Notes: generated by a model not told the origin, from the letters alone. DNA of 58,368 bases from Fibrobacterota bacterium (GCA_043753995.1 JAYUVP010000043.1:1-58368), one strand, 5' to 3'. Shown: positions 1 through 58,368, counted from the stretch's first letter. Program-made: numbers and translations.

Positions 1-476
1 CCGGTGTCCGGCAATTCGCTATGGATGAGCAAATCCAATTGCTCGATTTAAATGCTTGTGGCACAATGATATTGGAAACCCTTGGCTCGACTCAAGCCTT
101 GAAGCTTTATTGGAATGACCAAGGCACCCAGGACCGCACTCACTTCGATGACTTTGGCGCCTATGAAATGGCGAGTTGTATAGCCGAGCAAATCCGCCTT
201 AGCTTGCCAGACTTAGCAACTCATCTACGCTCCGAATTCAAAGGCTTTGATGCGAAGAGGCCCCACCCACCTGAATCGTGGCACTTGCCGTTAAGCGCCG
301 ACACCTCAATATGGCATACTCCTGCCAAAGCTACGGCATTAGCGCCACAATTTGGAAAAACGATGGGGAAACGAAACCGTCGAAATACGGTCAAATGGCG
401 GGCGAATAGATTAAAGTCGAGGTTATGGCCGCTTGATGGGCGCGTTATAAATAGCGTTCCTAAGACTGAATTCTAA
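1..476 (+). CDS. 3' part of an SGNH/GDSL esterase, rhamnogalacturonan acetylesterase-like (5' partial)
   Basis: Frame is open from the window edge (GVRQFAMDEQIQLLDLNA); DRTHFDDFGAYEMASCIAEQIR matches the SGNH block V D-x-x-H and RGAE-type C-terminus; basic tail ends ...WPLDGR. Confidence 0.7.
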   Translation, partial: GVRQFAMDEQIQLLDLNACGTMILETLGSTQALKLYWNDQGTQDRTHFDDFGAYEMASCIAEQIRLSLPDLATHLRSEFKGFDAKRPHPPESWHLPLSADTSIWHTPAKATALAPQFGKTMGKRNRRNTVKWRANRLKSRLWPLDGRVINSVPKTEF

Positions 477-478
477 AC

Positions 479-1315
479 TCAGGTGGCGTCACGCTTTTGC
501 TGACGCCAGTCATCCATCTTCACCACCTTAGCGCGCTGCTTTCTTTTCACTTCGCTGGCCTTTTCCAAAATCGCTTTTTCTTCTTCCGACAAGGCGCCAA
601 TGCCAAGGTCGGAGATTTTCTTGAGTATGGGATCGATGTCGACCATGGCCGTTTTCACATCCAGCTCAGCGCGACGTAAATCCTTTTCCATGCCGATTTG
701 CTTGCGCCGCTTCCACCGGCCTAAACTTTCAGTGACCCTATCTTCCATTCGAAACCACATCCAACCATAAAGCGCACCTCCCAAATGGGCGATATGGGCA
801 ATGCGATCGTTCGAGGTGATGACCAAAAGTTCAATAGCGCCGATAATGAGTACAGCGTAGCGGGCTTGCACTGGAAATAGGAAAAACATGAGAAATTCTT
901 GGGTGGGGAAAATGCGGGCAAAGGCGAAAAGCAAGGCGAAAAGGGCTCCGGAGGCTCCGATGACCACCGAAGGATTCCCGGTGGCCGCGAAGAAAATCAT
1001 GGAACACAGTCCGGCGAATAAGCCACTGCTCAAATAGAAAAACAGAAAACGCCGTTCACCGAAAACCGGCACCAAGGGCGCTCCGAACATGAAAAGCATG
1101 AGCATGTTGAAAAGAATGTGCAGAAAAGGCGGCGAAGGATCATGTACGAAGGCATAGGTGACCAAGCGCCAAATCTGAAACTTCTGGGTGATCTCCGCCG
1201 GATCGAGAGCGAACCAGCGATAGAAAAACTGCCCCTTGGTGAAATAATCCACCAGAAAAATACCGACATTGATGAGCAATAAAACCTTGAGAATGGGAGG
1301 CAATACGCGATTCAT
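479..1315 (-). CDS. Rhomboid family intramembrane serine protease
   Basis: WR motif, HILFNM, GASG catalytic Ser, AHIAHLGG catalytic His; multiple TM segments. Confidence 0.95.
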   Translation of the reverse strand: MNRVLPPILKVLLLINVGIFLVDYFTKGQFFYRWFALDPAEITQKFQIWRLVTYAFVHDPSPPFLHILFNMLMLFMFGAPLVPVFGERRFLFFYLSSGLFAGLCSMIFFAATGNPSVVIGASGALFALLFAFARIFPTQEFLMFFLFPVQARYAVLIIGAIELLVITSNDRIAHIAHLGGALYGWMWFRMEDRVTESLGRWKRRKQIGMEKDLRRAELDVKTAMVDIDPILKKISDLGIGALSEEEKAILEKASEVKRKQRAKVVKMDDWRQQKRDAT

Positions 1316-1842
1316 GATGCCGCCTTTTTCGCCGCGACTTCGGAGGCGAGGGCTTGTTCCTTCAACTTGGCTTGGAGCGCTTTTGCCACAGGAGGAGGTA
1401 TGAATTCCGCCAAGGTTTCTGGTGCCCCGCCTAGGCGGGCTACTTCGCGAATGATGGTACTGTTCAAATAGGTGTATTTCTCATTGGGGGTCAAATAAAC
1501 GGTTTCGCAAGAGGCTTCGAGTTTTTTGTTCATGAGCGCCATTTGAAATTCATATTCGAAATCGCTCACCGCTCGCAAGCCGCGAATCAATACTTGGGCG
1601 CCGCTTTGTCGGAGATATTCCACCGTCAAGCCCTCAAAACCGACAGCCTTCACATTAGGAAGGTGACCCGTCACGCTTCGAATCAATTCGAGCCTTTCGG
1701 GGAGCGAAAAGAGGGTGGTCTTACGTGAATTGATCGCCACCACGACATCCACGCTGGAAAAAAGCTTAGCCGCTCGTGCGAGAATATCGAGATGCCCATA
1801 GGTGATGGGATCAAATGTGCCGGGATAAATGGCCTTGGTCAC
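1312..1842 (-). CDS. coaD: Pantetheine-phosphate adenylyltransferase
   Basis: YPGTFDPITYGHLD and IRGLRAVSDFEYE motifs. Confidence 0.97.
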   Translation of the reverse strand: MTKAIYPGTFDPITYGHLDILARAAKLFSSVDVVVAINSRKTTLFSLPERLELIRSVTGHLPNVKAVGFEGLTVEYLRQSGAQVLIRGLRAVSDFEYEFQMALMNKKLEASCETVYLTPNEKYTYLNSTIIREVARLGGAPETLAEFIPPPVAKALQAKLKEQALASEVAAKKAAS

Positions 1843-1918
1843 GTTAGGAGCTCCGATGCAAGGGCCTTGTCAAAATATACTACTCGCCCACCCCCCAATA
1901 CGCGCGGCAAAACCTGAA

Positions 1919-2485
1919 TCAAGCGACCTGCAAATCGCTCAAGGCGAAAAAGGCTAGAGTCGATTCACCGTAGATTTTTTGCCTATGGGCTTGGGACGAG
2001 AAAGTGGGAGGTTGACGTGTCGGATACTGCACCACGGCAATGCCATCGGGTTTAAGCACCGCGGCCAGCATGGCTACGACCGGTGTGAAGTCTTGGTCGA
2101 AGGGCGGGTCGGCGAAGGCCACGTCAAAAGCGGCCTGGGATTCGGGCAAGTCACAATATTCGGCAGCTTCGATTTTCAAATATTCCAAGCGTCCCGGTGT
2201 CTGCTCCTTCGAGGCGACTAGGAGAGCATTATCTCGGAGCAATTGATAGGCTTGCACATGACGCTCCACGGCAACCACATGGCTAGCGCCACGACTGAGA
2301 GCTTCAAATGCGACAGCCCCGGAGCCAGCGAATAAATCGAGAAAGGATCCGCCTTCAAATCGACCGACAAGCATATTGAATAGAGCTTGCCTGACTTTGC
2401 CGGAGGTCGGGCGAATGACTCCGGCGCGGGTATTGGTTTTAAGAGGCAGGCCGCCTAAGAGCCCACCTTCGATACGAACTGACAT
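1919..2485 (-). CDS. rsmD: 16S rRNA m2G966 methyltransferase
   Basis: RPTSGKVRQALFN, LDLFAGSGA, DPPF; ATG 2485 (MSVRIEGG) fits the family N-terminus; rsmD-coaD adjacency is common. Confidence 0.92.
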   Translation of the reverse strand: MSVRIEGGLLGGLPLKTNTRAGVIRPTSGKVRQALFNMLVGRFEGGSFLDLFAGSGAVAFEALSRGASHVVAVERHVQAYQLLRDNALLVASKEQTPGRLEYLKIEAAEYCDLPESQAAFDVAFADPPFDQDFTPVVAMLAAVLKPDGIAVVQYPTRQPPTFSSQAHRQKIYGESTLAFFALSDLQVA

Positions 2486-2492
2486 GGCAGAC

Positions 2493-3464
2493 TCAGCCGC
2501 CGGGACGGCCGCCCACATAGGCCACCAAATCGAGATCGGCTATCATGTCTTCATCTCCGCGGGCCCGCAGGGAAACCCGCAAAACACCGAATGGCGCTTG
2601 GCTGGTGCGCAATTGCTCGAGAAAATCCTGCAACTTGTCATAGCTCGCCTCGGTTTCAGTCGCGAAGACTAGGCGCTTTACCCCACCGGCATTTTCGGTG
2701 CCCGTGAGCTTGGGCATGTGTAATTTAAGCCCCATACCTTCAGCCATGGAAACGGCATTGCGCAAGGCCGCATCGACCTTATTGCTTTGCACTACGCGAT
2801 CGGGAGACGCACCCATATTCGGCATGGGATATTCCACTTGGCAATAAAAGCTGAACTCTTGCACCTTGCGCGATCCCGCGCCAACGACCACATTTTTGCC
2901 TTCCCGAATTTGGGCGCCCGGCAAGGCTTGCAAGCCGGCCTTGAATCGTTCCAGGCTTTCGGGATTGTAGGCTAAGCCATGCACATAGAATTCACCCGGA
3001 GGAGTGAAAATGAATTGGGCAAAACCCACATCGACCGGGGTGATAGCCTTCACGTCTTTTAAAATGCGCTGCACGGTTTGCAATTGATAATCGACACGCT
3101 CCGATGGAACAAGATCGACATAGCCTCGCGGTTTCGGGGCGGCTTCCGCGCTGCGGGTCAATTCGGTGACAATGTCTTCCACGGCATCGCCCGTGGCTGG
3201 CGCCGCAGGTTCGATGGGCGGTGGCTCCGGTGGGGTTTCTACCACGGCGGATGCCGTCGTAGCGGGCTCAGGAGCTGCCGAGGCGACTGGTTCTTCGGAG
3301 CTGGGCATGAATAGCCCGCGTGCGAAATAGGCCGCCACACCGATCAAGGCGATGAGGGCCACCGTCACCAGAATTTTGCGCGAACCCGTGCTCGCTTCCG
3401 TCAGCGAAGTCAGAGGTTGCTTGGGTAATTCGCTTTTGAGCAAGTTAATCTTGATCATCAGCAA
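2493..3464 (-). CDS. PilN-like (possibly PilN/PilO-fused) membrane-anchored protein
   Basis: N-terminal IKINLL PilM-binding motif, single TM, Pro-rich linker; overlaps the pilM stop. Confidence 0.65.
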   Translation of the reverse strand: MLMIKINLLKSELPKQPLTSLTEASTGSRKILVTVALIALIGVAAYFARGLFMPSSEEPVASAAPEPATTASAVVETPPEPPPIEPAAPATGDAVEDIVTELTRSAEAAPKPRGYVDLVPSERVDYQLQTVQRILKDVKAITPVDVGFAQFIFTPPGEFYVHGLAYNPESLERFKAGLQALPGAQIREGKNVVVGAGSRKVQEFSFYCQVEYPMPNMGASPDRVVQSNKVDAALRNAVSMAEGMGLKLHMPKLTGTENAGGVKRLVFATETEASYDKLQDFLEQLRTSQAPFGVLRVSLRARGDEDMIADLDLVAYVGGRPGG

Positions 3465-4393
3465 TCCCCGCCGCGGCGAAGGGCCAAGCCGATGACACCG
3501 GCGAAACGCGGCGCCGTGGCCATCAATTCGGCCTGGGCATCATTTGTCGTCTGAAGTCCGATATTGCGAAAACAGTCGAGTGGCGTCGCTTCGATAGGCA
3601 GGCCCGATTCGAGTTCGGCGCGAAAATCCACGTCCAGCGCGAGATCCCCGCAAACCACGCAACTCTCCAAACCCCAATCTCCCTGGATGCGATCGGCGAT
3701 GGCATGCACCTCTCGCGTCAGGTCGCGAATGCGATTCATGCGATCACTGCCGCCGAGTTGGGCCAGGCTTTCGTCGACGCTACGAATGTCACAGCCTACA
3801 AATCCGCCATTATGCATTCGCAGGCATTTGAGACTATGCGCATCCGCCTTGATGAGCAAGGTTTTGAGCGGCAAGCGTTCGGGATAGTTGACTTCAAAAA
3901 CATTTTGTGCCGCGAAGAGATCCACATCAAGCACGGACAGAGGATGCCCGGTGTTTTCGATTAAAGCGCGTAACCGTTGCACTTCGCTGCGACGATAGGC
4001 CGCCACCAGGAAACACCGCGCCGTCTCTTCTCGATTGGGGCCAAGGGCCTGCCAATCCATCAAATATTCGGGCAGGGGATGCGCGAGATATTGCTCCATC
4101 TCCCATTCGATGGCGTCTTGCACATTGTCTTCGGCATTGGGTACTTCGACTTGTCGAATCAAGGCATGTTCGCCCGCCACGGAAGTCACGATTTCCGCGC
4201 GTTTATTGTGCACGCGTGAACCCAAGGTATTCCGCAAGGCGTCTTGCAAATAAGCCTCGTTGCCCCATTGATTCGCATCGAGAGGCTGTTCCGCCACCCA
4301 AAGGATTTGATTTTCCAGCGGCTGAAATTCCGCCAACTTCAGGGAAGCCGGCGAAATATCCAGGGCCACGATGCTGTGGGCGCTTTTCTTCAT
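3458..4393 (-). CDS. pilM: Type IV pilus assembly protein PilM (actin-like)
   Basis: VALDISPASLKLAE, IEWEMEQYL, VLDVDLFA, C-terminal IGLALR. Confidence 0.85.
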   Translation of the reverse strand: MKKSAHSIVALDISPASLKLAEFQPLENQILWVAEQPLDANQWGNEAYLQDALRNTLGSRVHNKRAEIVTSVAGEHALIRQVEVPNAEDNVQDAIEWEMEQYLAHPLPEYLMDWQALGPNREETARCFLVAAYRRSEVQRLRALIENTGHPLSVLDVDLFAAQNVFEVNYPERLPLKTLLIKADAHSLKCLRMHNGGFVGCDIRSVDESLAQLGGSDRMNRIRDLTREVHAIADRIQGDWGLESCVVCGDLALDVDFRAELESGLPIEATPLDCFRNIGLQTTNDAQAELMATAPRFAGVIGLALRRGGDC

Positions 4394-4447
4394 AGGCTCA
4401 TTATAGAATTTTAGGGTTTTTGAACTTCCTGCGGGCCATATTAAGGC

Positions 4448-4924
4448 TCATAGTATCAAACAGCCTCGCATTCGATCCAGCTTTTTCTGGCCTATTCCTT
4501 TGACGGAAAGCAAATCCTCGGGCTTTTGAAAAGGCCCTTTCTGACGCCGATAGGCCAATATGGCGGCTGCCGTTTTCTCACCCACGCCAGGTAAGCTGGA
4601 AAGCGACTCTTGGTCGGCCAGGTTGAGATTTACTGGACATTTCCCGGCTGCCTTGGTTTTTCCATGCGGGGAAGCGCCGTGGTGGGTCGGTTGTTCCCGG
4701 GACCGGTTCTCAGGCGACGCAGAAACAAGAGGGGTCGGTACCCAATTGACCGTCAGCGGCGGGGCGGCGGGCAGGCGTGAACCCGGCATGGGCAAAGGAG
4801 GCGGACCCAAAAAGGCTTGGCCCCAGCGGGTTTCATGGATTTGATGCGCCTTCAAGGCGCCGCCAAAGGAAAGCAAAGCGAACAATACAAGCAGGGCTTT
4901 TCGTTCACCGGGAGTCAATCGCAT
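4448..4924 (-). CDS. comEA: ComEA-like helix-hairpin-helix DNA-binding protein
   Basis: N-terminal TM (MRLTPGERKALLVL), VNLNLA...LPGVGEKTA...VKGIGQK tandem HhH; start at ATG 4924. Confidence 0.85.
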   Translation of the reverse strand: MRLTPGERKALLVLFALLSFGGALKAHQIHETRWGQAFLGPPPLPMPGSRLPAAPPLTVNWVPTPLVSASPENRSREQPTHHGASPHGKTKAAGKCPVNLNLADQESLSSLPGVGEKTAAAILAYRRQKGPFQKPEDLLSVKGIGQKKLDRMRGCLIL

Positions 4925-5018
4925 GTCAAACCTCCTTGCCGATGCTGGCAAATTAGGTTGTGCTTGCGGAAAAATCTGTGAGGGCGAACACACCCGCGTC
5001 TTTAGAGAATTGGAATCC

Positions 5019-6437
5019 TCAATCTCTGCCGAGAGAAGACAAGGCCAGCACAATTTCAGGGTCGAATTGGGTGCCCGAGCGCTTGCGAATGGATTGAATG
5101 GCCTCGCCTGGGCGCATGGGGCTGCGATAGGGCCGCGTGGAAGTCATGGCCACATAAGCGTCCACCACCGCGAGCAGACGCGCCGCGGAATCAATGGCAT
5201 GGCCCCGCTTGCCGCGCGGATAACCGGTGCCATCAAAAGCTTCATGCAAATCTTCCAGGGCTTGGGCCGCGGGCTGCATGCCCGGGACGTCGGAAAGCCT
5301 TTCCCTGGCCCATTGCGACTGTTGCTTGATGAAGCCGCGCTCTCGATCATCCAATGGACCGCGCTTGGTAAGAATGTCTTGGGGCACGCGAAGCTTGGAG
5401 AGATCATAGACTTGGCTGAGCAAATGCCAATCCTTCTCGCCCATATGACTCCAATCCATGGCGCGAATCAAGGAGCGACCCAGGGCAAAGACACGTTGCA
5501 GCTTGCTTTCATAATCGGAGCAATGCTGATCCACGAGTTGGCCAATCAAGTCCGCCCAGGCCGTCAAAGCCTTTTCCATGGGCGGAGTCGCACGCTCTTC
5601 GTGTCGATGAGCGCCTAAGGCACGCAAGTTCAGGCCGACATTGTCGGCAAGTTGGCTGGCCACTTCCAAATCCACCGCATCAAACTTGGGCTTGGCGAGA
5701 TCGCGGCGCACGAGCAAGGTGCCCACCATGGTCGAGCGCATTTGCACCGGAACACACAGGTAACGTCCGAAGGCACCTTCGGTTTGATCATGCCATTGCG
5801 GCTCGCCGGCCAGAAGGGATTTTTCCGCTAAGGTGAGAAGCACCGCTTGGCAGGGGAGCGTTTCCACCATGGGAATGAAGCGCGAGGCCGTGGCTAACAA
5901 AGAGGAGGTGCCAGGACCCCCTTGGTAAAACCAGCCTTCTTCTGCGCGCAATAATTTGGCTCCAACGCGGGCGGCTTCTAGGGCCAAGGTATCTGGGTGG
6001 GTCGCTTCGGCTAAAATCTTACCCGCCGCTTGCAAAGAAACGAGCCGCGCATACACAGCATTCTCTTCACGCATGCGACGCATGGTGATGGCGCGCTCCA
6101 AACGTTCGGCGACTTCTTCGAGGGCAAAAGGTTTCACCAAATAATCGAAAGCTCCTGCGCGCAAAGCCTTGATAGCGGTTTCTTGCGAAGGATAGCCTGT
6201 GGTGAAAAGAACGGGGAGATTGTAGCCGCGCTCTCGCACATCCTGCAAAAGATCGAAGCCGTCTGGCCCATGCAAATTCAGGTCCGTGACCAAGGCATCG
6301 TAAACGCCGGTTTCAAGTTTTTCCAAAGCTTCGTCGGCATGACCCACGGTGTCGACTTCATGTCCTTTGGTCGAAAGATAGCGGCGCAATAAATGCGCTA
6401 TCGCCTCTTCATCGTCACAAATCAGCAAGTGGGCCAT
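5019..6437 (-). CDS. Response regulator: REC + GAF-like + degenerate HD-GYP domain
   Basis: LLICDDE...TDLNL...KPF receiver; DGTGYPRG...VVDAYVAMTSTRPYR...GTQFDP. Confidence 0.9.
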   Translation of the reverse strand: MAHLLICDDEEAIAHLLRRYLSTKGHEVDTVGHADEALEKLETGVYDALVTDLNLHGPDGFDLLQDVRERGYNLPVLFTTGYPSQETAIKALRAGAFDYLVKPFALEEVAERLERAITMRRMREENAVYARLVSLQAAGKILAEATHPDTLALEAARVGAKLLRAEEGWFYQGGPGTSSLLATASRFIPMVETLPCQAVLLTLAEKSLLAGEPQWHDQTEGAFGRYLCVPVQMRSTMVGTLLVRRDLAKPKFDAVDLEVASQLADNVGLNLRALGAHRHEERATPPMEKALTAWADLIGQLVDQHCSDYESKLQRVFALGRSLIRAMDWSHMGEKDWHLLSQVYDLSKLRVPQDILTKRGPLDDRERGFIKQQSQWARERLSDVPGMQPAAQALEDLHEAFDGTGYPRGKRGHAIDSAARLLAVVDAYVAMTSTRPYRSPMRPGEAIQSIRKRSGTQFDPEIVLALSSLGRD

Positions 6438-6576
6438 GGTGGAGATATTCTGTCCTGGCCGGAAAACCCCAGCCATGACTCTTCTCCGATGTTAGAACAG
6501 CAAGACGCCCCAAAGCAAGCTTAACTCCATGGGCATTTCACCCCATGGGAAATAATTTACCGAAGATTGAATGTCT

Positions 6577-8214
6577 TTATTCCCGAAGGGCGGCCTTCAC
6601 CAATTCATAAAACAAGGGCGAAGGCGAAGGTAAGCTCGAAGTCAATTCTGGATGGAATTGGCAGCCCATGAAGAACCGCTTGCCCGGCAATTCCATGACT
6701 TGCATGATGTCTTCCCCGGGTGCCTTGCCGGAAAAAAGCAGGCCATGAGACTCAAGCTTTTGAATGTATTCGGGATTCACTTCATAACGATGACGAAAGC
6801 GTTGGCGCACCTTTTCACGTTTACCGAAAATCGCATAAGCTTGGCTGCCCGGCTTGATTTCCACGTCATGGCCGCCAAGGCGCATAGTGCCACCTTTTTG
6901 CGTCACATTGCGCTGGCCAGGCAAGATATCGATGATGGGGTGATCGACGCGCACGCCCTCTTCGGCCACCTCGGTGGTATTCGCACCCGCGAGACCACAA
7001 ACATTACGAGCGAATTCGACGACGGCCAATTGCATGCCATAGCATATGCCCAAATAGGGAAGGTCTTTCTCGCGGGCATACTGAATGATTTTCATTTTGC
7101 CTTCGATGCCGCGCTTGCCGAAGCCACCCGGCACGATGACTCCGTCAACACCTTGAAGTGCCTTGGCCGCCTCTTCCATGGTGCTGAGTGGGGTGGTATC
7201 GACCCATTGCAATTCGACACGACAGTCGAGATGAGCACCGCAATGTGTCAGAGCTTCCACGATGGAGGCATAGGAATCTTCCAGCGCGGTGTACTTACCG
7301 CACAAGGCAATGGTCACCACCTTGCGAGGCTTTTCGCGATTGCGTTTGATGTTTTCGACCCAAACCGCCCATTGACGTAAATCGGGCGGTGAGTAAAAGC
7401 CAAGTTCCGAATGCAAAATGGCTGGCAAACCTTCCCGCTCATAAATGAGCGGGATTTCATAAACCGATCGCACGTCCGGGCCCGAAATCACATGGCTGGC
7501 GGGAATATTGCAATAGGACGCGATTTTCTCTTTAATCGGAGCCGTCAAAAATTGTGGGCAGCGACCGATGACAACATCGGGCTCCATGCCTTTTTCATTG
7601 AGCAGGCGCACCGACATTTGCGTGGGCTTGCTCTTCTGCTCATTCACGCCTTCGGGAATGGGCACATAGGTAAGGTGTATATAAATGACATTGTCCTCAC
7701 CGACATCGCGCTTGAGCTGACGAATGGCCTCGAGGTAGAACTGATTCTCCAAGTCACCCACGGTGCCGCCCACTTCGATGAGCATGACATCGGCCTGCTC
7801 TTCGCGAGCGATATCGGCGAACCACTGCTTGATGCAGTCGGTGACATGGGGAATGAATTGCACGGTCTTGCCGAGATAATCGCCGCGGCGTTCGCGATCG
7901 AGTATGGTCTTGAAAACCTTGCCCATGGTCAAGTTCCAGTTGAACTTGCAGGATATTCCCATGAAGCGTTCATAGTGGCCGAAATCCATGTCGACTTCGC
8001 CGCCATCGTCGAGCACGAAAACCTCGCCGTGCTCAATAGGATTCATGGTTCCGGGATCGGTATTCAAGTAGCCGTCGCATTTGACGGGCACGACCTTGAG
8101 GCGACCGGAAATCAAATTGCCGATAGAAGCCGCGGCTATGCCCTTGCCCAAACCGGAGAGAACGCCGCCAGTCACGACGATATACTTGACGCTGGAATTC
8201 TTATGCTTGTTCAC
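6577..8214 (-). CDS. pyrG: CTP synthase
   Basis: VTGGVLSGLGKG, DPGTMNP, GICYGMQ, RHRYEVN, QFHPE. Confidence 0.98.
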   Translation of the reverse strand: MNKHKNSSVKYIVVTGGVLSGLGKGIAAASIGNLISGRLKVVPVKCDGYLNTDPGTMNPIEHGEVFVLDDGGEVDMDFGHYERFMGISCKFNWNLTMGKVFKTILDRERRGDYLGKTVQFIPHVTDCIKQWFADIAREEQADVMLIEVGGTVGDLENQFYLEAIRQLKRDVGEDNVIYIHLTYVPIPEGVNEQKSKPTQMSVRLLNEKGMEPDVVIGRCPQFLTAPIKEKIASYCNIPASHVISGPDVRSVYEIPLIYEREGLPAILHSELGFYSPPDLRQWAVWVENIKRNREKPRKVVTIALCGKYTALEDSYASIVEALTHCGAHLDCRVELQWVDTTPLSTMEEAAKALQGVDGVIVPGGFGKRGIEGKMKIIQYAREKDLPYLGICYGMQLAVVEFARNVCGLAGANTTEVAEEGVRVDHPIIDILPGQRNVTQKGGTMRLGGHDVEIKPGSQAYAIFGKREKVRQRFRHRYEVNPEYIQKLESHGLLFSGKAPGEDIMQVMELPGKRFFMGCQFHPELTSSLPSPSPLFYELVKAALRE

Positions 8215-8299
8215 GCGGGCAAAGATAACTCCCGGCCCCTGCCGACCTGATGCATTGGATGGCTTGAAAACGAGAAAAAGCGGGGACTAGGGCGGGTGC

Positions 8300-9049
8300 T
8301 TAGGCCCGGCGCGCGGTGGGAAAAGTCGCGACTAAACGGCTCGCTGAGACCAAATCGGCCTCCACATCCACGGATTGGCTATGCCCTACGAAAGCATGGG
8401 CTTTCAGTTCGTCCAAATCCGGCAATCGCAGCATTTCATGACTTAATGCCAATTCGCGTGCCGATGGCGGCAAGGCGGCATAGCGCTGTAGCCAAGGACG
8501 TGCATAGCCATAGGCACCGGCCTGCAAATGGGAGGAAAGGCCTCGCCAAAGTGGCTGCACCCGCCATAAGTCCACAATTCGGCCATTCGCATCGATTTCG
8601 GCTTTGACGCGATGAGGGTCTACCAAGGCCTCGGTAGGTGCAGGTTGCCGGTGCAGGAGCAAATGCGCTCCTTGGGGATTTCGGGCCAAACCCTCGGCAA
8701 GCTGGCGTAATCCCGAGGCTGGAAAAGCCGGTTCGTCCCCTTGCAAATTCACAAAGAGGTCGCCAGGCAATAAATGCAGGTGTTTGGCAATACGTTCAGT
8801 TCCATTGGTGGCATGGCCACCCAAACAGGCTTCATGCCCGGCGGCGACCACGATTTCGGCAAGTCGAGGATGATCGGTAATGCAAATCACGCGGGCAAAG
8901 CAATTCGCTTCAACGGCTCGGTCCAGGGTGTGCACCAGCAGGGGAATGCCCTGAATTGGCCGTAATAATTTCGCGGGTAGACGGCTGGAGTCGAGTCTCG
9001 CCGGTACCACGCAGGTGACGGTGAGGCTAGAGCCGGTCGTAAAACTCAT
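8300..9049 (-). CDS. kdsB: 3-deoxy-manno-octulosonate cytidylyltransferase (divergent)
   Basis: VPARLDSSRLPAKLL, GTER, NLQGDEP, SVD; next to pyrG. Confidence 0.85.
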   Translation of the reverse strand: MSFTTGSSLTVTCVVPARLDSSRLPAKLLRPIQGIPLLVHTLDRAVEANCFARVICITDHPRLAEIVVAAGHEACLGGHATNGTERIAKHLHLLPGDLFVNLQGDEPAFPASGLRQLAEGLARNPQGAHLLLHRQPAPTEALVDPHRVKAEIDANGRIVDLWRVQPLWRGLSSHLQAGAYGYARPWLQRYAALPPSARELALSHEMLRLPDLDELKAHAFVGHSQSVDVEADLVSASRLVATFPTARRA

Positions 9050-9081
9050 CGGACGCGCTCGGCGCTCGCTTCGCGGAGGCT

Positions 9082-9372
9082 TTAGCCGCCGATGACCTTG
9101 GGAATGGAAAAGTGGTCGAGATTGACCTCAGGGGCATTGCGAAAGGCTGCCTCCTTGGGCAACATCTCCCCTATCACGTCGGGACGCATGGGGCGCGGCG
9201 CGGTGTCGACGGCCAACATGGGTTCGACGTCTTTCAAATCCAGTTTTTGCAGGCTGTCGACATAATCCACCAATTGGCCCAGAGATTTCTCCATACGCCC
9301 CAATTCTTCGTCGGTGAAATGCAAGCGCGCCAACTTGGCCATTTTGAGGAGCTGTTCGCGTTCGACTGCCAT
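9082..9372 (-). CDS. gatC: Asp/Glu-tRNA amidotransferase subunit C
   Basis: AKLARL...MRPD...NAP...FSIPKVI. Confidence 0.95.
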   Translation of the reverse strand: MAVEREQLLKMAKLARLHFTDEELGRMEKSLGQLVDYVDSLQKLDLKDVEPMLAVDTAPRPMRPDVIGEMLPKEAAFRNAPEVNLDHFSIPKVIGG

Positions 9373-9451
9373 GAGAGACCCGTTGCCGAAAAGGTGAAGG
9401 AAGGTTCAAGTTTAGCAAAGTTGCACGGATTAAGCCGTGCTAACGCCCATT

Positions 9452-9892
9452 TCAGACAGCAGGCCAAACTCGGAAATTCAGTTTTGTTGAAAGTTGCCGC
9501 ATTTTATCATCTAGGGTAACCACCTCAAATTCTTCATCGCTTTTATCTCGAAAATACAGGGCTGTCGCCAAATGAATGGCATCCAAGGTACGGCACTCGG
9601 ATAAATGGCTTTCGCGCCGAATGATTTCCAGAATCGAAGTATCGATTTCCTTCAGAGTGATTTCTTGTAAAAGTTGGGAAAGAGCCGCAAGTCTGGGAGC
9701 CAACCATTTGTCGGAGGGGATGCCCTGCACGCGAAGGGCATTGCGCCGCAAGTTGATGAGGCATTCCGCTTCCAAAAGCAGAGAAGAAGTTTTGCTTTCG
9801 AATTCTTGCCACAATTCAGCGATGGTTTCACCGCTGGGTTGCTGCATCAGGAAAGCCAAAACCGCGCTGGAATCGAAGTAAGCAAATTTCAC
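9452..9892 (-). CDS. vapC: PIN-domain (VapC) toxin
   Basis: YFDSSA, RTLDAIHLATA, TLD motifs; GTGA overlap with the antitoxin stop. Confidence 0.9.
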   Translation of the reverse strand: MKFAYFDSSAVLAFLMQQPSGETIAELWQEFESKTSSLLLEAECLINLRRNALRVQGIPSDKWLAPRLAALSQLLQEITLKEIDTSILEIIRRESHLSECRTLDAIHLATALYFRDKSDEEFEVVTLDDKMRQLSTKLNFRVWPAV

Positions 9893-10206
9893 GGAAATCG
9901 TTCTTCGCGAGTTTCATCCAATAGGGTTTGCCAGTCAGAAATACCCTTGGTGGGCTTGAGCTTGGCCGCCCATTCCGCGACCCGCGAAGGTCCGGTATGC
10001 TTGGCACGCTGAATCGAACCGTTTCGTTCTTCCTCATTCAGAAACGATTCCCAACGCGAAACCATTCGCGTCGGCGCACTCACCGGCTTGTGAATTTCGG
10101 CAATGATGTCGTCGCGATCGGTCACGTAAATGACTTCCCCTTCACGAACCATGTCGAGATATTTGCTCAAACTGTTTTTGAGGTTTTTGATGCCGACGGC
10201 CTTCAT
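9889..10206 (-). CDS. Phd/YefM-type antitoxin
   Basis: MKAVGIKNLKNSLSKYLDMVREGEVIYVTDR, Phd fold; C-terminal LDETREER. Confidence 0.9.
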   Translation of the reverse strand: MKAVGIKNLKNSLSKYLDMVREGEVIYVTDRDDIIAEIHKPVSAPTRMVSRWESFLNEEERNGSIQRAKHTGPSRVAEWAAKLKPTKGISDWQTLLDETREERFP

Positions 10207-10213
10207 CACCCTT

Positions 10214-10242
10214 ACAGTAGCTACGGTAGCCACCAAAGTCAA
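10214..10242 (-). promoter_or_regulatory. Sigma70-like promoter with overlapping operator for the TA operon
   Basis: TTGACT-17nt-TACTGT; GTAGCTAC and GTAGCCAC repeats plus the GCTAC-g-GTAGC inverted repeat lie in the spacer/-10. Confidence 0.7.
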
Positions 10243-10260
10243 GTTGCCGTTATGGCGCCA

Positions 10261-12660
10261 CTAGCTAAGCACCTTCAAATTCGCGAACTTGGCCAGCAGG
10301 GTCCGGCGAATATGATCTTGAAAAAGCACGGTCACCCGCATTTGCTCACCATGACCCTCGGAGGAAACCACGCTGCCGATGCCAAAGCGGGCATGCTGCA
10401 CCTTTTGTCCCTTGCGCAATCCGTCTTCTTCCTGACTAAGATCCTCATAGGCCACTTCGGCATGACGATGATGGCTATCGTCCTCGCGATCGCGGAAAGA
10501 CGGGCGTGACCGAGCCTGAGCGATCTTCAATTCCAAATGATTTTTATCGATTTCGGTGAGGAAGCGCGATCCCAGAGCATCTTGAAAGCCGCCATAGCGG
10601 CGGCGGCGGCGGGCATAACTGAGATGCAAATCTTTTTCGGCACGAGTGGCGGCGACATAGAATAAGCGGCGCTCTTCTTCGATATCGCCATCATCGTCGC
10701 GCAATAGCGGGAAGAGGCCATCTTCGAGGCCGGTGACGAAGACGCGGGGGAATTCCAAGCCCTTGGCGCTATGCACGGTCATCAGAGTGACAGCCTCTTG
10801 GCTTTGCTTCAGCGAATCCGAGTCGGAGACCAAGGCGATTTCCTGAAGGAATAAATCGAGATCGACGGCGAGATTATGCGTCGTGGCGGCATTCTCTCCC
10901 TCGCTGCCTTCCGCTGCGCCATTCTGATTCGCCGCCGAAAAATCAGAGGGGTTCAAGGTGACTTGGTCGCCGTCGAATTCGACTTCCTCCCCACCCATGT
11001 CCAACTTGAGCGCCAAGGGCTCAGGAGGCGCGTCGGGTAATCCTTCGACGTCGATTTCCCCGCGCGATTTTCTCTCCATGAAATCTTGCGCCGCCGCAAC
11101 TAATTCCTCGATATTGTTGAGACGATCTACGCTTTCGTCGGTGCCTTCCGTTTCTAGAAAGGCGCGATAACCGCTGCGATTGATCAACTCGGCAATCAAA
11201 TCAGGCAAGGCCATGGATGCCGCCAAGGCGCGCAGGTCGCGAACAAGACTCACGAACTTGCGGATTTCCGACAAGGCCTTGGCCCCAACGCCCGCTTCAT
11301 CGGCGCGCTTCAAAGCATCCATCAGGGTAAGGCCTTTGGCCTTCGCCAAGTCTTGAACCTTTTGCATGCTGGTATCGCCCAGCCCTCGCTTGGGCACATT
11401 GATCACGCGCTGCAGGGAAATGCTGTCTTTTGGGTTCACTAAAAGTCGCAAATAGGCGAGCAAGTCCTTCACTTCTTTGCGTTCGTAAAAGCGTATGCCG
11501 CCGACGATCAAATAGGGGATGCGCTGGCGACGCAATTCGTCTTCGAGTACACGCGACTGGGCATTGGTGCGGTAGAAAACGGCGGTTTGCCCAGGACGGT
11601 AGCGCGTGTCCGACAACATTTTGCGGGCCACCCACGCGGCTTCGATATTGTCGTCATCATGCTCGGTGAGCGAAGGTTTATCCCCCGGGGGATTGTCGGT
11701 CCAAACCCGCTTTTCCATACGCTGGAGATTGTTCTTAATGACCGATCCCGCGACACCCAGAATATGGCCGCTGGACCGGTAATTCTGCTCAAGCTTAGTG
11801 ATCTTGGCATTGGCATAATCTTGTTTGAAGCTGAGGATATTGCCGATATCCGCGCCGCGCCAACCGTATATGCTTTGGTCATCGTCGCCCACCACCACCA
11901 AATTGTGATGCGGGCCTAGCAGTAATTGGATGAGTTGGTATTGCGCTTTATTGGTGTCCTGGTATTCGTCGACCAAGACATAGTGAAAGCCCTTTTGATA
12001 GAGTGCCCGAACTTCAGGAAAGGACTTCAGCAAACGAATGGACAGCAAAATGAGATCGTCGAAGTCCATGGCATTGGCCTTTTGCATCTCGACTTGATAC
12101 AAGGCATAAAGCGCGGCCATGCGCTCCTCGAAGCGATCCGCGGCCTCACGATGGGCGTCTTCGGGTGAGAGCCCCTTGTTTTTCATGGAGCTCACCCAGA
12201 AGCGCAGCTTGTCCGGGGTGAAGCGGGCATCCTCTTCGAGCTTTTGATCCGCAAGCAATCGGCGCACGAATTTGCGCTGGTCGTCGGTGTCGAATATGGT
12301 GAAGCTGGAGCTATAACCCAAGCGCGTGGCATGCAATCGCAAGAGGCGCGCGCATATCGAATGAAAGGTGCCCATCCACCGTAGGCGGGCGGTAAAACCC
12401 AAAAGCTTGCCGACGCGATCGCGCATTTCGGCGGCGGCTTTATTGGTGAAAGTCACCGATAAAATTTCATCGGAGCGATAGCCATGCGCCTGAATCAACC
12501 AGGCAATCTTAAAGGTCAAGACGCGCGTCTTACCGCTACCCGCTCCCGCCAGAATCAATTGCGGGCCAGGAGCATGCATGACGGCTTCAAATTGCGGAGC
12601 ATTGAGCGCCTTGCGCAATGCCTCTTCTTCCAGAGCAAAATCAAAGGCCTTAGTCGACAA
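10261..12660 (-). CDS. uvrD: ATP-dependent DNA helicase UvrD/PcrA
   Basis: AGAGSGKT, VDEYQD, VGDDDQSIY, HSAKGLEF, EEERRLFYVA, C-terminal Tudor-like VQHARFGIG. Confidence 0.96.
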   Translation of the reverse strand: MSTKAFDFALEEEALRKALNAPQFEAVMHAPGPQLILAGAGSGKTRVLTFKIAWLIQAHGYRSDEILSVTFTNKAAAEMRDRVGKLLGFTARLRWMGTFHSICARLLRLHATRLGYSSSFTIFDTDDQRKFVRRLLADQKLEEDARFTPDKLRFWVSSMKNKGLSPEDAHREAADRFEERMAALYALYQVEMQKANAMDFDDLILLSIRLLKSFPEVRALYQKGFHYVLVDEYQDTNKAQYQLIQLLLGPHHNLVVVGDDDQSIYGWRGADIGNILSFKQDYANAKITKLEQNYRSSGHILGVAGSVIKNNLQRMEKRVWTDNPPGDKPSLTEHDDDNIEAAWVARKMLSDTRYRPGQTAVFYRTNAQSRVLEDELRRQRIPYLIVGGIRFYERKEVKDLLAYLRLLVNPKDSISLQRVINVPKRGLGDTSMQKVQDLAKAKGLTLMDALKRADEAGVGAKALSEIRKFVSLVRDLRALAASMALPDLIAELINRSGYRAFLETEGTDESVDRLNNIEELVAAAQDFMERKSRGEIDVEGLPDAPPEPLALKLDMGGEEVEFDGDQVTLNPSDFSAANQNGAAEGSEGENAATTHNLAVDLDLFLQEIALVSDSDSLKQSQEAVTLMTVHSAKGLEFPRVFVTGLEDGLFPLLRDDDGDIEEERRLFYVAATRAEKDLHLSYARRRRRYGGFQDALGSRFLTEIDKNHLELKIAQARSRPSFRDREDDSHHRHAEVAYEDLSQEEDGLRKGQKVQHARFGIGSVVSSEGHGEQMRVTVLFQDHIRRTLLAKFANLKVLS

Positions 12661-12726
12661 GGGGTGGCATCCTCTGCGGCTGCGGAATGCCCGAAGCCAA
12701 GGCTAAAAGTTAGAGATTAAACCCAG

Positions 12727-15700
12727 CTACCAGGCCATGCGGCCCATGAGAACAATGCGCGTGGCGTCGATGCGCAATTCTGCCCTGGCGATTTCGTGCA
12801 ATACCGCCGAAGCGTGGGCCTCAGCAGCTTCAATTTCCGAAGGATTGACGGGAGCCCCAACAGCCTGCAAATCGCGCAAACGTTGCACTTCGCCGAGCAA
12901 TCGTTTTTCCGCCTCTTTATGAGCCTCTTTTTTGCGCGTCGACTCCATGAAACCCGCCTTGGTTTTGGCGGCTTCCAATAATTTGGGCATGAGTCGATCG
13001 AATTCTTGATGATGCTCTTCCAACAAGGTCGTCGGCGCGGGCTCTAAATCCGAAGCATCGAGGCGCGGCAGGAACTCAGTCAAATTGTCACCGGCATCAT
13101 CCACTAAAACGCGCAAAGGTGTTGGCGGCAAAAAGCGATCGACACGTAAATGCCCGGGTGCCGTGGCTTCGAGGAGAAAGACCGCCTCCAGGGCGACGCC
13201 TTTGCGGGGAGCCTCGGCCCAGCCTACAAAGCCCGTCTTGCCTTCCTGACCATCGAGAATCAAATCTACCGCGCCGCGCATGACGGGATGGTCCATGCTC
13301 ATGAAGGCCACGTCTTCATGAGATATGGCTTCGGAGCGATCGAAGGTGAGGGCCAAACCCAATTCCGGTACGCCCGGAAAGCTGTCCAAGGTCATACGTT
13401 CACCAGGGGTGATGAAATACCCGCGCTTCAGGGCAGTGTCTTCTATTTCCAAACCGAAGTGATCGAAAACGGTTTCGAGATGCCCTTCGAGTTCTTCGTC
13501 TTCATCCTCAGCCTTGATTTCGGCTATGAGCGCGCGCGCCATTTCCGGGCGTTGCGAATTGATTTCCAGCAGGCGATCGCGCCCTTGTTCCAAGGTGGCG
13601 CGCAATTCCGACGCGAGTCGGCGTGTGCTTTCGCATAAGTCTTGAATGGCTTGCGGCAATTCCGTTTGAACCTCCGCACCGTCCTCGCGCGCCTCGACGC
13701 TTAAAGCCAGTGAGCAGACTTTCAAAACCTCGCCGATTTGCCTTTCCTTGACATAGTCCGCGCCGAGTACGGTATCGCGAAAGGCACCCATGCCTTCGGC
13801 ATACCAGCGATACACCACTTCATGCACGGTTCCCCGCAAATACGGAAGGTGAATATGAATGTCCTGATTCTGGCCGATGCGATCGAGACGACCGATGCGC
13901 TGTTCCAGCACGCTGGGATCGAGAGGCAAATCGAACAGAACCAAATGATGCGAGAATTGGAAATTGCGCCCTTCGCTGCCGATTTCCGAGCAAAGCAAAA
14001 TTTGCGCGCCCGACGGATCCGCGAACCATGCGGCATTCCGATCGCGGGTGGTCATGGTCAGATTTTCATGAAAGACCGAGAAAGGCGTCGTAGTCAAGGT
14101 CGGCAATAATTCGCTGAGGGCGAAAATCACATTCTTATGCGAGGCGATCAAAAGGATTTTTTCGCCAGCCAATCGCTTCAGCAATTGAATCAACCAATCG
14201 ATACGTGGATCACGCCGCCAAGCCCGCCGCAGGAATTCTCCCGCATCTTCGGGGAAGCCCGGTAAATCCGAGGAGGTGAAAGCCGGCGCTCCGGCCAAGA
14301 GACGGGCCAGCTCCGCTTCACTCAATACCGATCTTTCCGCCATTTGCTGCGAAGCCTGCCCTGCGAGTTTTCGCGAGAAATACTGCGCGAGAGTCGCATG
14401 CTCTTCGTTCCCGTCCAGCGGCGCATCCACCACCACCCGGGGTGGAAAACCGCCTAAAGCCTGCCTGCGATTGCGGAACATCAGACGTCCGGTGCCATGC
14501 CGGTCGATGAGATCGTCCACCAAGGCTTTCCTGGCTTGGGCATTGCCCGAGAGATAGTCGGCAATGCGCGCTTGCAAGGCGGCATCGTCCGGAAAGGCCG
14601 CACGCAAAGCCGCCGCAACTTCGGCATCCGGTTTTTCGCCCGCTAAAAGTCGGTCAATCGTAGCGGCCAATTCTTGATAGCGGCCGGTCTCAGCGAGAAA
14701 GGCGTTGTAGTCGGAAAAGCGATCGGGATCGAGGAGCCGCAAGCGCGCGAAGTGCCCGGCCTGCCCCAACTGTATCGGGGTGGCGGTCAGCAATAAAACC
14801 CGCGAGGCCACCGCGGCAAGCTCTTCGATGGCTCGATATTCGGGTGAAACCCGTTCGGGACTCCAAGCCAGATGATGGGCTTCATCGACAATGAGCAAAT
14901 CAATGCCGGCGGTGATTGCCTGTTGAACACGACGCGGTGAATTCGCGAACAAATCAGTTTCGCAAAGAATGGTTTGCCTTTGCAAAAAGGGATTGCGGCT
15001 GGCGTCGCCTTTGTCGCCCTTTTCCTCGGCGCGGCATAAATCCTCGTCGACAACCGTGAACATGTGATTGAAGCGGCGAAACATTTCGACGAGCCATTGA
15101 TGCACGAGTTGGGTCGGCGTCACGATGAGCACGCGTGATATTTGACCGGCCACATAGAGACGATGGAAAATCAAGCCTGCTTCAATGGTCTTACCCAAAC
15201 CCACCTCGTCGGCCAATAAAACGCGGGGACGATGGCGCGAAGCAACTTCATGGGCAATGCCCATTTGATGCGGTAGCAATTGCAGACGCGCCCCGCAAAG
15301 ACCGCGCACGCGCGATCCCTGCATGGCCTCGCGCAATTTTTGGGTGCGATAGCGAAGGTTCCAAGCTTCGGGACCATCCACTTTGCCGGCCAAGAGCTGC
15401 TTGTCGGGATCGCTGAAGGCCATGCGATCGAGCAATTCGCCTTCGCCCAATTGCCGACCACCGCCGAAATAGGTGAATAGGCCGTCTTTTTCCGTGATGC
15501 GATCGACGACAAAGACTTGGCCTTCGCGGCCTCGGGCGCGATCCCCATTATGCAATCGTACCCGACGCAAGGGGGCATTGCGATGCATGTACACCCGCTC
15601 TTCCCCGACGGCGGGAAAGCTGATGCGCAAGTCGCGAAAGTTCACTTGTAGAATGAGGCCCAAGCCCAGCTCCGGCTCGGATTCGCTGACCCAGCGCTGC

Positions 15701-15768
15701 CCCGGCAAAAACCGGGGTGCGGCGGGAGGGGTGTGGCGAAAGCCGGGTCTTTGGGGAAGTTGGGACAT
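12727..15768 (-). CDS. rapA: RNA polymerase-associated SNF2 ATPase RapA
   Basis: GQRWVSESEPELGLG N-terminus, LLADEVGLGKTIE, DEAHH, SEIGSEGRNFQF, RapA C-terminal domain. Confidence 0.95.
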   Translation of the reverse strand: MSQLPQRPGFRHTPPAAPRFLPGQRWVSESEPELGLGLILQVNFRDLRISFPAVGEERVYMHRNAPLRRVRLHNGDRARGREGQVFVVDRITEKDGLFTYFGGGRQLGEGELLDRMAFSDPDKQLLAGKVDGPEAWNLRYRTQKLREAMQGSRVRGLCGARLQLLPHQMGIAHEVASRHRPRVLLADEVGLGKTIEAGLIFHRLYVAGQISRVLIVTPTQLVHQWLVEMFRRFNHMFTVVDEDLCRAEEKGDKGDASRNPFLQRQTILCETDLFANSPRRVQQAITAGIDLLIVDEAHHLAWSPERVSPEYRAIEELAAVASRVLLLTATPIQLGQAGHFARLRLLDPDRFSDYNAFLAETGRYQELAATIDRLLAGEKPDAEVAAALRAAFPDDAALQARIADYLSGNAQARKALVDDLIDRHGTGRLMFRNRRQALGGFPPRVVVDAPLDGNEEHATLAQYFSRKLAGQASQQMAERSVLSEAELARLLAGAPAFTSSDLPGFPEDAGEFLRRAWRRDPRIDWLIQLLKRLAGEKILLIASHKNVIFALSELLPTLTTTPFSVFHENLTMTTRDRNAAWFADPSGAQILLCSEIGSEGRNFQFSHHLVLFDLPLDPSVLEQRIGRLDRIGQNQDIHIHLPYLRGTVHEVVYRWYAEGMGAFRDTVLGADYVKERQIGEVLKVCSLALSVEAREDGAEVQTELPQAIQDLCESTRRLASELRATLEQGRDRLLEINSQRPEMARALIAEIKAEDEDEELEGHLETVFDHFGLEIEDTALKRGYFITPGERMTLDSFPGVPELGLALTFDRSEAISHEDVAFMSMDHPVMRGAVDLILDGQEGKTGFVGWAEAPRKGVALEAVFLLEATAPGHLRVDRFLPPTPLRVLVDDAGDNLTEFLPRLDASDLEPAPTTLLEEHHQEFDRLMPKLLEAAKTKAGFMESTRKKEAHKEAEKRLLGEVQRLRDLQAVGAPVNPSEIEAAEAHASAVLHEIARAELRIDATRIVLMGRMAW

Positions 15769-15796
15769 GCGATATTTCCTTGAGACCCGACGGAGT

Positions 15797-17389
15797 TCAG
15801 CGCTTTTGGCGCAAAGACAGATTCATGCCATTGAATAAAGCGCGCACATTGGCCTTGATGGTGTCCTTATCGACCCCACGTCCAATGACCACGGCACCCA
15901 AGGGCGCACCGTCCTTGCCGGAACGCTGCTGCAACTTGATTTCCGTGGCGGCATCGGCGGCGAATTCGGCGCGCTCGACATTGAGACCTACTTGCCGGTA
16001 TTCGACGAGGTGAAAATACAGGCCTATGGTCTCGACGGCTTTCACGCAGGCATCGATGGGTCCGGTGCCGGCGCCTTTGATTTGCATGCTTTTGCCCTGC
16101 CAGCGAATATCGAAACTGAACTCTTCCTCATGCGAAGTCATGCTCAGATCCAAGAATTCCAAAGGGCCGGCCACCTGCAAAATCTCGCGCTCATAGGCCT
16201 TCACGATGTCGGCATCATTGAGCTCGCCCTTGCCATTGCCTTCCGACATGGTTTTGAGCACGGGCTGCAAGGCTGCCGCTTCTTCCATGGAAATGGGCAA
16301 TCCCAAGTCGCGCACGATTTCAAATACCGCCGACTTGCCGCTTTGGCTGGTAAAGGCAAGACGATCGCTTTCCTTGCGGCCGATGAGGCCGCCATTGATG
16401 GCGCGATAAGCGCCTTTTTCCAAGCCCTTGGTCTTGGCTGCGCCGTCTTGGTGTATGCCGCTGCGATGCGCGACGACATCAAGGCCCACAAGAGGGGCCT
16501 TCTCGTACAAGGGCACTTGCGCCCACTCCGAAACCAATAAGGCCGATTCGTAAATGGCGTCCATGCGCAAAGGCACTTGCTCTTCGCAATTGTACAAGGC
16601 ACACGCCACCTCGTAGAGATTGGTATTGCCCGCGCGCTCGCCGAGGCCATTCATGGCGCATTCGAGTTGGGTCGCGCCCGCGAAATAGCTTTCCACCGTG
16701 GTCGCCGTGGCCATGCCCAAATCATTGTGGGTGTGGACGGCGATGGTGATGTGCTTGGGCAAAGCCTCGACCACCTGCCTCACCATGTCGACGAAAAGCA
16801 TGGGACGATAACGCTCCACGGTATTCGGCAAATTGATCACCGTAGCCCCCGCCTCAATGACGGCGTGAAACACTTCGATGACGAAATCCATATTGTCACG
16901 GCAATCGCCGAAATGTTCAGCGGAAAACTGTATGGTTCCCTTATTGCCCATGAGCTTGCGAATGAGAGCTACCGACTCCACGGCGCGCTGCTTCACTTGG
17001 GCGGGAGTCATGCGCAAGACATGCTCCATATTATGGCTGGAGGTGGTGATGAAGGTATGGATGCGCGGTTGGGCCGCTCCCTTCACTGCTTCCCAGGCGC
17101 GCTCGATGTCGCGCGGCACGGTACGGGCGAGGCTGCTGATGACCACATCATCGGGCGCCAACTTGGCGAGATGCACGCAAGCGGCGAAATCCATATCGCT
17201 CGCACCCGCGAAACCGATTTCAATGCCTTGCACGCCCAACTTGAGCAATTGCCTGAAGACGCGCTCTTTTTCTTCGAGATTCCATGGCTGGCGCAGGGCC
17301 TGATTGCCGTCGCGCAAGGTCACGTCATAAAAAAAAGGACGCCGCCCGCTTGAGGGCGTCTGGGATTTCATTTCGATTGGGGAAGCCAT
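15797..17389 (-). CDS. leuA: 2-isopropylmalate synthase
   Basis: DVTLRDGNQ, HTHNDLG, GLGERAGN, HRSGIHQDG, regulatory GTGPIDA; upstream Leu attenuator. Confidence 0.93.
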   Translation of the reverse strand: MASPIEMKSQTPSSGRRPFFYDVTLRDGNQALRQPWNLEEKERVFRQLLKLGVQGIEIGFAGASDMDFAACVHLAKLAPDDVVISSLARTVPRDIERAWEAVKGAAQPRIHTFITTSSHNMEHVLRMTPAQVKQRAVESVALIRKLMGNKGTIQFSAEHFGDCRDNMDFVIEVFHAVIEAGATVINLPNTVERYRPMLFVDMVRQVVEALPKHITIAVHTHNDLGMATATTVESYFAGATQLECAMNGLGERAGNTNLYEVACALYNCEEQVPLRMDAIYESALLVSEWAQVPLYEKAPLVGLDVVAHRSGIHQDGAAKTKGLEKGAYRAINGGLIGRKESDRLAFTSQSGKSAVFEIVRDLGLPISMEEAAALQPVLKTMSEGNGKGELNDADIVKAYEREILQVAGPLEFLDLSMTSHEEEFSFDIRWQGKSMQIKGAGTGPIDACVKAVETIGLYFHLVEYRQVGLNVERAEFAADAATEIKLQQRSGKDGAPLGAVVIGRGVDKDTIKANVRALFNGMNLSLRQKR

Positions 17390-17505
17390 TGGCTCTTCCT
17401 TTCTGTCTTGTTTTGCCGTGAGGAGAATCCCTGGTCAAAACCCACTCCCAGTGTTTCCGGCCTGACTTCGGGGTTTCTTTGCCGAGCATCGAAATTCCCC
17501 CAATG

Positions 17506-17535
17506 AAAAAGCCCACTCGGAGGAGTGGGCTTTTT
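17506..17535 (-). terminator. Attenuator terminator of the leu leader
   Basis: AAAAAGCCCACTC-ctcc-GAGTGGGCTTTTT hairpin with U tail on the - strand. Confidence 0.9.
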
Positions 17536-17557
17536 CGCGCAACGCGGTCACCACTCC

Positions 17558-17614
17558 CTAGCCAAGCAGGCTAAGCAGCAGTCCCAGGTTGATTTTCATG
17601 GCCGGAAAAGACAT
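17558..17614 (-). CDS. Leu-rich leader peptide MSFPAMKINLGLLLSLLG (alternative start 17599)
   Basis: Manual translation; 6 Leu codons in the last 9 sense codons; directly upstream of the antiterminator/terminator and leuA. Confidence 0.85.
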   Translation of the reverse strand: MSFPAMKINLGLLLSLLG

Positions 17615-17620
17615 GAGTTC

Positions 17621-17649
17621 ACTTTAACCACTCCCTCAAAAGAATGCAA
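17621..17649 (-). promoter_or_regulatory. Sigma70-like promoter for the leu leader
   Basis: TTGCAT-17nt-TAAAGT ending 7 nt before ATG 17614. Confidence 0.65.
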
Positions 17650-17727
17650 GGGGCGAGTAGAAACCGATAAATAATTACACTGGATGCAGACTCAATTTTC
17701 CTTGCTGCCTCGCCCAATGGAGCCACT

Positions 17728-18663
17728 ATGCGCCAATTTCAGCAATTCGCCCTGCTTTTCCTCCTAGGCGGAAACATGGTTTTCGCCCAAGTCACAAAGT
17801 CGATTCTTCTGAATTTTGACGGCATGATGCGCAGCTATTTGCTGCGCTTACCTAAGGCTTATGACAGCATCAAACCTTTACCGCTCATCGTGGATTTGCA
17901 CGGCTATACAAATCCCGCCGCAGGTCAGAGCCAGTTGTCCGGCTTCAAGTGGCGGGTGGATATCGATACCTTCCTCGTTGCATGGCCTCAAGGAGACAGC
18001 AATTCCTGGAATGCAGGTATTGGCTGTTGCGGTCGGGCCGAGCGTGAAAATCGCGACGATGTTGGCTTTATCAAGGCTGTGGTGAAACATATCCGCGAAG
18101 CTTATGTCATTGATGGCCACCGGGTTTATGCTACGGGGCATTCCAATGGCGGGGCCATGGCACAGCGACTGGCCGCCGAAGCGGGCGATGTCTTTGCCGC
18201 CGTGGCCGGATTTTCCGGCATGCTTTTGGTTCCGGCCAAACCGGCGCGCCCTATACCAATTCTCAATTTTCACGGCTATGAAGACTCGGTTGTGCCTTAT
18301 GCGGGCAAAAGCATTTATCCAGGTGCCGATTCGACTTTACGAATATGGGCAAAGGTCAATCACTGTGAAGGAGAGCCAGACACCGTGGTACTATCGGCTC
18401 CAAGCCAATGCCTGACCTATTCCCATTGCCAGGACAGCGTATCGACCGGGCTTTGCAGCGTCGGCGGGGATCACATGATTTATAACAATACGCCGCGCAT
18501 TGATTTAAGCATTCTGGCCTGGAAATTCTTTTCCCAGTTTACCCTGAAAAATCCACCTGAGGTGACTGCGACTCAGCCAAGTCCATCCCGTCGGAAAAAA
18601 CCCGTCGTCAAAACGCGCACACCCACTTCACTCCAGCGCTATTTGGGCCGAACTCCGGAATAG
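17728..18663 (+). CDS. Secreted alpha/beta-hydrolase (PHB depolymerase/LpqC-type esterase)
   Basis: Signal peptide, PLIVDLHG, WNAG.CCG, DDVGF, GHSNGG nucleophile, FHGYED. Confidence 0.88.
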   Translation: MRQFQQFALLFLLGGNMVFAQVTKSILLNFDGMMRSYLLRLPKAYDSIKPLPLIVDLHGYTNPAAGQSQLSGFKWRVDIDTFLVAWPQGDSNSWNAGIGCCGRAERENRDDVGFIKAVVKHIREAYVIDGHRVYATGHSNGGAMAQRLAAEAGDVFAAVAGFSGMLLVPAKPARPIPILNFHGYEDSVVPYAGKSIYPGADSTLRIWAKVNHCEGEPDTVVLSAPSQCLTYSHCQDSVSTGLCSVGGDHMIYNNTPRIDLSILAWKFFSQFTLKNPPEVTATQPSPSRRKKPVVKTRTPTSLQRYLGRTPE

Positions 18664-19552
18664 CCTGCCAGCTCAATCCTTGGCTCGCGGTGCGACGGTA
18701 CAATCTCAAAGTATGAGCCAAGGCGGCGACGCGATTCAGAGCTAAGCCGCCAATGGCGAAAGTCAGAGCAATTTTCGAGGCCCGGTAATAACGCAAAGTG
18801 GATTGAAAGGTTTTCCAATGACGGGTGTTTTCGGGAGTATTGGAACTACCGAAATCCCAATAGTTTTCTGGCGACGAGGGGATATCATATCGGCCATCGC
18901 GCTTGCCCGAAAGTATTTGCGACAATTCATAGCTGTCATTGCGATGTTCTTTTTCCAAATAGGAGCGATACTCGGACATGGTATTCAGGAATGCCACGCT
19001 TTTATTCGAAGCGTCAATGCCCGCATAATCCGAGGCGATATTCCGAGCACTCTGCAAATGGCTATCCATGGACCACCATGACACGCAAAGGCTGGCCCAA
19101 AACCCCAATTCCACCAGTAAAAAAGGCTTAGCCTGCCCCGATTCACGCAAATAAAATTCGCCGGTGCCAGGGAGAATCAAGGCGCCCAATAAAGCCAGGC
19201 TTAAACTTTTATCGGCATTTTTCCCAAGGCTACGGTCCATTTCGATGGTGAAGCCTGAATCCCTGGCCGCCGAAACCTGTTTTTCCCCTGCCGGAGTCGT
19301 GACCAAGGTCGCGGCCTTTTCTGGGGAGACTGCGGAATCCGATTTATTGGCATTTTGCGGATCCTCCGTGACGGAAGAATCTGCTAATGGCATCACGGCC
19401 GTACCCGGCGAAAATTCTCTGACTGGACCCCTAGGCAAGGAGTCGATTTCCAGCACCTCGCTTTGGGCCAGGACGGGAGAATAGGTAGCCCCAAGGATTC
19501 CCAAGGTCAGGAAAGGAAGGGCGAGGGAAAGGCGGCGCATCAATTGATTCAA
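18608..19552 (-). CDS. Hypothetical exported/membrane protein (DUF5683-like)
   Basis: Signal peptide; ALILPGTGEFYL motif; C-terminal strand ending in F; coupled to the upstream paralog. Confidence 0.65.
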   Translation of the reverse strand: MNQLMRRLSLALPFLTLGILGATYSPVLAQSEVLEIDSLPRGPVREFSPGTAVMPLADSSVTEDPQNANKSDSAVSPEKAATLVTTPAGEKQVSAARDSGFTIEMDRSLGKNADKSLSLALLGALILPGTGEFYLRESGQAKPFLLVELGFWASLCVSWWSMDSHLQSARNIASDYAGIDASNKSVAFLNTMSEYRSYLEKEHRNDSYELSQILSGKRDGRYDIPSSPENYWDFGSSNTPENTRHWKTFQSTLRYYRASKIALTFAIGGLALNRVAALAHTLRLYRRTASQGLSWQAIPEFGPNSAGVKWVCAF

Positions 19553-20859
19553 AAGGATAACGTGGCGCCAACCCAGGATTGCAAATCCACGTCTTGAAAA
19601 GCAATACGGCTATTTAGGCGCAACTTGTCATACCAGGCATGCTCCGTCTCATAGAGCGCGCGATTGTGATACCGGGCAGCGAGCGCCGCATCGATAGCGC
19701 TGATGATATGATTCGCCACCAGGCCACCGATGAAATTCGCCTGCATTTTGGAATAGCGTTCGGCCCTTTGTCGCATGGACACATATTGATCTCGGGCCGC
19801 GCTGCGTGCGTCGATACCGGTGTCAGGCAGGGCGCGCACTTCGACGTCTTTCCAACCTTGAATGAATTCCTGCTCCTTGCCAATGATTTCATAGAATTCG
19901 AAAACATCCCGAAACTTGGCTCGATTTTGCCCAATGGCCTCGGCGCTCAAATTGGCATCGCTATACTGGCGACGGAATTCACCCAGCTGCGAGGAAAAAT
20001 TTTCAGCGCTGTCATAGTCATTGCATCCGAGATAAAGGTTTTTCGCCGCACTTGAACCGTCTTGATTGATGACGGTGCCGCAATAATAGGCGCGGTTGAC
20101 ATTTGCCTTTATGAAGTCGGCCGGGGATGATTTGCTGCTAGCAACGCCGAAGCGTTGACTGAGGCTGTCTTCGTATTTGCTGAGACTCCAATTTTCATCG
20201 GCATGCTGCCGATAGCGCTTCACCTGTCGATCATGCTTGACGACAACATATTGATACCAAGCCACGCCCAAGGAAACGTCGATGAGAAGGTAGGTCGCAG
20301 CGCGAGCATAATTGAATGCGGTTTGGCCGACATAGGCCTGACCCAATCCTGGCACCACCAAGGACATGAACAGGGCTTTCTTCGGCGAGCGATAGCGCCC
20401 TTTCATTTCATCCAGGGTATTCACCGTGACTTCACGTACCACCCGCTGGCGCTTCACTTTCTTTTCTGCGACCTTGGCGGTATCGACCGTCTTGATCTCA
20501 GCGTTTTTCACGGTGTCGGCAATCAAGGCTTTGGACTTGACTGAGTCCACCGCCGCACCTGCTATACCTGTATCCGGCTTTGCGGCTTTTGCCGAATCCG
20601 GTTTCACCGCGACCGCGCTGTCCCGACTTGCCTTCGCGGCCGAATCTTTAACCGTGACGCTGGTGTCTTTTGCCGGGGAGGACTTGATTTGAGCGGAATC
20701 GGGTTTAGGCTTGCTCACGCCATAAGGATCGGATTCGGCGGCCCGACCTTGGACGACAAAAACGGCCAAACCGCTCAGAACCCAAACCATCAGGCGGGCG
20801 GCAAAACAATAGGATGAAGTGGGCTTGCGCAAAAAATGCTCCCCAGGGTTTGTCAGCAA
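19549..20859 (-). CDS. Hypothetical exported/membrane protein (DUF5683-like); start uncertain
   Basis: Signal peptide, D(S/T)A-rich linker, SPKKALFMSLVVPGLGQAY, SAIDAA, C-terminal F. Confidence 0.7.
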   Translation of the reverse strand: MLTNPGEHFLRKPTSSYCFAARLMVWVLSGLAVFVVQGRAAESDPYGVSKPKPDSAQIKSSPAKDTSVTVKDSAAKASRDSAVAVKPDSAKAAKPDTGIAGAAVDSVKSKALIADTVKNAEIKTVDTAKVAEKKVKRQRVVREVTVNTLDEMKGRYRSPKKALFMSLVVPGLGQAYVGQTAFNYARAATYLLIDVSLGVAWYQYVVVKHDRQVKRYRQHADENWSLSKYEDSLSQRFGVASSKSSPADFIKANVNRAYYCGTVINQDGSSAAKNLYLGCNDYDSAENFSSQLGEFRRQYSDANLSAEAIGQNRAKFRDVFEFYEIIGKEQEFIQGWKDVEVRALPDTGIDARSAARDQYVSMRQRAERYSKMQANFIGGLVANHIISAIDAALAARYHNRALYETEHAWYDKLRLNSRIAFQDVDLQSWVGATLSF

Positions 20860-20894
20860 TCTACAAGACCCTTAGGGCCTCGCCAAGAATAGGC

Positions 20895-21704
20895 CTAAAG
20901 CCCCAAAACATCATTCATGGAATAAAGTCCCGGAGGGCGACCGGAAAGCCAAAGGGCGGCTCTTAAGGCGCCTTGAGCAAAAGTCATGCGGCTATGAGCC
21001 ATATGCTTCAACTCGATGCGCTCCCCGTCGCCCGCCAAGAGCACGATATGGTCGCCGACAATGTCGCCACCACGTACAGCATGAATGCCAATTTCTCCCT
21101 TGGGGCGGGCTCCAACAAGCCCTTCGCGGCCATAATTGGCTTTGTCCTTAAGGTTGACTTCATGGCCTCGGGCTACGGCCTCAGCAAAGCCTAAAGCCGT
21201 ACCGCTGGGCGAATCTTTTTTCTGGTTGTGATGGGCCTCAATAATTTCCACGTCGAAATCAGGACCCAGCGCCTTGGCCACCATTTCGGTGACCTTGAAC
21301 ATCAAATTGACGCCCAAACTCATATTGGGTGACATCAAAACGGGGATGCGCTTTGCCGCCTCCAGCACCTTAGCTTTTTGAGCTTCGTTCAAACCGGTTG
21401 TGCACAAAACATGCGCTGCACTTTGAGTGACAGCAATCTCCAAAGCGGCAAGGCTGGCTTCGGGTGAGGTGAAATCGATGATCACGGCACCGGCTTTGAG
21501 GGCTTGGTCCAGCCTGTCGGTGACGGGAACTTGCAAACCTTCGACCGTCACCGTTTCATCGGGACTGGCTTGGCCTGGGGCCTCAATACCAGCCAGCACG
21601 CGCAGGCATCCTGGCTCGGCTTTCAATTTGCGCGAACAGGCCGACAAAACCATTTGCCCCATGCGCCCACGCGCGCCCATGACCACGATATCCACAGCCT
21701 TCAT
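20895..21704 (-). CDS. dapB: 4-hydroxy-tetrahydrodipicolinate reductase
   Basis: GARGRMG, IDFT, PNMSLGVN, EAHHNQKKDSPSGTA. Confidence 0.97.
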   Translation of the reverse strand: MKAVDIVVMGARGRMGQMVLSACSRKLKAEPGCLRVLAGIEAPGQASPDETVTVEGLQVPVTDRLDQALKAGAVIIDFTSPEASLAALEIAVTQSAAHVLCTTGLNEAQKAKVLEAAKRIPVLMSPNMSLGVNLMFKVTEMVAKALGPDFDVEIIEAHHNQKKDSPSGTALGFAEAVARGHEVNLKDKANYGREGLVGARPKGEIGIHAVRGGDIVGDHIVLLAGDGERIELKHMAHSRMTFAQGALRAALWLSGRPPGLYSMNDVLGL

Positions 21705-21735
21705 CGTTTACCTCGCTCACCGGAAAAAAAGCAAT

Positions 21736-21768
21736 AAAAAAGGCAACCCGTCAGGAAGACGGATTGCC
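21736..21768 (-). terminator. Intrinsic terminator after rplI
   Basis: GGCAATCCGTC/GACGGGTTGCC stem followed by a U run on the - strand. Confidence 0.8.
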
Positions 21769-21787
21769 CTTCAATACACGAGAATAA

Positions 21788-22240
21788 TTACTTCGATTCG
21801 TCGGAGATGACCCAGAGCTTAATCTTGGCCTCGACGTCGCGATGCAATTGAACCTTGACCGTATACATGCCCAATTGCTTGATAGGTTCGGCCAGCAAAA
21901 TGTTCTTGCGATCGATATCGCGGCCGGTTTCACGCAACTTGGCGGCAATGTCCTGAGCTGTCACCGAACCATAAAGCTTCTCGCCTTCCGCCACGCGCGA
22001 AGCGATGGTGACGGAAACGTTCTGCAATTTGTCGGCAACGGTCTGCCATTGCGCGCGCTCTTGTTTGGCGCGCGCTTCGCCTAGGGCTCTTTCCTGCTCC
22101 AGCTGCTTGCGCGCGCTGGTGGTAGCCAGCACGGCCATGCCGCGGGGAAACAGGTAATTGTGGGCGTAGCCGTTCTTGACTTTGACGAGTTCCAGCGCCT
22201 TGCCCAGACCCTTCATTTCTTCTTTGAGAATGACTTCCAT
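21788..22240 (-). CDS. rplI: 50S ribosomal protein L9
   Basis: MEVILKE..LGK...VKNGYAHNYLFP, KLYGSV, PIKQLG. Confidence 0.97.
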   Translation of the reverse strand: MEVILKEEMKGLGKALELVKVKNGYAHNYLFPRGMAVLATTSARKQLEQERALGEARAKQERAQWQTVADKLQNVSVTIASRVAEGEKLYGSVTAQDIAAKLRETGRDIDRKNILLAEPIKQLGMYTVKVQLHRDVEAKIKLWVISDESK

Positions 22241-22259
22241 GGGATTTTCCTTTCGGCGC

Positions 22260-22550
22260 TCAGCGCATGTTCTCTGCCACGAAAGGCAGGAGAGCGAGAT
22301 GGCGAGCCCGCTTTACGGCGACGGCCAGCTGGCGCTGATAGCGCGCTGACGTACCGGAAAGCTTGCGCGAGACGATCTTGCCGCGTTCGTTCACGAACTT
22401 CTTAAGCAGCTTTTCGTCCTTGTAATCGATATTCTTGATCTTGTTTTCGGTGAAGTAACAGACTTTCCGCCGTTTCTTCCCGTCGCGATCCTTCTTATCC
22501 TTGCGATCTTTTTTGTCTTTTTTGTCTTTGCGATCTTTTCCAAAAGCCAC
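22260..22550 (-). CDS. rpsR: 30S ribosomal protein S18
   Basis: [30 protein letters not shown] start abuts the rpsF stop. Confidence 0.96.
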
Positions 22551-22916
22551 TTAGTCCTCCTTCCGGGAGCCGATAGTCTCGACTTCTTCGGTCTTGGCTT
22601 CTTCTTCGACGCGTTCCGGAGGCAAGCCCACGGGATTTTCGGCGACGGTCAGCCAGCGAAGGGCGTTTTCATTAATGCGCAAGCGCTTTTCGATTTCGGC
22701 GGGCAAAGCCGCTTCACTCTCGTAATAGAACACGGCGTATTCGCCGTGCGAACGCTTTTTGATGGGATAAGCAAGCTTGCGCTTGCCCCAGCGATCGACG
22801 CGCAGGATTTTGCCCTGGCCTTCGATTTGCTTGGTGATGGCATCGAATTCGGACGAGATGCTTTCGTCGGGGATCATGGCGTCGACGACCACCACGGTCT
22901 CATAAAATTTGGGCAT
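22551..22916 (-). CDS. rpsF: 30S ribosomal protein S6
   Basis: YET...WGKRKLAYPIKK...G.Y; ATG 22916 with SD AAGGGAGG. Confidence 0.96.
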   Translation of the reverse strand: MPKFYETVVVVDAMIPDESISSEFDAITKQIEGQGKILRVDRWGKRKLAYPIKKRSHGEYAVFYYESEAALPAEIEKRLRINENALRWLTVAENPVGLPPERVEEEAKTEEVETIGSRKED

Positions 22917-23092
22917 AAGCCCTCCCTTCGGACTTCCGTCGCTGATTGTCAAGCCAGCGTCGGTTTGGCCCCAGACTTTCCGCAGTCACGGATTCTGGAG
23001 CAGGTGATGAAAGCGAATACGGCAAAACCGCACGCTTTCGTATCCCTCCAGGCATTAAGCCGGAGGGGGAGGCAAAAATACCTCGTTTGCCT

Positions 23093-23878
23093 TTAAAATG
23101 CCAGGGTAGCGCCGGCCAACCAGGCACCTTCGACTCGGCGGCGGTCGTCGACAATGAGCAAATAGCCGTTTTGATATTCGGCAAAGACATAAAAAGCATG
23201 CACCGACTCATGCAAACGGGGCAAAAACGGCAATAAATCAAAGCTAATGCCGGGTAGAGTGCGCAAATTAAAAGTTCGCGAGGCCCGGCTGGATTCACGC
23301 GTTAGGTTGGCCAGGCTGTATTCCAAGCGATGTCCATAGGTCAAGCCGACCCAGGGCAGGGGTTTCCAGCCCAGCCCCAATTCCAAGCCCACGGCAGCGC
23401 CGGTATTGCTGAAGGTTTTGGTCAAAACATCTTTAGCTAAAGAATCGTTTTGGGGGCGCGTCGAACTGGTGAGATTCAAATTATCGACGCCCAGCTCGGG
23501 TCCAGCGAAAACCACGACCTTGCTCCAAGCTTTGTGGGCGCGAAGTGCCAGGAAATAACGGTTTTCCACCTTTTGGGCCGTATCATAGGGCTCGCCCGCC
23601 TTAATACGAAACCCCGCGGCCCCACTAAGCCAGGGGTAGTAGAAATAGCTGAGTTCGCCTTGCCATTGAAATAGGCTTTGCGATTCATCCAAATCCTTAA
23701 TCTTGCCACCGGCGAAGACGCCCACTAAACCGTGGGACACATAGGCCGTTCCGCCTGGCAGAGGAATGGAGGGTTCTTTGCGCCACGATTCATTAGCCAA
23801 GGTCTGGTTGGGGAAAGCCAATGCCATCACCCAAAATGCCAAACCCAGGCTGAATGCGATTTGGGTGAAGCGCTTCAT
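23093..23878 (-). CDS. Hypothetical outer-membrane beta-barrel protein
   Basis: Signal peptide, amphipathic strands, C-terminal ...GATLAF. Confidence 0.65.
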   Translation of the reverse strand: MKRFTQIAFSLGLAFWVMALAFPNQTLANESWRKEPSIPLPGGTAYVSHGLVGVFAGGKIKDLDESQSLFQWQGELSYFYYPWLSGAAGFRIKAGEPYDTAQKVENRYFLALRAHKAWSKVVVFAGPELGVDNLNLTSSTRPQNDSLAKDVLTKTFSNTGAAVGLELGLGWKPLPWVGLTYGHRLEYSLANLTRESSRASRTFNLRTLPGISFDLLPFLPRLHESVHAFYVFAEYQNGYLLIVDDRRRVEGAWLAGATLAF

Positions 23879-23880
23879 GT

Positions 23881-25149
23881 TTAAGCGGGGAAATAATCCC
23901 GAAAGCTATTAGGCACGATAACCGGTCGCCCGAACCTCTGGGTCAAGTCGGCTGGCGTCATGTCGTCCAGGAAGGCGCCGTTACGATTGAGGCTATTGGG
24001 AGGAATTAAAATCGGTCCCTTGCCCTGGCTTTTCTCCAGAGCGGCGGCAAAATCTTTGCCGCATAAAAGACCCGTCACCGTCACACTTTTGCCGAAGGTC
24101 AGATTTTCGCAGGAGATGAGTTCATAGCTCAAGCCCTTTTTCACACGCAGGGTTTCCAGCAATTCTCGCTGGGTTCCGCCCGCCAAATCACCCGTCAAAA
24201 CCGTGATTTCCCAGCCGGGCTTGGCCTTGGGCAATCGGCCCAATTCACGACCGAAATCATCGATGAGGGCGCGTAAGGTGCCGACGCCGTTTTCGTATTG
24301 GCTGAAGTCACCATAAAAGTCGGCCTCCGGCAAAGGTGCGCCGGTCTGCACATAAATTTCATCGCTCGCGAAAATGAAATTTTCGCCGGTTTCTTCATAC
24401 GCCTCACGCCCATGGCGCTCGACGCGCTCCAAGGTATCGCGTGCCTCTTCGAGAGTCATGCAGCGAAGGTTAGGCAGCTTTTCGCGATGTCCGGTGAGCC
24501 CTATGGGCACCACGGAAATGCTTTGCAAATGCGGCCGCAAAGGACGCAATTCCCGCAGGGATTTTTCCAGCATCTCCCCGTCATTCCACTCGGGAACGAC
24601 GACCATTTGGGTATGGAATTGCAAATCATTTTGCTTGAGCCAGTGCAATCTTTCCAGCACCGGTTCCAGCTTATCATTCTTGAGCAGGCGAGCCCGCACT
24701 TCGGGATCGGTGGCATGCACCGAGATATACAGGGGCGAAAGCCGCTGCTCCAGCACGCGTTGCCAATCCGAAGTCTTCATATTCGACAAGGTGGTGAAAT
24801 GTCCATCTAAGAAGCTATAGCGATAATCCTCGTCCTTAACATACAGGGATTTGCGCATGCCCTTGGGCGTCTGATACACAAAGCAAAACACGCAATTGTT
24901 TTTGCAGAGGTTGATTTTCATCACCTCGGGCTCAATGCCGAGCAAGGCACCTTGGGACCGCTCGACCACAACCTCTTGCTCTTGTCCTTCGCGCTCTAAG
25001 GCGAAGGTGAGCAATTCGGTGCTTTTATGGAATTCAAAATCGAGGCGATCGCGGATTTCAGCGTCATTAATACGCAAAATGCGATCCCCCGGCAAAATGC
25101 CGGCGCGTTCCGCGTCGGAACCATTTTCAACCGTAGCGACTAAAATCAT
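23881..25149 (-). CDS. PDZ + radical SAM-like DUF512 protein
   Basis: N-terminal PDZ-like, CKNNCVFCF CxxxCxxC, LYVKDEDYR, QYENGVG, VTGLL. Confidence 0.88.
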   Translation of the reverse strand: MILVATVENGSDAERAGILPGDRILRINDAEIRDRLDFEFHKSTELLTFALEREGQEQEVVVERSQGALLGIEPEVMKINLCKNNCVFCFVYQTPKGMRKSLYVKDEDYRYSFLDGHFTTLSNMKTSDWQRVLEQRLSPLYISVHATDPEVRARLLKNDKLEPVLERLHWLKQNDLQFHTQMVVVPEWNDGEMLEKSLRELRPLRPHLQSISVVPIGLTGHREKLPNLRCMTLEEARDTLERVERHGREAYEETGENFIFASDEIYVQTGAPLPEADFYGDFSQYENGVGTLRALIDDFGRELGRLPKAKPGWEITVLTGDLAGGTQRELLETLRVKKGLSYELISCENLTFGKSVTVTGLLCGKDFAAALEKSQGKGPILIPPNSLNRNGAFLDDMTPADLTQRFGRPVIVPNSFRDYFPA

Positions 25150-25209
25150 GGAATTCACCGCACCTGAGGGGAGCCCAGGCAATGTACTTCAATCGCCCTG
25201 GGGCGTATA

Positions 25210-26376
25210 ATGGCCGGGATGCAACGCGTTCTGCTGGATTTGAGACCTTTGCAAAGCGGCTATGCCGGACATGGAATTGGGCGATATACCCAGGAATTGA
25301 CCCTTGCGCTTTTGGCCTTGGCCCGCGAAGCCGGGACCGACTTCCCCTTTCGCCTACAAGCCCTCGTCTTTCGCGAAAAACCCTGGCCACAAGCCCTGGA
25401 GCCCCATCGCGAGGCTTTGCCCATTGGGCTTTTTTGCCCCGCCTGGAAGCGCACCTGGCTTTGGGATCAAATCGTTTTAGGTCCTCGCCTTGCCCTGGGG
25501 TCTTGGGATTTATTCCATAGTTTCGCTGCCCTGGGGCCTTTGGCCGCCAATTCCGTGCCTTTCCTCGGCGCTTCGCGAAGCGTCGCCACCGTGCATGATT
25601 TGCACTTGCTCGCCCCCGATGCCGAACCGGTTTTGCAGGCCTATCGCCGCACCTGGCGCATCCGCTTGCAAAGGATGGCCCTGCCCCATTGCCGCGGCCT
25701 TCTCGTCGACAGCTTGGCCGTTCAGGCCGAAGTCATGCACCATTGGCCTCAGGCACCGAAGCCCCATTGGCTTAGCCCAGGCATAGATCACCTTGCCTTC
25801 CATCCGAGCGAAAACCTCGGCCAACCACCCTACCTAGCGGGGCCACCGACCCCCTATGTTTTAGCCATGGGTGATTCGCCCAATAAAGACCTCGCCTTCG
25901 CCACCGCCGTCGTCGCCGAGGTGCAGCGCCAGGGATGGAATCTGCACCTTCACATTGTCGGCGATCCCAATCGCGCACACGCTCAACTAGGTGCCATGAC
26001 CGAGTCCCCATTTATCACCATCGCCCCAGCAGGTCGGGACGAAAATCTGATATCCCTTTATCGGAATGCCTTGGCCTTGGTCTTCCCTTCGAAAAAAGAG
26101 GGTTTCGGCTTTCCCCTGTTGGAGGCTCAAGCCTTGAATTGCCCCACTTTGGCCCTGAACCGTGAGCCCATGGCCTCCCTCGTCCATACCCCTGAACACC
26201 GTTTGCCTGCTGCCGACCTCACCGCCTGGACCCAAGCATTACTGCGATTGCATCACGACGACCTCTGGCGCGAGAAAGTGAAAAGCGAAGGAAGGTCTTT
26301 TGCCAACGGCTTCACCTGGCGCCGCACAGGCGAAAATTTGGTCGCCTACTGGAAGGAAATTTTTAGAATCCCCTGA
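25210..26376 (+). CDS. Glycosyltransferase family 4 (GT-B)
   Basis: GIGRY, TVHDL, FPSKKEGFGFPLLEA, FTW. Confidence 0.9.
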   Translation: MAGMQRVLLDLRPLQSGYAGHGIGRYTQELTLALLALAREAGTDFPFRLQALVFREKPWPQALEPHREALPIGLFCPAWKRTWLWDQIVLGPRLALGSWDLFHSFAALGPLAANSVPFLGASRSVATVHDLHLLAPDAEPVLQAYRRTWRIRLQRMALPHCRGLLVDSLAVQAEVMHHWPQAPKPHWLSPGIDHLAFHPSENLGQPPYLAGPPTPYVLAMGDSPNKDLAFATAVVAEVQRQGWNLHLHIVGDPNRAHAQLGAMTESPFITIAPAGRDENLISLYRNALALVFPSKKEGFGFPLLEAQALNCPTLALNREPMASLVHTPEHRLPAADLTAWTQALLRLHHDDLWREKVKSEGRSFANGFTWRRTGENLVAYWKEIFRIP

Positions 26377-26461
26377 TCCAGGGTGATAGCACGCACCTAT
26401 CGAAGTACCTTTCTCCCCCGGTCATAATGGCGTATCCGCGCCTAAACCTTGTTTTGGATTT

Positions 26462-26544
26462 GCCTGAGTGGCGGAATGGTAGACGCTGAGGACTTAAAAT
26501 CCTTTGGTCGTAAGGCCGTACGAGTTCAAGTCTCGTCTCGGGCA
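26462..26544 (+). tRNA. tRNA-Leu(TAA)
   Basis: GCCTGAG/CTCGGGC acceptor stem, anticodon loop CT-TAA-AA, long variable arm, GTTCAAG T-loop; CCA not encoded. Confidence 0.95.
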
Positions 26545-26552
26545 TAATCCAT

Positions 26553-27158
26553 ATGCAAGACAGCAAAAACGCAAAGAAACCAGTCCCGGCCATTTTTTTG
26601 GATCGCGACGGTACCCTCAATGTCGATACCCAATATTTGATTCGCTTCGAAGACTTTAAGGTTATTCCTGGGGTCGAAGAGGCCTTAAAAGACCTGCAAA
26701 ATAAGGGTTACCAACTCTTCGTCGTCAGTAATCAAAGTGGCGTGGCGCGTGGCTATTTCACCTTGGATCAAGTCATGGAACTCAATTGGCGAATTAAGGA
26801 CTATTTCGCCAATCAAGGCATTCATTTTGCCGACATGGTGATTTGTCCTCATCTTCCGGAGGGGAAGGTGGCGAAATTTTCCAAAAATTGCTCATGCCGA
26901 AAACCACTTCCCGGGATGATCTTAGAACTGCTGGAACGCTATCCTATTGATGTGAAAGGGTCGTATATGGTCGGAGATCGCCTCATTGATGTGATTTCAG
27001 GACAAGCCGCCGGACTCCAAGGAGTTAGGATTGGGACAAGACTATCTACGGATTCCATTGACACCACCGATGATTTTAGGGAATTTGCCACTTTATTGGA
27101 TTTTGCCCGCAGTTTGGGCCCCGTCAAGTCCGGGGTTGCCAATCCAAATGCGATTTGA
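26553..27158 (+). CDS. gmhB: D-glycero-D-manno-heptose 1,7-bisphosphate phosphatase (HAD)
   Basis: FLDRDGTLN, NQSGVARG, CPH...CSCRKP, MVGD. Confidence 0.92.
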   Translation: MQDSKNAKKPVPAIFLDRDGTLNVDTQYLIRFEDFKVIPGVEEALKDLQNKGYQLFVVSNQSGVARGYFTLDQVMELNWRIKDYFANQGIHFADMVICPHLPEGKVAKFSKNCSCRKPLPGMILELLERYPIDVKGSYMVGDRLIDVISGQAAGLQGVRIGTRLSTDSIDTTDDFREFATLLDFARSLGPVKSGVANPNAI

Positions 27159-27173
27159 GTCGGGAGCCTCCTA

Positions 27174-27587
27174 ATGGACAAGGACATGAAAATACTGGCT
27201 GAGATGTTCGATGCTGGCCAACTGGGCAGCATATGCGAGCATGTTCTCGATTTTGTGAATCGCCATCGCCAAGACATCATCAAAATGGCCCAAGGCAAAG
27301 AAGATGTCCACCTGCTGGAAGCCACCAAAATTTTGGTTCGCCAACGCGGGTCCATTCACTTGCCATCGGAAATGGCCGATCAAATTCGCGAAATCAACAA
27401 TGAAATTTGGTATCGCGGCGAAAAAGGCGACTTTGATCGCGCCAAGATCAAGGAAGAATGGGCCATGAAATACGCCGGTGCTTGGCGTACATGGCGCGTC
27501 CGCGAAATCATTTATGTGATTGAGCGCATGGCAGTACCCATTATAAACTCCTTGCGAAAAACCGCTGCGCACCATTCGGTGACCTAG
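27174..27587 (+). CDS. Hypothetical cytoplasmic helical protein
   Basis: ATG with SD GGGAG; host-like codon use; EINNEIWYRGEK...EWAMKYAGAWR motif. Confidence 0.75.
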   Translation: MDKDMKILAEMFDAGQLGSICEHVLDFVNRHRQDIIKMAQGKEDVHLLEATKILVRQRGSIHLPSEMADQIREINNEIWYRGEKGDFDRAKIKEEWAMKYAGAWRTWRVREIIYVIERMAVPIINSLRKTAAHHSVT

Positions 27588-27682
27588 GACACAGCCCGGC
27601 GATTTTCTTCCAGCTACCTTTGCATCGCTTCGTGGCCGAATCCCGCTCAGGGCTTTGAGTCCACACCGGAAAGCGAGTTCGC

Positions 27683-28393
27683 ATGTCCAGTTCCGAAAAT
27701 CCCCGTCCTGCCCCAGCCCAAGGCTCCCAACCGGGAGCCGATCATCTTTTCGGTTTTTTCGAGCGACTCAAAACCATGAGCTCGATACAACGCTTCGGCA
27801 CCTTGCCCATGATACAGAGCGAAAGCGTGGCCTCGCATAGCTATAACGTCGCCATCCTAAGCCTGATGATTTCGGACTATGAGCCCGAACTCGTCGTCGA
27901 TCGTGAATTGCTTTTGCGCAAAGCGCTTTTCCATGATTTCGAAGAAACCATTCTCTCGGATATCCCCCATCCCATCAAGCATCGTTTCAAAGGCGGTAAG
28001 CTCGGCAAGTTGCTTGAAGAAATTGTTCCCGAACTTGTGGAAAATGAAATCTTCAAGGAATTGCCCCCCGATTTGCGCGACCGGTATGCGCGCGTGACCA
28101 TCGCCTCCAAAGAAGGCCTGGAAGGCCGCATGGTGGCCGCTGCGGACGCCATGGACATCGTGGTGACGGCTTTGCGTGAAGTGAAAATGGGGAATAAATA
28201 TTTCGAGCACATTTTCGTAGTTGGCTTAAAAATCCTCGAAGCCTTTCACCAATTTCGCTTTGCACGCATTTTCGCCGAAAGCGCTCTCAGTTATCGCGAG
28301 CGTGACGAATTGGCTTCGGCACAGCCGACTTTCACCGACGAGTTTTTGCAAGGCGCGACTCGTCTCGGCGATATAGGCATGAACCCATTGTAG
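27683..28393 (+). CDS. HD-domain hydrolase, YfbR-like 5'-deoxynucleotidase
   Basis: LKTMSSIQRF, ESVASHS, ALFHDFEE, DIPHPIK, AAD. Confidence 0.85.
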   Translation: MSSSENPRPAPAQGSQPGADHLFGFFERLKTMSSIQRFGTLPMIQSESVASHSYNVAILSLMISDYEPELVVDRELLLRKALFHDFEETILSDIPHPIKHRFKGGKLGKLLEEIVPELVENEIFKELPPDLRDRYARVTIASKEGLEGRMVAAADAMDIVVTALREVKMGNKYFEHIFVVGLKILEAFHQFRFARIFAESALSYRERDELASAQPTFTDEFLQGATRLGDIGMNPL

Positions 28394-28503
28394 GGATTGG
28401 TATCAAAAGCCAACAGCAGTGAAACAAGATCGAAGCCGAATTCGGCAACGACCTTTCGGATTCAGGTTAGCTTCCTGACTTCCTTTTACGATTTGAGCAG
28501 GCG

Positions 28504-30858
28504 ATGAAATTGGATTTGAAATCGCCTTTAATAGCAGGAAAGCTAGGTTCGTCGATTCGGTTGATTCTAGTCTCGGTGGTCGTGAGCGCAGCCACGGGAT
28601 TGGCCGCCACCAAACCCTTGTTCTCGGATATGCTGGTGGCGGGCGGCTTAATCAATCCCACCTTGATGGCCACGGATCCCGATGGCCGAATTTTCATCAG
28701 CCAACAAAGCGGTCAAATTCGCGTCGTGAAAAATGGCGGGCTACTGGCAACCCCATTCCTCACCTTAAACGTGAATGCCATGGGTGAGAGAGGCGTTTTG
28801 GGCATAGCCTTTGATCCCGCATTTAGATCCAATCAATACGTCTATGTGTATTACACCACCGCGTCCATTCCGCACAACCGCTTAAGCCGCTTTACAGCGA
28901 ACGGGGATGTCGCCGCGCCGGGGGAGAGAATTTTGTTGGAATTGCCCACCTTGAGTTCGGCGACGAATCACAATGGCGGCGCTTTGACCTTTGGGCTGGA
29001 CGGCAAGCTGTATATAGCGGTAGGCGACAATGCCAACGGGGTCCATTCACAAGACATGGGTACAGTTTTCGGGAAAATCTTACGCATTAACCCGGACGGT
29101 TCTATTCCCAACGACAATCCATTTTATGGAAGCACCCTAGGAAACAATAGAGCCATTTGTGCCTTGGGACTCCGCAATCCCTACACCATGGCGATGCAGC
29201 CAATTTCAGGGCGAATGGTCATCAATGATGTGGGCCTAAACGCCTGGGAAGAGATTAACGATGGAATCCTAGGTGCCAATTATGGTTGGCCGCTCACAGA
29301 AGGACCCACCAATGACATTCGCTACAAATCGCCCTTATACTCCTATGATCATATTTCCGGTGGCTGTGCAATTATCGGCGGCGCCTTTTACAATCCTGTC
29401 GTCTCGGAATTCCCCGCAGAGTATTTGGGAAATTATTTCTTCGGGGACTATTGCTCCGGTTGGATAAGGAATATCAATTTTGCAACCGGCGTGGTTACCA
29501 ATTTCGCCACCGGCCTCGGGGCTATCAGCCATATAGGGATCGGCGATGATGGCGCGTTGTACTACTTGGATCGATATTCCGGATCCCTGCGCAAAATCAT
29601 TTATACCAACACTTCGGCTCCAAGAATTTCTCGGCAACCTACTGACAAAGTCGTGACTGTGGGTGACAGCGTTGTGTTCACGGTGGCTGCATCAGGTGCA
29701 CCCCCGCTTCAATACAAATGGCAGCGCAATGGGGTGGATGTCGCAGGCGCCAACGCAGCTTCCTATACCAAGCTCAATGCGCAATTAAGTGATCATGGTG
29801 CGCGATTCCGCTGTATCGTTTCCAATACATCAGGCAGTGACAGCAGTGATGAGGCTATGCTTTCGGTGAGTTCAAACCAACCACCCACGGCGTTAATCAC
29901 AAATCCCGTCCATAGAAGCCAATTCTACGCGGGACAGGTCATCGCTGTGGCCGGCGTCGGAATGGATGCCGAGGATGGAAATCTGGCCAACTCCGCCTAT
30001 ACCTGGGAGGTCAAGTTGTTTCACAACGACGGTCAAGAGCACTCGCATCCCTTTTACGGCCCGGTAAGCGGGATCAAATCGGGCAACTTAGCCATCCCCA
30101 CTCAAGGGGAAACTTCACCGAATATCTGGTTTCGGATTTACCTCACCGTGAAGGACAGCAGGGGATTTGAAGCGAGGGACTCCGTCGATATTCTTCCGCT
30201 AACGGTTACCATCACCTTGGGAAGTAGTCCCAGCGGTTTGGTTATCACCTTGGATGGTCAACCCCATATTACACCTTACACTTTTAACGGTGTCGTTGGA
30301 GCTTCCCGGTGGATAGGGGCGGTTTCTCCGCAGAGTATTGGAGCCCAATCCTGGTCCTTTCAATCCTGGCCAAACGGAAAAGCCCTTAACCATACGGTGT
30401 CGACCCCTGCGAGCAATACCGTATTTAACGCTGCATTTGCAATCACCGGAGCTTGGTCTTTTGAAAGCGAAGCCATTCCCACGACGGCCAATATTGCCCA
30501 ATGGGTGGACTATGATTTTCGTTACAGTTCCGGAAAAGCAACCAGGATTTTAAGCACTGGCCCAGGCCATTATTGCGAATGGTCTCTTCCCTGCCTAGCG
30601 GTAGGCCGCTACGACGTTACCGTCGTTTATCAGCGCTCAAACTCGAATGGCACCCTGCGCGGTGATTTCGACGGGGAAATCCTCGGACCAGATATGGATA
30701 TGAGTGGAACCGATTCGTTTCAAAGTGAGGCGCGACTGGGTCTGAAGGAGTTCACGTCGGCAGGAGAAAAAAAACTGCGCCTTACCGTAGTCGGCAAAAA
30801 TGCGGCCTCGACTGGCTACTCAATGAACATCGATAAAATTGTACTCACACCACAATAA
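28504..30858 (+). CDS. Secreted PQQ-dependent sugar dehydrogenase-like beta-propeller + Ig-like + PKD-like + C-terminal beta-sandwich
   Basis: GERGVLGIAFDP, NHNGG, GKILRIN, GLRNP, EEIN..GANYGWP; Ig I-set-like YKWQRNG; start uncertain. Confidence 0.88.
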   Translation: MKLDLKSPLIAGKLGSSIRLILVSVVVSAATGLAATKPLFSDMLVAGGLINPTLMATDPDGRIFISQQSGQIRVVKNGGLLATPFLTLNVNAMGERGVLGIAFDPAFRSNQYVYVYYTTASIPHNRLSRFTANGDVAAPGERILLELPTLSSATNHNGGALTFGLDGKLYIAVGDNANGVHSQDMGTVFGKILRINPDGSIPNDNPFYGSTLGNNRAICALGLRNPYTMAMQPISGRMVINDVGLNAWEEINDGILGANYGWPLTEGPTNDIRYKSPLYSYDHISGGCAIIGGAFYNPVVSEFPAEYLGNYFFGDYCSGWIRNINFATGVVTNFATGLGAISHIGIGDDGALYYLDRYSGSLRKIIYTNTSAPRISRQPTDKVVTVGDSVVFTVAASGAPPLQYKWQRNGVDVAGANAASYTKLNAQLSDHGARFRCIVSNTSGSDSSDEAMLSVSSNQPPTALITNPVHRSQFYAGQVIAVAGVGMDAEDGNLANSAYTWEVKLFHNDGQEHSHPFYGPVSGIKSGNLAIPTQGETSPNIWFRIYLTVKDSRGFEARDSVDILPLTVTITLGSSPSGLVITLDGQPHITPYTFNGVVGASRWIGAVSPQSIGAQSWSFQSWPNGKALNHTVSTPASNTVFNAAFAITGAWSFESEAIPTTANIAQWVDYDFRYSSGKATRILSTGPGHYCEWSLPCLAVGRYDVTVVYQRSNSNGTLRGDFDGEILGPDMDMSGTDSFQSEARLGLKEFTSAGEKKLRLTVVGKNAASTGYSMNIDKIVLTPQ

Positions 30859-30879
30859 TCATGAATGGTTGCTGAGGTT

Positions 30880-31299
30880 TTAATTCACTCTCAAGTACAA
30901 TAGCGCGTAAATTAGGGCTAGGCATAAAGCCACATTCGCCAAGCTATCGAGGCGGGTGAGGCGATGGCGCGCTGGCGAATAGCCTTCTCCAGCCACTAAC
31001 CGATTCTCAATCCAAACGGAAAGGGAGGCGGACAAAGCGATTTTCAAGGCCGTGGCCAATAGCGCGAGCACCGGCATGCCAGCCAAGGCCAACAAGGCCA
31101 AATAGGCCAGCGGCAAAAGGCCATAGGCGAAAAATCGGACTCCGCGTAAGGAAGCATTGGCGTCTTCGGCGGCCATTTCTGCGAAGCGAAGCGCCTTTAT
31201 TTCCATTTCGGCATGCGATGCTGTGAGTTGATAAACGCTCAATCCACCGAAAGCGACTATGGCCACGGCCGAGGCCTGAGCCCAAAAAAGATTCGCCAT
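30880..31299 (-). CDS. Hypothetical membrane protein
   Basis: About 4 hydrophobic segments; 6 nt downstream of rsgA. Confidence 0.7.
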   Translation of the reverse strand: MANLFWAQASAVAIVAFGGLSVYQLTASHAEMEIKALRFAEMAAEDANASLRGVRFFAYGLLPLAYLALLALAGMPVLALLATALKIALSASLSVWIENRLVAGEGYSPARHRLTRLDSLANVALCLALIYALLYLRVN

Positions 31300-31305
31300 G
31301 TTTGA

Positions 31306-32229
31306 TTAATGCTCGTTAGCCAAGGTTTCGAGAAGGCGCCGATAGGAGAGATAGCGCGCCTCGGGCAATTTCTTTTCCGCGACGGCCGTGGTTAAGGCAC
31401 AACCTTTTTCCCCCACATGCATGCAATCGCGAAATTGGCAGCGAGCGGCAAAATCACGAAAATCAATAAACAAGGAGGCGACATCACGCATTTCCAAGCC
31501 CCAGAACCCCAACTCGCGCAGGCCGGGCGTGTCGATAATGCAAAACCCTTCGGGGCCTTGATACAAATGGCTGGTCGTGGTGGTGTGCCGGCCCTTGCCG
31601 TCGCCCTGGCGCACTTCGCCGACACGGGGATCGGCTCCGGGAATGAGGGCGCGAATCAAGGAGGATTTACCGACGCCGCTAGAGCCAGAAAGCACCACAT
31701 TGAGCTGGCCTAAAATAGCGCGCAATTCATCCAGGCCATGGGCGGTTTTCACCGAGCAAGTCGCCAGGGGGTAACCCAGGTGTTTCAGGTAAAGCAGCTC
31801 TTCGGGGATTTCGGCCTGCAAGTCGGTTTTATTCAGGCATATAATGCTGTCAATGCCGAAGTGCTCGGCCAAGGCGAGATAGCGGTCGACTAAACGAGGA
31901 TTGAAATCGGGACGCTCCGGCGTGGTGACGATGACCAGGGCGTCGACATTGGCGGCTAGCACATGCTCTTCGTGACGACGCTCGCCCGGACCAGGCCTGG
32001 CAATGCGCGATCGACGCGGAAGTATGGCGGTGATGAGGGGTTCTTGGCTGGGCGATCCCGGATAAAAGGCCACCCTGTCGCCCACAGCGAATTGGGCAAA
32101 AGGCTTGATGTCTATGGTGGGACTATAAGCGCAATGCCATTCCACGCCATGATCATCGCGCACCGTCGCGGTGCGGCGTTGCACCTCAATCAATATCCCC
32201 AGGGATGTGGCCAGTGCCGCTTCGCTCAT
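31306..32229 (-). CDS. rsgA: Ribosome small subunit-dependent GTPase A
   Basis: NKTD, GSSGVGKSS, GRHTTT, DTPG, CQFRDCMH...C zinc finger. Confidence 0.95.
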   Translation of the reverse strand: MSEAALATSLGILIEVQRRTATVRDDHGVEWHCAYSPTIDIKPFAQFAVGDRVAFYPGSPSQEPLITAILPRRSRIARPGPGERRHEEHVLAANVDALVIVTTPERPDFNPRLVDRYLALAEHFGIDSIICLNKTDLQAEIPEELLYLKHLGYPLATCSVKTAHGLDELRAILGQLNVVLSGSSGVGKSSLIRALIPGADPRVGEVRQGDGKGRHTTTTSHLYQGPEGFCIIDTPGLRELGFWGLEMRDVASLFIDFRDFAARCQFRDCMHVGEKGCALTTAVAEKKLPEARYLSYRRLLETLANEH

Positions 32230-32239
32230 CGAACCCTAT

Positions 32240-34264
32240 TTAACTCTGAAGTCGGCTTTCCAGGGTTTCCCACTCGGAGAAGAGAGCAGCCAATGCGGCC
32301 TCGCACTCTTGCTTCTCGCGCGCCACCTTTTGCGCCTCTACGGGATTGGCATAGACTTCTTCCCGGGCGAAAGCGGCATTGAGATCGAAAATTCGGCCTT
32401 CGGTTTTAGCTATGGTAGCCAAAACTTCTTCGCGACGCTTTTCATCGCGACGGCGCAAACGCTCGGCTTCTTTGCGGGTCTCGTAGCTCATTTGGCTAGG
32501 CGCAGCAGGCTCGGGGGCGGAAGCAGGCTTCGCAGGTGCGGGCTTCGGAGTCGCAGGTGTCGGTGCGGCCACGGGAGTAGGCGCGGGTTTGCGATCCACG
32601 GCAGCCAATCCGCTCCGAGTGCCACGGGTTTTCGCGTCGCCTTCGGCTTCACCCTTGGCTTCACGGCGGTCGGAATCGAGCTTGCTGAGATAATAATCCC
32701 AGCCGCCGGGATATTCGGTAATGCGGCCCGCACGCACCTGGATGACGCGCGTGGCAATGCTCTCGACGAATTCGCGATCATGGGAAACGAAAATCACCGT
32801 GCCCGAAAAATCATCGAGGGCTTGCAGCAACAAATCTTTGGAAACCACGTCTAAGTGATTGGTGGGTTCATCAAGCACCAAAACATTGCAGGCTTGCATG
32901 AGAAGACGGCAAAGACGCAGACGCGAACGCTCACCTCCGGATAAAACTCCGAATTTTTTGAAAGCCTCATCGTCGCTGAAAAGCATGGCTCCCAAAAGAT
33001 TGCGCACAAGCAAGTCATTGGCCGTGGGGCTGCAATTGCGCAGCCAGTCGATCAAGTTCAATTCACGTTCTTGATCGGTGGGCTCTTCATATTGGGCGAA
33101 ATAACCGACTTGAACATTGTAGCCGGTGCGTACTTCGCCTAGCGTCGGCTTTTCAATATTGAGCAAGGTTCGCAATAAGGTGGACTTGCCCGCGCCATTG
33201 GGGCCAGTGAGCACGCAGCGATCGCCCGCACGAATGGCAAAACCCCCGTCACGGAAAATCTCGCGGTCGCCATAAGTCTTGCCAACGCCCTCGGCCTCGA
33301 AAACAAAGGCTCCTGAGGCAGGAGCTTCGGGAAAGCGCAAGCGAATGTGGGCAACCTGGGAGTCGAGCACGATGCGGTCTATGCGATCGATTTGCTTTTG
33401 CTTGCTCTGGGCCTGGGTGGCCTTGCTGGCCTTGGCCTTGAAGCGAGCCACGAAGCGCTCAAGCTTTTCGATTTCGTCTTGCTGACGCGAAAAAGCCTTG
33501 AGTTTTTGTGCCGCACGCAAGGCACGCTCGTCCTCATAAGCCTCATAGGGCAAGGGATAAATGACGGCCTGGCCGCCTTCGAGTTCAATGAGCCGCTCAC
33601 AAGTGCGATCGACGAAACGGCGATCATGCGAAATGAGTATGAGGCTGCCGCGATGGGCACGCAGCCATTCTTCCAACCACAGTATCGACTCGAGATCGAG
33701 ATGATTGGTGGGCTCATCCAGGAAAAGCACGCTCGGCTTCAGCAATAAGACGCGCGCCAGGGAAACCCGCATTTGCCAGCCACCCGAGAGCTTGGCCATA
33801 GGCTTGTCTTGCTCTTCGGCATCAAAGCCCAAGCCCGCTAAAATCGTACGCGTTTCACTTTCGGCGGTGTAATAGCCGCCGCGCAATAATTCATCTTGCA
33901 AATGATCGAGGCGTTCTAATTCCGCCTCAGAGACATCGCGTTCGCCCATGACCTCATGAAGCAATTCCAATTCCTTGGCCTTGTCCATCACGTCGGAGAA
34001 GGCATGCAAGGCGGCTTCGAAAGCCGTGGCCCCCACCATGTTTTCAGGATGCTGCCGGAGAAAGCCGATACGCACATCACTGGAGCGGATGATTTGTCCA
34101 CCGTCAGGTTGAATTTCCCCTGCCAGCATTTTCAGTAAAGTTGTTTTGCCGGTGCCATTACGGCCCGCTAAGCAAAGGCGATCGCGATCGCCCAATTGAA
34201 AGGAGAGGCCGCGGAACAAATCCCTCGCCCCGAAAGCCAAACCCAGTTCACGCACATCAATCAT
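32240..34264 (-). CDS. ABC-F family ATPase
   Basis: Two ABC cassettes (GRNGTGKTT/LSGGW/LDEPTNHLD and GPNGAGKST/LSGGE), KATQAQS linker, C-terminal coiled coil. Confidence 0.95.
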   Translation of the reverse strand: MIDVRELGLAFGARDLFRGLSFQLGDRDRLCLAGRNGTGKTTLLKMLAGEIQPDGGQIIRSSDVRIGFLRQHPENMVGATAFEAALHAFSDVMDKAKELELLHEVMGERDVSEAELERLDHLQDELLRGGYYTAESETRTILAGLGFDAEEQDKPMAKLSGGWQMRVSLARVLLLKPSVLFLDEPTNHLDLESILWLEEWLRAHRGSLILISHDRRFVDRTCERLIELEGGQAVIYPLPYEAYEDERALRAAQKLKAFSRQQDEIEKLERFVARFKAKASKATQAQSKQKQIDRIDRIVLDSQVAHIRLRFPEAPASGAFVFEAEGVGKTYGDREIFRDGGFAIRAGDRCVLTGPNGAGKSTLLRTLLNIEKPTLGEVRTGYNVQVGYFAQYEEPTDQERELNLIDWLRNCSPTANDLLVRNLLGAMLFSDDEAFKKFGVLSGGERSRLRLCRLLMQACNVLVLDEPTNHLDVVSKDLLLQALDDFSGTVIFVSHDREFVESIATRVIQVRAGRITEYPGGWDYYLSKLDSDRREAKGEAEGDAKTRGTRSGLAAVDRKPAPTPVAAPTPATPKPAPAKPASAPEPAAPSQMSYETRKEAERLRRRDEKRREEVLATIAKTEGRIFDLNAAFAREEVYANPVEAQKVAREKQECEAALAALFSEWETLESRLQS

Positions 34265-34312
34265 GGGGGTGGAAAGGTAATGGCTCCGATGCGATACGAT
34301 TACCATTTGCTC

Positions 34313-35227
34313 ATGTTACGGGCGAAGTTCTCAACGCAAGTGCCGCAAGCTTCTCGAAAAGGGCCCCCTTGGGCGAGCCTAGGTAAGAGCCTTTTACGCC
34401 TTTTGCGCCCGGGAAATGCCCTGATTGCCGGTGCTGGCGTCCTAGTGGGGGCTGCTTGCCTGCCCGGCCCCATGCCCTGGGGCCTTGCCCTGCTTGGCTT
34501 TGGCATCATGGCCGCCTTGGCCGCGGGCGGCAATGCGGAAAACGATGTTTGCGATTTGACCATTGACAGACGCAATCGCCCCGACCGCCCCTTGCCCTCG
34601 GGAGCCGTCACGTCTCGCCAAGCCTTGGTGTCGGCCTATGCCCTTTACTCCCTGGCCCTGGCGGCCTCGTGGTTCGTATCGCCCACCCATGCCTTGCTGG
34701 TGGCCGGAATGATAGTCCTGCTCATCGCCTACAATCGTCTGCTCAAACGCCTCCCTCTCTGGGGTAACTTGGCGGTTTCCCTGCTTTGCGCCTTGGCCTT
34801 GATATTCACGGAATGGCCGGCTTGGCCGAAGGCCACGGCGATAGCCGCAGGTTTTGCCTTCCTCACCACTCTTTTGCGCGAAATTCTGAAAGACATTGAA
34901 GACATGCCTGGGGACGGCGAAAACGGATTGCGAACGGCGCCCTTGGTGTTTGGAGTACCCAAGACTAAGGCTATGGCCACGGCCCTATGCCTGCTGATTT
35001 TACTGCTTTTGCCATTGCCCCTTGCCCTAGGCTGGACTCGTCTTTATGGCATGCTGGCTTTGATGGGACCGGCTCCGCTTTTGCTCGGTATCGGATTGAA
35101 ATTGACCAAGCCGACCCTATCCCCTGCCGAAGCCGGAGTTTTGCAGAGACGCGTCAAATGGGTGATGCTAGCAGGATTGGTGGCCCTATTGGCCGGAGCA
35201 TTAGCGCAAAAATTCGCCAATCAATAG
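34313..35227 (+). CDS. UbiA-family prenyltransferase, DGGGP-synthase-like; start uncertain
   Basis: LRPGN, NDVCDLTIDRRNRPDRPLPSG, LKRLPLWGN, REILKDIEDMPGD. Confidence 0.85.
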   Translation: MLRAKFSTQVPQASRKGPPWASLGKSLLRLLRPGNALIAGAGVLVGAACLPGPMPWGLALLGFGIMAALAAGGNAENDVCDLTIDRRNRPDRPLPSGAVTSRQALVSAYALYSLALAASWFVSPTHALLVAGMIVLLIAYNRLLKRLPLWGNLAVSLLCALALIFTEWPAWPKATAIAAGFAFLTTLLREILKDIEDMPGDGENGLRTAPLVFGVPKTKAMATALCLLILLLLPLPLALGWTRLYGMLALMGPAPLLLGIGLKLTKPTLSPAEAGVLQRRVKWVMLAGLVALLAGALAQKFANQ

Positions 35228-36162
35228 GTCAATTCCAAGCTCATATAGTGACCCGCATCAAGATTGACATGGCCTTCAAAGGCATATTGCAGTCGAAAAT
35301 GGGACCAAGCTAAAGCCAAACCCGCCGTAAGCGCGGCATGCGGAGCGGCAAAGGGATAACCTGCCCGCAAGGTCGCCATCTTATTCCACGTGACTTCGAG
35401 GCCAGCGGGATAGGTGATTTCCTCGTCATTGCGGGTGCGGGCATCCACGGCTAAAGCGGCAATGAAGCTTTGCGGTAAATCCTGGGTCCAGGCTAATCCC
35501 GCCTGCATTGCCGTGGGAGGAAATGGGGATTCTCCCCCGTCATACAACGCATCACTACCGCCGAAATCGGCATTGGTAGCCGCCGCTCCCAAGGACAGGC
35601 CGCGCCAAAGAACATAGCGGGCGCCAAGGCTGAGTAGACCGGTGGAATAGGAGGCTTCGGCTATATGATTTTGCGCAAAGCCTAAGCCTATGCCGAGGTT
35701 GAGGCCTCGCCAAGCCAGGGCATAGCCGGCCTGGGCCTTCCAGGTATGGGCGGTATAGCTCGTAGTCGCGACATCGTTTTCGTTATGACCCTCAATGGGA
35801 TCGAATCCAAGATATCGAGCCCCCAACCATAAACGCGATTCACCTAAGGGCAAGGTCACCCCGACATGGGTGGCTTTCGCGCCGAATTGCTGGGAAGGCA
35901 GTCCATAGCCCAGCGAGACGCGACCGCCGTCTTGGGCCACCGAGGCGGGATTGCTTTCGGCCTCGCCGCCACCATCCCACAGGGCAATGCCAGCACCAGC
36001 TAAAGCTGTAATGCGAGGCGATAAGGCGAGTTTTAAGAATTGATAGCTGGCTTCGCCATAAGCCCGATCGGTTTCAAGTGCTTGAGCTTGATGCCCAAGG
36101 CCGAAAATGCCTAGGAGGAAGAAGGCCGAGGTCCACCGTGCGGTAAGCGCCTTAGAAATCAT
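35221..36162 (-). CDS. PorV/FadL-like outer-membrane barrel
   Basis: FLKLALSPRITALAGAG, NPA, LRAGY, terminal Y. Confidence 0.75.
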   Translation of the reverse strand: MISKALTARWTSAFFLLGIFGLGHQAQALETDRAYGEASYQFLKLALSPRITALAGAGIALWDGGGEAESNPASVAQDGGRVSLGYGLPSQQFGAKATHVGVTLPLGESRLWLGARYLGFDPIEGHNENDVATTSYTAHTWKAQAGYALAWRGLNLGIGLGFAQNHIAEASYSTGLLSLGARYVLWRGLSLGAAATNADFGGSDALYDGGESPFPPTAMQAGLAWTQDLPQSFIAALAVDARTRNDEEITYPAGLEVTWNKMATLRAGYPFAAPHAALTAGLALAWSHFRLQYAFEGHVNLDAGHYMSLELTY

Positions 36163-37177
36163 AACGGAATCCTACTGCCATTGGATTTACCGTCCACACT
36201 TCGCGCTCCAAGGTGATGGCATAGTCGAAGCGAACCGGGCGGCGGCGAAAGCGAAAGGTATAGCCGAATCCCGCAGAGACATTGAGCCCATCCATACCGG
36301 TGCGTACCCGCAAATCAGGCCAAGCCTCCCATTCACCGCCAATGCGCACGCGCTGCGTGTGAAAATTCGCATCGAGCGAATACAAAGCGGGCTTGAGCTG
36401 ATAGTCGAGAATTTCCAGCGATAACTCGGCGGGCCTACCCGCCAAGGAATCGGTATAGGTGCCTGCCACAACCAAGGTCTTCGGCCAGAAATCGCTGGAG
36501 GTACGAGCAAAACCACCGGCATTTTCTTCGCCCAGAGTCACCTGATCAAAGCCAGCATTCAAATCGGCATCAATACCAAGATTGCGAATCACCACGGCCG
36601 AGCGCAAATGCTCGCCGAAACGCCTATACCAGCCGAGATTGACGAAGCCAATGGTATTGACATCCCCCACTCCATCGCCCACATCCAGGTATTGCGAATA
36701 CCAGCCAACGCTGACGCCGAAGGCATTGCTACGCGAGGTTCGCAAACCCAAGCCGAGATAGGCGGCCAGGGCCTGAGGACGCGCCGTGCCTATGGGCCTT
36801 TCATCGGCATCATAAGCAGCCACATCGAAATCCCCTCGATGCAAAACTCCGAGACCATAACCCAAATTGCCAGCAGCGCGGCCTTGCACCGAGGCAAATC
36901 CACCCACGCGATCGGCGGTACGAATATCGGTACCTAAGGCAATTTGAGTGCGGCGCATGAAACCCAGCACGGCGGGATTCCAATAGGCGGCGGGAGCGGC
37001 GTCTTCTAAAGCTGTGCCGGTATTGCCGCGTCCTAATTCACGAATGCCGCCGCCCATGCGGTCGAGCCAACCTTCGTGAGCACCGAGCACCTCTTCGGAA
37101 GAAGCGCTTAGGTCAGGAATAGCGGCGAAAAACAAGCCCGCCATCAGGGCCGGAAAAAAGCGGAAATCCATTTTCAT
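36152..37177 (-). CDS. PorV/FadL-like outer-membrane barrel (paralog)
   Basis: GGGIRELGRGNTGTA...AYWNPA, terminal YDF. Confidence 0.75.
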   Translation of the reverse strand: MKMDFRFFPALMAGLFFAAIPDLSASSEEVLGAHEGWLDRMGGGIRELGRGNTGTALEDAAPAAYWNPAVLGFMRRTQIALGTDIRTADRVGGFASVQGRAAGNLGYGLGVLHRGDFDVAAYDADERPIGTARPQALAAYLGLGLRTSRSNAFGVSVGWYSQYLDVGDGVGDVNTIGFVNLGWYRRFGEHLRSAVVIRNLGIDADLNAGFDQVTLGEENAGGFARTSSDFWPKTLVVAGTYTDSLAGRPAELSLEILDYQLKPALYSLDANFHTQRVRIGGEWEAWPDLRVRTGMDGLNVSAGFGYTFRFRRRPVRFDYAITLEREVWTVNPMAVGFRYDF

Positions 37178-38808
37178 TGGCGACCTGCCACAGCCAAAAT
37201 CTTCCCCCAGCCGCCTTCTCCCGAACTGCTTTCCACGCGGACATAATAGGTGCCCACCGAAACCATGCGCCCGCTTTTATCCAAACCATCCCAACGATCT
37301 TCAAGGCTGACTTCGCTGCGACTGCCTCCGCCCTTGCGAGGTGCATTGCTCACCAGGACGCGGACTTTTTCCATGGCATAGTTGTAAAGGGTGATGGTGA
37401 CCTTGCCGTCCTTTTTTAATCGATATCCGATATGCACATAATCGGGATGGCCATCGGGACGCGCGGCGGTGAATAAGGTGGGAAAGGTGATGACTTCAGT
37501 AAGCTCATTCTTCAGGTCTTTTTGGCGGGTGATGTTTTTCCAAGTCTTTCCCGCACCGAGCGGCAAGTAAAAAAGTCCCTTGGCTGTGCTTCCTGCCACG
37601 ATCATTTTCTGCCGACCCGAGGCCACCGAAACCAATTGGGTGAAACGTCCTTCGCCGGGCAATACCGCGAGGCTATCCGAAACATCCAGCAAAATGTCGC
37701 CGGGATCGGCGGGTTCGCCTTTGGCGAGATCATTGCCCAGCACACTGTCGCCGGCAAATAGCACCAAGCCCGGTTTATCGAGATTGAAATTCACGAAGGT
37801 GGTGTCCCCTGAAATCAAGGCCTCAGGAATAGCATTGAATCCTTGCAAGTCGGAAGGATGAGTCAAACCCGAGCGATTGGGAGGCACATGAAAGGACTGG
37901 CCTCTATCCAAGCTCACCGCATAGCGCCCCGTACTGAAAGCCCAAATGCGGCCCAGGCGGCTGTCTATCACGATGCGGCCCACCTTGAATGCAATGCTGT
38001 CGGCGACGCCAGGAAAGGAAACCTGGGTCACTTGCTTGCTACCCAAGCGCATTTTCCAAAGCCCGCGGGTGGTGCCCATCCAAAGCCAAGCGGTGTCGGG
38101 AGCCATGCTGTCTATGGCCAAAGCCAAAATGCTTTCGGGAAAGCCTTGGCTTTCGATAAAGGTGTCCAAACTATCGACGATGCAGGTCTCGCCACCCAAG
38201 GCACAATTCAGGCTATTCACCAAAGTGTCCTGGCGCGGCACCAAGGCTTGGAATTGCAATTTTTTTTGATCGGAAAGGCCTTGGCCTTCGGGCTTTAAAA
38301 CCCAGGCGGCTAAGCCCGCCGGACCCGCTGCCACAAATGCGGTGTCTTTCCAAAGGGCTAAGCCCGTCAAACCCTCGATGACGGGAGCAGAGACGCCACC
38401 CGTCTTTTTGGATTTATTGCGTTTGAATTCGAGCGAGTCGGCATCACGGCGATTCGAACGATCGAGATTTAAAAGTCCGGTGACCCATACGCTTTCGGAA
38501 CTGGCAGAATGAAATCGCAAAAGGGCTGAGTGCGAGCGCCCGACACCGCCATCCACGCCGGGCAATGAACTGGTTGGCGTCTCGGCATAAGTTTTAATCT
38601 CGACGGGATTGGCAAAAAGATCCAATCCGCTATAGCTGCGACCGCTATCCGCGAAAGCCCACACATAATACCCGTCGCTAACCAAGGCATGAATGCCTTT
38701 GGCAATCAAAGGATCGCTTTGAGCCAAGGCCGAAGACAGGCCAGCCAAAGCCAGTAAACTAGCGGAAATCCAAGGGGCGGGGACAAGCATAGGCGGGCTA
38801 AAGTACAA
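37174..38808 (-). CDS. Exported beta-propeller-like protein with C-terminal FlgD-Ig/T9SS-CTD-like domain
   Basis: Signal peptide; YRLKKDGKVTITLYN...WDGLDKSGRMVSVGTYYVRV. Confidence 0.75.
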   Translation of the reverse strand: MYFSPPMLVPAPWISASLLALAGLSSALAQSDPLIAKGIHALVSDGYYVWAFADSGRSYSGLDLFANPVEIKTYAETPTSSLPGVDGGVGRSHSALLRFHSASSESVWVTGLLNLDRSNRRDADSLEFKRNKSKKTGGVSAPVIEGLTGLALWKDTAFVAAGPAGLAAWVLKPEGQGLSDQKKLQFQALVPRQDTLVNSLNCALGGETCIVDSLDTFIESQGFPESILALAIDSMAPDTAWLWMGTTRGLWKMRLGSKQVTQVSFPGVADSIAFKVGRIVIDSRLGRIWAFSTGRYAVSLDRGQSFHVPPNRSGLTHPSDLQGFNAIPEALISGDTTFVNFNLDKPGLVLFAGDSVLGNDLAKGEPADPGDILLDVSDSLAVLPGEGRFTQLVSVASGRQKMIVAGSTAKGLFYLPLGAGKTWKNITRQKDLKNELTEVITFPTLFTAARPDGHPDYVHIGYRLKKDGKVTITLYNYAMEKVRVLVSNAPRKGGGSRSEVSLEDRWDGLDKSGRMVSVGTYYVRVESSSGEGGWGKILAVAGRQ

Positions 38809-38820
38809 AGCGGGAGGGCG

Positions 38821-39513
38821 TCAATCCTGCATGTCAACGACTTCAGCCGAGGCAGGAGGCTCAAAGCGAAAGCGGCTGCTGGGGATGCCCGCCTTGGGTT
38901 TGAGAACCTTCAATTCATAGCGGGTGCGAACACCATTGGCGTCTAAGGTTTCCACCGACTCCAATTTGCGGCGTTTGGGATCAATACGAACGGAAAGACT
39001 GTCCATTTGACCCGCATGCAGGGCAGGCGCGAGGCGCAGACGCACCTGGGTTTTCTCTTGCACCTTGAGGGTATCGCAACTGAGCGGCGTCGACGCCAAT
39101 AATTCGAAAAGAATGCGTCCGGGCAAGGCGCGGCCGGCCAAATCCTGGGCACTGCGCTTCAGTGCCTGCTTGGTGCGCGGATGATATTCCCAAAACGTGA
39201 TACCGTCGCAGGCATAGGTACCTGTTGGAATTTCTAAGCGAAAGCGCAAGGAATCGCCGACCCAAAGAGAACCGACGTAACGTTCCGGTGACTCTGCATC
39301 AGGCATTTGCACCGAGGCTGCGAAACTCAATTCCAAATCCTTGCCTTCGCGAAAAGGAGCGGCCACTTCCTTCATCCAATTCTGCGCATCGACTAAGGAA
39401 GCCGCCGCTGGATTGGCCGGAGCCGCGATAACGGAAATGGCTGAGCCCGAACTCAAAATCCACAGGGTGACTAGAAGGGCGATTTGCGATTGCAGGGAAG
39501 TGGTGAGGAACAT
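38821..39513 (-). CDS. lolA: Outer-membrane lipoprotein carrier LolA-like
   Basis: Signal peptide; FRLE...CDGITFWEY..., FRFEPP..AEVVD. Confidence 0.75.
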   Translation of the reverse strand: MFLTTSLQSQIALLVTLWILSSGSAISVIAAPANPAAASLVDAQNWMKEVAAPFREGKDLELSFAASVQMPDAESPERYVGSLWVGDSLRFRLEIPTGTYACDGITFWEYHPRTKQALKRSAQDLAGRALPGRILFELLASTPLSCDTLKVQEKTQVRLRLAPALHAGQMDSLSVRIDPKRRKLESVETLDANGVRTRYELKVLKPKAGIPSSRFRFEPPASAEVVDMQD

Positions 39514-39635
39514 TAGACCTCAATTTCCAAAATTCTCGGCGAATCCGTTAACCTTTGGCCCGCCAACCTAAATCCAAGCTCGAAGGTGGCAAGGTTATTT
39601 GCGCTGAAGACCTTAGTTGCTAAGTTGAATCACCT

Positions 39636-40565
39636 ATGGAGAACGTCGCGCCCCAAGACGAACGCTCCCTGATCCTGAAGCGCATCGAAGATATCGGAAA
39701 TCGCGATGTCGATGCAGGGGATGCGTCCAAGCAATTGCATCAGTATTTGAGTTCGCCGGATGGCGAAGTCGCCTTGGCGGCATTGCAGGCGACTTGGAAT
39801 TATGTCAAGGACGAGCCTTTGTTTCGCACCATTTTGGAAATGGCGAAGGCGCACAAGGACGAAGAAGTTCGCGGCATGGCCAATAGCTGCCTCGGAGCTC
39901 TACTCCGCGAAGGCCTCGACTACGAGGACGATCTCCCCGAAGATTGGCATCCGACCCCACCTCAAATCTCAGTCGAATTCTATCGCGAAGTCAAAACCCA
40001 TCTTCTCGATCGCGTCGACGCGCTCATGGAAAGTATGGAAGTGCGTCGACGCTGCGTAGAGGCCTTGGGTTATTTGACCTATAAGCCGGAAATCCGGGAC
40101 CTCGTTTTGCGCTATTATCACCAGGCTCCCAATCCCTGGGTGCGCGTCAGCGCGCTATTCGCCATGGGCTTGCACCGCGATCCCATTTTTGAAAGATTGG
40201 TTCTTGAAGAGCTCTATTCCGGAAATGAAAATATTCTGATGGAAGCTGTGCATGCCGTCGGCAGCCTCGAATTGCATGCCGCCGAATCGCGCCTGGTGGA
40301 ATTGGCCCTCTCGGCGAATTCGGAATTACGCTACGAAGCCATCGTCGCCCTCGGCATGGCTGGCTTGCCCAGCCGGTTGCCCGAAGTTCTGAAAGCCCTG
40401 GAGACTCGCTTCGAGGACAAAGAAACCCGCGAAGCCGTGAATGTGGCCCGCAAAGCCTTGGAGCAAAGGGCTAAGCTGAATGCGGGGGAAACTTTATGGG
40501 ATGATGGCATCATCCTCGGCGAAATCGAAGACATGATAGCCGATGCCACCGGCGGGAATGAGTGA
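39636..40565 (+). CDS. HEAT-repeat protein
   Basis: Repeated EVR..A..ALG helical units. Confidence 0.8.
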   Translation: MENVAPQDERSLILKRIEDIGNRDVDAGDASKQLHQYLSSPDGEVALAALQATWNYVKDEPLFRTILEMAKAHKDEEVRGMANSCLGALLREGLDYEDDLPEDWHPTPPQISVEFYREVKTHLLDRVDALMESMEVRRRCVEALGYLTYKPEIRDLVLRYYHQAPNPWVRVSALFAMGLHRDPIFERLVLEELYSGNENILMEAVHAVGSLELHAAESRLVELALSANSELRYEAIVALGMAGLPSRLPEVLKALETRFEDKETREAVNVARKALEQRAKLNAGETLWDDGIILGEIEDMIADATGGNE

Positions 40566-41983
40566 ATACAGCCAGCCTTCCATTAGCCTTTCATCAAGCC
40601 CATATTTCCGGGATCGCTGGCACGGGCATGTCGGCCCTCGCCGAATGGATGCTACGACGAGGCTATGTCATTAGTGGTTCGGACCGTAGCTTTGATCGCG
40701 GTTTAGAAGTCTCAAAACGCCAACACTTTGAAACTCTGGGGGCCAAGCTTTTTGCCCAGGATGGCAGCGCCATGGCGAAGGCTTCTTGCCTAGTCGTTTC
40801 TACCGCCATTGAAAACAGCAATCCCGAAGTGCAGGCGGCGCGAGAACGCAATCTGCCGGTTTTCCATCGCGCCGATTTACTCCAAGCTATTGCCGCCGGC
40901 CACCAAACCGTCGCTATCTCCGGAACCTCCGGTAAAAGCACGGTGACCGGCATGGCTTTTCACATCCTAGAAGCAGGCGGATTGCAGCCCTCCCTCATCA
41001 CGGGCGCAAATCTCCCCAGCGTGGCTGCACGAGGCATGCTGGGCAATGCCTGGGCGGGCGAAGGTGAATGGCTGGTGATGGAAGCCGATGAAAGTGATGG
41101 GACTTTGGTGCGCTATCATCCTCGCATCGGCGCCATTCTCAATATCGAAAAAGATCACAAGGAAATTGCCGAGCTCTTGCCGCTTTTCACCACCTTTCGC
41201 GATCAAGTAACAGGTACGGTTTTATTCGGCGGCGACGATGCCATGGCCTGCACCTTATTGCGCCCTCAGGACGCCGGCTTCGATGGCAAGGGTATTTACC
41301 TTGCGGGCCGTCACTTCGCCCTGACCCAGGTCGTGAACCGCGATTGGGACAGCTCCTTTTGCCTGGACAACATCGATTTCGTGGTGCCTCTCCCCGGTCG
41401 TCATAATGTGGCCAATGCCTTGGCCGCCATCGCCATCGGACTTGCCGCCGGGGTGGATTTAGAAGCTGCGGCGAAAGGCTTAACGGCCTTTCAGGGTGTC
41501 GAAAGGCGGCATGTACGCGTCGCCGACATTAACGGAATCACGGTCGTAGATGATTTTGCTCACAATCCCGCCAAGGTCAAGGCCTGTTTGCAAGCCATTA
41601 AGGCTTTATCCGGTGGCGGCAGGCGGGTTCTGGCGATTTTCCATCCTCATGGCTTTGCCCCGATGAAATTGGTCGGTCACGACATCATGGAGGCCGCGGC
41701 TTCGGTTTTAAGCGAATCGGACCGTTTTTTTCTGCCCGATATTTTTTATGCCGGGGGTACGGCGGATACGTCCATCAGCTCCGCCGATTTGGCAGCCGAT
41801 TTAAACCGCCTCAAACCCATTGGCGTTTATCTGCCCAAAAAGGCCGAAGTCATGCAGGTCATAGCCCAAATGGCGCAATCAGGGGACATTGTCGTCAGCA
41901 TGGGTGCCCGCGACCCCAGCCTAGGCGCTTTTGCCCAAGGACTGGCTCAAGAAATTAAGGCCCGATTTCCTAAGTCCGATTGA
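40562..41983 (+). CDS. murC: UDP-N-acetylmuramate--L-alanine ligase-like Mur ligase
   Basis: GIAGTGMSALA, GSD, GTSGKST, EADESDG, DDFAHNP; could be a MurC/Mpl paralog. Confidence 0.8.
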   Translation: MNTASLPLAFHQAHISGIAGTGMSALAEWMLRRGYVISGSDRSFDRGLEVSKRQHFETLGAKLFAQDGSAMAKASCLVVSTAIENSNPEVQAARERNLPVFHRADLLQAIAAGHQTVAISGTSGKSTVTGMAFHILEAGGLQPSLITGANLPSVAARGMLGNAWAGEGEWLVMEADESDGTLVRYHPRIGAILNIEKDHKEIAELLPLFTTFRDQVTGTVLFGGDDAMACTLLRPQDAGFDGKGIYLAGRHFALTQVVNRDWDSSFCLDNIDFVVPLPGRHNVANALAAIAIGLAAGVDLEAAAKGLTAFQGVERRHVRVADINGITVVDDFAHNPAKVKACLQAIKALSGGGRRVLAIFHPHGFAPMKLVGHDIMEAAASVLSESDRFFLPDIFYAGGTADTSISSADLAADLNRLKPIGVYLPKKAEVMQVIAQMAQSGDIVVSMGARDPSLGAFAQGLAQEIKARFPKSD

Positions 41984-42045
41984 CAGAAGTCCATAAAGAA
42001 GCCAAATTTGCGCTCCCTAGAAAATTCGGTCTGGAAGAGGTAGGC

Positions 42046-42141
42046 ATGCCCTGCGGAAAAAAACGTAAGCGGAAGAAGATGGCGACTCACAAGCGTAAGA
42101 AGCGCCGTCGTCTCAACCGCCACAAGAAGAAGCTCGTCTAA
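42046..42141 (+). CDS. Small basic protein, bS22/AURKAIP1-COX24 family (MPCGKKRKRKKMATHKRKKRRRLNRHKKKLV)
   Basis: Manual translation; SD GAGG; matches the family pattern; below the ORF-track cutoff. Confidence 0.9.
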   Translation: MPCGKKRKRKKMATHKRKKRRRLNRHKKKLV

Positions 42142-42240
42142 TCGCGAGGGCGAAAGCCCTCATCACGGTTTCGGCTGCAATGAAATTCAAATCAGGTTTC
42201 ATTCATTTCGACAATCGTCGGCACGGGTTGGAATAAACTC

Positions 42241-44493
42241 GTGAAAGCTTCTCCAAACTCGGACCTAGGTCCGAATCCATCCTTGAATTCGCCATCAGCC
42301 CCGTCCTCGCAGGATGGGGCTTTTTCCGTTTCCTCGACTTGGCTCATTCGCTCGGTTGTGAAAACCGTCACCTTCCACAATGGCGACAATGGCTATAGCG
42401 TCCTCAAGGTGCAAGCCAGCGGAGCGGGTCAAGTCCAAACCATAGTGGGCACCTTTCCTCGTTTGACTCCAGGCGAAGTGCTTGACATCGAAGGCGAATG
42501 GGTCAAGCACGAGACTTTCGGCGAACAATTCAAGGCCACGAATTACCGAATTGTGCCACCGGATGGCCGTGAGGCCATGGAGCGTTATCTCGGCGGTGGT
42601 GCCATCAAGGGTCTGGGACCGGTTTTGGCCAAACGTCTGGTGGCGACTTTTGGCGACGACACTTTCAAGGTTTTGGATGAAGAGCCCGAACGCCTGGATG
42701 TCATACCGCAATTGCGTGGCCGTAAAAAGCAAAAGGTGCTGGCGGCATGGCGTGACAGTCGATCCTTGCGCGATGTTTTGCTTTTCTTGCAAGCGCATCA
42801 CCTGACTCTCGGACTGAGCCATCGCATCGTCAAGCATTATGGCGCGAACGCTCTCGAAGTCATCAAGCGCAATCCCTATCAATTGGCAGACGATGTTTGG
42901 GGCATTGGCTTTTTGAAGGCCGACGATGTGGGCCGCAAATTGGGTTTTCCTGCCGACAGCTATGAAAGACTGCGAGCCGGTTTGCTTTTCGCCTTGAATC
43001 GCGCCGGTGATGACGGGCATGTCTTTTTGCCGCGCGCCGATTTGCTGGCTAAGGCGGAAGAATTGCTTCACGCTCCTCAAGAGCGATTGATTTTCTCACT
43101 CGATAATTTGCGCGAAATCGAAGCCGTCAAGTTGGATGAAGCTGCCAATGTGTTTTTACCCTGGCTCTGGCATAGCGAACGCGGCATTGCGCGTCGCATG
43201 GCCTTGCTTTTAGGAACGCCAACGAAATTGCAGGTTTCTCTCGTCAGTGAAGCCATTGCGGCGGTAGAGAAGCGCGTTGGCAAAGGCTTTGTCTTCAGCG
43301 AAGAACAGCGCCAGGGCATACACCAAGCCGTGACTCAAGGCGCATTTTTACTCACCGGGGGTCCGGGCACCGGCAAAACCACCACGGTGCAAGGCATACT
43401 CGAAGCCCTGAAAAATGCTGGGCTGACCTTGGCGCTTTGCGCGCCGACGGGCCGGGCTGCCAAGCGCCTCTCCGAAGTGACGGGCGTACCCGCTTCGACC
43501 ATCCATCGATTGCTCAAATTCGATCCCAGCGCCGGCGGTTTTCAACTCGATGAAAAAACACCCTTAGCCGTGGACGCCCTCATTGTCGATGAGCTATCGA
43601 TGATAGACACGTCCTTGATGTTCAATCTGCTCAAGGCGATCAAACCGGGTACGCGCCTCATTCTCGTAGGCGATCCCGATCAATTGCCTTCGGTAGGCCC
43701 CGGCAAAGTTTTAGGCGAGCTCATCGCCAGCGGAGAAGTGCCTCATCTGCATCTCTCGAAAGTGTTTCGCCAAGCCCAGGCCTCGCGGATTATCGTCAAT
43801 GCCCATCGCATCAATCAGGGAGAGTCACCCGATGTCAGCGAAGGCGGAAATTTTCATTTCGTCGCCCGCGAAGAGAACGAGAATGTGCTGAAAGCGGCCG
43901 TGGAAATGGCCGCTGAGCGCTTGCCGCGCCGATTCGGCTACAATCCTCTGGGAGACGTGCAAGTACTCACACCCATGAATCAAGGCCCGCTTGGCACCTT
44001 GGCCTTGAATCAAGCCCTGCAAGACAAATTGAATCCTTCCAAGCGCGAGCTCTTGCATAAGGATCGCCGCTTTCGCTTGGGCGACAAAGTCATGCAGCTC
44101 AAAAACAATTATGATAAGAATGTCTTCAATGGCGATATCGGCCGTGTCAGCGGGCTATGGGTGCCTGAGCGTAAATTGACCGTCGATTTTGAAGGCGAAA
44201 CCGTGAACTATGAAGGCGAGGAGCTCGATCAATTGCAGCTGGCCTATGCGGTTTCGATTCACAAAAGCCAGGGCAGCGAATTCAAGGCCGTGGTCTTGGT
44301 TTTGGCCAAGGCCCACTATGTCATGCTGCAACGCAATTTGCTTTATACCGCCATCACCCGCGCGCGCGAACAATGCGTGGTGGTCGGCCAGTGGACCGCC
44401 ATCGGCCAATCAGTGCGCAATAATCCCGCAGTGAAACGCAATACGCTATTGGCTGAGGCCCTGAAGCAAGAAGGCCTGGGCTTCGCTTTTTAA
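42241..44493 (+). CDS. recD2: RecD2 (RecD/TraA-like) helicase; true start uncertain, possibly GTG 42358
   Basis: TFHNGDNGYSVLK, GIGFLKAD, GGPGTGKTT, APTGRAA, VGDPDQL, HKSQGSE, LLYTAITR. Confidence 0.93.
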   Translation: MKASPNSDLGPNPSLNSPSAPSSQDGAFSVSSTWLIRSVVKTVTFHNGDNGYSVLKVQASGAGQVQTIVGTFPRLTPGEVLDIEGEWVKHETFGEQFKATNYRIVPPDGREAMERYLGGGAIKGLGPVLAKRLVATFGDDTFKVLDEEPERLDVIPQLRGRKKQKVLAAWRDSRSLRDVLLFLQAHHLTLGLSHRIVKHYGANALEVIKRNPYQLADDVWGIGFLKADDVGRKLGFPADSYERLRAGLLFALNRAGDDGHVFLPRADLLAKAEELLHAPQERLIFSLDNLREIEAVKLDEAANVFLPWLWHSERGIARRMALLLGTPTKLQVSLVSEAIAAVEKRVGKGFVFSEEQRQGIHQAVTQGAFLLTGGPGTGKTTTVQGILEALKNAGLTLALCAPTGRAAKRLSEVTGVPASTIHRLLKFDPSAGGFQLDEKTPLAVDALIVDELSMIDTSLMFNLLKAIKPGTRLILVGDPDQLPSVGPGKVLGELIASGEVPHLHLSKVFRQAQASRIIVNAHRINQGESPDVSEGGNFHFVAREENENVLKAAVEMAAERLPRRFGYNPLGDVQVLTPMNQGPLGTLALNQALQDKLNPSKRELLHKDRRFRLGDKVMQLKNNYDKNVFNGDIGRVSGLWVPERKLTVDFEGETVNYEGEELDQLQLAYAVSIHKSQGSEFKAVVLVLAKAHYVMLQRNLLYTAITRAREQCVVVGQWTAIGQSVRNNPAVKRNTLLAEALKQEGLGFAF
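42297..42325 (+). terminator. Intrinsic terminator-like hairpin in front of the recD2 homologous region
   Basis: AGCCCCGTCCT-cgc-AGGATGGGGCT followed by TTTT. Confidence 0.7.
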
Positions 44494-44512
44494 TAGCTGG
44501 GTCTGGCTGGGA

Positions 44513-44914
44513 TTAAATCGACTCCAGCCACTTCAGCCCATCCTCGGGATTGGTGAAAAGTTTCACGGTCAAACCGGCCTTTGCATATTCTTCTGAATGC
44601 CGTTTTACCGTCAACTGGCCGACGATTTTCTCGGGAAGCACTAGCGCCCAATACTTCCAACCGACCTTCATCATGCGCGCAAACCAATCTTCCTTGGCCC
44701 ACTTTTCCACTTCGGTAGGGAGGGCGCCATTGTTGCGATCGTCGGAAAGCCACTTGACCGATTTTTGGAGCTTGGTGGTTTCATAACCCTTGTCCAAGAG
44801 TGCCTTGAAATCGTCACCCTTGATCCACTTCTTGATTTTATGATGGACAATTTTCTTTTCGGTATGAAACCACAAGGATGAAAATTCATTGTCGAGAAGC
44901 ATATTCGCCGGCAT
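44513..44914 (-). CDS. Hypothetical STAS/SEC14 (SpoIIAA-like) domain protein
   Basis: KWLSDDR...DWF..GWKYWALV...F.....LKWL pattern; SD GGGAGAGG before ATG 44914. Confidence 0.7.
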   Translation of the reverse strand: MPANMLLDNEFSSLWFHTEKKIVHHKIKKWIKGDDFKALLDKGYETTKLQKSVKWLSDDRNNGALPTEVEKWAKEDWFARMMKVGWKYWALVLPEKIVGQLTVKRHSEEYAKAGLTVKLFTNPEDGLKWLESI

Positions 44915-45059
44915 GAAAAAACCTCTCCCATCCCTGAGCCAGAACAGGCTCATTTCTGTCGATTTTATCCCGGGACGCCGGTTAAGTCAATCTGGAGAAA
45001 CCGTATTGTTACCATTTTGCACATATTGCAGGGCAGCTCAACTACCTAAAACCGCGGCT

Positions 45060-46805
45060 ATGGCAAACAGACTTTCTGGCTTCGAATCCCCCGGCGATGC
45101 GGATTTGCAAAAAATCCTGGGACCTTTTTATTCCAGCCTCAATCTTTCGGCTCAGACTCTTCCTTTAGGCACGCCTCAAATAACCGAGACGAAAAAAGCC
45201 GTAGGTGGAGGTGCCGGTGGAAAAGCAAAACCTGGAAAGCCCAATTCAACCGCTGAGAGCCAATCGAAGATCGATAAAGAATTCGAAGCACCGGAAACGC
45301 CTCTCGAAAAGGTGGCCGATCCCGAACCTCCGAAAAAAGAAAAGGTGATTTTGAGCAATCCCCAATGGGGCATGCCCAAACCCGGGTTCAATGAAGAGAC
45401 ACCCATTTCGGTCGATGTTTTTCTGCCCAAAGAGAATGCCATTAAAACCAGGGTCACCTTCGAACTTTTCGCCAAAACTCCGAAAGGAGAGGAGCGGATT
45501 TGTAGCGGAGAAGCACATGCCAAAGAGGGCAAGGCCACTTGTTCGATTCCGGTTTATATCCCGGCTTACAAGGATGAAAACGGCAAGCGGCTGCAAAAGG
45601 TGGAGTATTTCTTCATCGCTAAGCATTCCGAAGCCGAGCCCCTAGATGGTTCGAAAGCGCCTAAAATGGTCGATGAGATGGCCGAGCGGGTGCTGGAAAC
45701 ACACATTATTCAGAATGTCACATTCGTCACGGGAAAAAGTTTTATTCGCGCCTCCGAGGCTACCGACCTGAAGGCTTTGGGGCAAGCCGTGAAGGATTGG
45801 AAGGGAAAACATCCCGATGGCAAGCTGGCAGTATTCGGCCATGCCGATGCGGTCGGAGAGGAGTTGAGTAATAAGTCCTTGTCCGAGCGGCGAGCGAAGT
45901 CTATTCATGCCTACCTGGCAAAAGATCCCAAGCCCTGGGAGGAGCTTTATGGCGAGGAGAAGTGGGGCTTAGCGAGTGTTCAGGAATTGCTGAAGCATTT
46001 GGGGCATGATCCTGGAACCATCGACGGCCAGGATGGCCCCAAGACGCAAGGGGCGGTGAAGGACTTTCAAGGAAAGAAGGGATTGGGGGCAACGGGCAGC
46101 GCGGATGCGAAGACGCGGGAGGCGCTGTTCCTGGCTTACTTCGAAGGCGCAGGGTCGCCCAGCAGTACGGCGAAAGATTTTGATGCCATTGACGGCAAGG
46201 CCTTCACGGGTTGCAGCGAATTCAATTTGATTGAGAACGCGCAAGGGGCATGCGAAACGAATCGACGCGTCGCGGTTTTGCTCTTGAAGGTGAGCAAGAA
46301 CTTTCCCATCGAGTATCCGTGTAAGCAGGGAGCGATTCAGCCTTGTCAAAGCCAGGCCGGGCTAAAGGGTGAGCGAAGGACGCCAGGGTTTCGGTGCAAG
46401 TTTTACGACGAGTTGGTGGTGGAAGGGAAGGGCAAGAAAAACGAAAACGGCGAACTTCCCGACTACGATCCTGGAACCGCCCCGGCATCTGATCCGGGAT
46501 GCGGAGGCGAATACGCTACCCCAGGAGCTCCAGGGTCGGCCCGTCGGCTGGAAATCGTCGTCCACACGGACAATGATACAGAGGACGACCAGGCCTTTGA
46601 GTTCCACCTGAACTCGACAAGTTCCTCGTATACGGGTGTCTGCAAAATCACCGTCCCCAAGGGAGCGGGACCGGGAGAGACTCGCATCGCCTTTGACGAT
46701 GCCCCTTCCGGAGAATCCTTCCGCCTCGAAGCTGCGATACAAAGCAAGGAACCGTATCTGGTGGCCGACGACTGGGCGCCCGAAGCAGGAGCTTCGCATG
46801 CGTGA
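45060..46805 (+). CDS. OmpA-C-like protein with nested peptidoglycan-binding domain; no signal peptide
   Basis: FGHADAVG...NKSLSERRA and NRRV flank VQELLKHLGHDPGTIDGQDGPKTQGAVKDFQ; start ATG 45060. Confidence 0.85.
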   Translation: MANRLSGFESPGDADLQKILGPFYSSLNLSAQTLPLGTPQITETKKAVGGGAGGKAKPGKPNSTAESQSKIDKEFEAPETPLEKVADPEPPKKEKVILSNPQWGMPKPGFNEETPISVDVFLPKENAIKTRVTFELFAKTPKGEERICSGEAHAKEGKATCSIPVYIPAYKDENGKRLQKVEYFFIAKHSEAEPLDGSKAPKMVDEMAERVLETHIIQNVTFVTGKSFIRASEATDLKALGQAVKDWKGKHPDGKLAVFGHADAVGEELSNKSLSERRAKSIHAYLAKDPKPWEELYGEEKWGLASVQELLKHLGHDPGTIDGQDGPKTQGAVKDFQGKKGLGATGSADAKTREALFLAYFEGAGSPSSTAKDFDAIDGKAFTGCSEFNLIENAQGACETNRRVAVLLLKVSKNFPIEYPCKQGAIQPCQSQAGLKGERRTPGFRCKFYDELVVEGKGKKNENGELPDYDPGTAPASDPGCGGEYATPGAPGSARRLEIVVHTDNDTEDDQAFEFHLNSTSSSYTGVCKITVPKGAGPGETRIAFDDAPSGESFRLEAAIQSKEPYLVADDWAPEAGASHA

Positions 46806-48168
46806 CTTCCCTTATACGGTTAAGGCCGGCGACTCCTTCTCCAAGATTGCCCGCCTCCGCTACGGAGCCGAAAAAGCGTTTCTGTCGCTGGCCTCCTACA
46901 ATAAGATTGACCCCAAGTCGACGCTTTCCGTTGGACAGAAACTAAAACTCCCCGAGACCCTTCTTTACAACGACGTGGACGTTCCCAGCAATTCGGTGGT
47001 GGTCCGGCAGGCCAATGTGATTCTGCCCGAGGTTGCCGAGCATATAGCTGGGCCGACCACCATCAAGATCGGGGATAAGGCGGAATACGCCATTGATCGG
47101 TTCAAGGCCGGAGCGACCGACGACGACAAAGCCAATTCCGGTTGGAAGATTGAGGTCTTCTTCAAAGACGGCACCAAGAAGGAAACCTTGGAGCCAGAGA
47201 AGACTAAGCCTTCCTTCGTCACCAACACCCCGTCCAAATTGACAATCGACAAAGTGCCTGGATCTTGGGCAAACGGTTCGTTTCAAGTCTTCCCCGTGGT
47301 TCGCAAGGCCGATACTGCGGTCTCCGTCAAGACAAGCGTGACCATGAAGCCGGTAGAATTGTCTCGCTCCAAGCAGCGGCCTGGGCACTTCTCACGCACG
47401 TCGGGTAGCTTCACCGATGTCGCGGACGATATGACGGTCAGCGATTACACTGTGGCCCGGTACAAGAGGATCAACCTCTTCACCGCCGCTGACGACTTAC
47501 CGGCGATTCCCTCCATTCCGACCCCATTCGGTCCGACGCCAGCCCGAGCCGAAGGACTGCTACTTCGTACCGACACCGAACTCTTCGATGAGATGGAGTT
47601 CATGTGCACCACTTACTTCTCCACAAGCCCCTTGCAAGCCGTTGTGCTATCGATCATCCGCAAATTCAAGGACAAAGGTCCTATCCGGGCCGGGGCCCAG
47701 AATACCAGGGCCGATGCCTTCACCGATCCGGTGCTGACCAAGGCGGCGCTAGACCACCACTCGATGAAGGATTTCATTGCCAAGGCGAAAGAGCAGTCAG
47801 TCGACGCTATCCGAATAGCGAATCTTGACCCATTGGATGTAAAGCCTTTTACCATCTCACCTCAACCACTCTTCCACGACACTGCGGACATCATCAACGG
47901 GCTGACCATCACCATCAACGACACCTGGGCTTACGACGTAGACTTGATCGACTACCAACTTCTGGACGCCAAGAAATTTAAGGGAAAGATCCGTATCACG
48001 GTATACGACCACTTCGGCCTCGACCAGCCCGACCTGGACGCCAACCTCTTCAAGCCATTCGGTGTAGTCGACGGCTTCCGCGCCTGGTTCATACTTGAGC
48101 ATCTTCGCGGCTACATACCCTTCTGGACAGTCATAGAAACCGAAGCGGAGATCGAGGGGAGTCTGTGA
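46798..48168 (+). CDS. LysM + DUF3289-like C-terminal domain protein (putative toxin/effector)
   Basis: YTVKAGDSFSKIA...LSVGQKLKLP LysM; GLTITINDTWAY...YDHFGLD...GFRAWFILEH..GY.PF; ATG 46798 with SD AGGAG. Confidence 0.8.
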   Translation: MRDFPYTVKAGDSFSKIARLRYGAEKAFLSLASYNKIDPKSTLSVGQKLKLPETLLYNDVDVPSNSVVVRQANVILPEVAEHIAGPTTIKIGDKAEYAIDRFKAGATDDDKANSGWKIEVFFKDGTKKETLEPEKTKPSFVTNTPSKLTIDKVPGSWANGSFQVFPVVRKADTAVSVKTSVTMKPVELSRSKQRPGHFSRTSGSFTDVADDMTVSDYTVARYKRINLFTAADDLPAIPSIPTPFGPTPARAEGLLLRTDTELFDEMEFMCTTYFSTSPLQAVVLSIIRKFKDKGPIRAGAQNTRADAFTDPVLTKAALDHHSMKDFIAKAKEQSVDAIRIANLDPLDVKPFTISPQPLFHDTADIINGLTITINDTWAYDVDLIDYQLLDAKKFKGKIRITVYDHFGLDQPDLDANLFKPFGVVDGFRAWFILEHLRGYIPFWTVIETEAEIEGSL

Positions 48169-48650
48169 TGTACTATCCATTTTGGATTTTCTTAGGAATT
48201 TTCGTGGTGGCTTGCACCTCGACGTCTACCGAATTCCACAAATTGCAGATCCACGATAGTGATATGGTCCACGGAGAGAGCGAACCCCATGTGATCATGC
48301 GCGAATCCTATGTCGTCTCGAATATTCCGACCGAAATGGATTCACTTGTCCATCAATCCTTAGTGCTCGCGAAATCAAAATCGTGGAGTTCCCCGACCAC
48401 AACCTTCTGGTTCTACTTCGATTTCTACAGGGAAACCTCCTTTACACCTCGAAATTTCGTGGAGACCAGTGATCGAGCCGAGAAGATCCGATTCCATGGC
48501 TCCGATTATCTGCTTGGAATCGTCCATGGTCGTTCCAAACTTCGCGACTGCTGGTTCGTCCATGTCAGGGGACGCGAAGGCCAGTCTCCCCTCGACACCT
48601 GCGTTGACCTAGCATCACCGTCTCGCGATTCCGCGCGGGTAGCACCTTGA
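48168..48650 (+). CDS. Lipoprotein, putative cognate immunity protein
   Basis: TGATG stop/start overlap with the toxin; lipobox VVAC. Confidence 0.75.
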   Translation: MYYPFWIFLGIFVVACTSTSTEFHKLQIHDSDMVHGESEPHVIMRESYVVSNIPTEMDSLVHQSLVLAKSKSWSSPTTTFWFYFDFYRETSFTPRNFVETSDRAEKIRFHGSDYLLGIVHGRSKLRDCWFVHVRGREGQSPLDTCVDLASPSRDSARVAP

Positions 48651-48778
48651 ATTCGTTTTGCCTTTTCTTTGGCGCCATCGGGGGCTTCCGCGCTTGGTTC
48701 ATTCTGCAGCATCTGAGGGGATATCTCCCTTTCTGGACCTTTATTGAAACAGAAGCCGATATTGAGGGCTCACTTTAA
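48647..48778 (+). pseudogene. Orphan fragment of the DUF3289-like toxin C-terminus
   Basis: FGAIGGFRAWFILQHLRGYLPFWTFIETEADIEGSL* matches the last 36 aa of 46798-48168 at 29/36 positions. Confidence 0.92.
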
Positions 48779-49251
48779 TGAGATGGCTGGTCCTGCTTGC
48801 CATTCTTGTCGTGGCGTCTCGCTCTAAGCAGCCGCTTGAGTTTCACAAACTTGATATTCCACCCGACAAGTTCGCTGAATCCGATCCGAAATCCCCGACG
48901 CTCCAAGAATTCTATGTGGTTTCCCATCCGCCTCAGTCGATGGATACCCTGGCGCGCATGGCAATTTCCTTCTGCCGAAAACTGGAACCTTCGCGTCCAG
49001 AGAGCACGTTCTGGATAGGCCGGGCCTTTCTGAAAGTAACGCGCCGGACTCCGCGTGACTTCGTAGAGAAGGAAGAGGACGGAGGCTCAATCCAGACTCA
49101 TGGGGACGACTGGATCTTAGACATCACGCACGGCAGGACGATAGTTCGTGACTGTTGGTTCGTAAATATCAAAGGACGCGAAGGCCCATCCCCCCTTGAC
49201 ACCTGCATCGACCTGACGACGCCCACCGACATCGCTCCGGAGAAGCCATGA
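48778..49251 (+). CDS. Paralogous (orphan) immunity candidate
   Basis: Shares EFHKL, YVVS, TPR.FVE, HG.D, RDCWFV..GREG.SPLDTC.DL with 48168-48650; TAATG overlap with the fragment. Confidence 0.8.
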   Translation: MRWLVLLAILVVASRSKQPLEFHKLDIPPDKFAESDPKSPTLQEFYVVSHPPQSMDTLARMAISFCRKLEPSRPESTFWIGRAFLKVTRRTPRDFVEKEEDGGSIQTHGDDWILDITHGRTIVRDCWFVNIKGREGPSPLDTCIDLTTPTDIAPEKP

Positions 49252-50273
49252 GCAATTACTGGGAAGACGCTTCGCTGAACCTGCACTTCACCTCCAAGGA
49301 CGATTGCAGCCTGGACACCACGGCCGCAGCCAAGTACAAGGTGAAAGCCAATGTGCCGGAAACCTTCGTCACCGACATGCAAAAGGACCTGATCGTCTTG
49401 GGCTACCTGGCCGACAAGGACGGCAATAAGGACGGCTACTTCGGGGGCGGCACCAAGCGTGCGGTGGGACGTTTTCAGCGCCATGCCTTGCGCGCCTTCC
49501 GGATGCTGGCCGACAAGACCCGCGTGGATCTCGCCGCCGCCGACCTTTGGAAAGGCACCGAGACAGGCGCGGTGGACCCAAGCACAGCCAAAGAAATCCG
49601 CCGCTGGATAGACAAGAAATGGACTATCCCCGTGGGCGTGGTGAAGCTCGTGGCTGTGGCCCAAGGCGGGAAAATGCGCGAGGACGCCCAAAAGGCTTGG
49701 GAGGCCATAGTCAAGAGCGTGACCGATGCTGGCGGGACGCTGGAAGGCCCTTATGGCGACACCCTGCGAGGACTGGCCAAGACATCCAAGTCTGGGACCA
49801 GTTCCTATAGCTTCCACTACTGCGGACGCGCCGTGGACATCAATCAAGCCTTTTACGGGAAGCGCTATTTCGCTAAGAAGGATGTGGTGGGAACGGACAC
49901 ATTCTGGAACCTGTACTGCAAGACCGACAAGCAGGACGGAACCCAGGGGACCGAGCACAAAAAAGGCGCGTTCAAATATTTCGTGTTCTGGAACGAGACG
50001 GATGCCGACCTCCCCGCCGGCCACTACATCGACCTGACCGCCATGATACAGGCCTCCGGCGATTTCTCCAGGATCAAAGCCCAATCGGGTTGGGATGATT
50101 CGGCGAAAGAAAAATCGGCGCGCTACAACAAAACCGAGTGGTGGCATTTCTACTTCGCCAAAGATGTGCAGAAGACTTTCCAGGACGAACTCGAATTGAT
50201 CGGATTCGGCGAGCAGGCGATTCGTGACAAGGGATGGGCCACGGATACGGAACTCGACAATGCCCCGGGCTGA
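49248..50273 (+). CDS. PG-binding domain + M15-type Zn peptidase (cell-wall hydrolase effector candidate); no signal peptide
   Basis: QKDLIVLGY...DGYFGGGTKRAVGRFQ; SFHYCGRAVD (SxHxxGxAxD); EWWH. Confidence 0.82.
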   Translation: MSNYWEDASLNLHFTSKDDCSLDTTAAAKYKVKANVPETFVTDMQKDLIVLGYLADKDGNKDGYFGGGTKRAVGRFQRHALRAFRMLADKTRVDLAAADLWKGTETGAVDPSTAKEIRRWIDKKWTIPVGVVKLVAVAQGGKMREDAQKAWEAIVKSVTDAGGTLEGPYGDTLRGLAKTSKSGTSSYSFHYCGRAVDINQAFYGKRYFAKKDVVGTDTFWNLYCKTDKQDGTQGTEHKKGAFKYFVFWNETDADLPAGHYIDLTAMIQASGDFSRIKAQSGWDDSAKEKSARYNKTEWWHFYFAKDVQKTFQDELELIGFGEQAIRDKGWATDTELDNAPG

Positions 50274-51273
50274 AACGATTTTCCGCGCCGCAACGGTGGC
50301 CTTCGCCCTTTTCGGCGCTTCATTCGCCGCCGATTCACTCCTGACTTTTCGCGGCCCGGCGAATCACCCTTTCCTGAATCTGGATGCGGCAGGACACCTG
50401 CGCCTGGGACTGGATGGCCTAGTCGATTCGGTCCGGCTCCGTGCCAAGCCTGTGGGCTCTTCCGTGCTGGCCTTCGCCTGCACCGGCGACACTTTGAAAG
50501 CTTTCCAAGGGATTCCAGAGGAAGGAAAAGATCCGGACTCGGTGAGCGTCGCCGGTCCCTGCGACTTCCAAGGGTTTACGGGCCGCTTGGCCCCTGCCAG
50601 TTTGTATGACTTCATGCTCTTCGGCGACAAAGCCACTCTTCCCTGGGTGCGACTGCGAGTTGGGGAGCGTTCGGTCTTCGCGCCCATTCCTTCCCTCCGC
50701 TTACGCCGCGTCGCGACGGATTCCATTCGCTTTCGAAATTCGATTGTGATCCGAGTACCGTTTCTTCTTCCATTACTCGGAGGTCCCCTGGATGCCGACT
50801 CCAAGGCGACCTGTTTTCGAGTGGTGGACGGGTCTCCCCGTCGTGAGGCCGCGAAGGCCGATTCAGTTGCGGGATGGAATTGGTCGGCAGTAGCCGATCT
50901 GGGAGGAAATCGCCTGCGTATTGATTCTCGAAACCTGCCGCATGGGCAAACGGCTTGGTATGCCGCGCTAGGACGCGCCCAGGCGGTGCTTGTCTTCGAA
51001 GACATCTACCGGCGAGAGCCCCGCAAGGTGGCAACTTTCCGCACGGCTTCAGGAAAGCGCTACATGACCTTGGAAATCTCCACCCTCTTTGGGCATGGCG
51101 TATGGACCGACCTCTGGACTGTGGGGCCGGATACAGCTTGGACAACCCGAATAGGGGCCGTCGATGGAGAATCGGGTGAGAATTGGCAAGGCACCTGGAA
51201 CCTCGACCGTAAGCACGGGACCATCACAGCACGAGTCCCGGGGAAGAAGCGCAGCTTGTTCCGGGCACCCTAG
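50260..51273 (+). CDS. Secreted hypothetical protein (candidate immunity for the peptidase)
   Basis: Sec signal MPRAETIFRAATVAFALFGASFA; 14-nt overlap with the upstream gene. Confidence 0.6.
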   Translation: MPRAETIFRAATVAFALFGASFAADSLLTFRGPANHPFLNLDAAGHLRLGLDGLVDSVRLRAKPVGSSVLAFACTGDTLKAFQGIPEEGKDPDSVSVAGPCDFQGFTGRLAPASLYDFMLFGDKATLPWVRLRVGERSVFAPIPSLRLRRVATDSIRFRNSIVIRVPFLLPLLGGPLDADSKATCFRVVDGSPRREAAKADSVAGWNWSAVADLGGNRLRIDSRNLPHGQTAWYAALGRAQAVLVFEDIYRREPRKVATFRTASGKRYMTLEISTLFGHGVWTDLWTVGPDTAWTTRIGAVDGESGENWQGTWNLDRKHGTITARVPGKKRSLFRAP

Positions 51274-51347
51274 ATGAAGATGCCAGTCCCGTCCTCCTAC
51301 AGTTGATACGGCGCATTGAGCGCGCCCCGCCCACTTTCAGGAAGCCT

Positions 51348-52082
51348 CTAAGGCAAAACCCCGCCGAGAATTTTGCGCTGCAAATCGTGATAGAAGCGGC
51401 AGCCCTTTTCGCCCATGTCTAAAAGTCCATTGAGCTGGGAACGCGAAAACACCGACTCTTCGCCCGTGCCTTGCAATTCGACGAAGTCGCCGCTATCGGT
51501 CATGACCACATTCAAATCGACGGCGGCATCGGCGTCTTCGACATAACACAAGTCGAGCAACGTTTCGCTTTCGACCATGCCTACGCTCACGGCGGCGAGA
51601 TAATGCTTGAGTATGGGCTTGGGAAAAACCGCCGCCGGGTGGCTGGCCTTGAGTTTTTGCAGGACGCGCGCCAAGGCGAGAAAGCCGCCCACTACGCTGG
51701 CCGTGCGCGTGCCACCATCGGCTTCAATCACATCGCAGTCAATCATGATTTGCCGCTCCCCGAGGGCTTGCATATCACAAACGCCGCGCAGGGCGCGACC
51801 AATGAGACGCTGAATTTCCTGGGTGCGGCCCGTGGCGCCATTGCGCTCGCGCTTCACGCGTTGGGGGCTGCTCTTGGGCAGCATATTGTATTCCGCCGTC
51901 ACCCAACCCGCGCCTTTGCCCTTCATCCAACGGGGGACTTCTTCATCAAGCGAAGCGCAGCAAAGCACGCGCGTGCGTCCGACTTCGAGGAAAAAAGAGG
52001 CATCCGCGCTTTTCACGAAATCTTCGGTGATTTTCACTTCGCGCATTTGATCGGCCGCACGGCCATCGATTCGACGTGTCAT
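51348..52082 (-). CDS. rph: Ribonuclease PH
   Basis: GWVTAEYNMLP, EIQRLIGR, ADGGTRTA, ELQGTGE. Confidence 0.97.
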   Translation of the reverse strand: MTRRIDGRAADQMREVKITEDFVKSADASFFLEVGRTRVLCCASLDEEVPRWMKGKGAGWVTAEYNMLPKSSPQRVKRERNGATGRTQEIQRLIGRALRGVCDMQALGERQIMIDCDVIEADGGTRTASVVGGFLALARVLQKLKASHPAAVFPKPILKHYLAAVSVGMVESETLLDLCYVEDADAAVDLNVVMTDSGDFVELQGTGEESVFSRSQLNGLLDMGEKGCRFYHDLQRKILGGVLP

Positions 52083-52091
52083 TGGTTTTCC

Positions 52092-53006
52092 TTATTTCCG
52101 CTTGGATGTCGCTGATTTTTTCGCCGCATGGGGCTCATGAGGCGATCGGTCGGAAGCCTCGGGCTTCGCGGCCACATAAGAACCGAGCACGCGCAATTCC
52201 CCGCCCATTTCCCGCAAATGATCGAGTGCCTTGCTCACGGGGCCAGTAGAGGCATCGCCATGGATGTCTAAATAAAAACGGTATTCGAAAGGCCGCAGCG
52301 GATTGGGCCGCGACTCGATTTTTCCGAGGTCGATGCCACGCAAGGCAAAAACGCCCAGCACTTTAAATAAGATGCCGACTTCATTGCGCGGAGGCATATA
52401 GGCAATGCTGGTCTTGGCTGTCATGCCGACGGGAATTTTGACCGGCTTTTTCGAGATGGCGAGAAAGCGCGTGAAATTCACTTCTTGATTGGCGATACGC
52501 CTATCCAAAATCTTGAGTCCATAAAGCTCGGCGGCGAATTCGCCTGCGATGGCGCCCACATGCCTAGCTTGCTCGGCTGAGTCGGTAATCAAGGACTTCG
52601 CGGCTCCCGCAGTATCGAACCACACCACGGGTTTTACGGCGCGCTTGCCATTGGCATGCTTGGCGAAAAAGGAACTGCATTGGGCCAAGGCCTGGGGATG
52701 CGAGCGCACCTCGGTCAAAGCCTCGCGTGTGGTTTCGGGATGGCATAGCAGGCAATGCCGCACCCGCAAATGCGTCTCGCCTACAATGGAGAGATTGTGC
52801 TGCACCAGCAAGTCATAATTCTGATGGATGCTGCCCGCGAGGCTATTCTCTATGGGCAAAACCCCGCGTTGGGCCTTGCCTGAAGCCACTGCGGCAAAGA
52901 CTTGATCGAAGGTCTCGCAGGGAAGCACCTTCGTTTTGGCGCCGAGTAATTGACGGCAAGCCAAATGACTATAAGCACCAGGAACACCTTGGAATGCGGC
53001 TAACAT
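52092..53006 (-). CDS. pheA: Prephenate dehydratase (monofunctional, with ACT domain)
   Basis: FQGVPGAYS, PIENS, SHPQALAQC, NFTRF, KIESRP. Confidence 0.93.
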   Translation of the reverse strand: MLAAFQGVPGAYSHLACRQLLGAKTKVLPCETFDQVFAAVASGKAQRGVLPIENSLAGSIHQNYDLLVQHNLSIVGETHLRVRHCLLCHPETTREALTEVRSHPQALAQCSSFFAKHANGKRAVKPVVWFDTAGAAKSLITDSAEQARHVGAIAGEFAAELYGLKILDRRIANQEVNFTRFLAISKKPVKIPVGMTAKTSIAYMPPRNEVGILFKVLGVFALRGIDLGKIESRPNPLRPFEYRFYLDIHGDASTGPVSKALDHLREMGGELRVLGSYVAAKPEASDRSPHEPHAAKKSATSKRK

Positions 53007-53031
53007 GGCGGGAAAAGGTAACCGCCCCGCT

Positions 53032-53622
53032 TCAGAATGAGTCGCCGGCCTTCGCAGTCAAAAACCGTCTCGCTCCGGCATAGTGGCTGCCGAAATAGGG
53101 CGCATCCAAGCGGGTATAGACCACGCCTTGGCCGCTTTGGCTATGGATGAACCAATTCTGCCCCATGTAAATGCCGCTATGATCGATAAAGAGCAAATTC
53201 TTGAACAAAACCACATCGCCGATTTCCAAATCGCTGCGGGAAACGCTTTCGCCCAGGCCCGCAATAGAAGCCGATTGATGCGGCAGGGCAATGCCCAAGG
53301 CTTCGGCATAAGCCTGGCGCACAAAGCCCGAGCAATCCATGCCCGATCGGCTTTGGCCACCATAGCGATAGCGTACGCCTAGATACGATTCCGCTACTTG
53401 CCTGAGGCGTTGAAGATTGTCGGAATGGGGTGCCTTGAGATTCTGCGGCGGCACTTCCATGGAGGCGATGCGGCCATCGGGCACCACATAACCGCCTGCA
53501 TTCCGTTTGTAAAAAGGCCTTGGCTGATTCACCGCACAGGCGATGAAACAACCGGCGAAGACGACCGTTAGCAGGCGAACAGCAAACCGAAAAAAAACGG
53601 TGATGCCCGGCCTTTTGCTCAG
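53032..53622 (-). CDS. NlpC/P60 (C40) lipoprotein peptidase; start likely CTG 53622 (ORF track: GTG 53532)
   Basis: YRYGG...DCSGFV, HSGIY, FIHS; in-frame upstream signal peptide with lipobox. Confidence 0.85.
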   Translation of the reverse strand: MSKRPGITVFFRFAVRLLTVVFAGCFIACAVNQPRPFYKRNAGGYVVPDGRIASMEVPPQNLKAPHSDNLQRLRQVAESYLGVRYRYGGQSRSGMDCSGFVRQAYAEALGIALPHQSASIAGLGESVSRSDLEIGDVVLFKNLLFIDHSGIYMGQNWFIHSQSGQGVVYTRLDAPYFGSHYAGARRFLTAKAGDSF

Positions 53623-55094
53623 AGTGCGAAAGCCTCAATATTGGCGGCCACGCCGAGCAAATCGGCCTCGGCGAAAGGTTTGCCTATCAATTGCAATCCA
53701 ACCGGCAAAATGCCGACCTTGCCGCAAGGCTGGGAAAGCGCTGGCAAACCGGCGAGATTGACCGCCACGGTGTAAATGTCCTGCAAATACATGGCCATCG
53801 GATCGGAAAAGACTTCGCCCACCTTAGGAGGCAAGGTCGGCATGGTGGGCATGACCACGACATCGCAGGATGCGAACGCCTTGGTGAAATCATTGGTGAT
53901 GAGGCGACGCACCTTTTGGGCCTTCATGTAATAAGCGTCATAGAAGCCGGAAGAAAGCACCCAGGTTCCCAGCAGAATTCGTTTTTTCACCTCGTAGCCG
54001 AAACCTTCGGAACGGCTTTGGGCATAGAGAGCGAATAAATCCTTGGGCGACGCCGTGCGATGCGTATAACGCACCCCGTCGAAGCGCGCCAAGTTGGCCG
54101 AAGCCTCCGCCGTGGCGATGACATAATAGGCCGCGATGGCATGCTTGAGATTGGGCAATTCCACGTCGACCAGAATGGCGCCTTCTTTTTCCAGTTGGCT
54201 TAAAGCCGAGCGCACCGTATCGCCGACTTCGCTTTGCAAGCCTTCGCCAAAAGCTTCTTTGGGAATGCCGAGGCGCTTGCCGCGCACGCCCGCTTGGGTG
54301 GCCTGTTTCACGCTCGCGGAAAAATCGCCGAGAGGCAAGGTCGAAGAGGTGCTGTCATGCGAGTCGGCTCCCGCAATCACTTGCAGGAGCGCAGCAGAGT
54401 CGGCGACGGTATGGGAAAAGGTGCCGATTTGATCGAGGGAGGAGGCATAGGCCACCAAGCCATAACGCGAAACGCGGCCATAGGTGGGCTTGAGTCCGAT
54501 GACGCCGCAGCAGGCGGCGGGTTGGCGAATCGAGCCGCCCGTATCCGACCCGAGGGAAACCGGCACGCTACCCGAGGCCACCGCCACGGCGGAGCCGCCG
54601 GAACTGCCGCCAGGAATGCGGGTACGATCGATGGGATTCAAGGCGCCGCCGAAGGCCGAGGTCTCGCAAGTCGAGCCCATGGCGAATTCGTCCAGATTGG
54701 TTTTGCCCACGGGAATGGCATCGGCGGCGAGCAGGCGCTCCACCACGGTGGCATGATAGGGCGAGCGGAAATTCTCCAGCATGCGCGAAGCGCAGGTGGT
54801 GCGGCCCGAGGCCACCACGATATTGTCCTTGAGGGCAATGGGCACGCCGGCCAAAGGCCCCAGGGCCTCGCCGCGCGCGCGCTTGGCATCGACGGCTTGG
54901 GCACGCTCGCGGGCATAGTCGTCCAGCACCGAGAGATAGGCCTTCAGGTCTTGGGTCTTGCCGATGGCGCCAAGCGCCTCTTCGGTGATGGCCAAGGCCG
55001 AACGCTCGCCTGCGCGCACCTGGGCGGCCAAGGCCAAGGCAGAGGAGGACGAGGCGGTCAGGGATGCGCTGGGGGATGCAGAAGATGGCGACAT
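53619..55094 (-). CDS. gatA: Asp/Glu-tRNA amidotransferase subunit A
   Basis: KDN, GKTNLDEFAMGS, GGSSGGS, GSDTGGSIRQP, RFDGVRY. Confidence 0.97.
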   Translation of the reverse strand: MSPSSASPSASLTASSSSALALAAQVRAGERSALAITEEALGAIGKTQDLKAYLSVLDDYARERAQAVDAKRARGEALGPLAGVPIALKDNIVVASGRTTCASRMLENFRSPYHATVVERLLAADAIPVGKTNLDEFAMGSTCETSAFGGALNPIDRTRIPGGSSGGSAVAVASGSVPVSLGSDTGGSIRQPAACCGVIGLKPTYGRVSRYGLVAYASSLDQIGTFSHTVADSAALLQVIAGADSHDSTSSTLPLGDFSASVKQATQAGVRGKRLGIPKEAFGEGLQSEVGDTVRSALSQLEKEGAILVDVELPNLKHAIAAYYVIATAEASANLARFDGVRYTHRTASPKDLFALYAQSRSEGFGYEVKKRILLGTWVLSSGFYDAYYMKAQKVRRLITNDFTKAFASCDVVVMPTMPTLPPKVGEVFSDPMAMYLQDIYTVAVNLAGLPALSQPCGKVGILPVGLQLIGKPFAEADLLGVAANIEAFAL

Positions 55095-55140
55095 GTCGGT
55101 GAGCTTCTCCGGGCCGAAAAATTCAAAAATAACCGCAGAA

Positions 55141-55449
55141 TTAACTCTTAGACCATTTCATCACATAAAGACTGGCCAGAAGGCCAAGCAGGCTGCAGGT
55201 ATTGAATTTGAAGCCTAAACCAAAGCGCACCTTGACCAAATACAGGTCCAGGGCCCAGCCATCGCGAAAGCCGAGGTCGAGCTCCCAGGCCTTGACGAAA
55301 AAATTGCGTATGGGATTGTCGATATTGCCGCCCGACAAGGTGCCGATTTGCCCAAGCACCAAGCCCAGCACCTCGCCCAATACGCCGCCGGCGATGAGGC
55401 CGACGAGGATGAAAATGATGAGGCGACCCAAATTATTGTTTTTGTTCAT
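55141..55449 (-). CDS. Small membrane protein (DUF4321-like)
   Basis: Two hydrophobic segments, LDLYLVKVRFG; 1-nt overlap with the upstream gene. Confidence 0.7.
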   Translation of the reverse strand: MNKNNNLGRLIIFILVGLIAGGVLGEVLGLVLGQIGTLSGGNIDNPIRNFFVKAWELDLGFRDGWALDLYLVKVRFGLGFKFNTCSLLGLLASLYVMKWSKS

Positions 55450-56747
55450 CAGTAAACCTTGCCTTTGCGGCGAGCCTCGGTGAGAGTCATGCTCGTGCCG
55501 TATGATTTTCCATCGCGATAATAGGTGATGTCCACCGATTCGCCGACTTGAAAGAGTTTGAATATGTCTTGAATGTCACGGAAGTTCAGAATATCCCTGC
55601 CTGCCACTCGGATAATGATGTCGCCGGCCTTGATGCCGGCTTTGTCGGCGGGACTTTCCTTTTCGACCTGGGCCACCCACATGCCCGGCACCGGGATTTC
55701 GGCATAGGGATCGGTATAAAGCCCCGTGGTGAATTGGCGTATATAGCCGTAGCGAATCAATTCGTCCATCACCAATTTGGCCTTTTGGATAGGCAAGGCA
55801 AAGCCCAGCCCAATAGAGCCTTGGGCTTGACCGCCCCCGGTGAAAATGAAGGTATTGATGCCGATGACCTGGCCTTCGGCATTCACCAAGGCACCGCCCG
55901 AATTGCCCGGATTGATGCTCGCATCGGTCTGTATCATATTGTGCTGATGGATGCCACTTTGGCTGGAAAAGGTGCGGCCCACCGCACTGATGACGCCCAC
56001 GGTCACCGTGGGCTTGCTATCGCCGATGAGATAGCCGTAGGGGTTGCCTATGGCCACCACCCATTCGCCGATAAGGTTTTCGGCCTTGTCCTGCATTTTC
56101 GCCACGGGCAAATCCTTGCCCTCGATGCGCAGCACCGCTAGGTCAATGTCTTTGTCCAGACCCACGAGCTTGGCGGAAAATTTGCGGCCATCCGGCAAGG
56201 TGATTTGCAGCATTTCCAAGGTGCCGCCTTCGCCCTCTTCCCCGCCGCCCACCACATGGGCATTGGTGAGAATAAAGCCTTTGTCGGAAACGATGACGCC
56301 CGAGCCTAGGCTACTGAATTCACGCTTGCGCAATTCGGGAGCGAAAAACTCGAAGAAGGGATCATTGAGATAAGGATTGCGATAGGCCACCACCTGGCTG
56401 CGTTTCACCGTGATGGAAACCACCGAGGGCGAAGCCTTCTCCGCGGCCACCACAATGGCATTGCGTCTGCTTTGGTAAAGACCGTCATTCGCTTCGGCCT
56501 TGTCCCCCGCCGAAGCGGCCAGTCCGGTAGTCCCCTGCGCGTTACCCCCGGGAGCGGGAGAGCCTGATTTTGAAGCTTCGCTTTCGGCCCCATATCCGGC
56601 CGCGACCTTGGCACCAAGGCCGAAAGTCATGTCGCGATGGCTTAAATAGCGTTCCAGAAATAAACCCAGCACGCCACCGACGAGCAGTAATAAGAAGGGT
56701 TTCATGCCGGCGGTCTTAACTCGCGGCATGGCATAGGCCTGCATCAT
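55449..56747 (-). CDS. HtrA/DegS-type trypsin-like protease with one PDZ domain
   Basis: GSGVI, TNAHV, DLAVL, IQTDASINPGNSGG, C-terminal PDZ. Confidence 0.95.
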   Translation of the reverse strand: MMQAYAMPRVKTAGMKPFLLLLVGGVLGLFLERYLSHRDMTFGLGAKVAAGYGAESEASKSGSPAPGGNAQGTTGLAASAGDKAEANDGLYQSRRNAIVVAAEKASPSVVSITVKRSQVVAYRNPYLNDPFFEFFAPELRKREFSSLGSGVIVSDKGFILTNAHVVGGGEEGEGGTLEMLQITLPDGRKFSAKLVGLDKDIDLAVLRIEGKDLPVAKMQDKAENLIGEWVVAIGNPYGYLIGDSKPTVTVGVISAVGRTFSSQSGIHQHNMIQTDASINPGNSGGALVNAEGQVIGINTFIFTGGGQAQGSIGLGFALPIQKAKLVMDELIRYGYIRQFTTGLYTDPYAEIPVPGMWVAQVEKESPADKAGIKAGDIIIRVAGRDILNFRDIQDIFKLFQVGESVDITYYRDGKSYGTSMTLTEARRKGKVY

Positions 56748-57490
56748 TTGGGATCATAATCCTGATAAGTGACCTGTTCCAAGCACAATCCTTGGGGAGG
56801 AGCCCAAGTCCAACTCGCATTTTTTTCGCCTGACAAGACCCGGCGGATGAAGCCCGGCGCTTGCAAACCGCAACCCACTTCGACAGCGGCTCCGACCAAG
56901 GAGCGAACCATCTTGTGCAGAAAGCGATTGGCCTCGATATGCACGCAGGGAAAATCATCCCCATCTTCCCGGCCGATTTCGCATCGGAGCACATGGCATA
57001 AGGTGGATTTTCCATCGTGTCTGGGCACGCAAAAAGCTACAAAATCATGCTCTCCCAAGACCGAGGCGAGCTCTTGGCTCAAGAGATCGGCGCGCAGCGG
57101 CGCTCGAATGCGCCAAGTAAAAGGCGCCTGCAAGGGCGAGGGCCGCAAGGCGAGGCGATAGCGATAACGCCGCGTCAAGGCAGAGTAACGCGCGTGAAAC
57201 GTCTCGGGGCAAGGCTCCATGGCCCGCACCGCCAAATCGCCACCCGCCAAGGCATTCAAGGAACGCTGCAATTTGGCGACATCGACGCCGTCGGGCAAGT
57301 CGGCATGCGCCACCTGTCCCCGCGCATGCACGCCCGCATCGGTGCGCCCCGAACCGACCACACCTATCTCGGTGCGCAAGGCCGTCCCCAAGGCCTTTTC
57401 CAAATCGCCTTGCACCGTACGCGCGCCCGGCTGGATTTGCCAGCCTGCATAGGGCGTTCCGAGATATTCGACGACAAAGCGATGACGCAT
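56744..57490 (-). CDS. truA: tRNA pseudouridine(38-40) synthase
   Basis: GWQIQ, GSGRTDAGVHA, FHARY, FLHKMVR, APPQGLCL. Confidence 0.96.
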   Translation of the reverse strand: MRHRFVVEYLGTPYAGWQIQPGARTVQGDLEKALGTALRTEIGVVGSGRTDAGVHARGQVAHADLPDGVDVAKLQRSLNALAGGDLAVRAMEPCPETFHARYSALTRRYRYRLALRPSPLQAPFTWRIRAPLRADLLSQELASVLGEHDFVAFCVPRHDGKSTLCHVLRCEIGREDGDDFPCVHIEANRFLHKMVRSLVGAAVEVGCGLQAPGFIRRVLSGEKNASWTWAPPQGLCLEQVTYQDYDPK

Positions 57491-57547
57491 TCGGGTGTTT
57501 TCTAGGGAGAAAGAGAAAACGGAAAAATAGCCGATTTCAACGGCGAA

Positions 57548-58368
57548 TTAGAAACGCAAATCCACCGAATGAATCGGACGCGGCACCCGTAACTCCGAAG
57601 CTTCGGAAGCCGGAGCCTCTATATCCGGCGCATGGCGATAATTCACGGCGCGTAAATCCAAGCCTTGAACCTGCAAGGTCGCCGCCAAAGTCACCGTTTC
57701 CGCGCTCACTTGCGCCCCCGCCGGTTCGCCGGAATTGCGCAAATCCAAATCGATATCGGTATTCGTTAGCTTCACCTGCGCCACCGCCTGTCCCAAAGCC
57801 TGGCCCGTCCAATCCACGGTTGCCGTCCAGGGCGTGGACGTCTTGCTACGCTGGCCTCCCTGCTTTTCCGGGTCCAGGGCCTCGCCCTGCATGCGCACGG
57901 CATGCCATTGAGGAGCCTGAAACACAAAGAGATTCACCGTTGCGGGCGCATGGGTATTCGCCTCGGATTTCGGCTCGGGCAGCAAGGCCTGCAGGGCCGC
58001 GCGCAAAGGGACATCCTTGCTTTCCGCGCCTGTGGGCATTTGCGCCCATTGCTCCAGGGTGAGACCGGCTTCGGCTTGTCCCGGAGGCCTTGGCCCCAGG
58101 GCCGCCGTCAATAAGGCCTGGGCCTTGGCATCGACCGGCCTCAAAAGCGTTTTCTCCGAAAGCCAAACCGGGTCGCCCTTTTCCATTCCCATAGGTTTTC
58201 CCGGATCGCCAAGGTCAGCCACGGGACGGAATAAGCGCAAGACGGGCAAGGCCGCCGCCGGATCTCGCAAAACTTGCCCCCAGGAGCGTAACGTGGCGGT
58301 TTCCTCGGTGGGCTTGGGTGGAGACTCCAACCACAGGCGCAATAGCCCTTCCCTTTCCGCAACCGTGG
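57548..58368 (-). CDS. 3' part of a protein with a FliK-like C-terminal domain (5' partial)
   Basis: Frame open to the window edge; LGQAVAQVKL...LAATLQVQGL...SVDLRF resembles the hook-length control C-domain. Confidence 0.5.
   Translation of the reverse strand, partial: TVAEREGLLRLWLESPPKPTEETATLRSWGQVLRDPAAALPVLRLFRPVADLGDPGKPMGMEKGDPVWLSEKTLLRPVDAKAQALLTAALGPRPPGQAEAGLTLEQWAQMPTGAESKDVPLRAALQALLPEPKSEANTHAPATVNLFVFQAPQWHAVRMQGEALDPEKQGGQRSKTSTPWTATVDWTGQALGQAVAQVKLTNTDIDLDLRNSGEPAGAQVSAETVTLAATLQVQGLDLRAVNYRHAPDIEAPASEASELRVPRPIHSVDLRF

Follow-up and report, generated by a model that had tools for sequence, protein, structure and literature searches.

An orphan T6SS effector-immunity island, as predicted from its gene content, in the recD2/rph gap of a probable Fibrobacterota genome

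Introduction

MIX, FIX, PIX and WHIX are marker domains of polymorphic T6SS effectors, and some of them also occur in secreted adaptors. In such classes, as described for RIX, a conserved N-terminal region is combined with a wide range of unrelated C-terminal toxins, whose cognate genes lie downstream, and short toxin-less versions are encoded upstream of separate cargo effectors (PMC10435454).

The closest described toxins to those considered here are the DUF3289 proteins, which were reported to be toxic in the E. coli periplasm, to resemble colicin M and to be neutralised by the product of the downstream gene (Geller et al. 2024, PMC11148199). A DUF3289 protein of Aeromonas jandaei is a T6SS-dependent antibacterial effector with a small immunity gene downstream; the immunity protein of this pair is a 95-aa membrane protein that does not belong to DUF943 (PMC12135965). 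In the Rhs/CdiA-type displacement of C-terminal toxins, as outlined in the cited part of Zhang et al. (2012, PMC3482391), the 3′ end of a toxin gene, diverged and lacking a start codon, stands directly before a paralogous immunity-like gene.

Here we analyze a block of six genes and one gene fragment in a 58,368-nt stretch of DNA (the window). From its gene content and relatives, the block is probably an orphan (auxiliary) T6SS effector-immunity island, acquired horizontally in the recD2/rph gap.

Results

Gene layout and signal-like N-termini

The block is flanked by recD2 (42241-44493, plus strand, identified by Pfam) and by a putative rph gene on the minus strand (51348-52082), whose name was given by the first-pass annotation without a family search. 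Matches to the putative Rph protein, at 54-71% identity, are present in 24 of the 25 genomes compared, its own included. An ORF of 146 aa and unknown family lies on the minus strand between recD2 and the first gene of the block (44513-44953); it had no match in Pfam, NCBIfam or PHROG searches and was not found in the recD2-rph gaps of seven relatives. All genes of the block, g1 to g6, lie on the plus strand. Reading of the junctions showed that g1 and g2 overlap by 8 nt, that TGATG is common to g2 and g3, TAATG to the gene fragment and g4, and ATGA to g4 and g5, and that g5 and g6 overlap by 14 nt. The ORF calls and these junctions confirmed the first-pass description of six co-oriented, overlapping genes plus a stub between recD2 and rph, the latter remaining a putative assignment.

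Signal-like segments were called from Kyte-Doolittle hydrophobicity, in a 12-residue window over the first 41 aa, together with reading of the sequence, and not by SignalP. The maxima for g1, g2 and g5 were 0.79, 0.42 and -0.10, respectively, with no signal-like segment, while those for g3, g4 and g6 were signal-like (2.72, 2.85 and 2.02). Together with the Pfam matches given below, these values bear out two earlier claims: that three proteins carry PG-binding modules without a signal-like N-terminus, and that the genes following the effector candidates encode lipoprotein or signal-peptide proteins.

g2 is a candidate DUF3289 effector followed by a candidate immunity gene

The g2 protein (46798-48168, 456 aa) consists of a LysM domain (residues 6-52, E = 1.6e-7), a middle region and a DUF3289 domain (PF11692, residues 262-454, E = 1.5e-17, 64.5 bits against a cut-off of 25). 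It also matches the NCBIfam model TIGR03034, and a profile of its family matched the PDB 'DUF3289 family protein' (9jg8/9jdi) with an E value of 7.6e-66. By analogy with the published proteins, g2 is a candidate periplasm-acting, colicin-M-like effector.

The g3 gene that follows (48165-48650, 161 aa) encodes a protein with a lipobox-like VVAC at its N-terminus, and most relatives in the family alignment have a Cys lipobox. The family is rare, with 11 representative matches in 1.84 billion proteins. Neither g3 nor g4 had a match in Pfam (E <= 0.01), NCBIfam or PHROG, and by Pfam neither belongs to DUF943, the published immunity family. The gene after g2 is g3-like in each of the three distinct loci, namely the window, locus L108 and contig C171 of genome G285, of which locus L109 is a copy. 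The position and predicted export of this small lipoprotein-like protein make it a candidate immunity partner for g2.

The pair resembles both T6EC1/T6IC1 (Geller et al. 2024, PMC11148199) and the A. jandaei orphan (PMC12135965) in its C-terminal DUF3289 domain without a signal peptide, in the small exported protein encoded downstream, and in its orphan position outside the T6SS cluster of a genome that has a T6SS. It differs from these pairs, as presented in the cited parts of the two papers, by the N-terminal LysM domain of g2 and by a partner that is a lipoprotein of about 160 aa from a rare family, neither a DUF943 protein nor a 95-aa membrane protein. Furthermore, the g2 gene is overlapped by a preceding OmpA/PGB gene, and the host is probably a member of the Fibrobacterota rather than the Proteobacteria.

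A toxin stub and a second immunity-like gene

A toxin-gene fragment downstream of g3 (the stub, 48665-48778, plus strand) corresponds to the last ~37 codons and stop codon of a g2-type toxin gene and has no start codon. By tblastn, its identity to g2 is 80.6% over the final 36 aa; over g2 residues 420-456 it is 78%, and the two share a DNA repeat (D1, 76% over 91 nt). The adjoining g4 gene (48778-49251, 157 aa) is a paralogue of g3 (44% identity; repeat D2, 81% over 70 nt), and its product has a signal-like N-terminus with no lipobox Cys. We consider g4 a candidate for the orphaned immunity gene of the stub. The first-pass annotation had pointed to an orphan toxin stub as a hallmark of polymorphic toxin systems, and the tblastn match and sequence repeats support the stub and g4 as a displaced toxin end with a candidate orphan immunity gene. 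The arrangement is like that of Rhs/CdiA-type displacement as given in the cited part of Zhang et al. (2012, PMC3482391), except that the stub is only ~37 codons long and that neither Rhs/CdiA repeats nor a recombinase were seen.

g1 belongs to a polymorphic OmpA/PGB family

The first gene, g1 (45060-46805, 581 aa), encodes a protein with Pfam matches to OmpA (6e-8) and PG_binding_1 (3.8e-14). A short N-terminal motif and disordered linker (residues 1-87) are followed by an Ig-like β-sandwich (97-205), an OmpA-like domain into which PG_binding_1 is inserted (211-455), a disordered linker holding the motif LPDYDPG (458-493) and a small β-sandwich tail (494-572). In the AlphaFold model (mean pLDDT 75.3), the OmpA-like and PGB parts are of high confidence and have invariant residues, and the ~80-aa tail is of moderate confidence. 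Foldseek matched only Ig/macroglobulin-like domains and the PG-binding domain of OprF, with no enzyme-like match for the tail.

In most of 106 relatives, similarity to g1 stops at residue ~455-458. Clustering of the tails with 60 aa or more, 91 in total, gave 22 groups. A Tle1-like T6SS lipase tail was found in 5 of the 57 long members scanned, and related tails have related downstream ORFs in five pairs of loci. This covariation of tail and downstream gene does not extend to g1 itself, downstream of which stands g2. Judged by these comparisons, g1 is a member of an undescribed polymorphic effector family with a fixed N-terminal region and swappable tails. The likeness to RIX-type classes has a limit, in that the N-terminal region of the g1 family has ~380 structured residues, made up of the Ig-like sandwich and an OmpA-like domain with inserted PG_binding_1, and would thus be a PG binder itself.

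Short members of such families are found next to separate toxins. On another contig of the same genome (C342), an OmpA/PGB protein of 321 aa is encoded just ahead of a PT-TG toxin gene, with the two genes overlapping, and short g1-like proteins precede g5 homologues in genomes G277 and G085. The g1 tail precedes g2 in each of the three loci with visible upstream sequence (the window, L108 and G285), a linkage that may reflect recent common descent rather than function, since these loci represent only two lineages. With its small β-sandwich tail that stays linked to g2, g1 may be a carrier or adaptor for g2.

It is possible, though rather unlikely, that g1 is itself a complete effector, either a non-catalytic toxin binding PG or its precursors or one with an unrecognised toxin in its tail, and that g2 is an independent second effector. 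All other members of the family that we read carry their toxin in cis, OmpA domains have been proposed as possible toxins (Tox-OmpA; Zhang et al. 2012, PMC3482391), and the confidently modeled OmpA-like and PGB parts with their invariant residues also fit this explanation. However, there is no apparent immunity gene after g1, where the overlapping gene is g2, the tail has no enzyme-like match, and separate effectors repeatedly have a short g1-like protein encoded just before them. In addition to the earlier proposal of an OmpA/PGB carrier or adaptor, the protein is not a one-off and has its own polymorphic family; the carrier role of g1 itself is one that we infer.

A T6SS is encoded elsewhere in the genome

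The block had been described as having no visible delivery machine. This did not hold in a whole-genome search: contig C278 encodes TssM, TssA, TssB, TssC, Hcp, TssE, TssF and TssG, contig C346 encodes TssK and TssL, and the genome has three VgrG, PAAR proteins on contigs C200 and C90 and a PAAR-like protein on C163. The cassette, on contig C43, does not adjoin vgrG, hcp or PAAR genes, and Pfam detected no known loading domain (Hcp, VgrG, PAAR, MIX-type or another) in g1, g2 or g5.

The link to the T6SS comes instead from the g1 family. Two relatives encoded in a single Fibrobacteria MAG (L026 and L027) have an Hcp + OmpA + PGB architecture, with Hcp scores of 27.0 and 26.0 bits against a cut-off of 23.5; g1 itself has no Hcp domain by Pfam. 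More distant OmpA/PGB proteins adjoin VgrG and/or PAAR, at loci L041, L042 and L043 and on contig C200 of the same genome. Genes of the g1 family occur in 20 of 296 phylum genomes, all 20 of which have TssC, compared to 115 of 296 overall (19 of 19 without genome G021, which is flagged unpublished), a co-occurrence confounded by phylogeny: nearly all g1-positive genomes belong to one family, to which full-length matches in the 296 genomes are also almost wholly confined, and whose T6SS-negative genomes all fall in one small-genome genus.

The T6SS is not the sole contractile route, since contig C170 encodes an eCIS sheath, a gp19-like tube, Pvc16_N, an AAA ATPase, two eCIS_core proteins, CIS_tube, a spike OB domain and baseplate J. 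We consider it improbable that this contractile eCIS exports the cassette proteins. PVC-type toxins with OmpA domains have been described (Zhang et al. 2012, PMC3482391), but in the cited account the OmpA domain lies at the extreme C-terminus, whereas that of g1 is N-terminal. The cassette and the eCIS genes are on different contigs, although cargo may be encoded elsewhere. The Hcp fusions and vgrG/PAAR neighbourhoods of the g1 family point to a T6SS rather than an eCIS, as does the demonstration that DUF3289 secretion is T6SS-dependent (PMC12135965).

g5 is a candidate peptidoglycan-stem-cleaving effector

The g5 protein (49248-50273, 341 aa) has PG_binding_1 (1.1e-9; residues 1-126) and a C-terminal domain (130-310) in which structure comparison pointed to a possible divergent LAS (VanY/LdcB/Ply500-like) zinc peptidase fold. 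Residues H190, D197, E297 and H300 do not vary among 40 sequences and fit the LAS pattern H-x6-D...E-x-x-H, of which we take H-x6-D and the distal H to be the zinc ligands. No curated Pfam or NCBIfam peptidase model matched, PG_binding_1 being the only hit. Thus, the M15 peptidase named in the first-pass annotation is not called by Pfam, while a LAS/VanY-like domain is suggested by the invariant motifs and the possible fold. From sequence and model, g5 is a candidate peptidoglycan-stem-cleaving effector. Its family occurs in 6 of 296 phylum genomes, all six TssC-positive.

The last gene, g6 (50260-51273), encodes 337 aa from the ATG at 50260, in an ORF that opens at a GTG at 50224, and had no match in Pfam, NCBIfam or PHROG. 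A secreted protein or lipoprotein follows g5 in 4 of 4 loci read. A homologue of g6 (39% identity) occupies this place in G285, and g6 has weak C-terminal similarity to the lipoproteins after the g5 homologues in G085 and G277. We suggest g6, a predicted signal-peptide protein, as a candidate immunity partner for g5.

The pattern, and possibly the LAS fold, is shared with TagX and the LAS peptidases VanY, LdcB and Ply500, but g5 has an N-terminal PG_binding_1, no membrane anchor, a position outside the T6SS cluster and no Pfam M15/VanY match. An effector role suits it better than one in assembly, given its place outside that cluster and the secreted partner encoded after it. There is little chance that the block is an envelope module of the producer itself, serving PG anchoring or remodelling or providing TagL- or TagX-like helpers for passage of the T6SS through the wall, with non-classical export. 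T6SS assembly requires TagX, an L,D-endopeptidase of the VanY superfamily (PMC5061870), and some T6SS include OmpA-like PG anchors; the match of g1 to the TssL long-form model TIGR03350, at 20.7 bits, is far under the cut-off of 139.8. However, TagX has transmembrane segments and a T6SS cluster position, whereas g5 has no hydrophobic segment in its first 41 aa and lies in an island. In addition, g2 was not found in 40 relatives, most of which have a T6SS, and a toxin stub, paralogous secreted genes and polymorphic tails are not features of housekeeping genes.

The cassette is sporadically distributed

Besides the lack of a g2 match in these relatives, the number of g3-like genes differs among the loci where the cassette recurs, and gene content is therefore not invariant. 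The recD2-rph gap spans 6.9 kb here versus 0.56-3.5 kb, with unrelated genes, in seven relatives. The cassette recurs in G285, a genome of another family, with a g5 protein that is 86% identical, compared to 54% for the putative Rph of that family. Locus L109 is identical to contig C171 of G285, and L108 is 87-92% identical to it. On this distribution, the cassette is accessory, sporadic and horizontally moved.

No prophage context was found, in line with the first-pass reading. A remnant of a phage lysis cassette, made of endolysin-like PG-binding enzymes and accessory proteins, is scarcely credible: PHROGs endolysin families match g1, g2 and g5, and the Ply500 and LysB4 endolysins are structural neighbours of g5, but the PHROG matches are confined to PG_binding_1 or LysM parts, no tRNA at 38-56 kb and no att-like flanking repeats were seen, the flanks are recD2 and the putative rph, and no holin or phage structural gene was seen among the ORFs of the block.

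Discussion

The reading of the block as an envelope-targeting interbacterial effector-immunity cassette is supported by the DUF3289 domain, by the stub with its paralogous secreted gene and by the contractile system encoded elsewhere in the genome. In the scheme we favour, in which we infer the secretion route, toxicity, immunity pairing and carrier role, g1, g2 and g5 would be signal-less cytoplasmic proteins that the T6SS, whose genes lie on other contigs, takes up as cargo and injects into the periplasm of adjacent Gram-negative cells. The conserved N-terminal region of the g1 family would be the part for loading and retention, and a role for g1 as carrier or adaptor for g2 is favoured over the less likely non-catalytic PG-binding toxin.

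Once delivered, the proteins would be held on the target sacculus by their OmpA-like, PG_binding_1 and LysM modules. The DUF3289 domain of g2 would attack cell-wall synthesis in a colicin-M-like manner, probably at lipid II, and the predicted LAS peptidase of g5 would cleave peptide stems of peptidoglycan. Sister cells would be protected by exported partners, the g3 lipoprotein against g2 and g6 against g5, while g4 and the stub may be what is left of an older g2 allele that recombination has displaced. If this is true, the organism would fire cell-wall toxins, for which it carries the antidotes, at neighbouring cells via a T6SS encoded elsewhere in its genome.

Genes between recD2 and rph

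The recD2 gene (42241-44493, plus strand, assigned by Pfam) and a putative rph (51348-52082, minus strand, named as in the first-pass annotation) converge on a region containing one minus-strand ORF of 146 amino acids (44513-44953, between recD2 and g1), six plus-strand genes (g1-g6) and one gene fragment. The junctions are as first described: g1 and g2 overlap by 8 nt, g2/g3 meet at TGATG, the fragment and g4 at TAATG and g4/g5 at ATGA, while the g5/g6 overlap is 14 nt, measured from the ATG at 50260. The GC content of the block (0.49-0.59) shows no sharp contrast with its flanks. Scans of 44400-51500 for promoter-like (4 vs. 3.0±1.3 expected) and terminator-like sites (7 vs. 8.9±3.2 expected) were uninformative.

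Pfam recognizes OmpA (residues 221-288) and PG_binding_1 (306-356) domains in g1 (45060-46805), LysM (6-52) and DUF3289 (262-454) in g2 (46798-48168) and PG_binding_1 (40-79) in g5 (49248-50273); it gave no match for g3, g4, g6 or the 146-aa ORF, which belongs to no known family. A simple hydrophobicity measure reproduced the reported distribution of export signals: g3, g4 and g6 each have a distinct signal-like segment, and g1, g2 and g5 have none. The block resembles polymorphic toxin loci and known orphan effector-immunity islands of type VI secretion systems (T6SS), and would work as they do; its interpretation as an effector-immunity cassette stands. All that is said below on secretion, toxicity, immunity or a carrier role is inferred from the sequences, the predicted structures and the genomic neighbourhood.

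g1 belongs to a polymorphic family of candidate effectors

What this analysis chiefly adds to the first reading is the placing of g1 in a polymorphic family of candidate effectors. It has 106 homologues, of which the named ones all carry a Fibrobacteres or Fibrobacterota label, except for a few distant matches in Planctomycetota. Total lengths range from 325 to 985 aa, and in most homologues similarity to g1 ends at residue ~455-458. Clustering of the 91 tails that reach 60 aa or more gave 22 groups. Among 57 long members scanned, five carry a Tle1-like T6SS lipase domain in the tail and one gave a marginal M6 peptidase match, the remaining tails having no known family. Related tails pair with related downstream ORFs in five locus pairs, and at one locus (G015) there is an additional downstream gene of the type found at a different locus.

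In the structural model of g1, residues 1-87 are disordered, 97-205 form an Ig-like sandwich (pLDDT > 90) and 211-455 an OmpA-like domain into which PG_binding_1 is inserted; a disordered linker, residues 458-493, then leads to a small β-sandwich (494-572, pLDDT ~70-78). Foldseek with the whole model returned generic Ig/macroglobulin-like domains and the OprF peptidoglycan-binding domain, and nothing else. We found no description of the family in the open-access papers searched on T6SS effectors, on OmpA with PG_binding_1 or on type VI secretion in Fibrobacterota/Fibrobacter (for Fibrobacter, among the papers listed, judged by title and opening of the abstract), nor any paper there combining T6SS, effector, PG_binding_1 and OmpA. 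Zhang et al. 2012 (PMC3482391) mention PG_binding_1 and LysM as adhesion modules and OmpA as a C-terminal toxin, an arrangement that differs from the peptidoglycan-binding N-terminal region and at least 22 tail types of the g1 family.

The closest homologue of the g1 core in the genomes compared (76% over residues 73-459) is a 960-aa ORF of G015 (contig C65). It is followed by three consecutive genes of ~320-340 aa, one of them matching the downstream gene of another locus (L029) at 42%; the trio looks like a candidate immunity array with an orphan member (whole locus, L111:3889-9949).

Short conserved N-terminal peptides precede a Gly/Lys/Pro-rich disordered linker (g1 residues 1-25, window 45060-45130); they were read in the window, in homologues P0002-P0091, at L117:775-1437 and on contigs C269 and C93 of the same genome. 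One form, MNxDPF, occurs in 43/107 family members; another, F-x-x-P-G-x-D-x-L, is shared by the g1 subgroup, the paralogues of the same genome and a 220-aa g1-like protein of G277. These peptides are possible loading signals. A further motif, LPDY(D/N)PG, lies at the core-tail junction of 5/107 members (g1 residues 466-472, window 46455-46475) and also at the C-terminal end of the short g1-like proteins of G277, and twice in that of G085 (L116, L117). It is reminiscent of the DPxG demarcation motifs of Rhs toxins, and could be a processing or docking site.

Links of the g1 family to type VI secretion

Two proteins of one Fibrobacteria MAG carry an Hcp domain N-terminal to the g1-like region (27.0 and 26.0 bits vs. 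a cut-off of 23.5). More distant OmpA/PG_binding_1 proteins adjoin VgrG and PAAR in an Ignavibacteria MAG, VgrG in a Phycisphaerae MAG, PAAR-CHAP in a Fibrobacteria MAG and, in a Bryobacteraceae MAG, a lipase with a Tli4-type immunity gene. In the genome of the window itself, a 1769-aa OmpA/PG_binding_1-subtilase protein is encoded within a vgrG-DUF2169-PAAR operon on contig C200, and further g1 paralogues occur on C269, C93 and C342. A g1-family gene (E <= 1e-25) was detected in 20 of the 296 phylum genomes sampled, including G021, which is flagged as unpublished; TssC is present in 20/20 of these vs. 115/296 overall. Since 19 of the 20 come from a single family, shared descent confounds this association.

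The C200 locus (432-16984) consists of a vgrG-DUF2169-PAAR (599 aa)-ankyrin operon followed by five small ORFs without known family, and ends with the subtilase protein and an 885-aa PG_binding_1 protein; it is probably a large T6SS cargo set. Separately, a fusion of a TOTE conflict-system AEP primase with a ResIII/DEAD helicase (C1:643-3018; PF22548, E 1e-96) has as its neighbour, at the edge of the contig, a fragment resembling g1 residues 49-193.

Of the T6SS components searched for, the genome (5.2 Mb, 356 contigs, 97% complete) encodes TssM, TssA, TssB, TssC, Hcp, TssE, TssF and TssG on C278 and TssK and TssL on C346. Two of its three VgrG proteins have DUF2169 adaptors and PAAR or PAAR-like proteins as neighbours, and C90 encodes another PAAR protein. 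It also encodes a complete-looking extracellular contractile injection system (eCIS; C170:1-18058), with sheath, gp19-type tube, Pvc16_N, AAA ATPase, two eCIS_core (DUF4157) proteins, CIS_tube, spike OB domain and baseplate J. The earlier remark that no delivery machine is visible therefore holds for the window only, two contractile systems being available elsewhere in the genome.

A DUF3289 effector candidate and a probable displaced toxin end

The C-terminal domain of g2 has direct precedents. In E. coli, DUF3289 was toxic in the periplasm and cells rounded up; it has a colicin M-like structure, and the downstream gene rescued the cells (Geller et al. 2024, PMC11148199). According to a 2025 study (PMC12135965), both the secretion of an orphan DUF3289 protein in Aeromonas jandaei and the killing by it go through the T6SS, and a small downstream gene provides immunity. 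The label "unknown function" for DUF3289 is outdated. A profile of the g2 family matched PDB chains 9jg8 and 9jdi, named 'DUF3289 family protein' (E 7.6e-66), over profile positions 78-404 and therefore takes in the middle region of g2 too; we found no paper on these entries in the open-access literature, and the middle region (56-250) had no usable match in the ESM Atlas.

The following gene, g3 (48165-48650), has a lipobox-like VVAC and is one of a very small group of lipoproteins ~145-168 aa long (11 matches among 1.84 billion representatives), most of its few relatives also having a lipobox. Because this immunity candidate differs, the block falls outside the strict DUF3289/DUF943 pair family. 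Complex prediction, run on the g2-g3 pair (g2 245-456 with g3 22-161, both as alignments), scored 0.01 vs. a mark of 0.32, which speaks neither for nor against the pairing. Among close g2 homologues the most variable segment is the N-terminal half of DUF3289 (246-350; 46-81% identity vs. 75-96% for the LysM part), which would fit, as weak evidence, co-diversification with the fast-evolving g3.

The start-less fragment (48665-48778) upstream of g4 (48778-49251) matches the final 36 residues of g2 at 80.6% identity (76% over 91 nt at the DNA level), and g4 is a g3 paralogue (44% identity). This arrangement is what recombination classically leaves behind when it displaces the 3′ end of a toxin gene, here together with a candidate orphan immunity gene.

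g5 as a candidate LAS peptidase

The 146 full-length homologues of g5 are annotated solely as peptidoglycan-binding or hypothetical proteins. The columns invariant in an alignment of 40 sequences (S188, H190, G193, R194, A195, D197, E297, W298, W299 and H300) reproduce the zinc/catalytic pattern of VanY-type enzymes, and we therefore read g5 as a candidate divergent peptidase of the LAS (VanY/LdcB/Ply500-like) group. No curated peptidase model, those of M15 included, matches g5. A model built with 40 homologues reached a pLDDT of 96 and gave no Foldseek match at E <= 0.001; the single sequence found nothing in the PDB, and the profile found weak Hedgehog matches only (E ~0.09-0.5), besides those to the PG_binding_1 region. 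In two relatives, g5-family genes (G005:C26, G005:C89 and G008:C25; L118-L123) are split matches of two pieces each, which suggests frameshifted or decaying copies.

The downstream gene, g6 (50260-51273), has no known family and only unnamed clusters in the ESM Atlas (top score 0.84). A 39% identical homologue follows g5 in G285, and the lipoproteins after g5 homologues in G085 and G277 show weak C-terminal similarity to g6 only (E 0.003 and 8e-8 between pairs).

Could g1 serve as a carrier?

The g1 tail is shared with a single protein among the 106 homologues (P0002; 77% identity, full length). No immunity-like gene follows g1, g2 standing in that place. In each of the three loci whose DNA upstream of g2 could be read, g2 comes after the end of a g1-type tail; these are the window, L108 (only the final 19 residues) and G285:C171 (96 residues, 68%). 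It should be noted that L108 is 87-92% identical to G285:C171 and that another locus, L109, is the same DNA, so the g1-g2 linkage is seen in two lineages only.

Elsewhere in the phylum, two g5 homologues have a short g1-like protein directly upstream (220 aa, the Ig-like part; 373 aa, the OmpA/PG_binding_1 part) and a lipoprotein downstream, and on C342 the gene for a 321-aa OmpA/PG_binding_1 protein overlaps a 611-aa PT-TG toxin gene by 4 nt. Such split forms resemble the secreted adaptors reported for RIX (PMC10435454). No fusion of g1 with g2 or g5 was seen, as no tail among the 106 homologues (proteins of up to 1017 aa) resembles either.

We tentatively propose, as an idea that we ourselves consider rather unlikely, that the N-terminal region of the g1 family is a new T6SS effector module acting both in cis and in trans. 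The module would consist of an MNxDPF or FxxPGxDxL peptide, a disordered linker, the Ig-like sandwich and the OmpA-like domain with inserted PG_binding_1, and would serve both to load proteins onto the secretion machine and to hold them on the cell wall of the victim. In cis, it would be fused to at least 22 toxin types; in trans, it might act as a secreted carrier for separate signal-less wall-binding effectors, for example LysM-DUF3289 g2 and the PG_binding_1-LAS family of g5.

Probable horizontal transfer of the cassette

Seven relatives also have recD2 and the putative rph side by side in convergent orientation; there the gap is either 0.56-0.93 kb, with a family-less ORF of ~190 aa, or 3.3-3.5 kb, with GH81 or GSDH/CBM genes; nothing in these gaps is similar to the window's genes. 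The 146-aa ORF likewise has no counterpart there, nor in the cassette copies of L108 and G285. A search of 40 relatives from the same family, order and class did not find g2. G285, a genome of another family whose putative Rph is 54% identical, has all parts of the cassette (g1 tail, g2, g3-like, g5 and g6, with protein identities of 68, 68, 42, 86 and 39%, respectively), which indicates that the cassette moved by horizontal transfer. There are two g3-like genes in L108 and one in G285. Among the Logan proteins, P0002 and P0236 come from contigs of one and the same length (18,645), as do P0110 and P0230 (13,722), a hint of additional copies of the cassette. No tRNA was found at 38-56 kb, and neither an integrase-like feature nor flanking direct repeats at the island edges were seen.

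Implications

For annotation, we suggest a practical rule: where a genome with a T6SS encodes a signal-less protein with OmpA, PG_binding_1 or LysM modules and the next gene is for a lipoprotein, the two should be taken as a candidate effector-immunity pair. The split forms, in which a short g1-like gene precedes a separately encoded effector, make the idea of a secreted adaptor open to testing. To our knowledge, T6SS effector biology comes almost wholly from Proteobacteria and Bacteroidota; here a third, little-studied phylum appears with its own candidate effector class of at least 22 tail types, most without known family. The g1 family is a ready catalogue of candidate cell-envelope toxins and candidate immunity genes. 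Unusually, the part that all members of the class share is predicted to be a peptidoglycan binder, which suggests retention at the target wall as a design principle for effectors that act in the periplasm.
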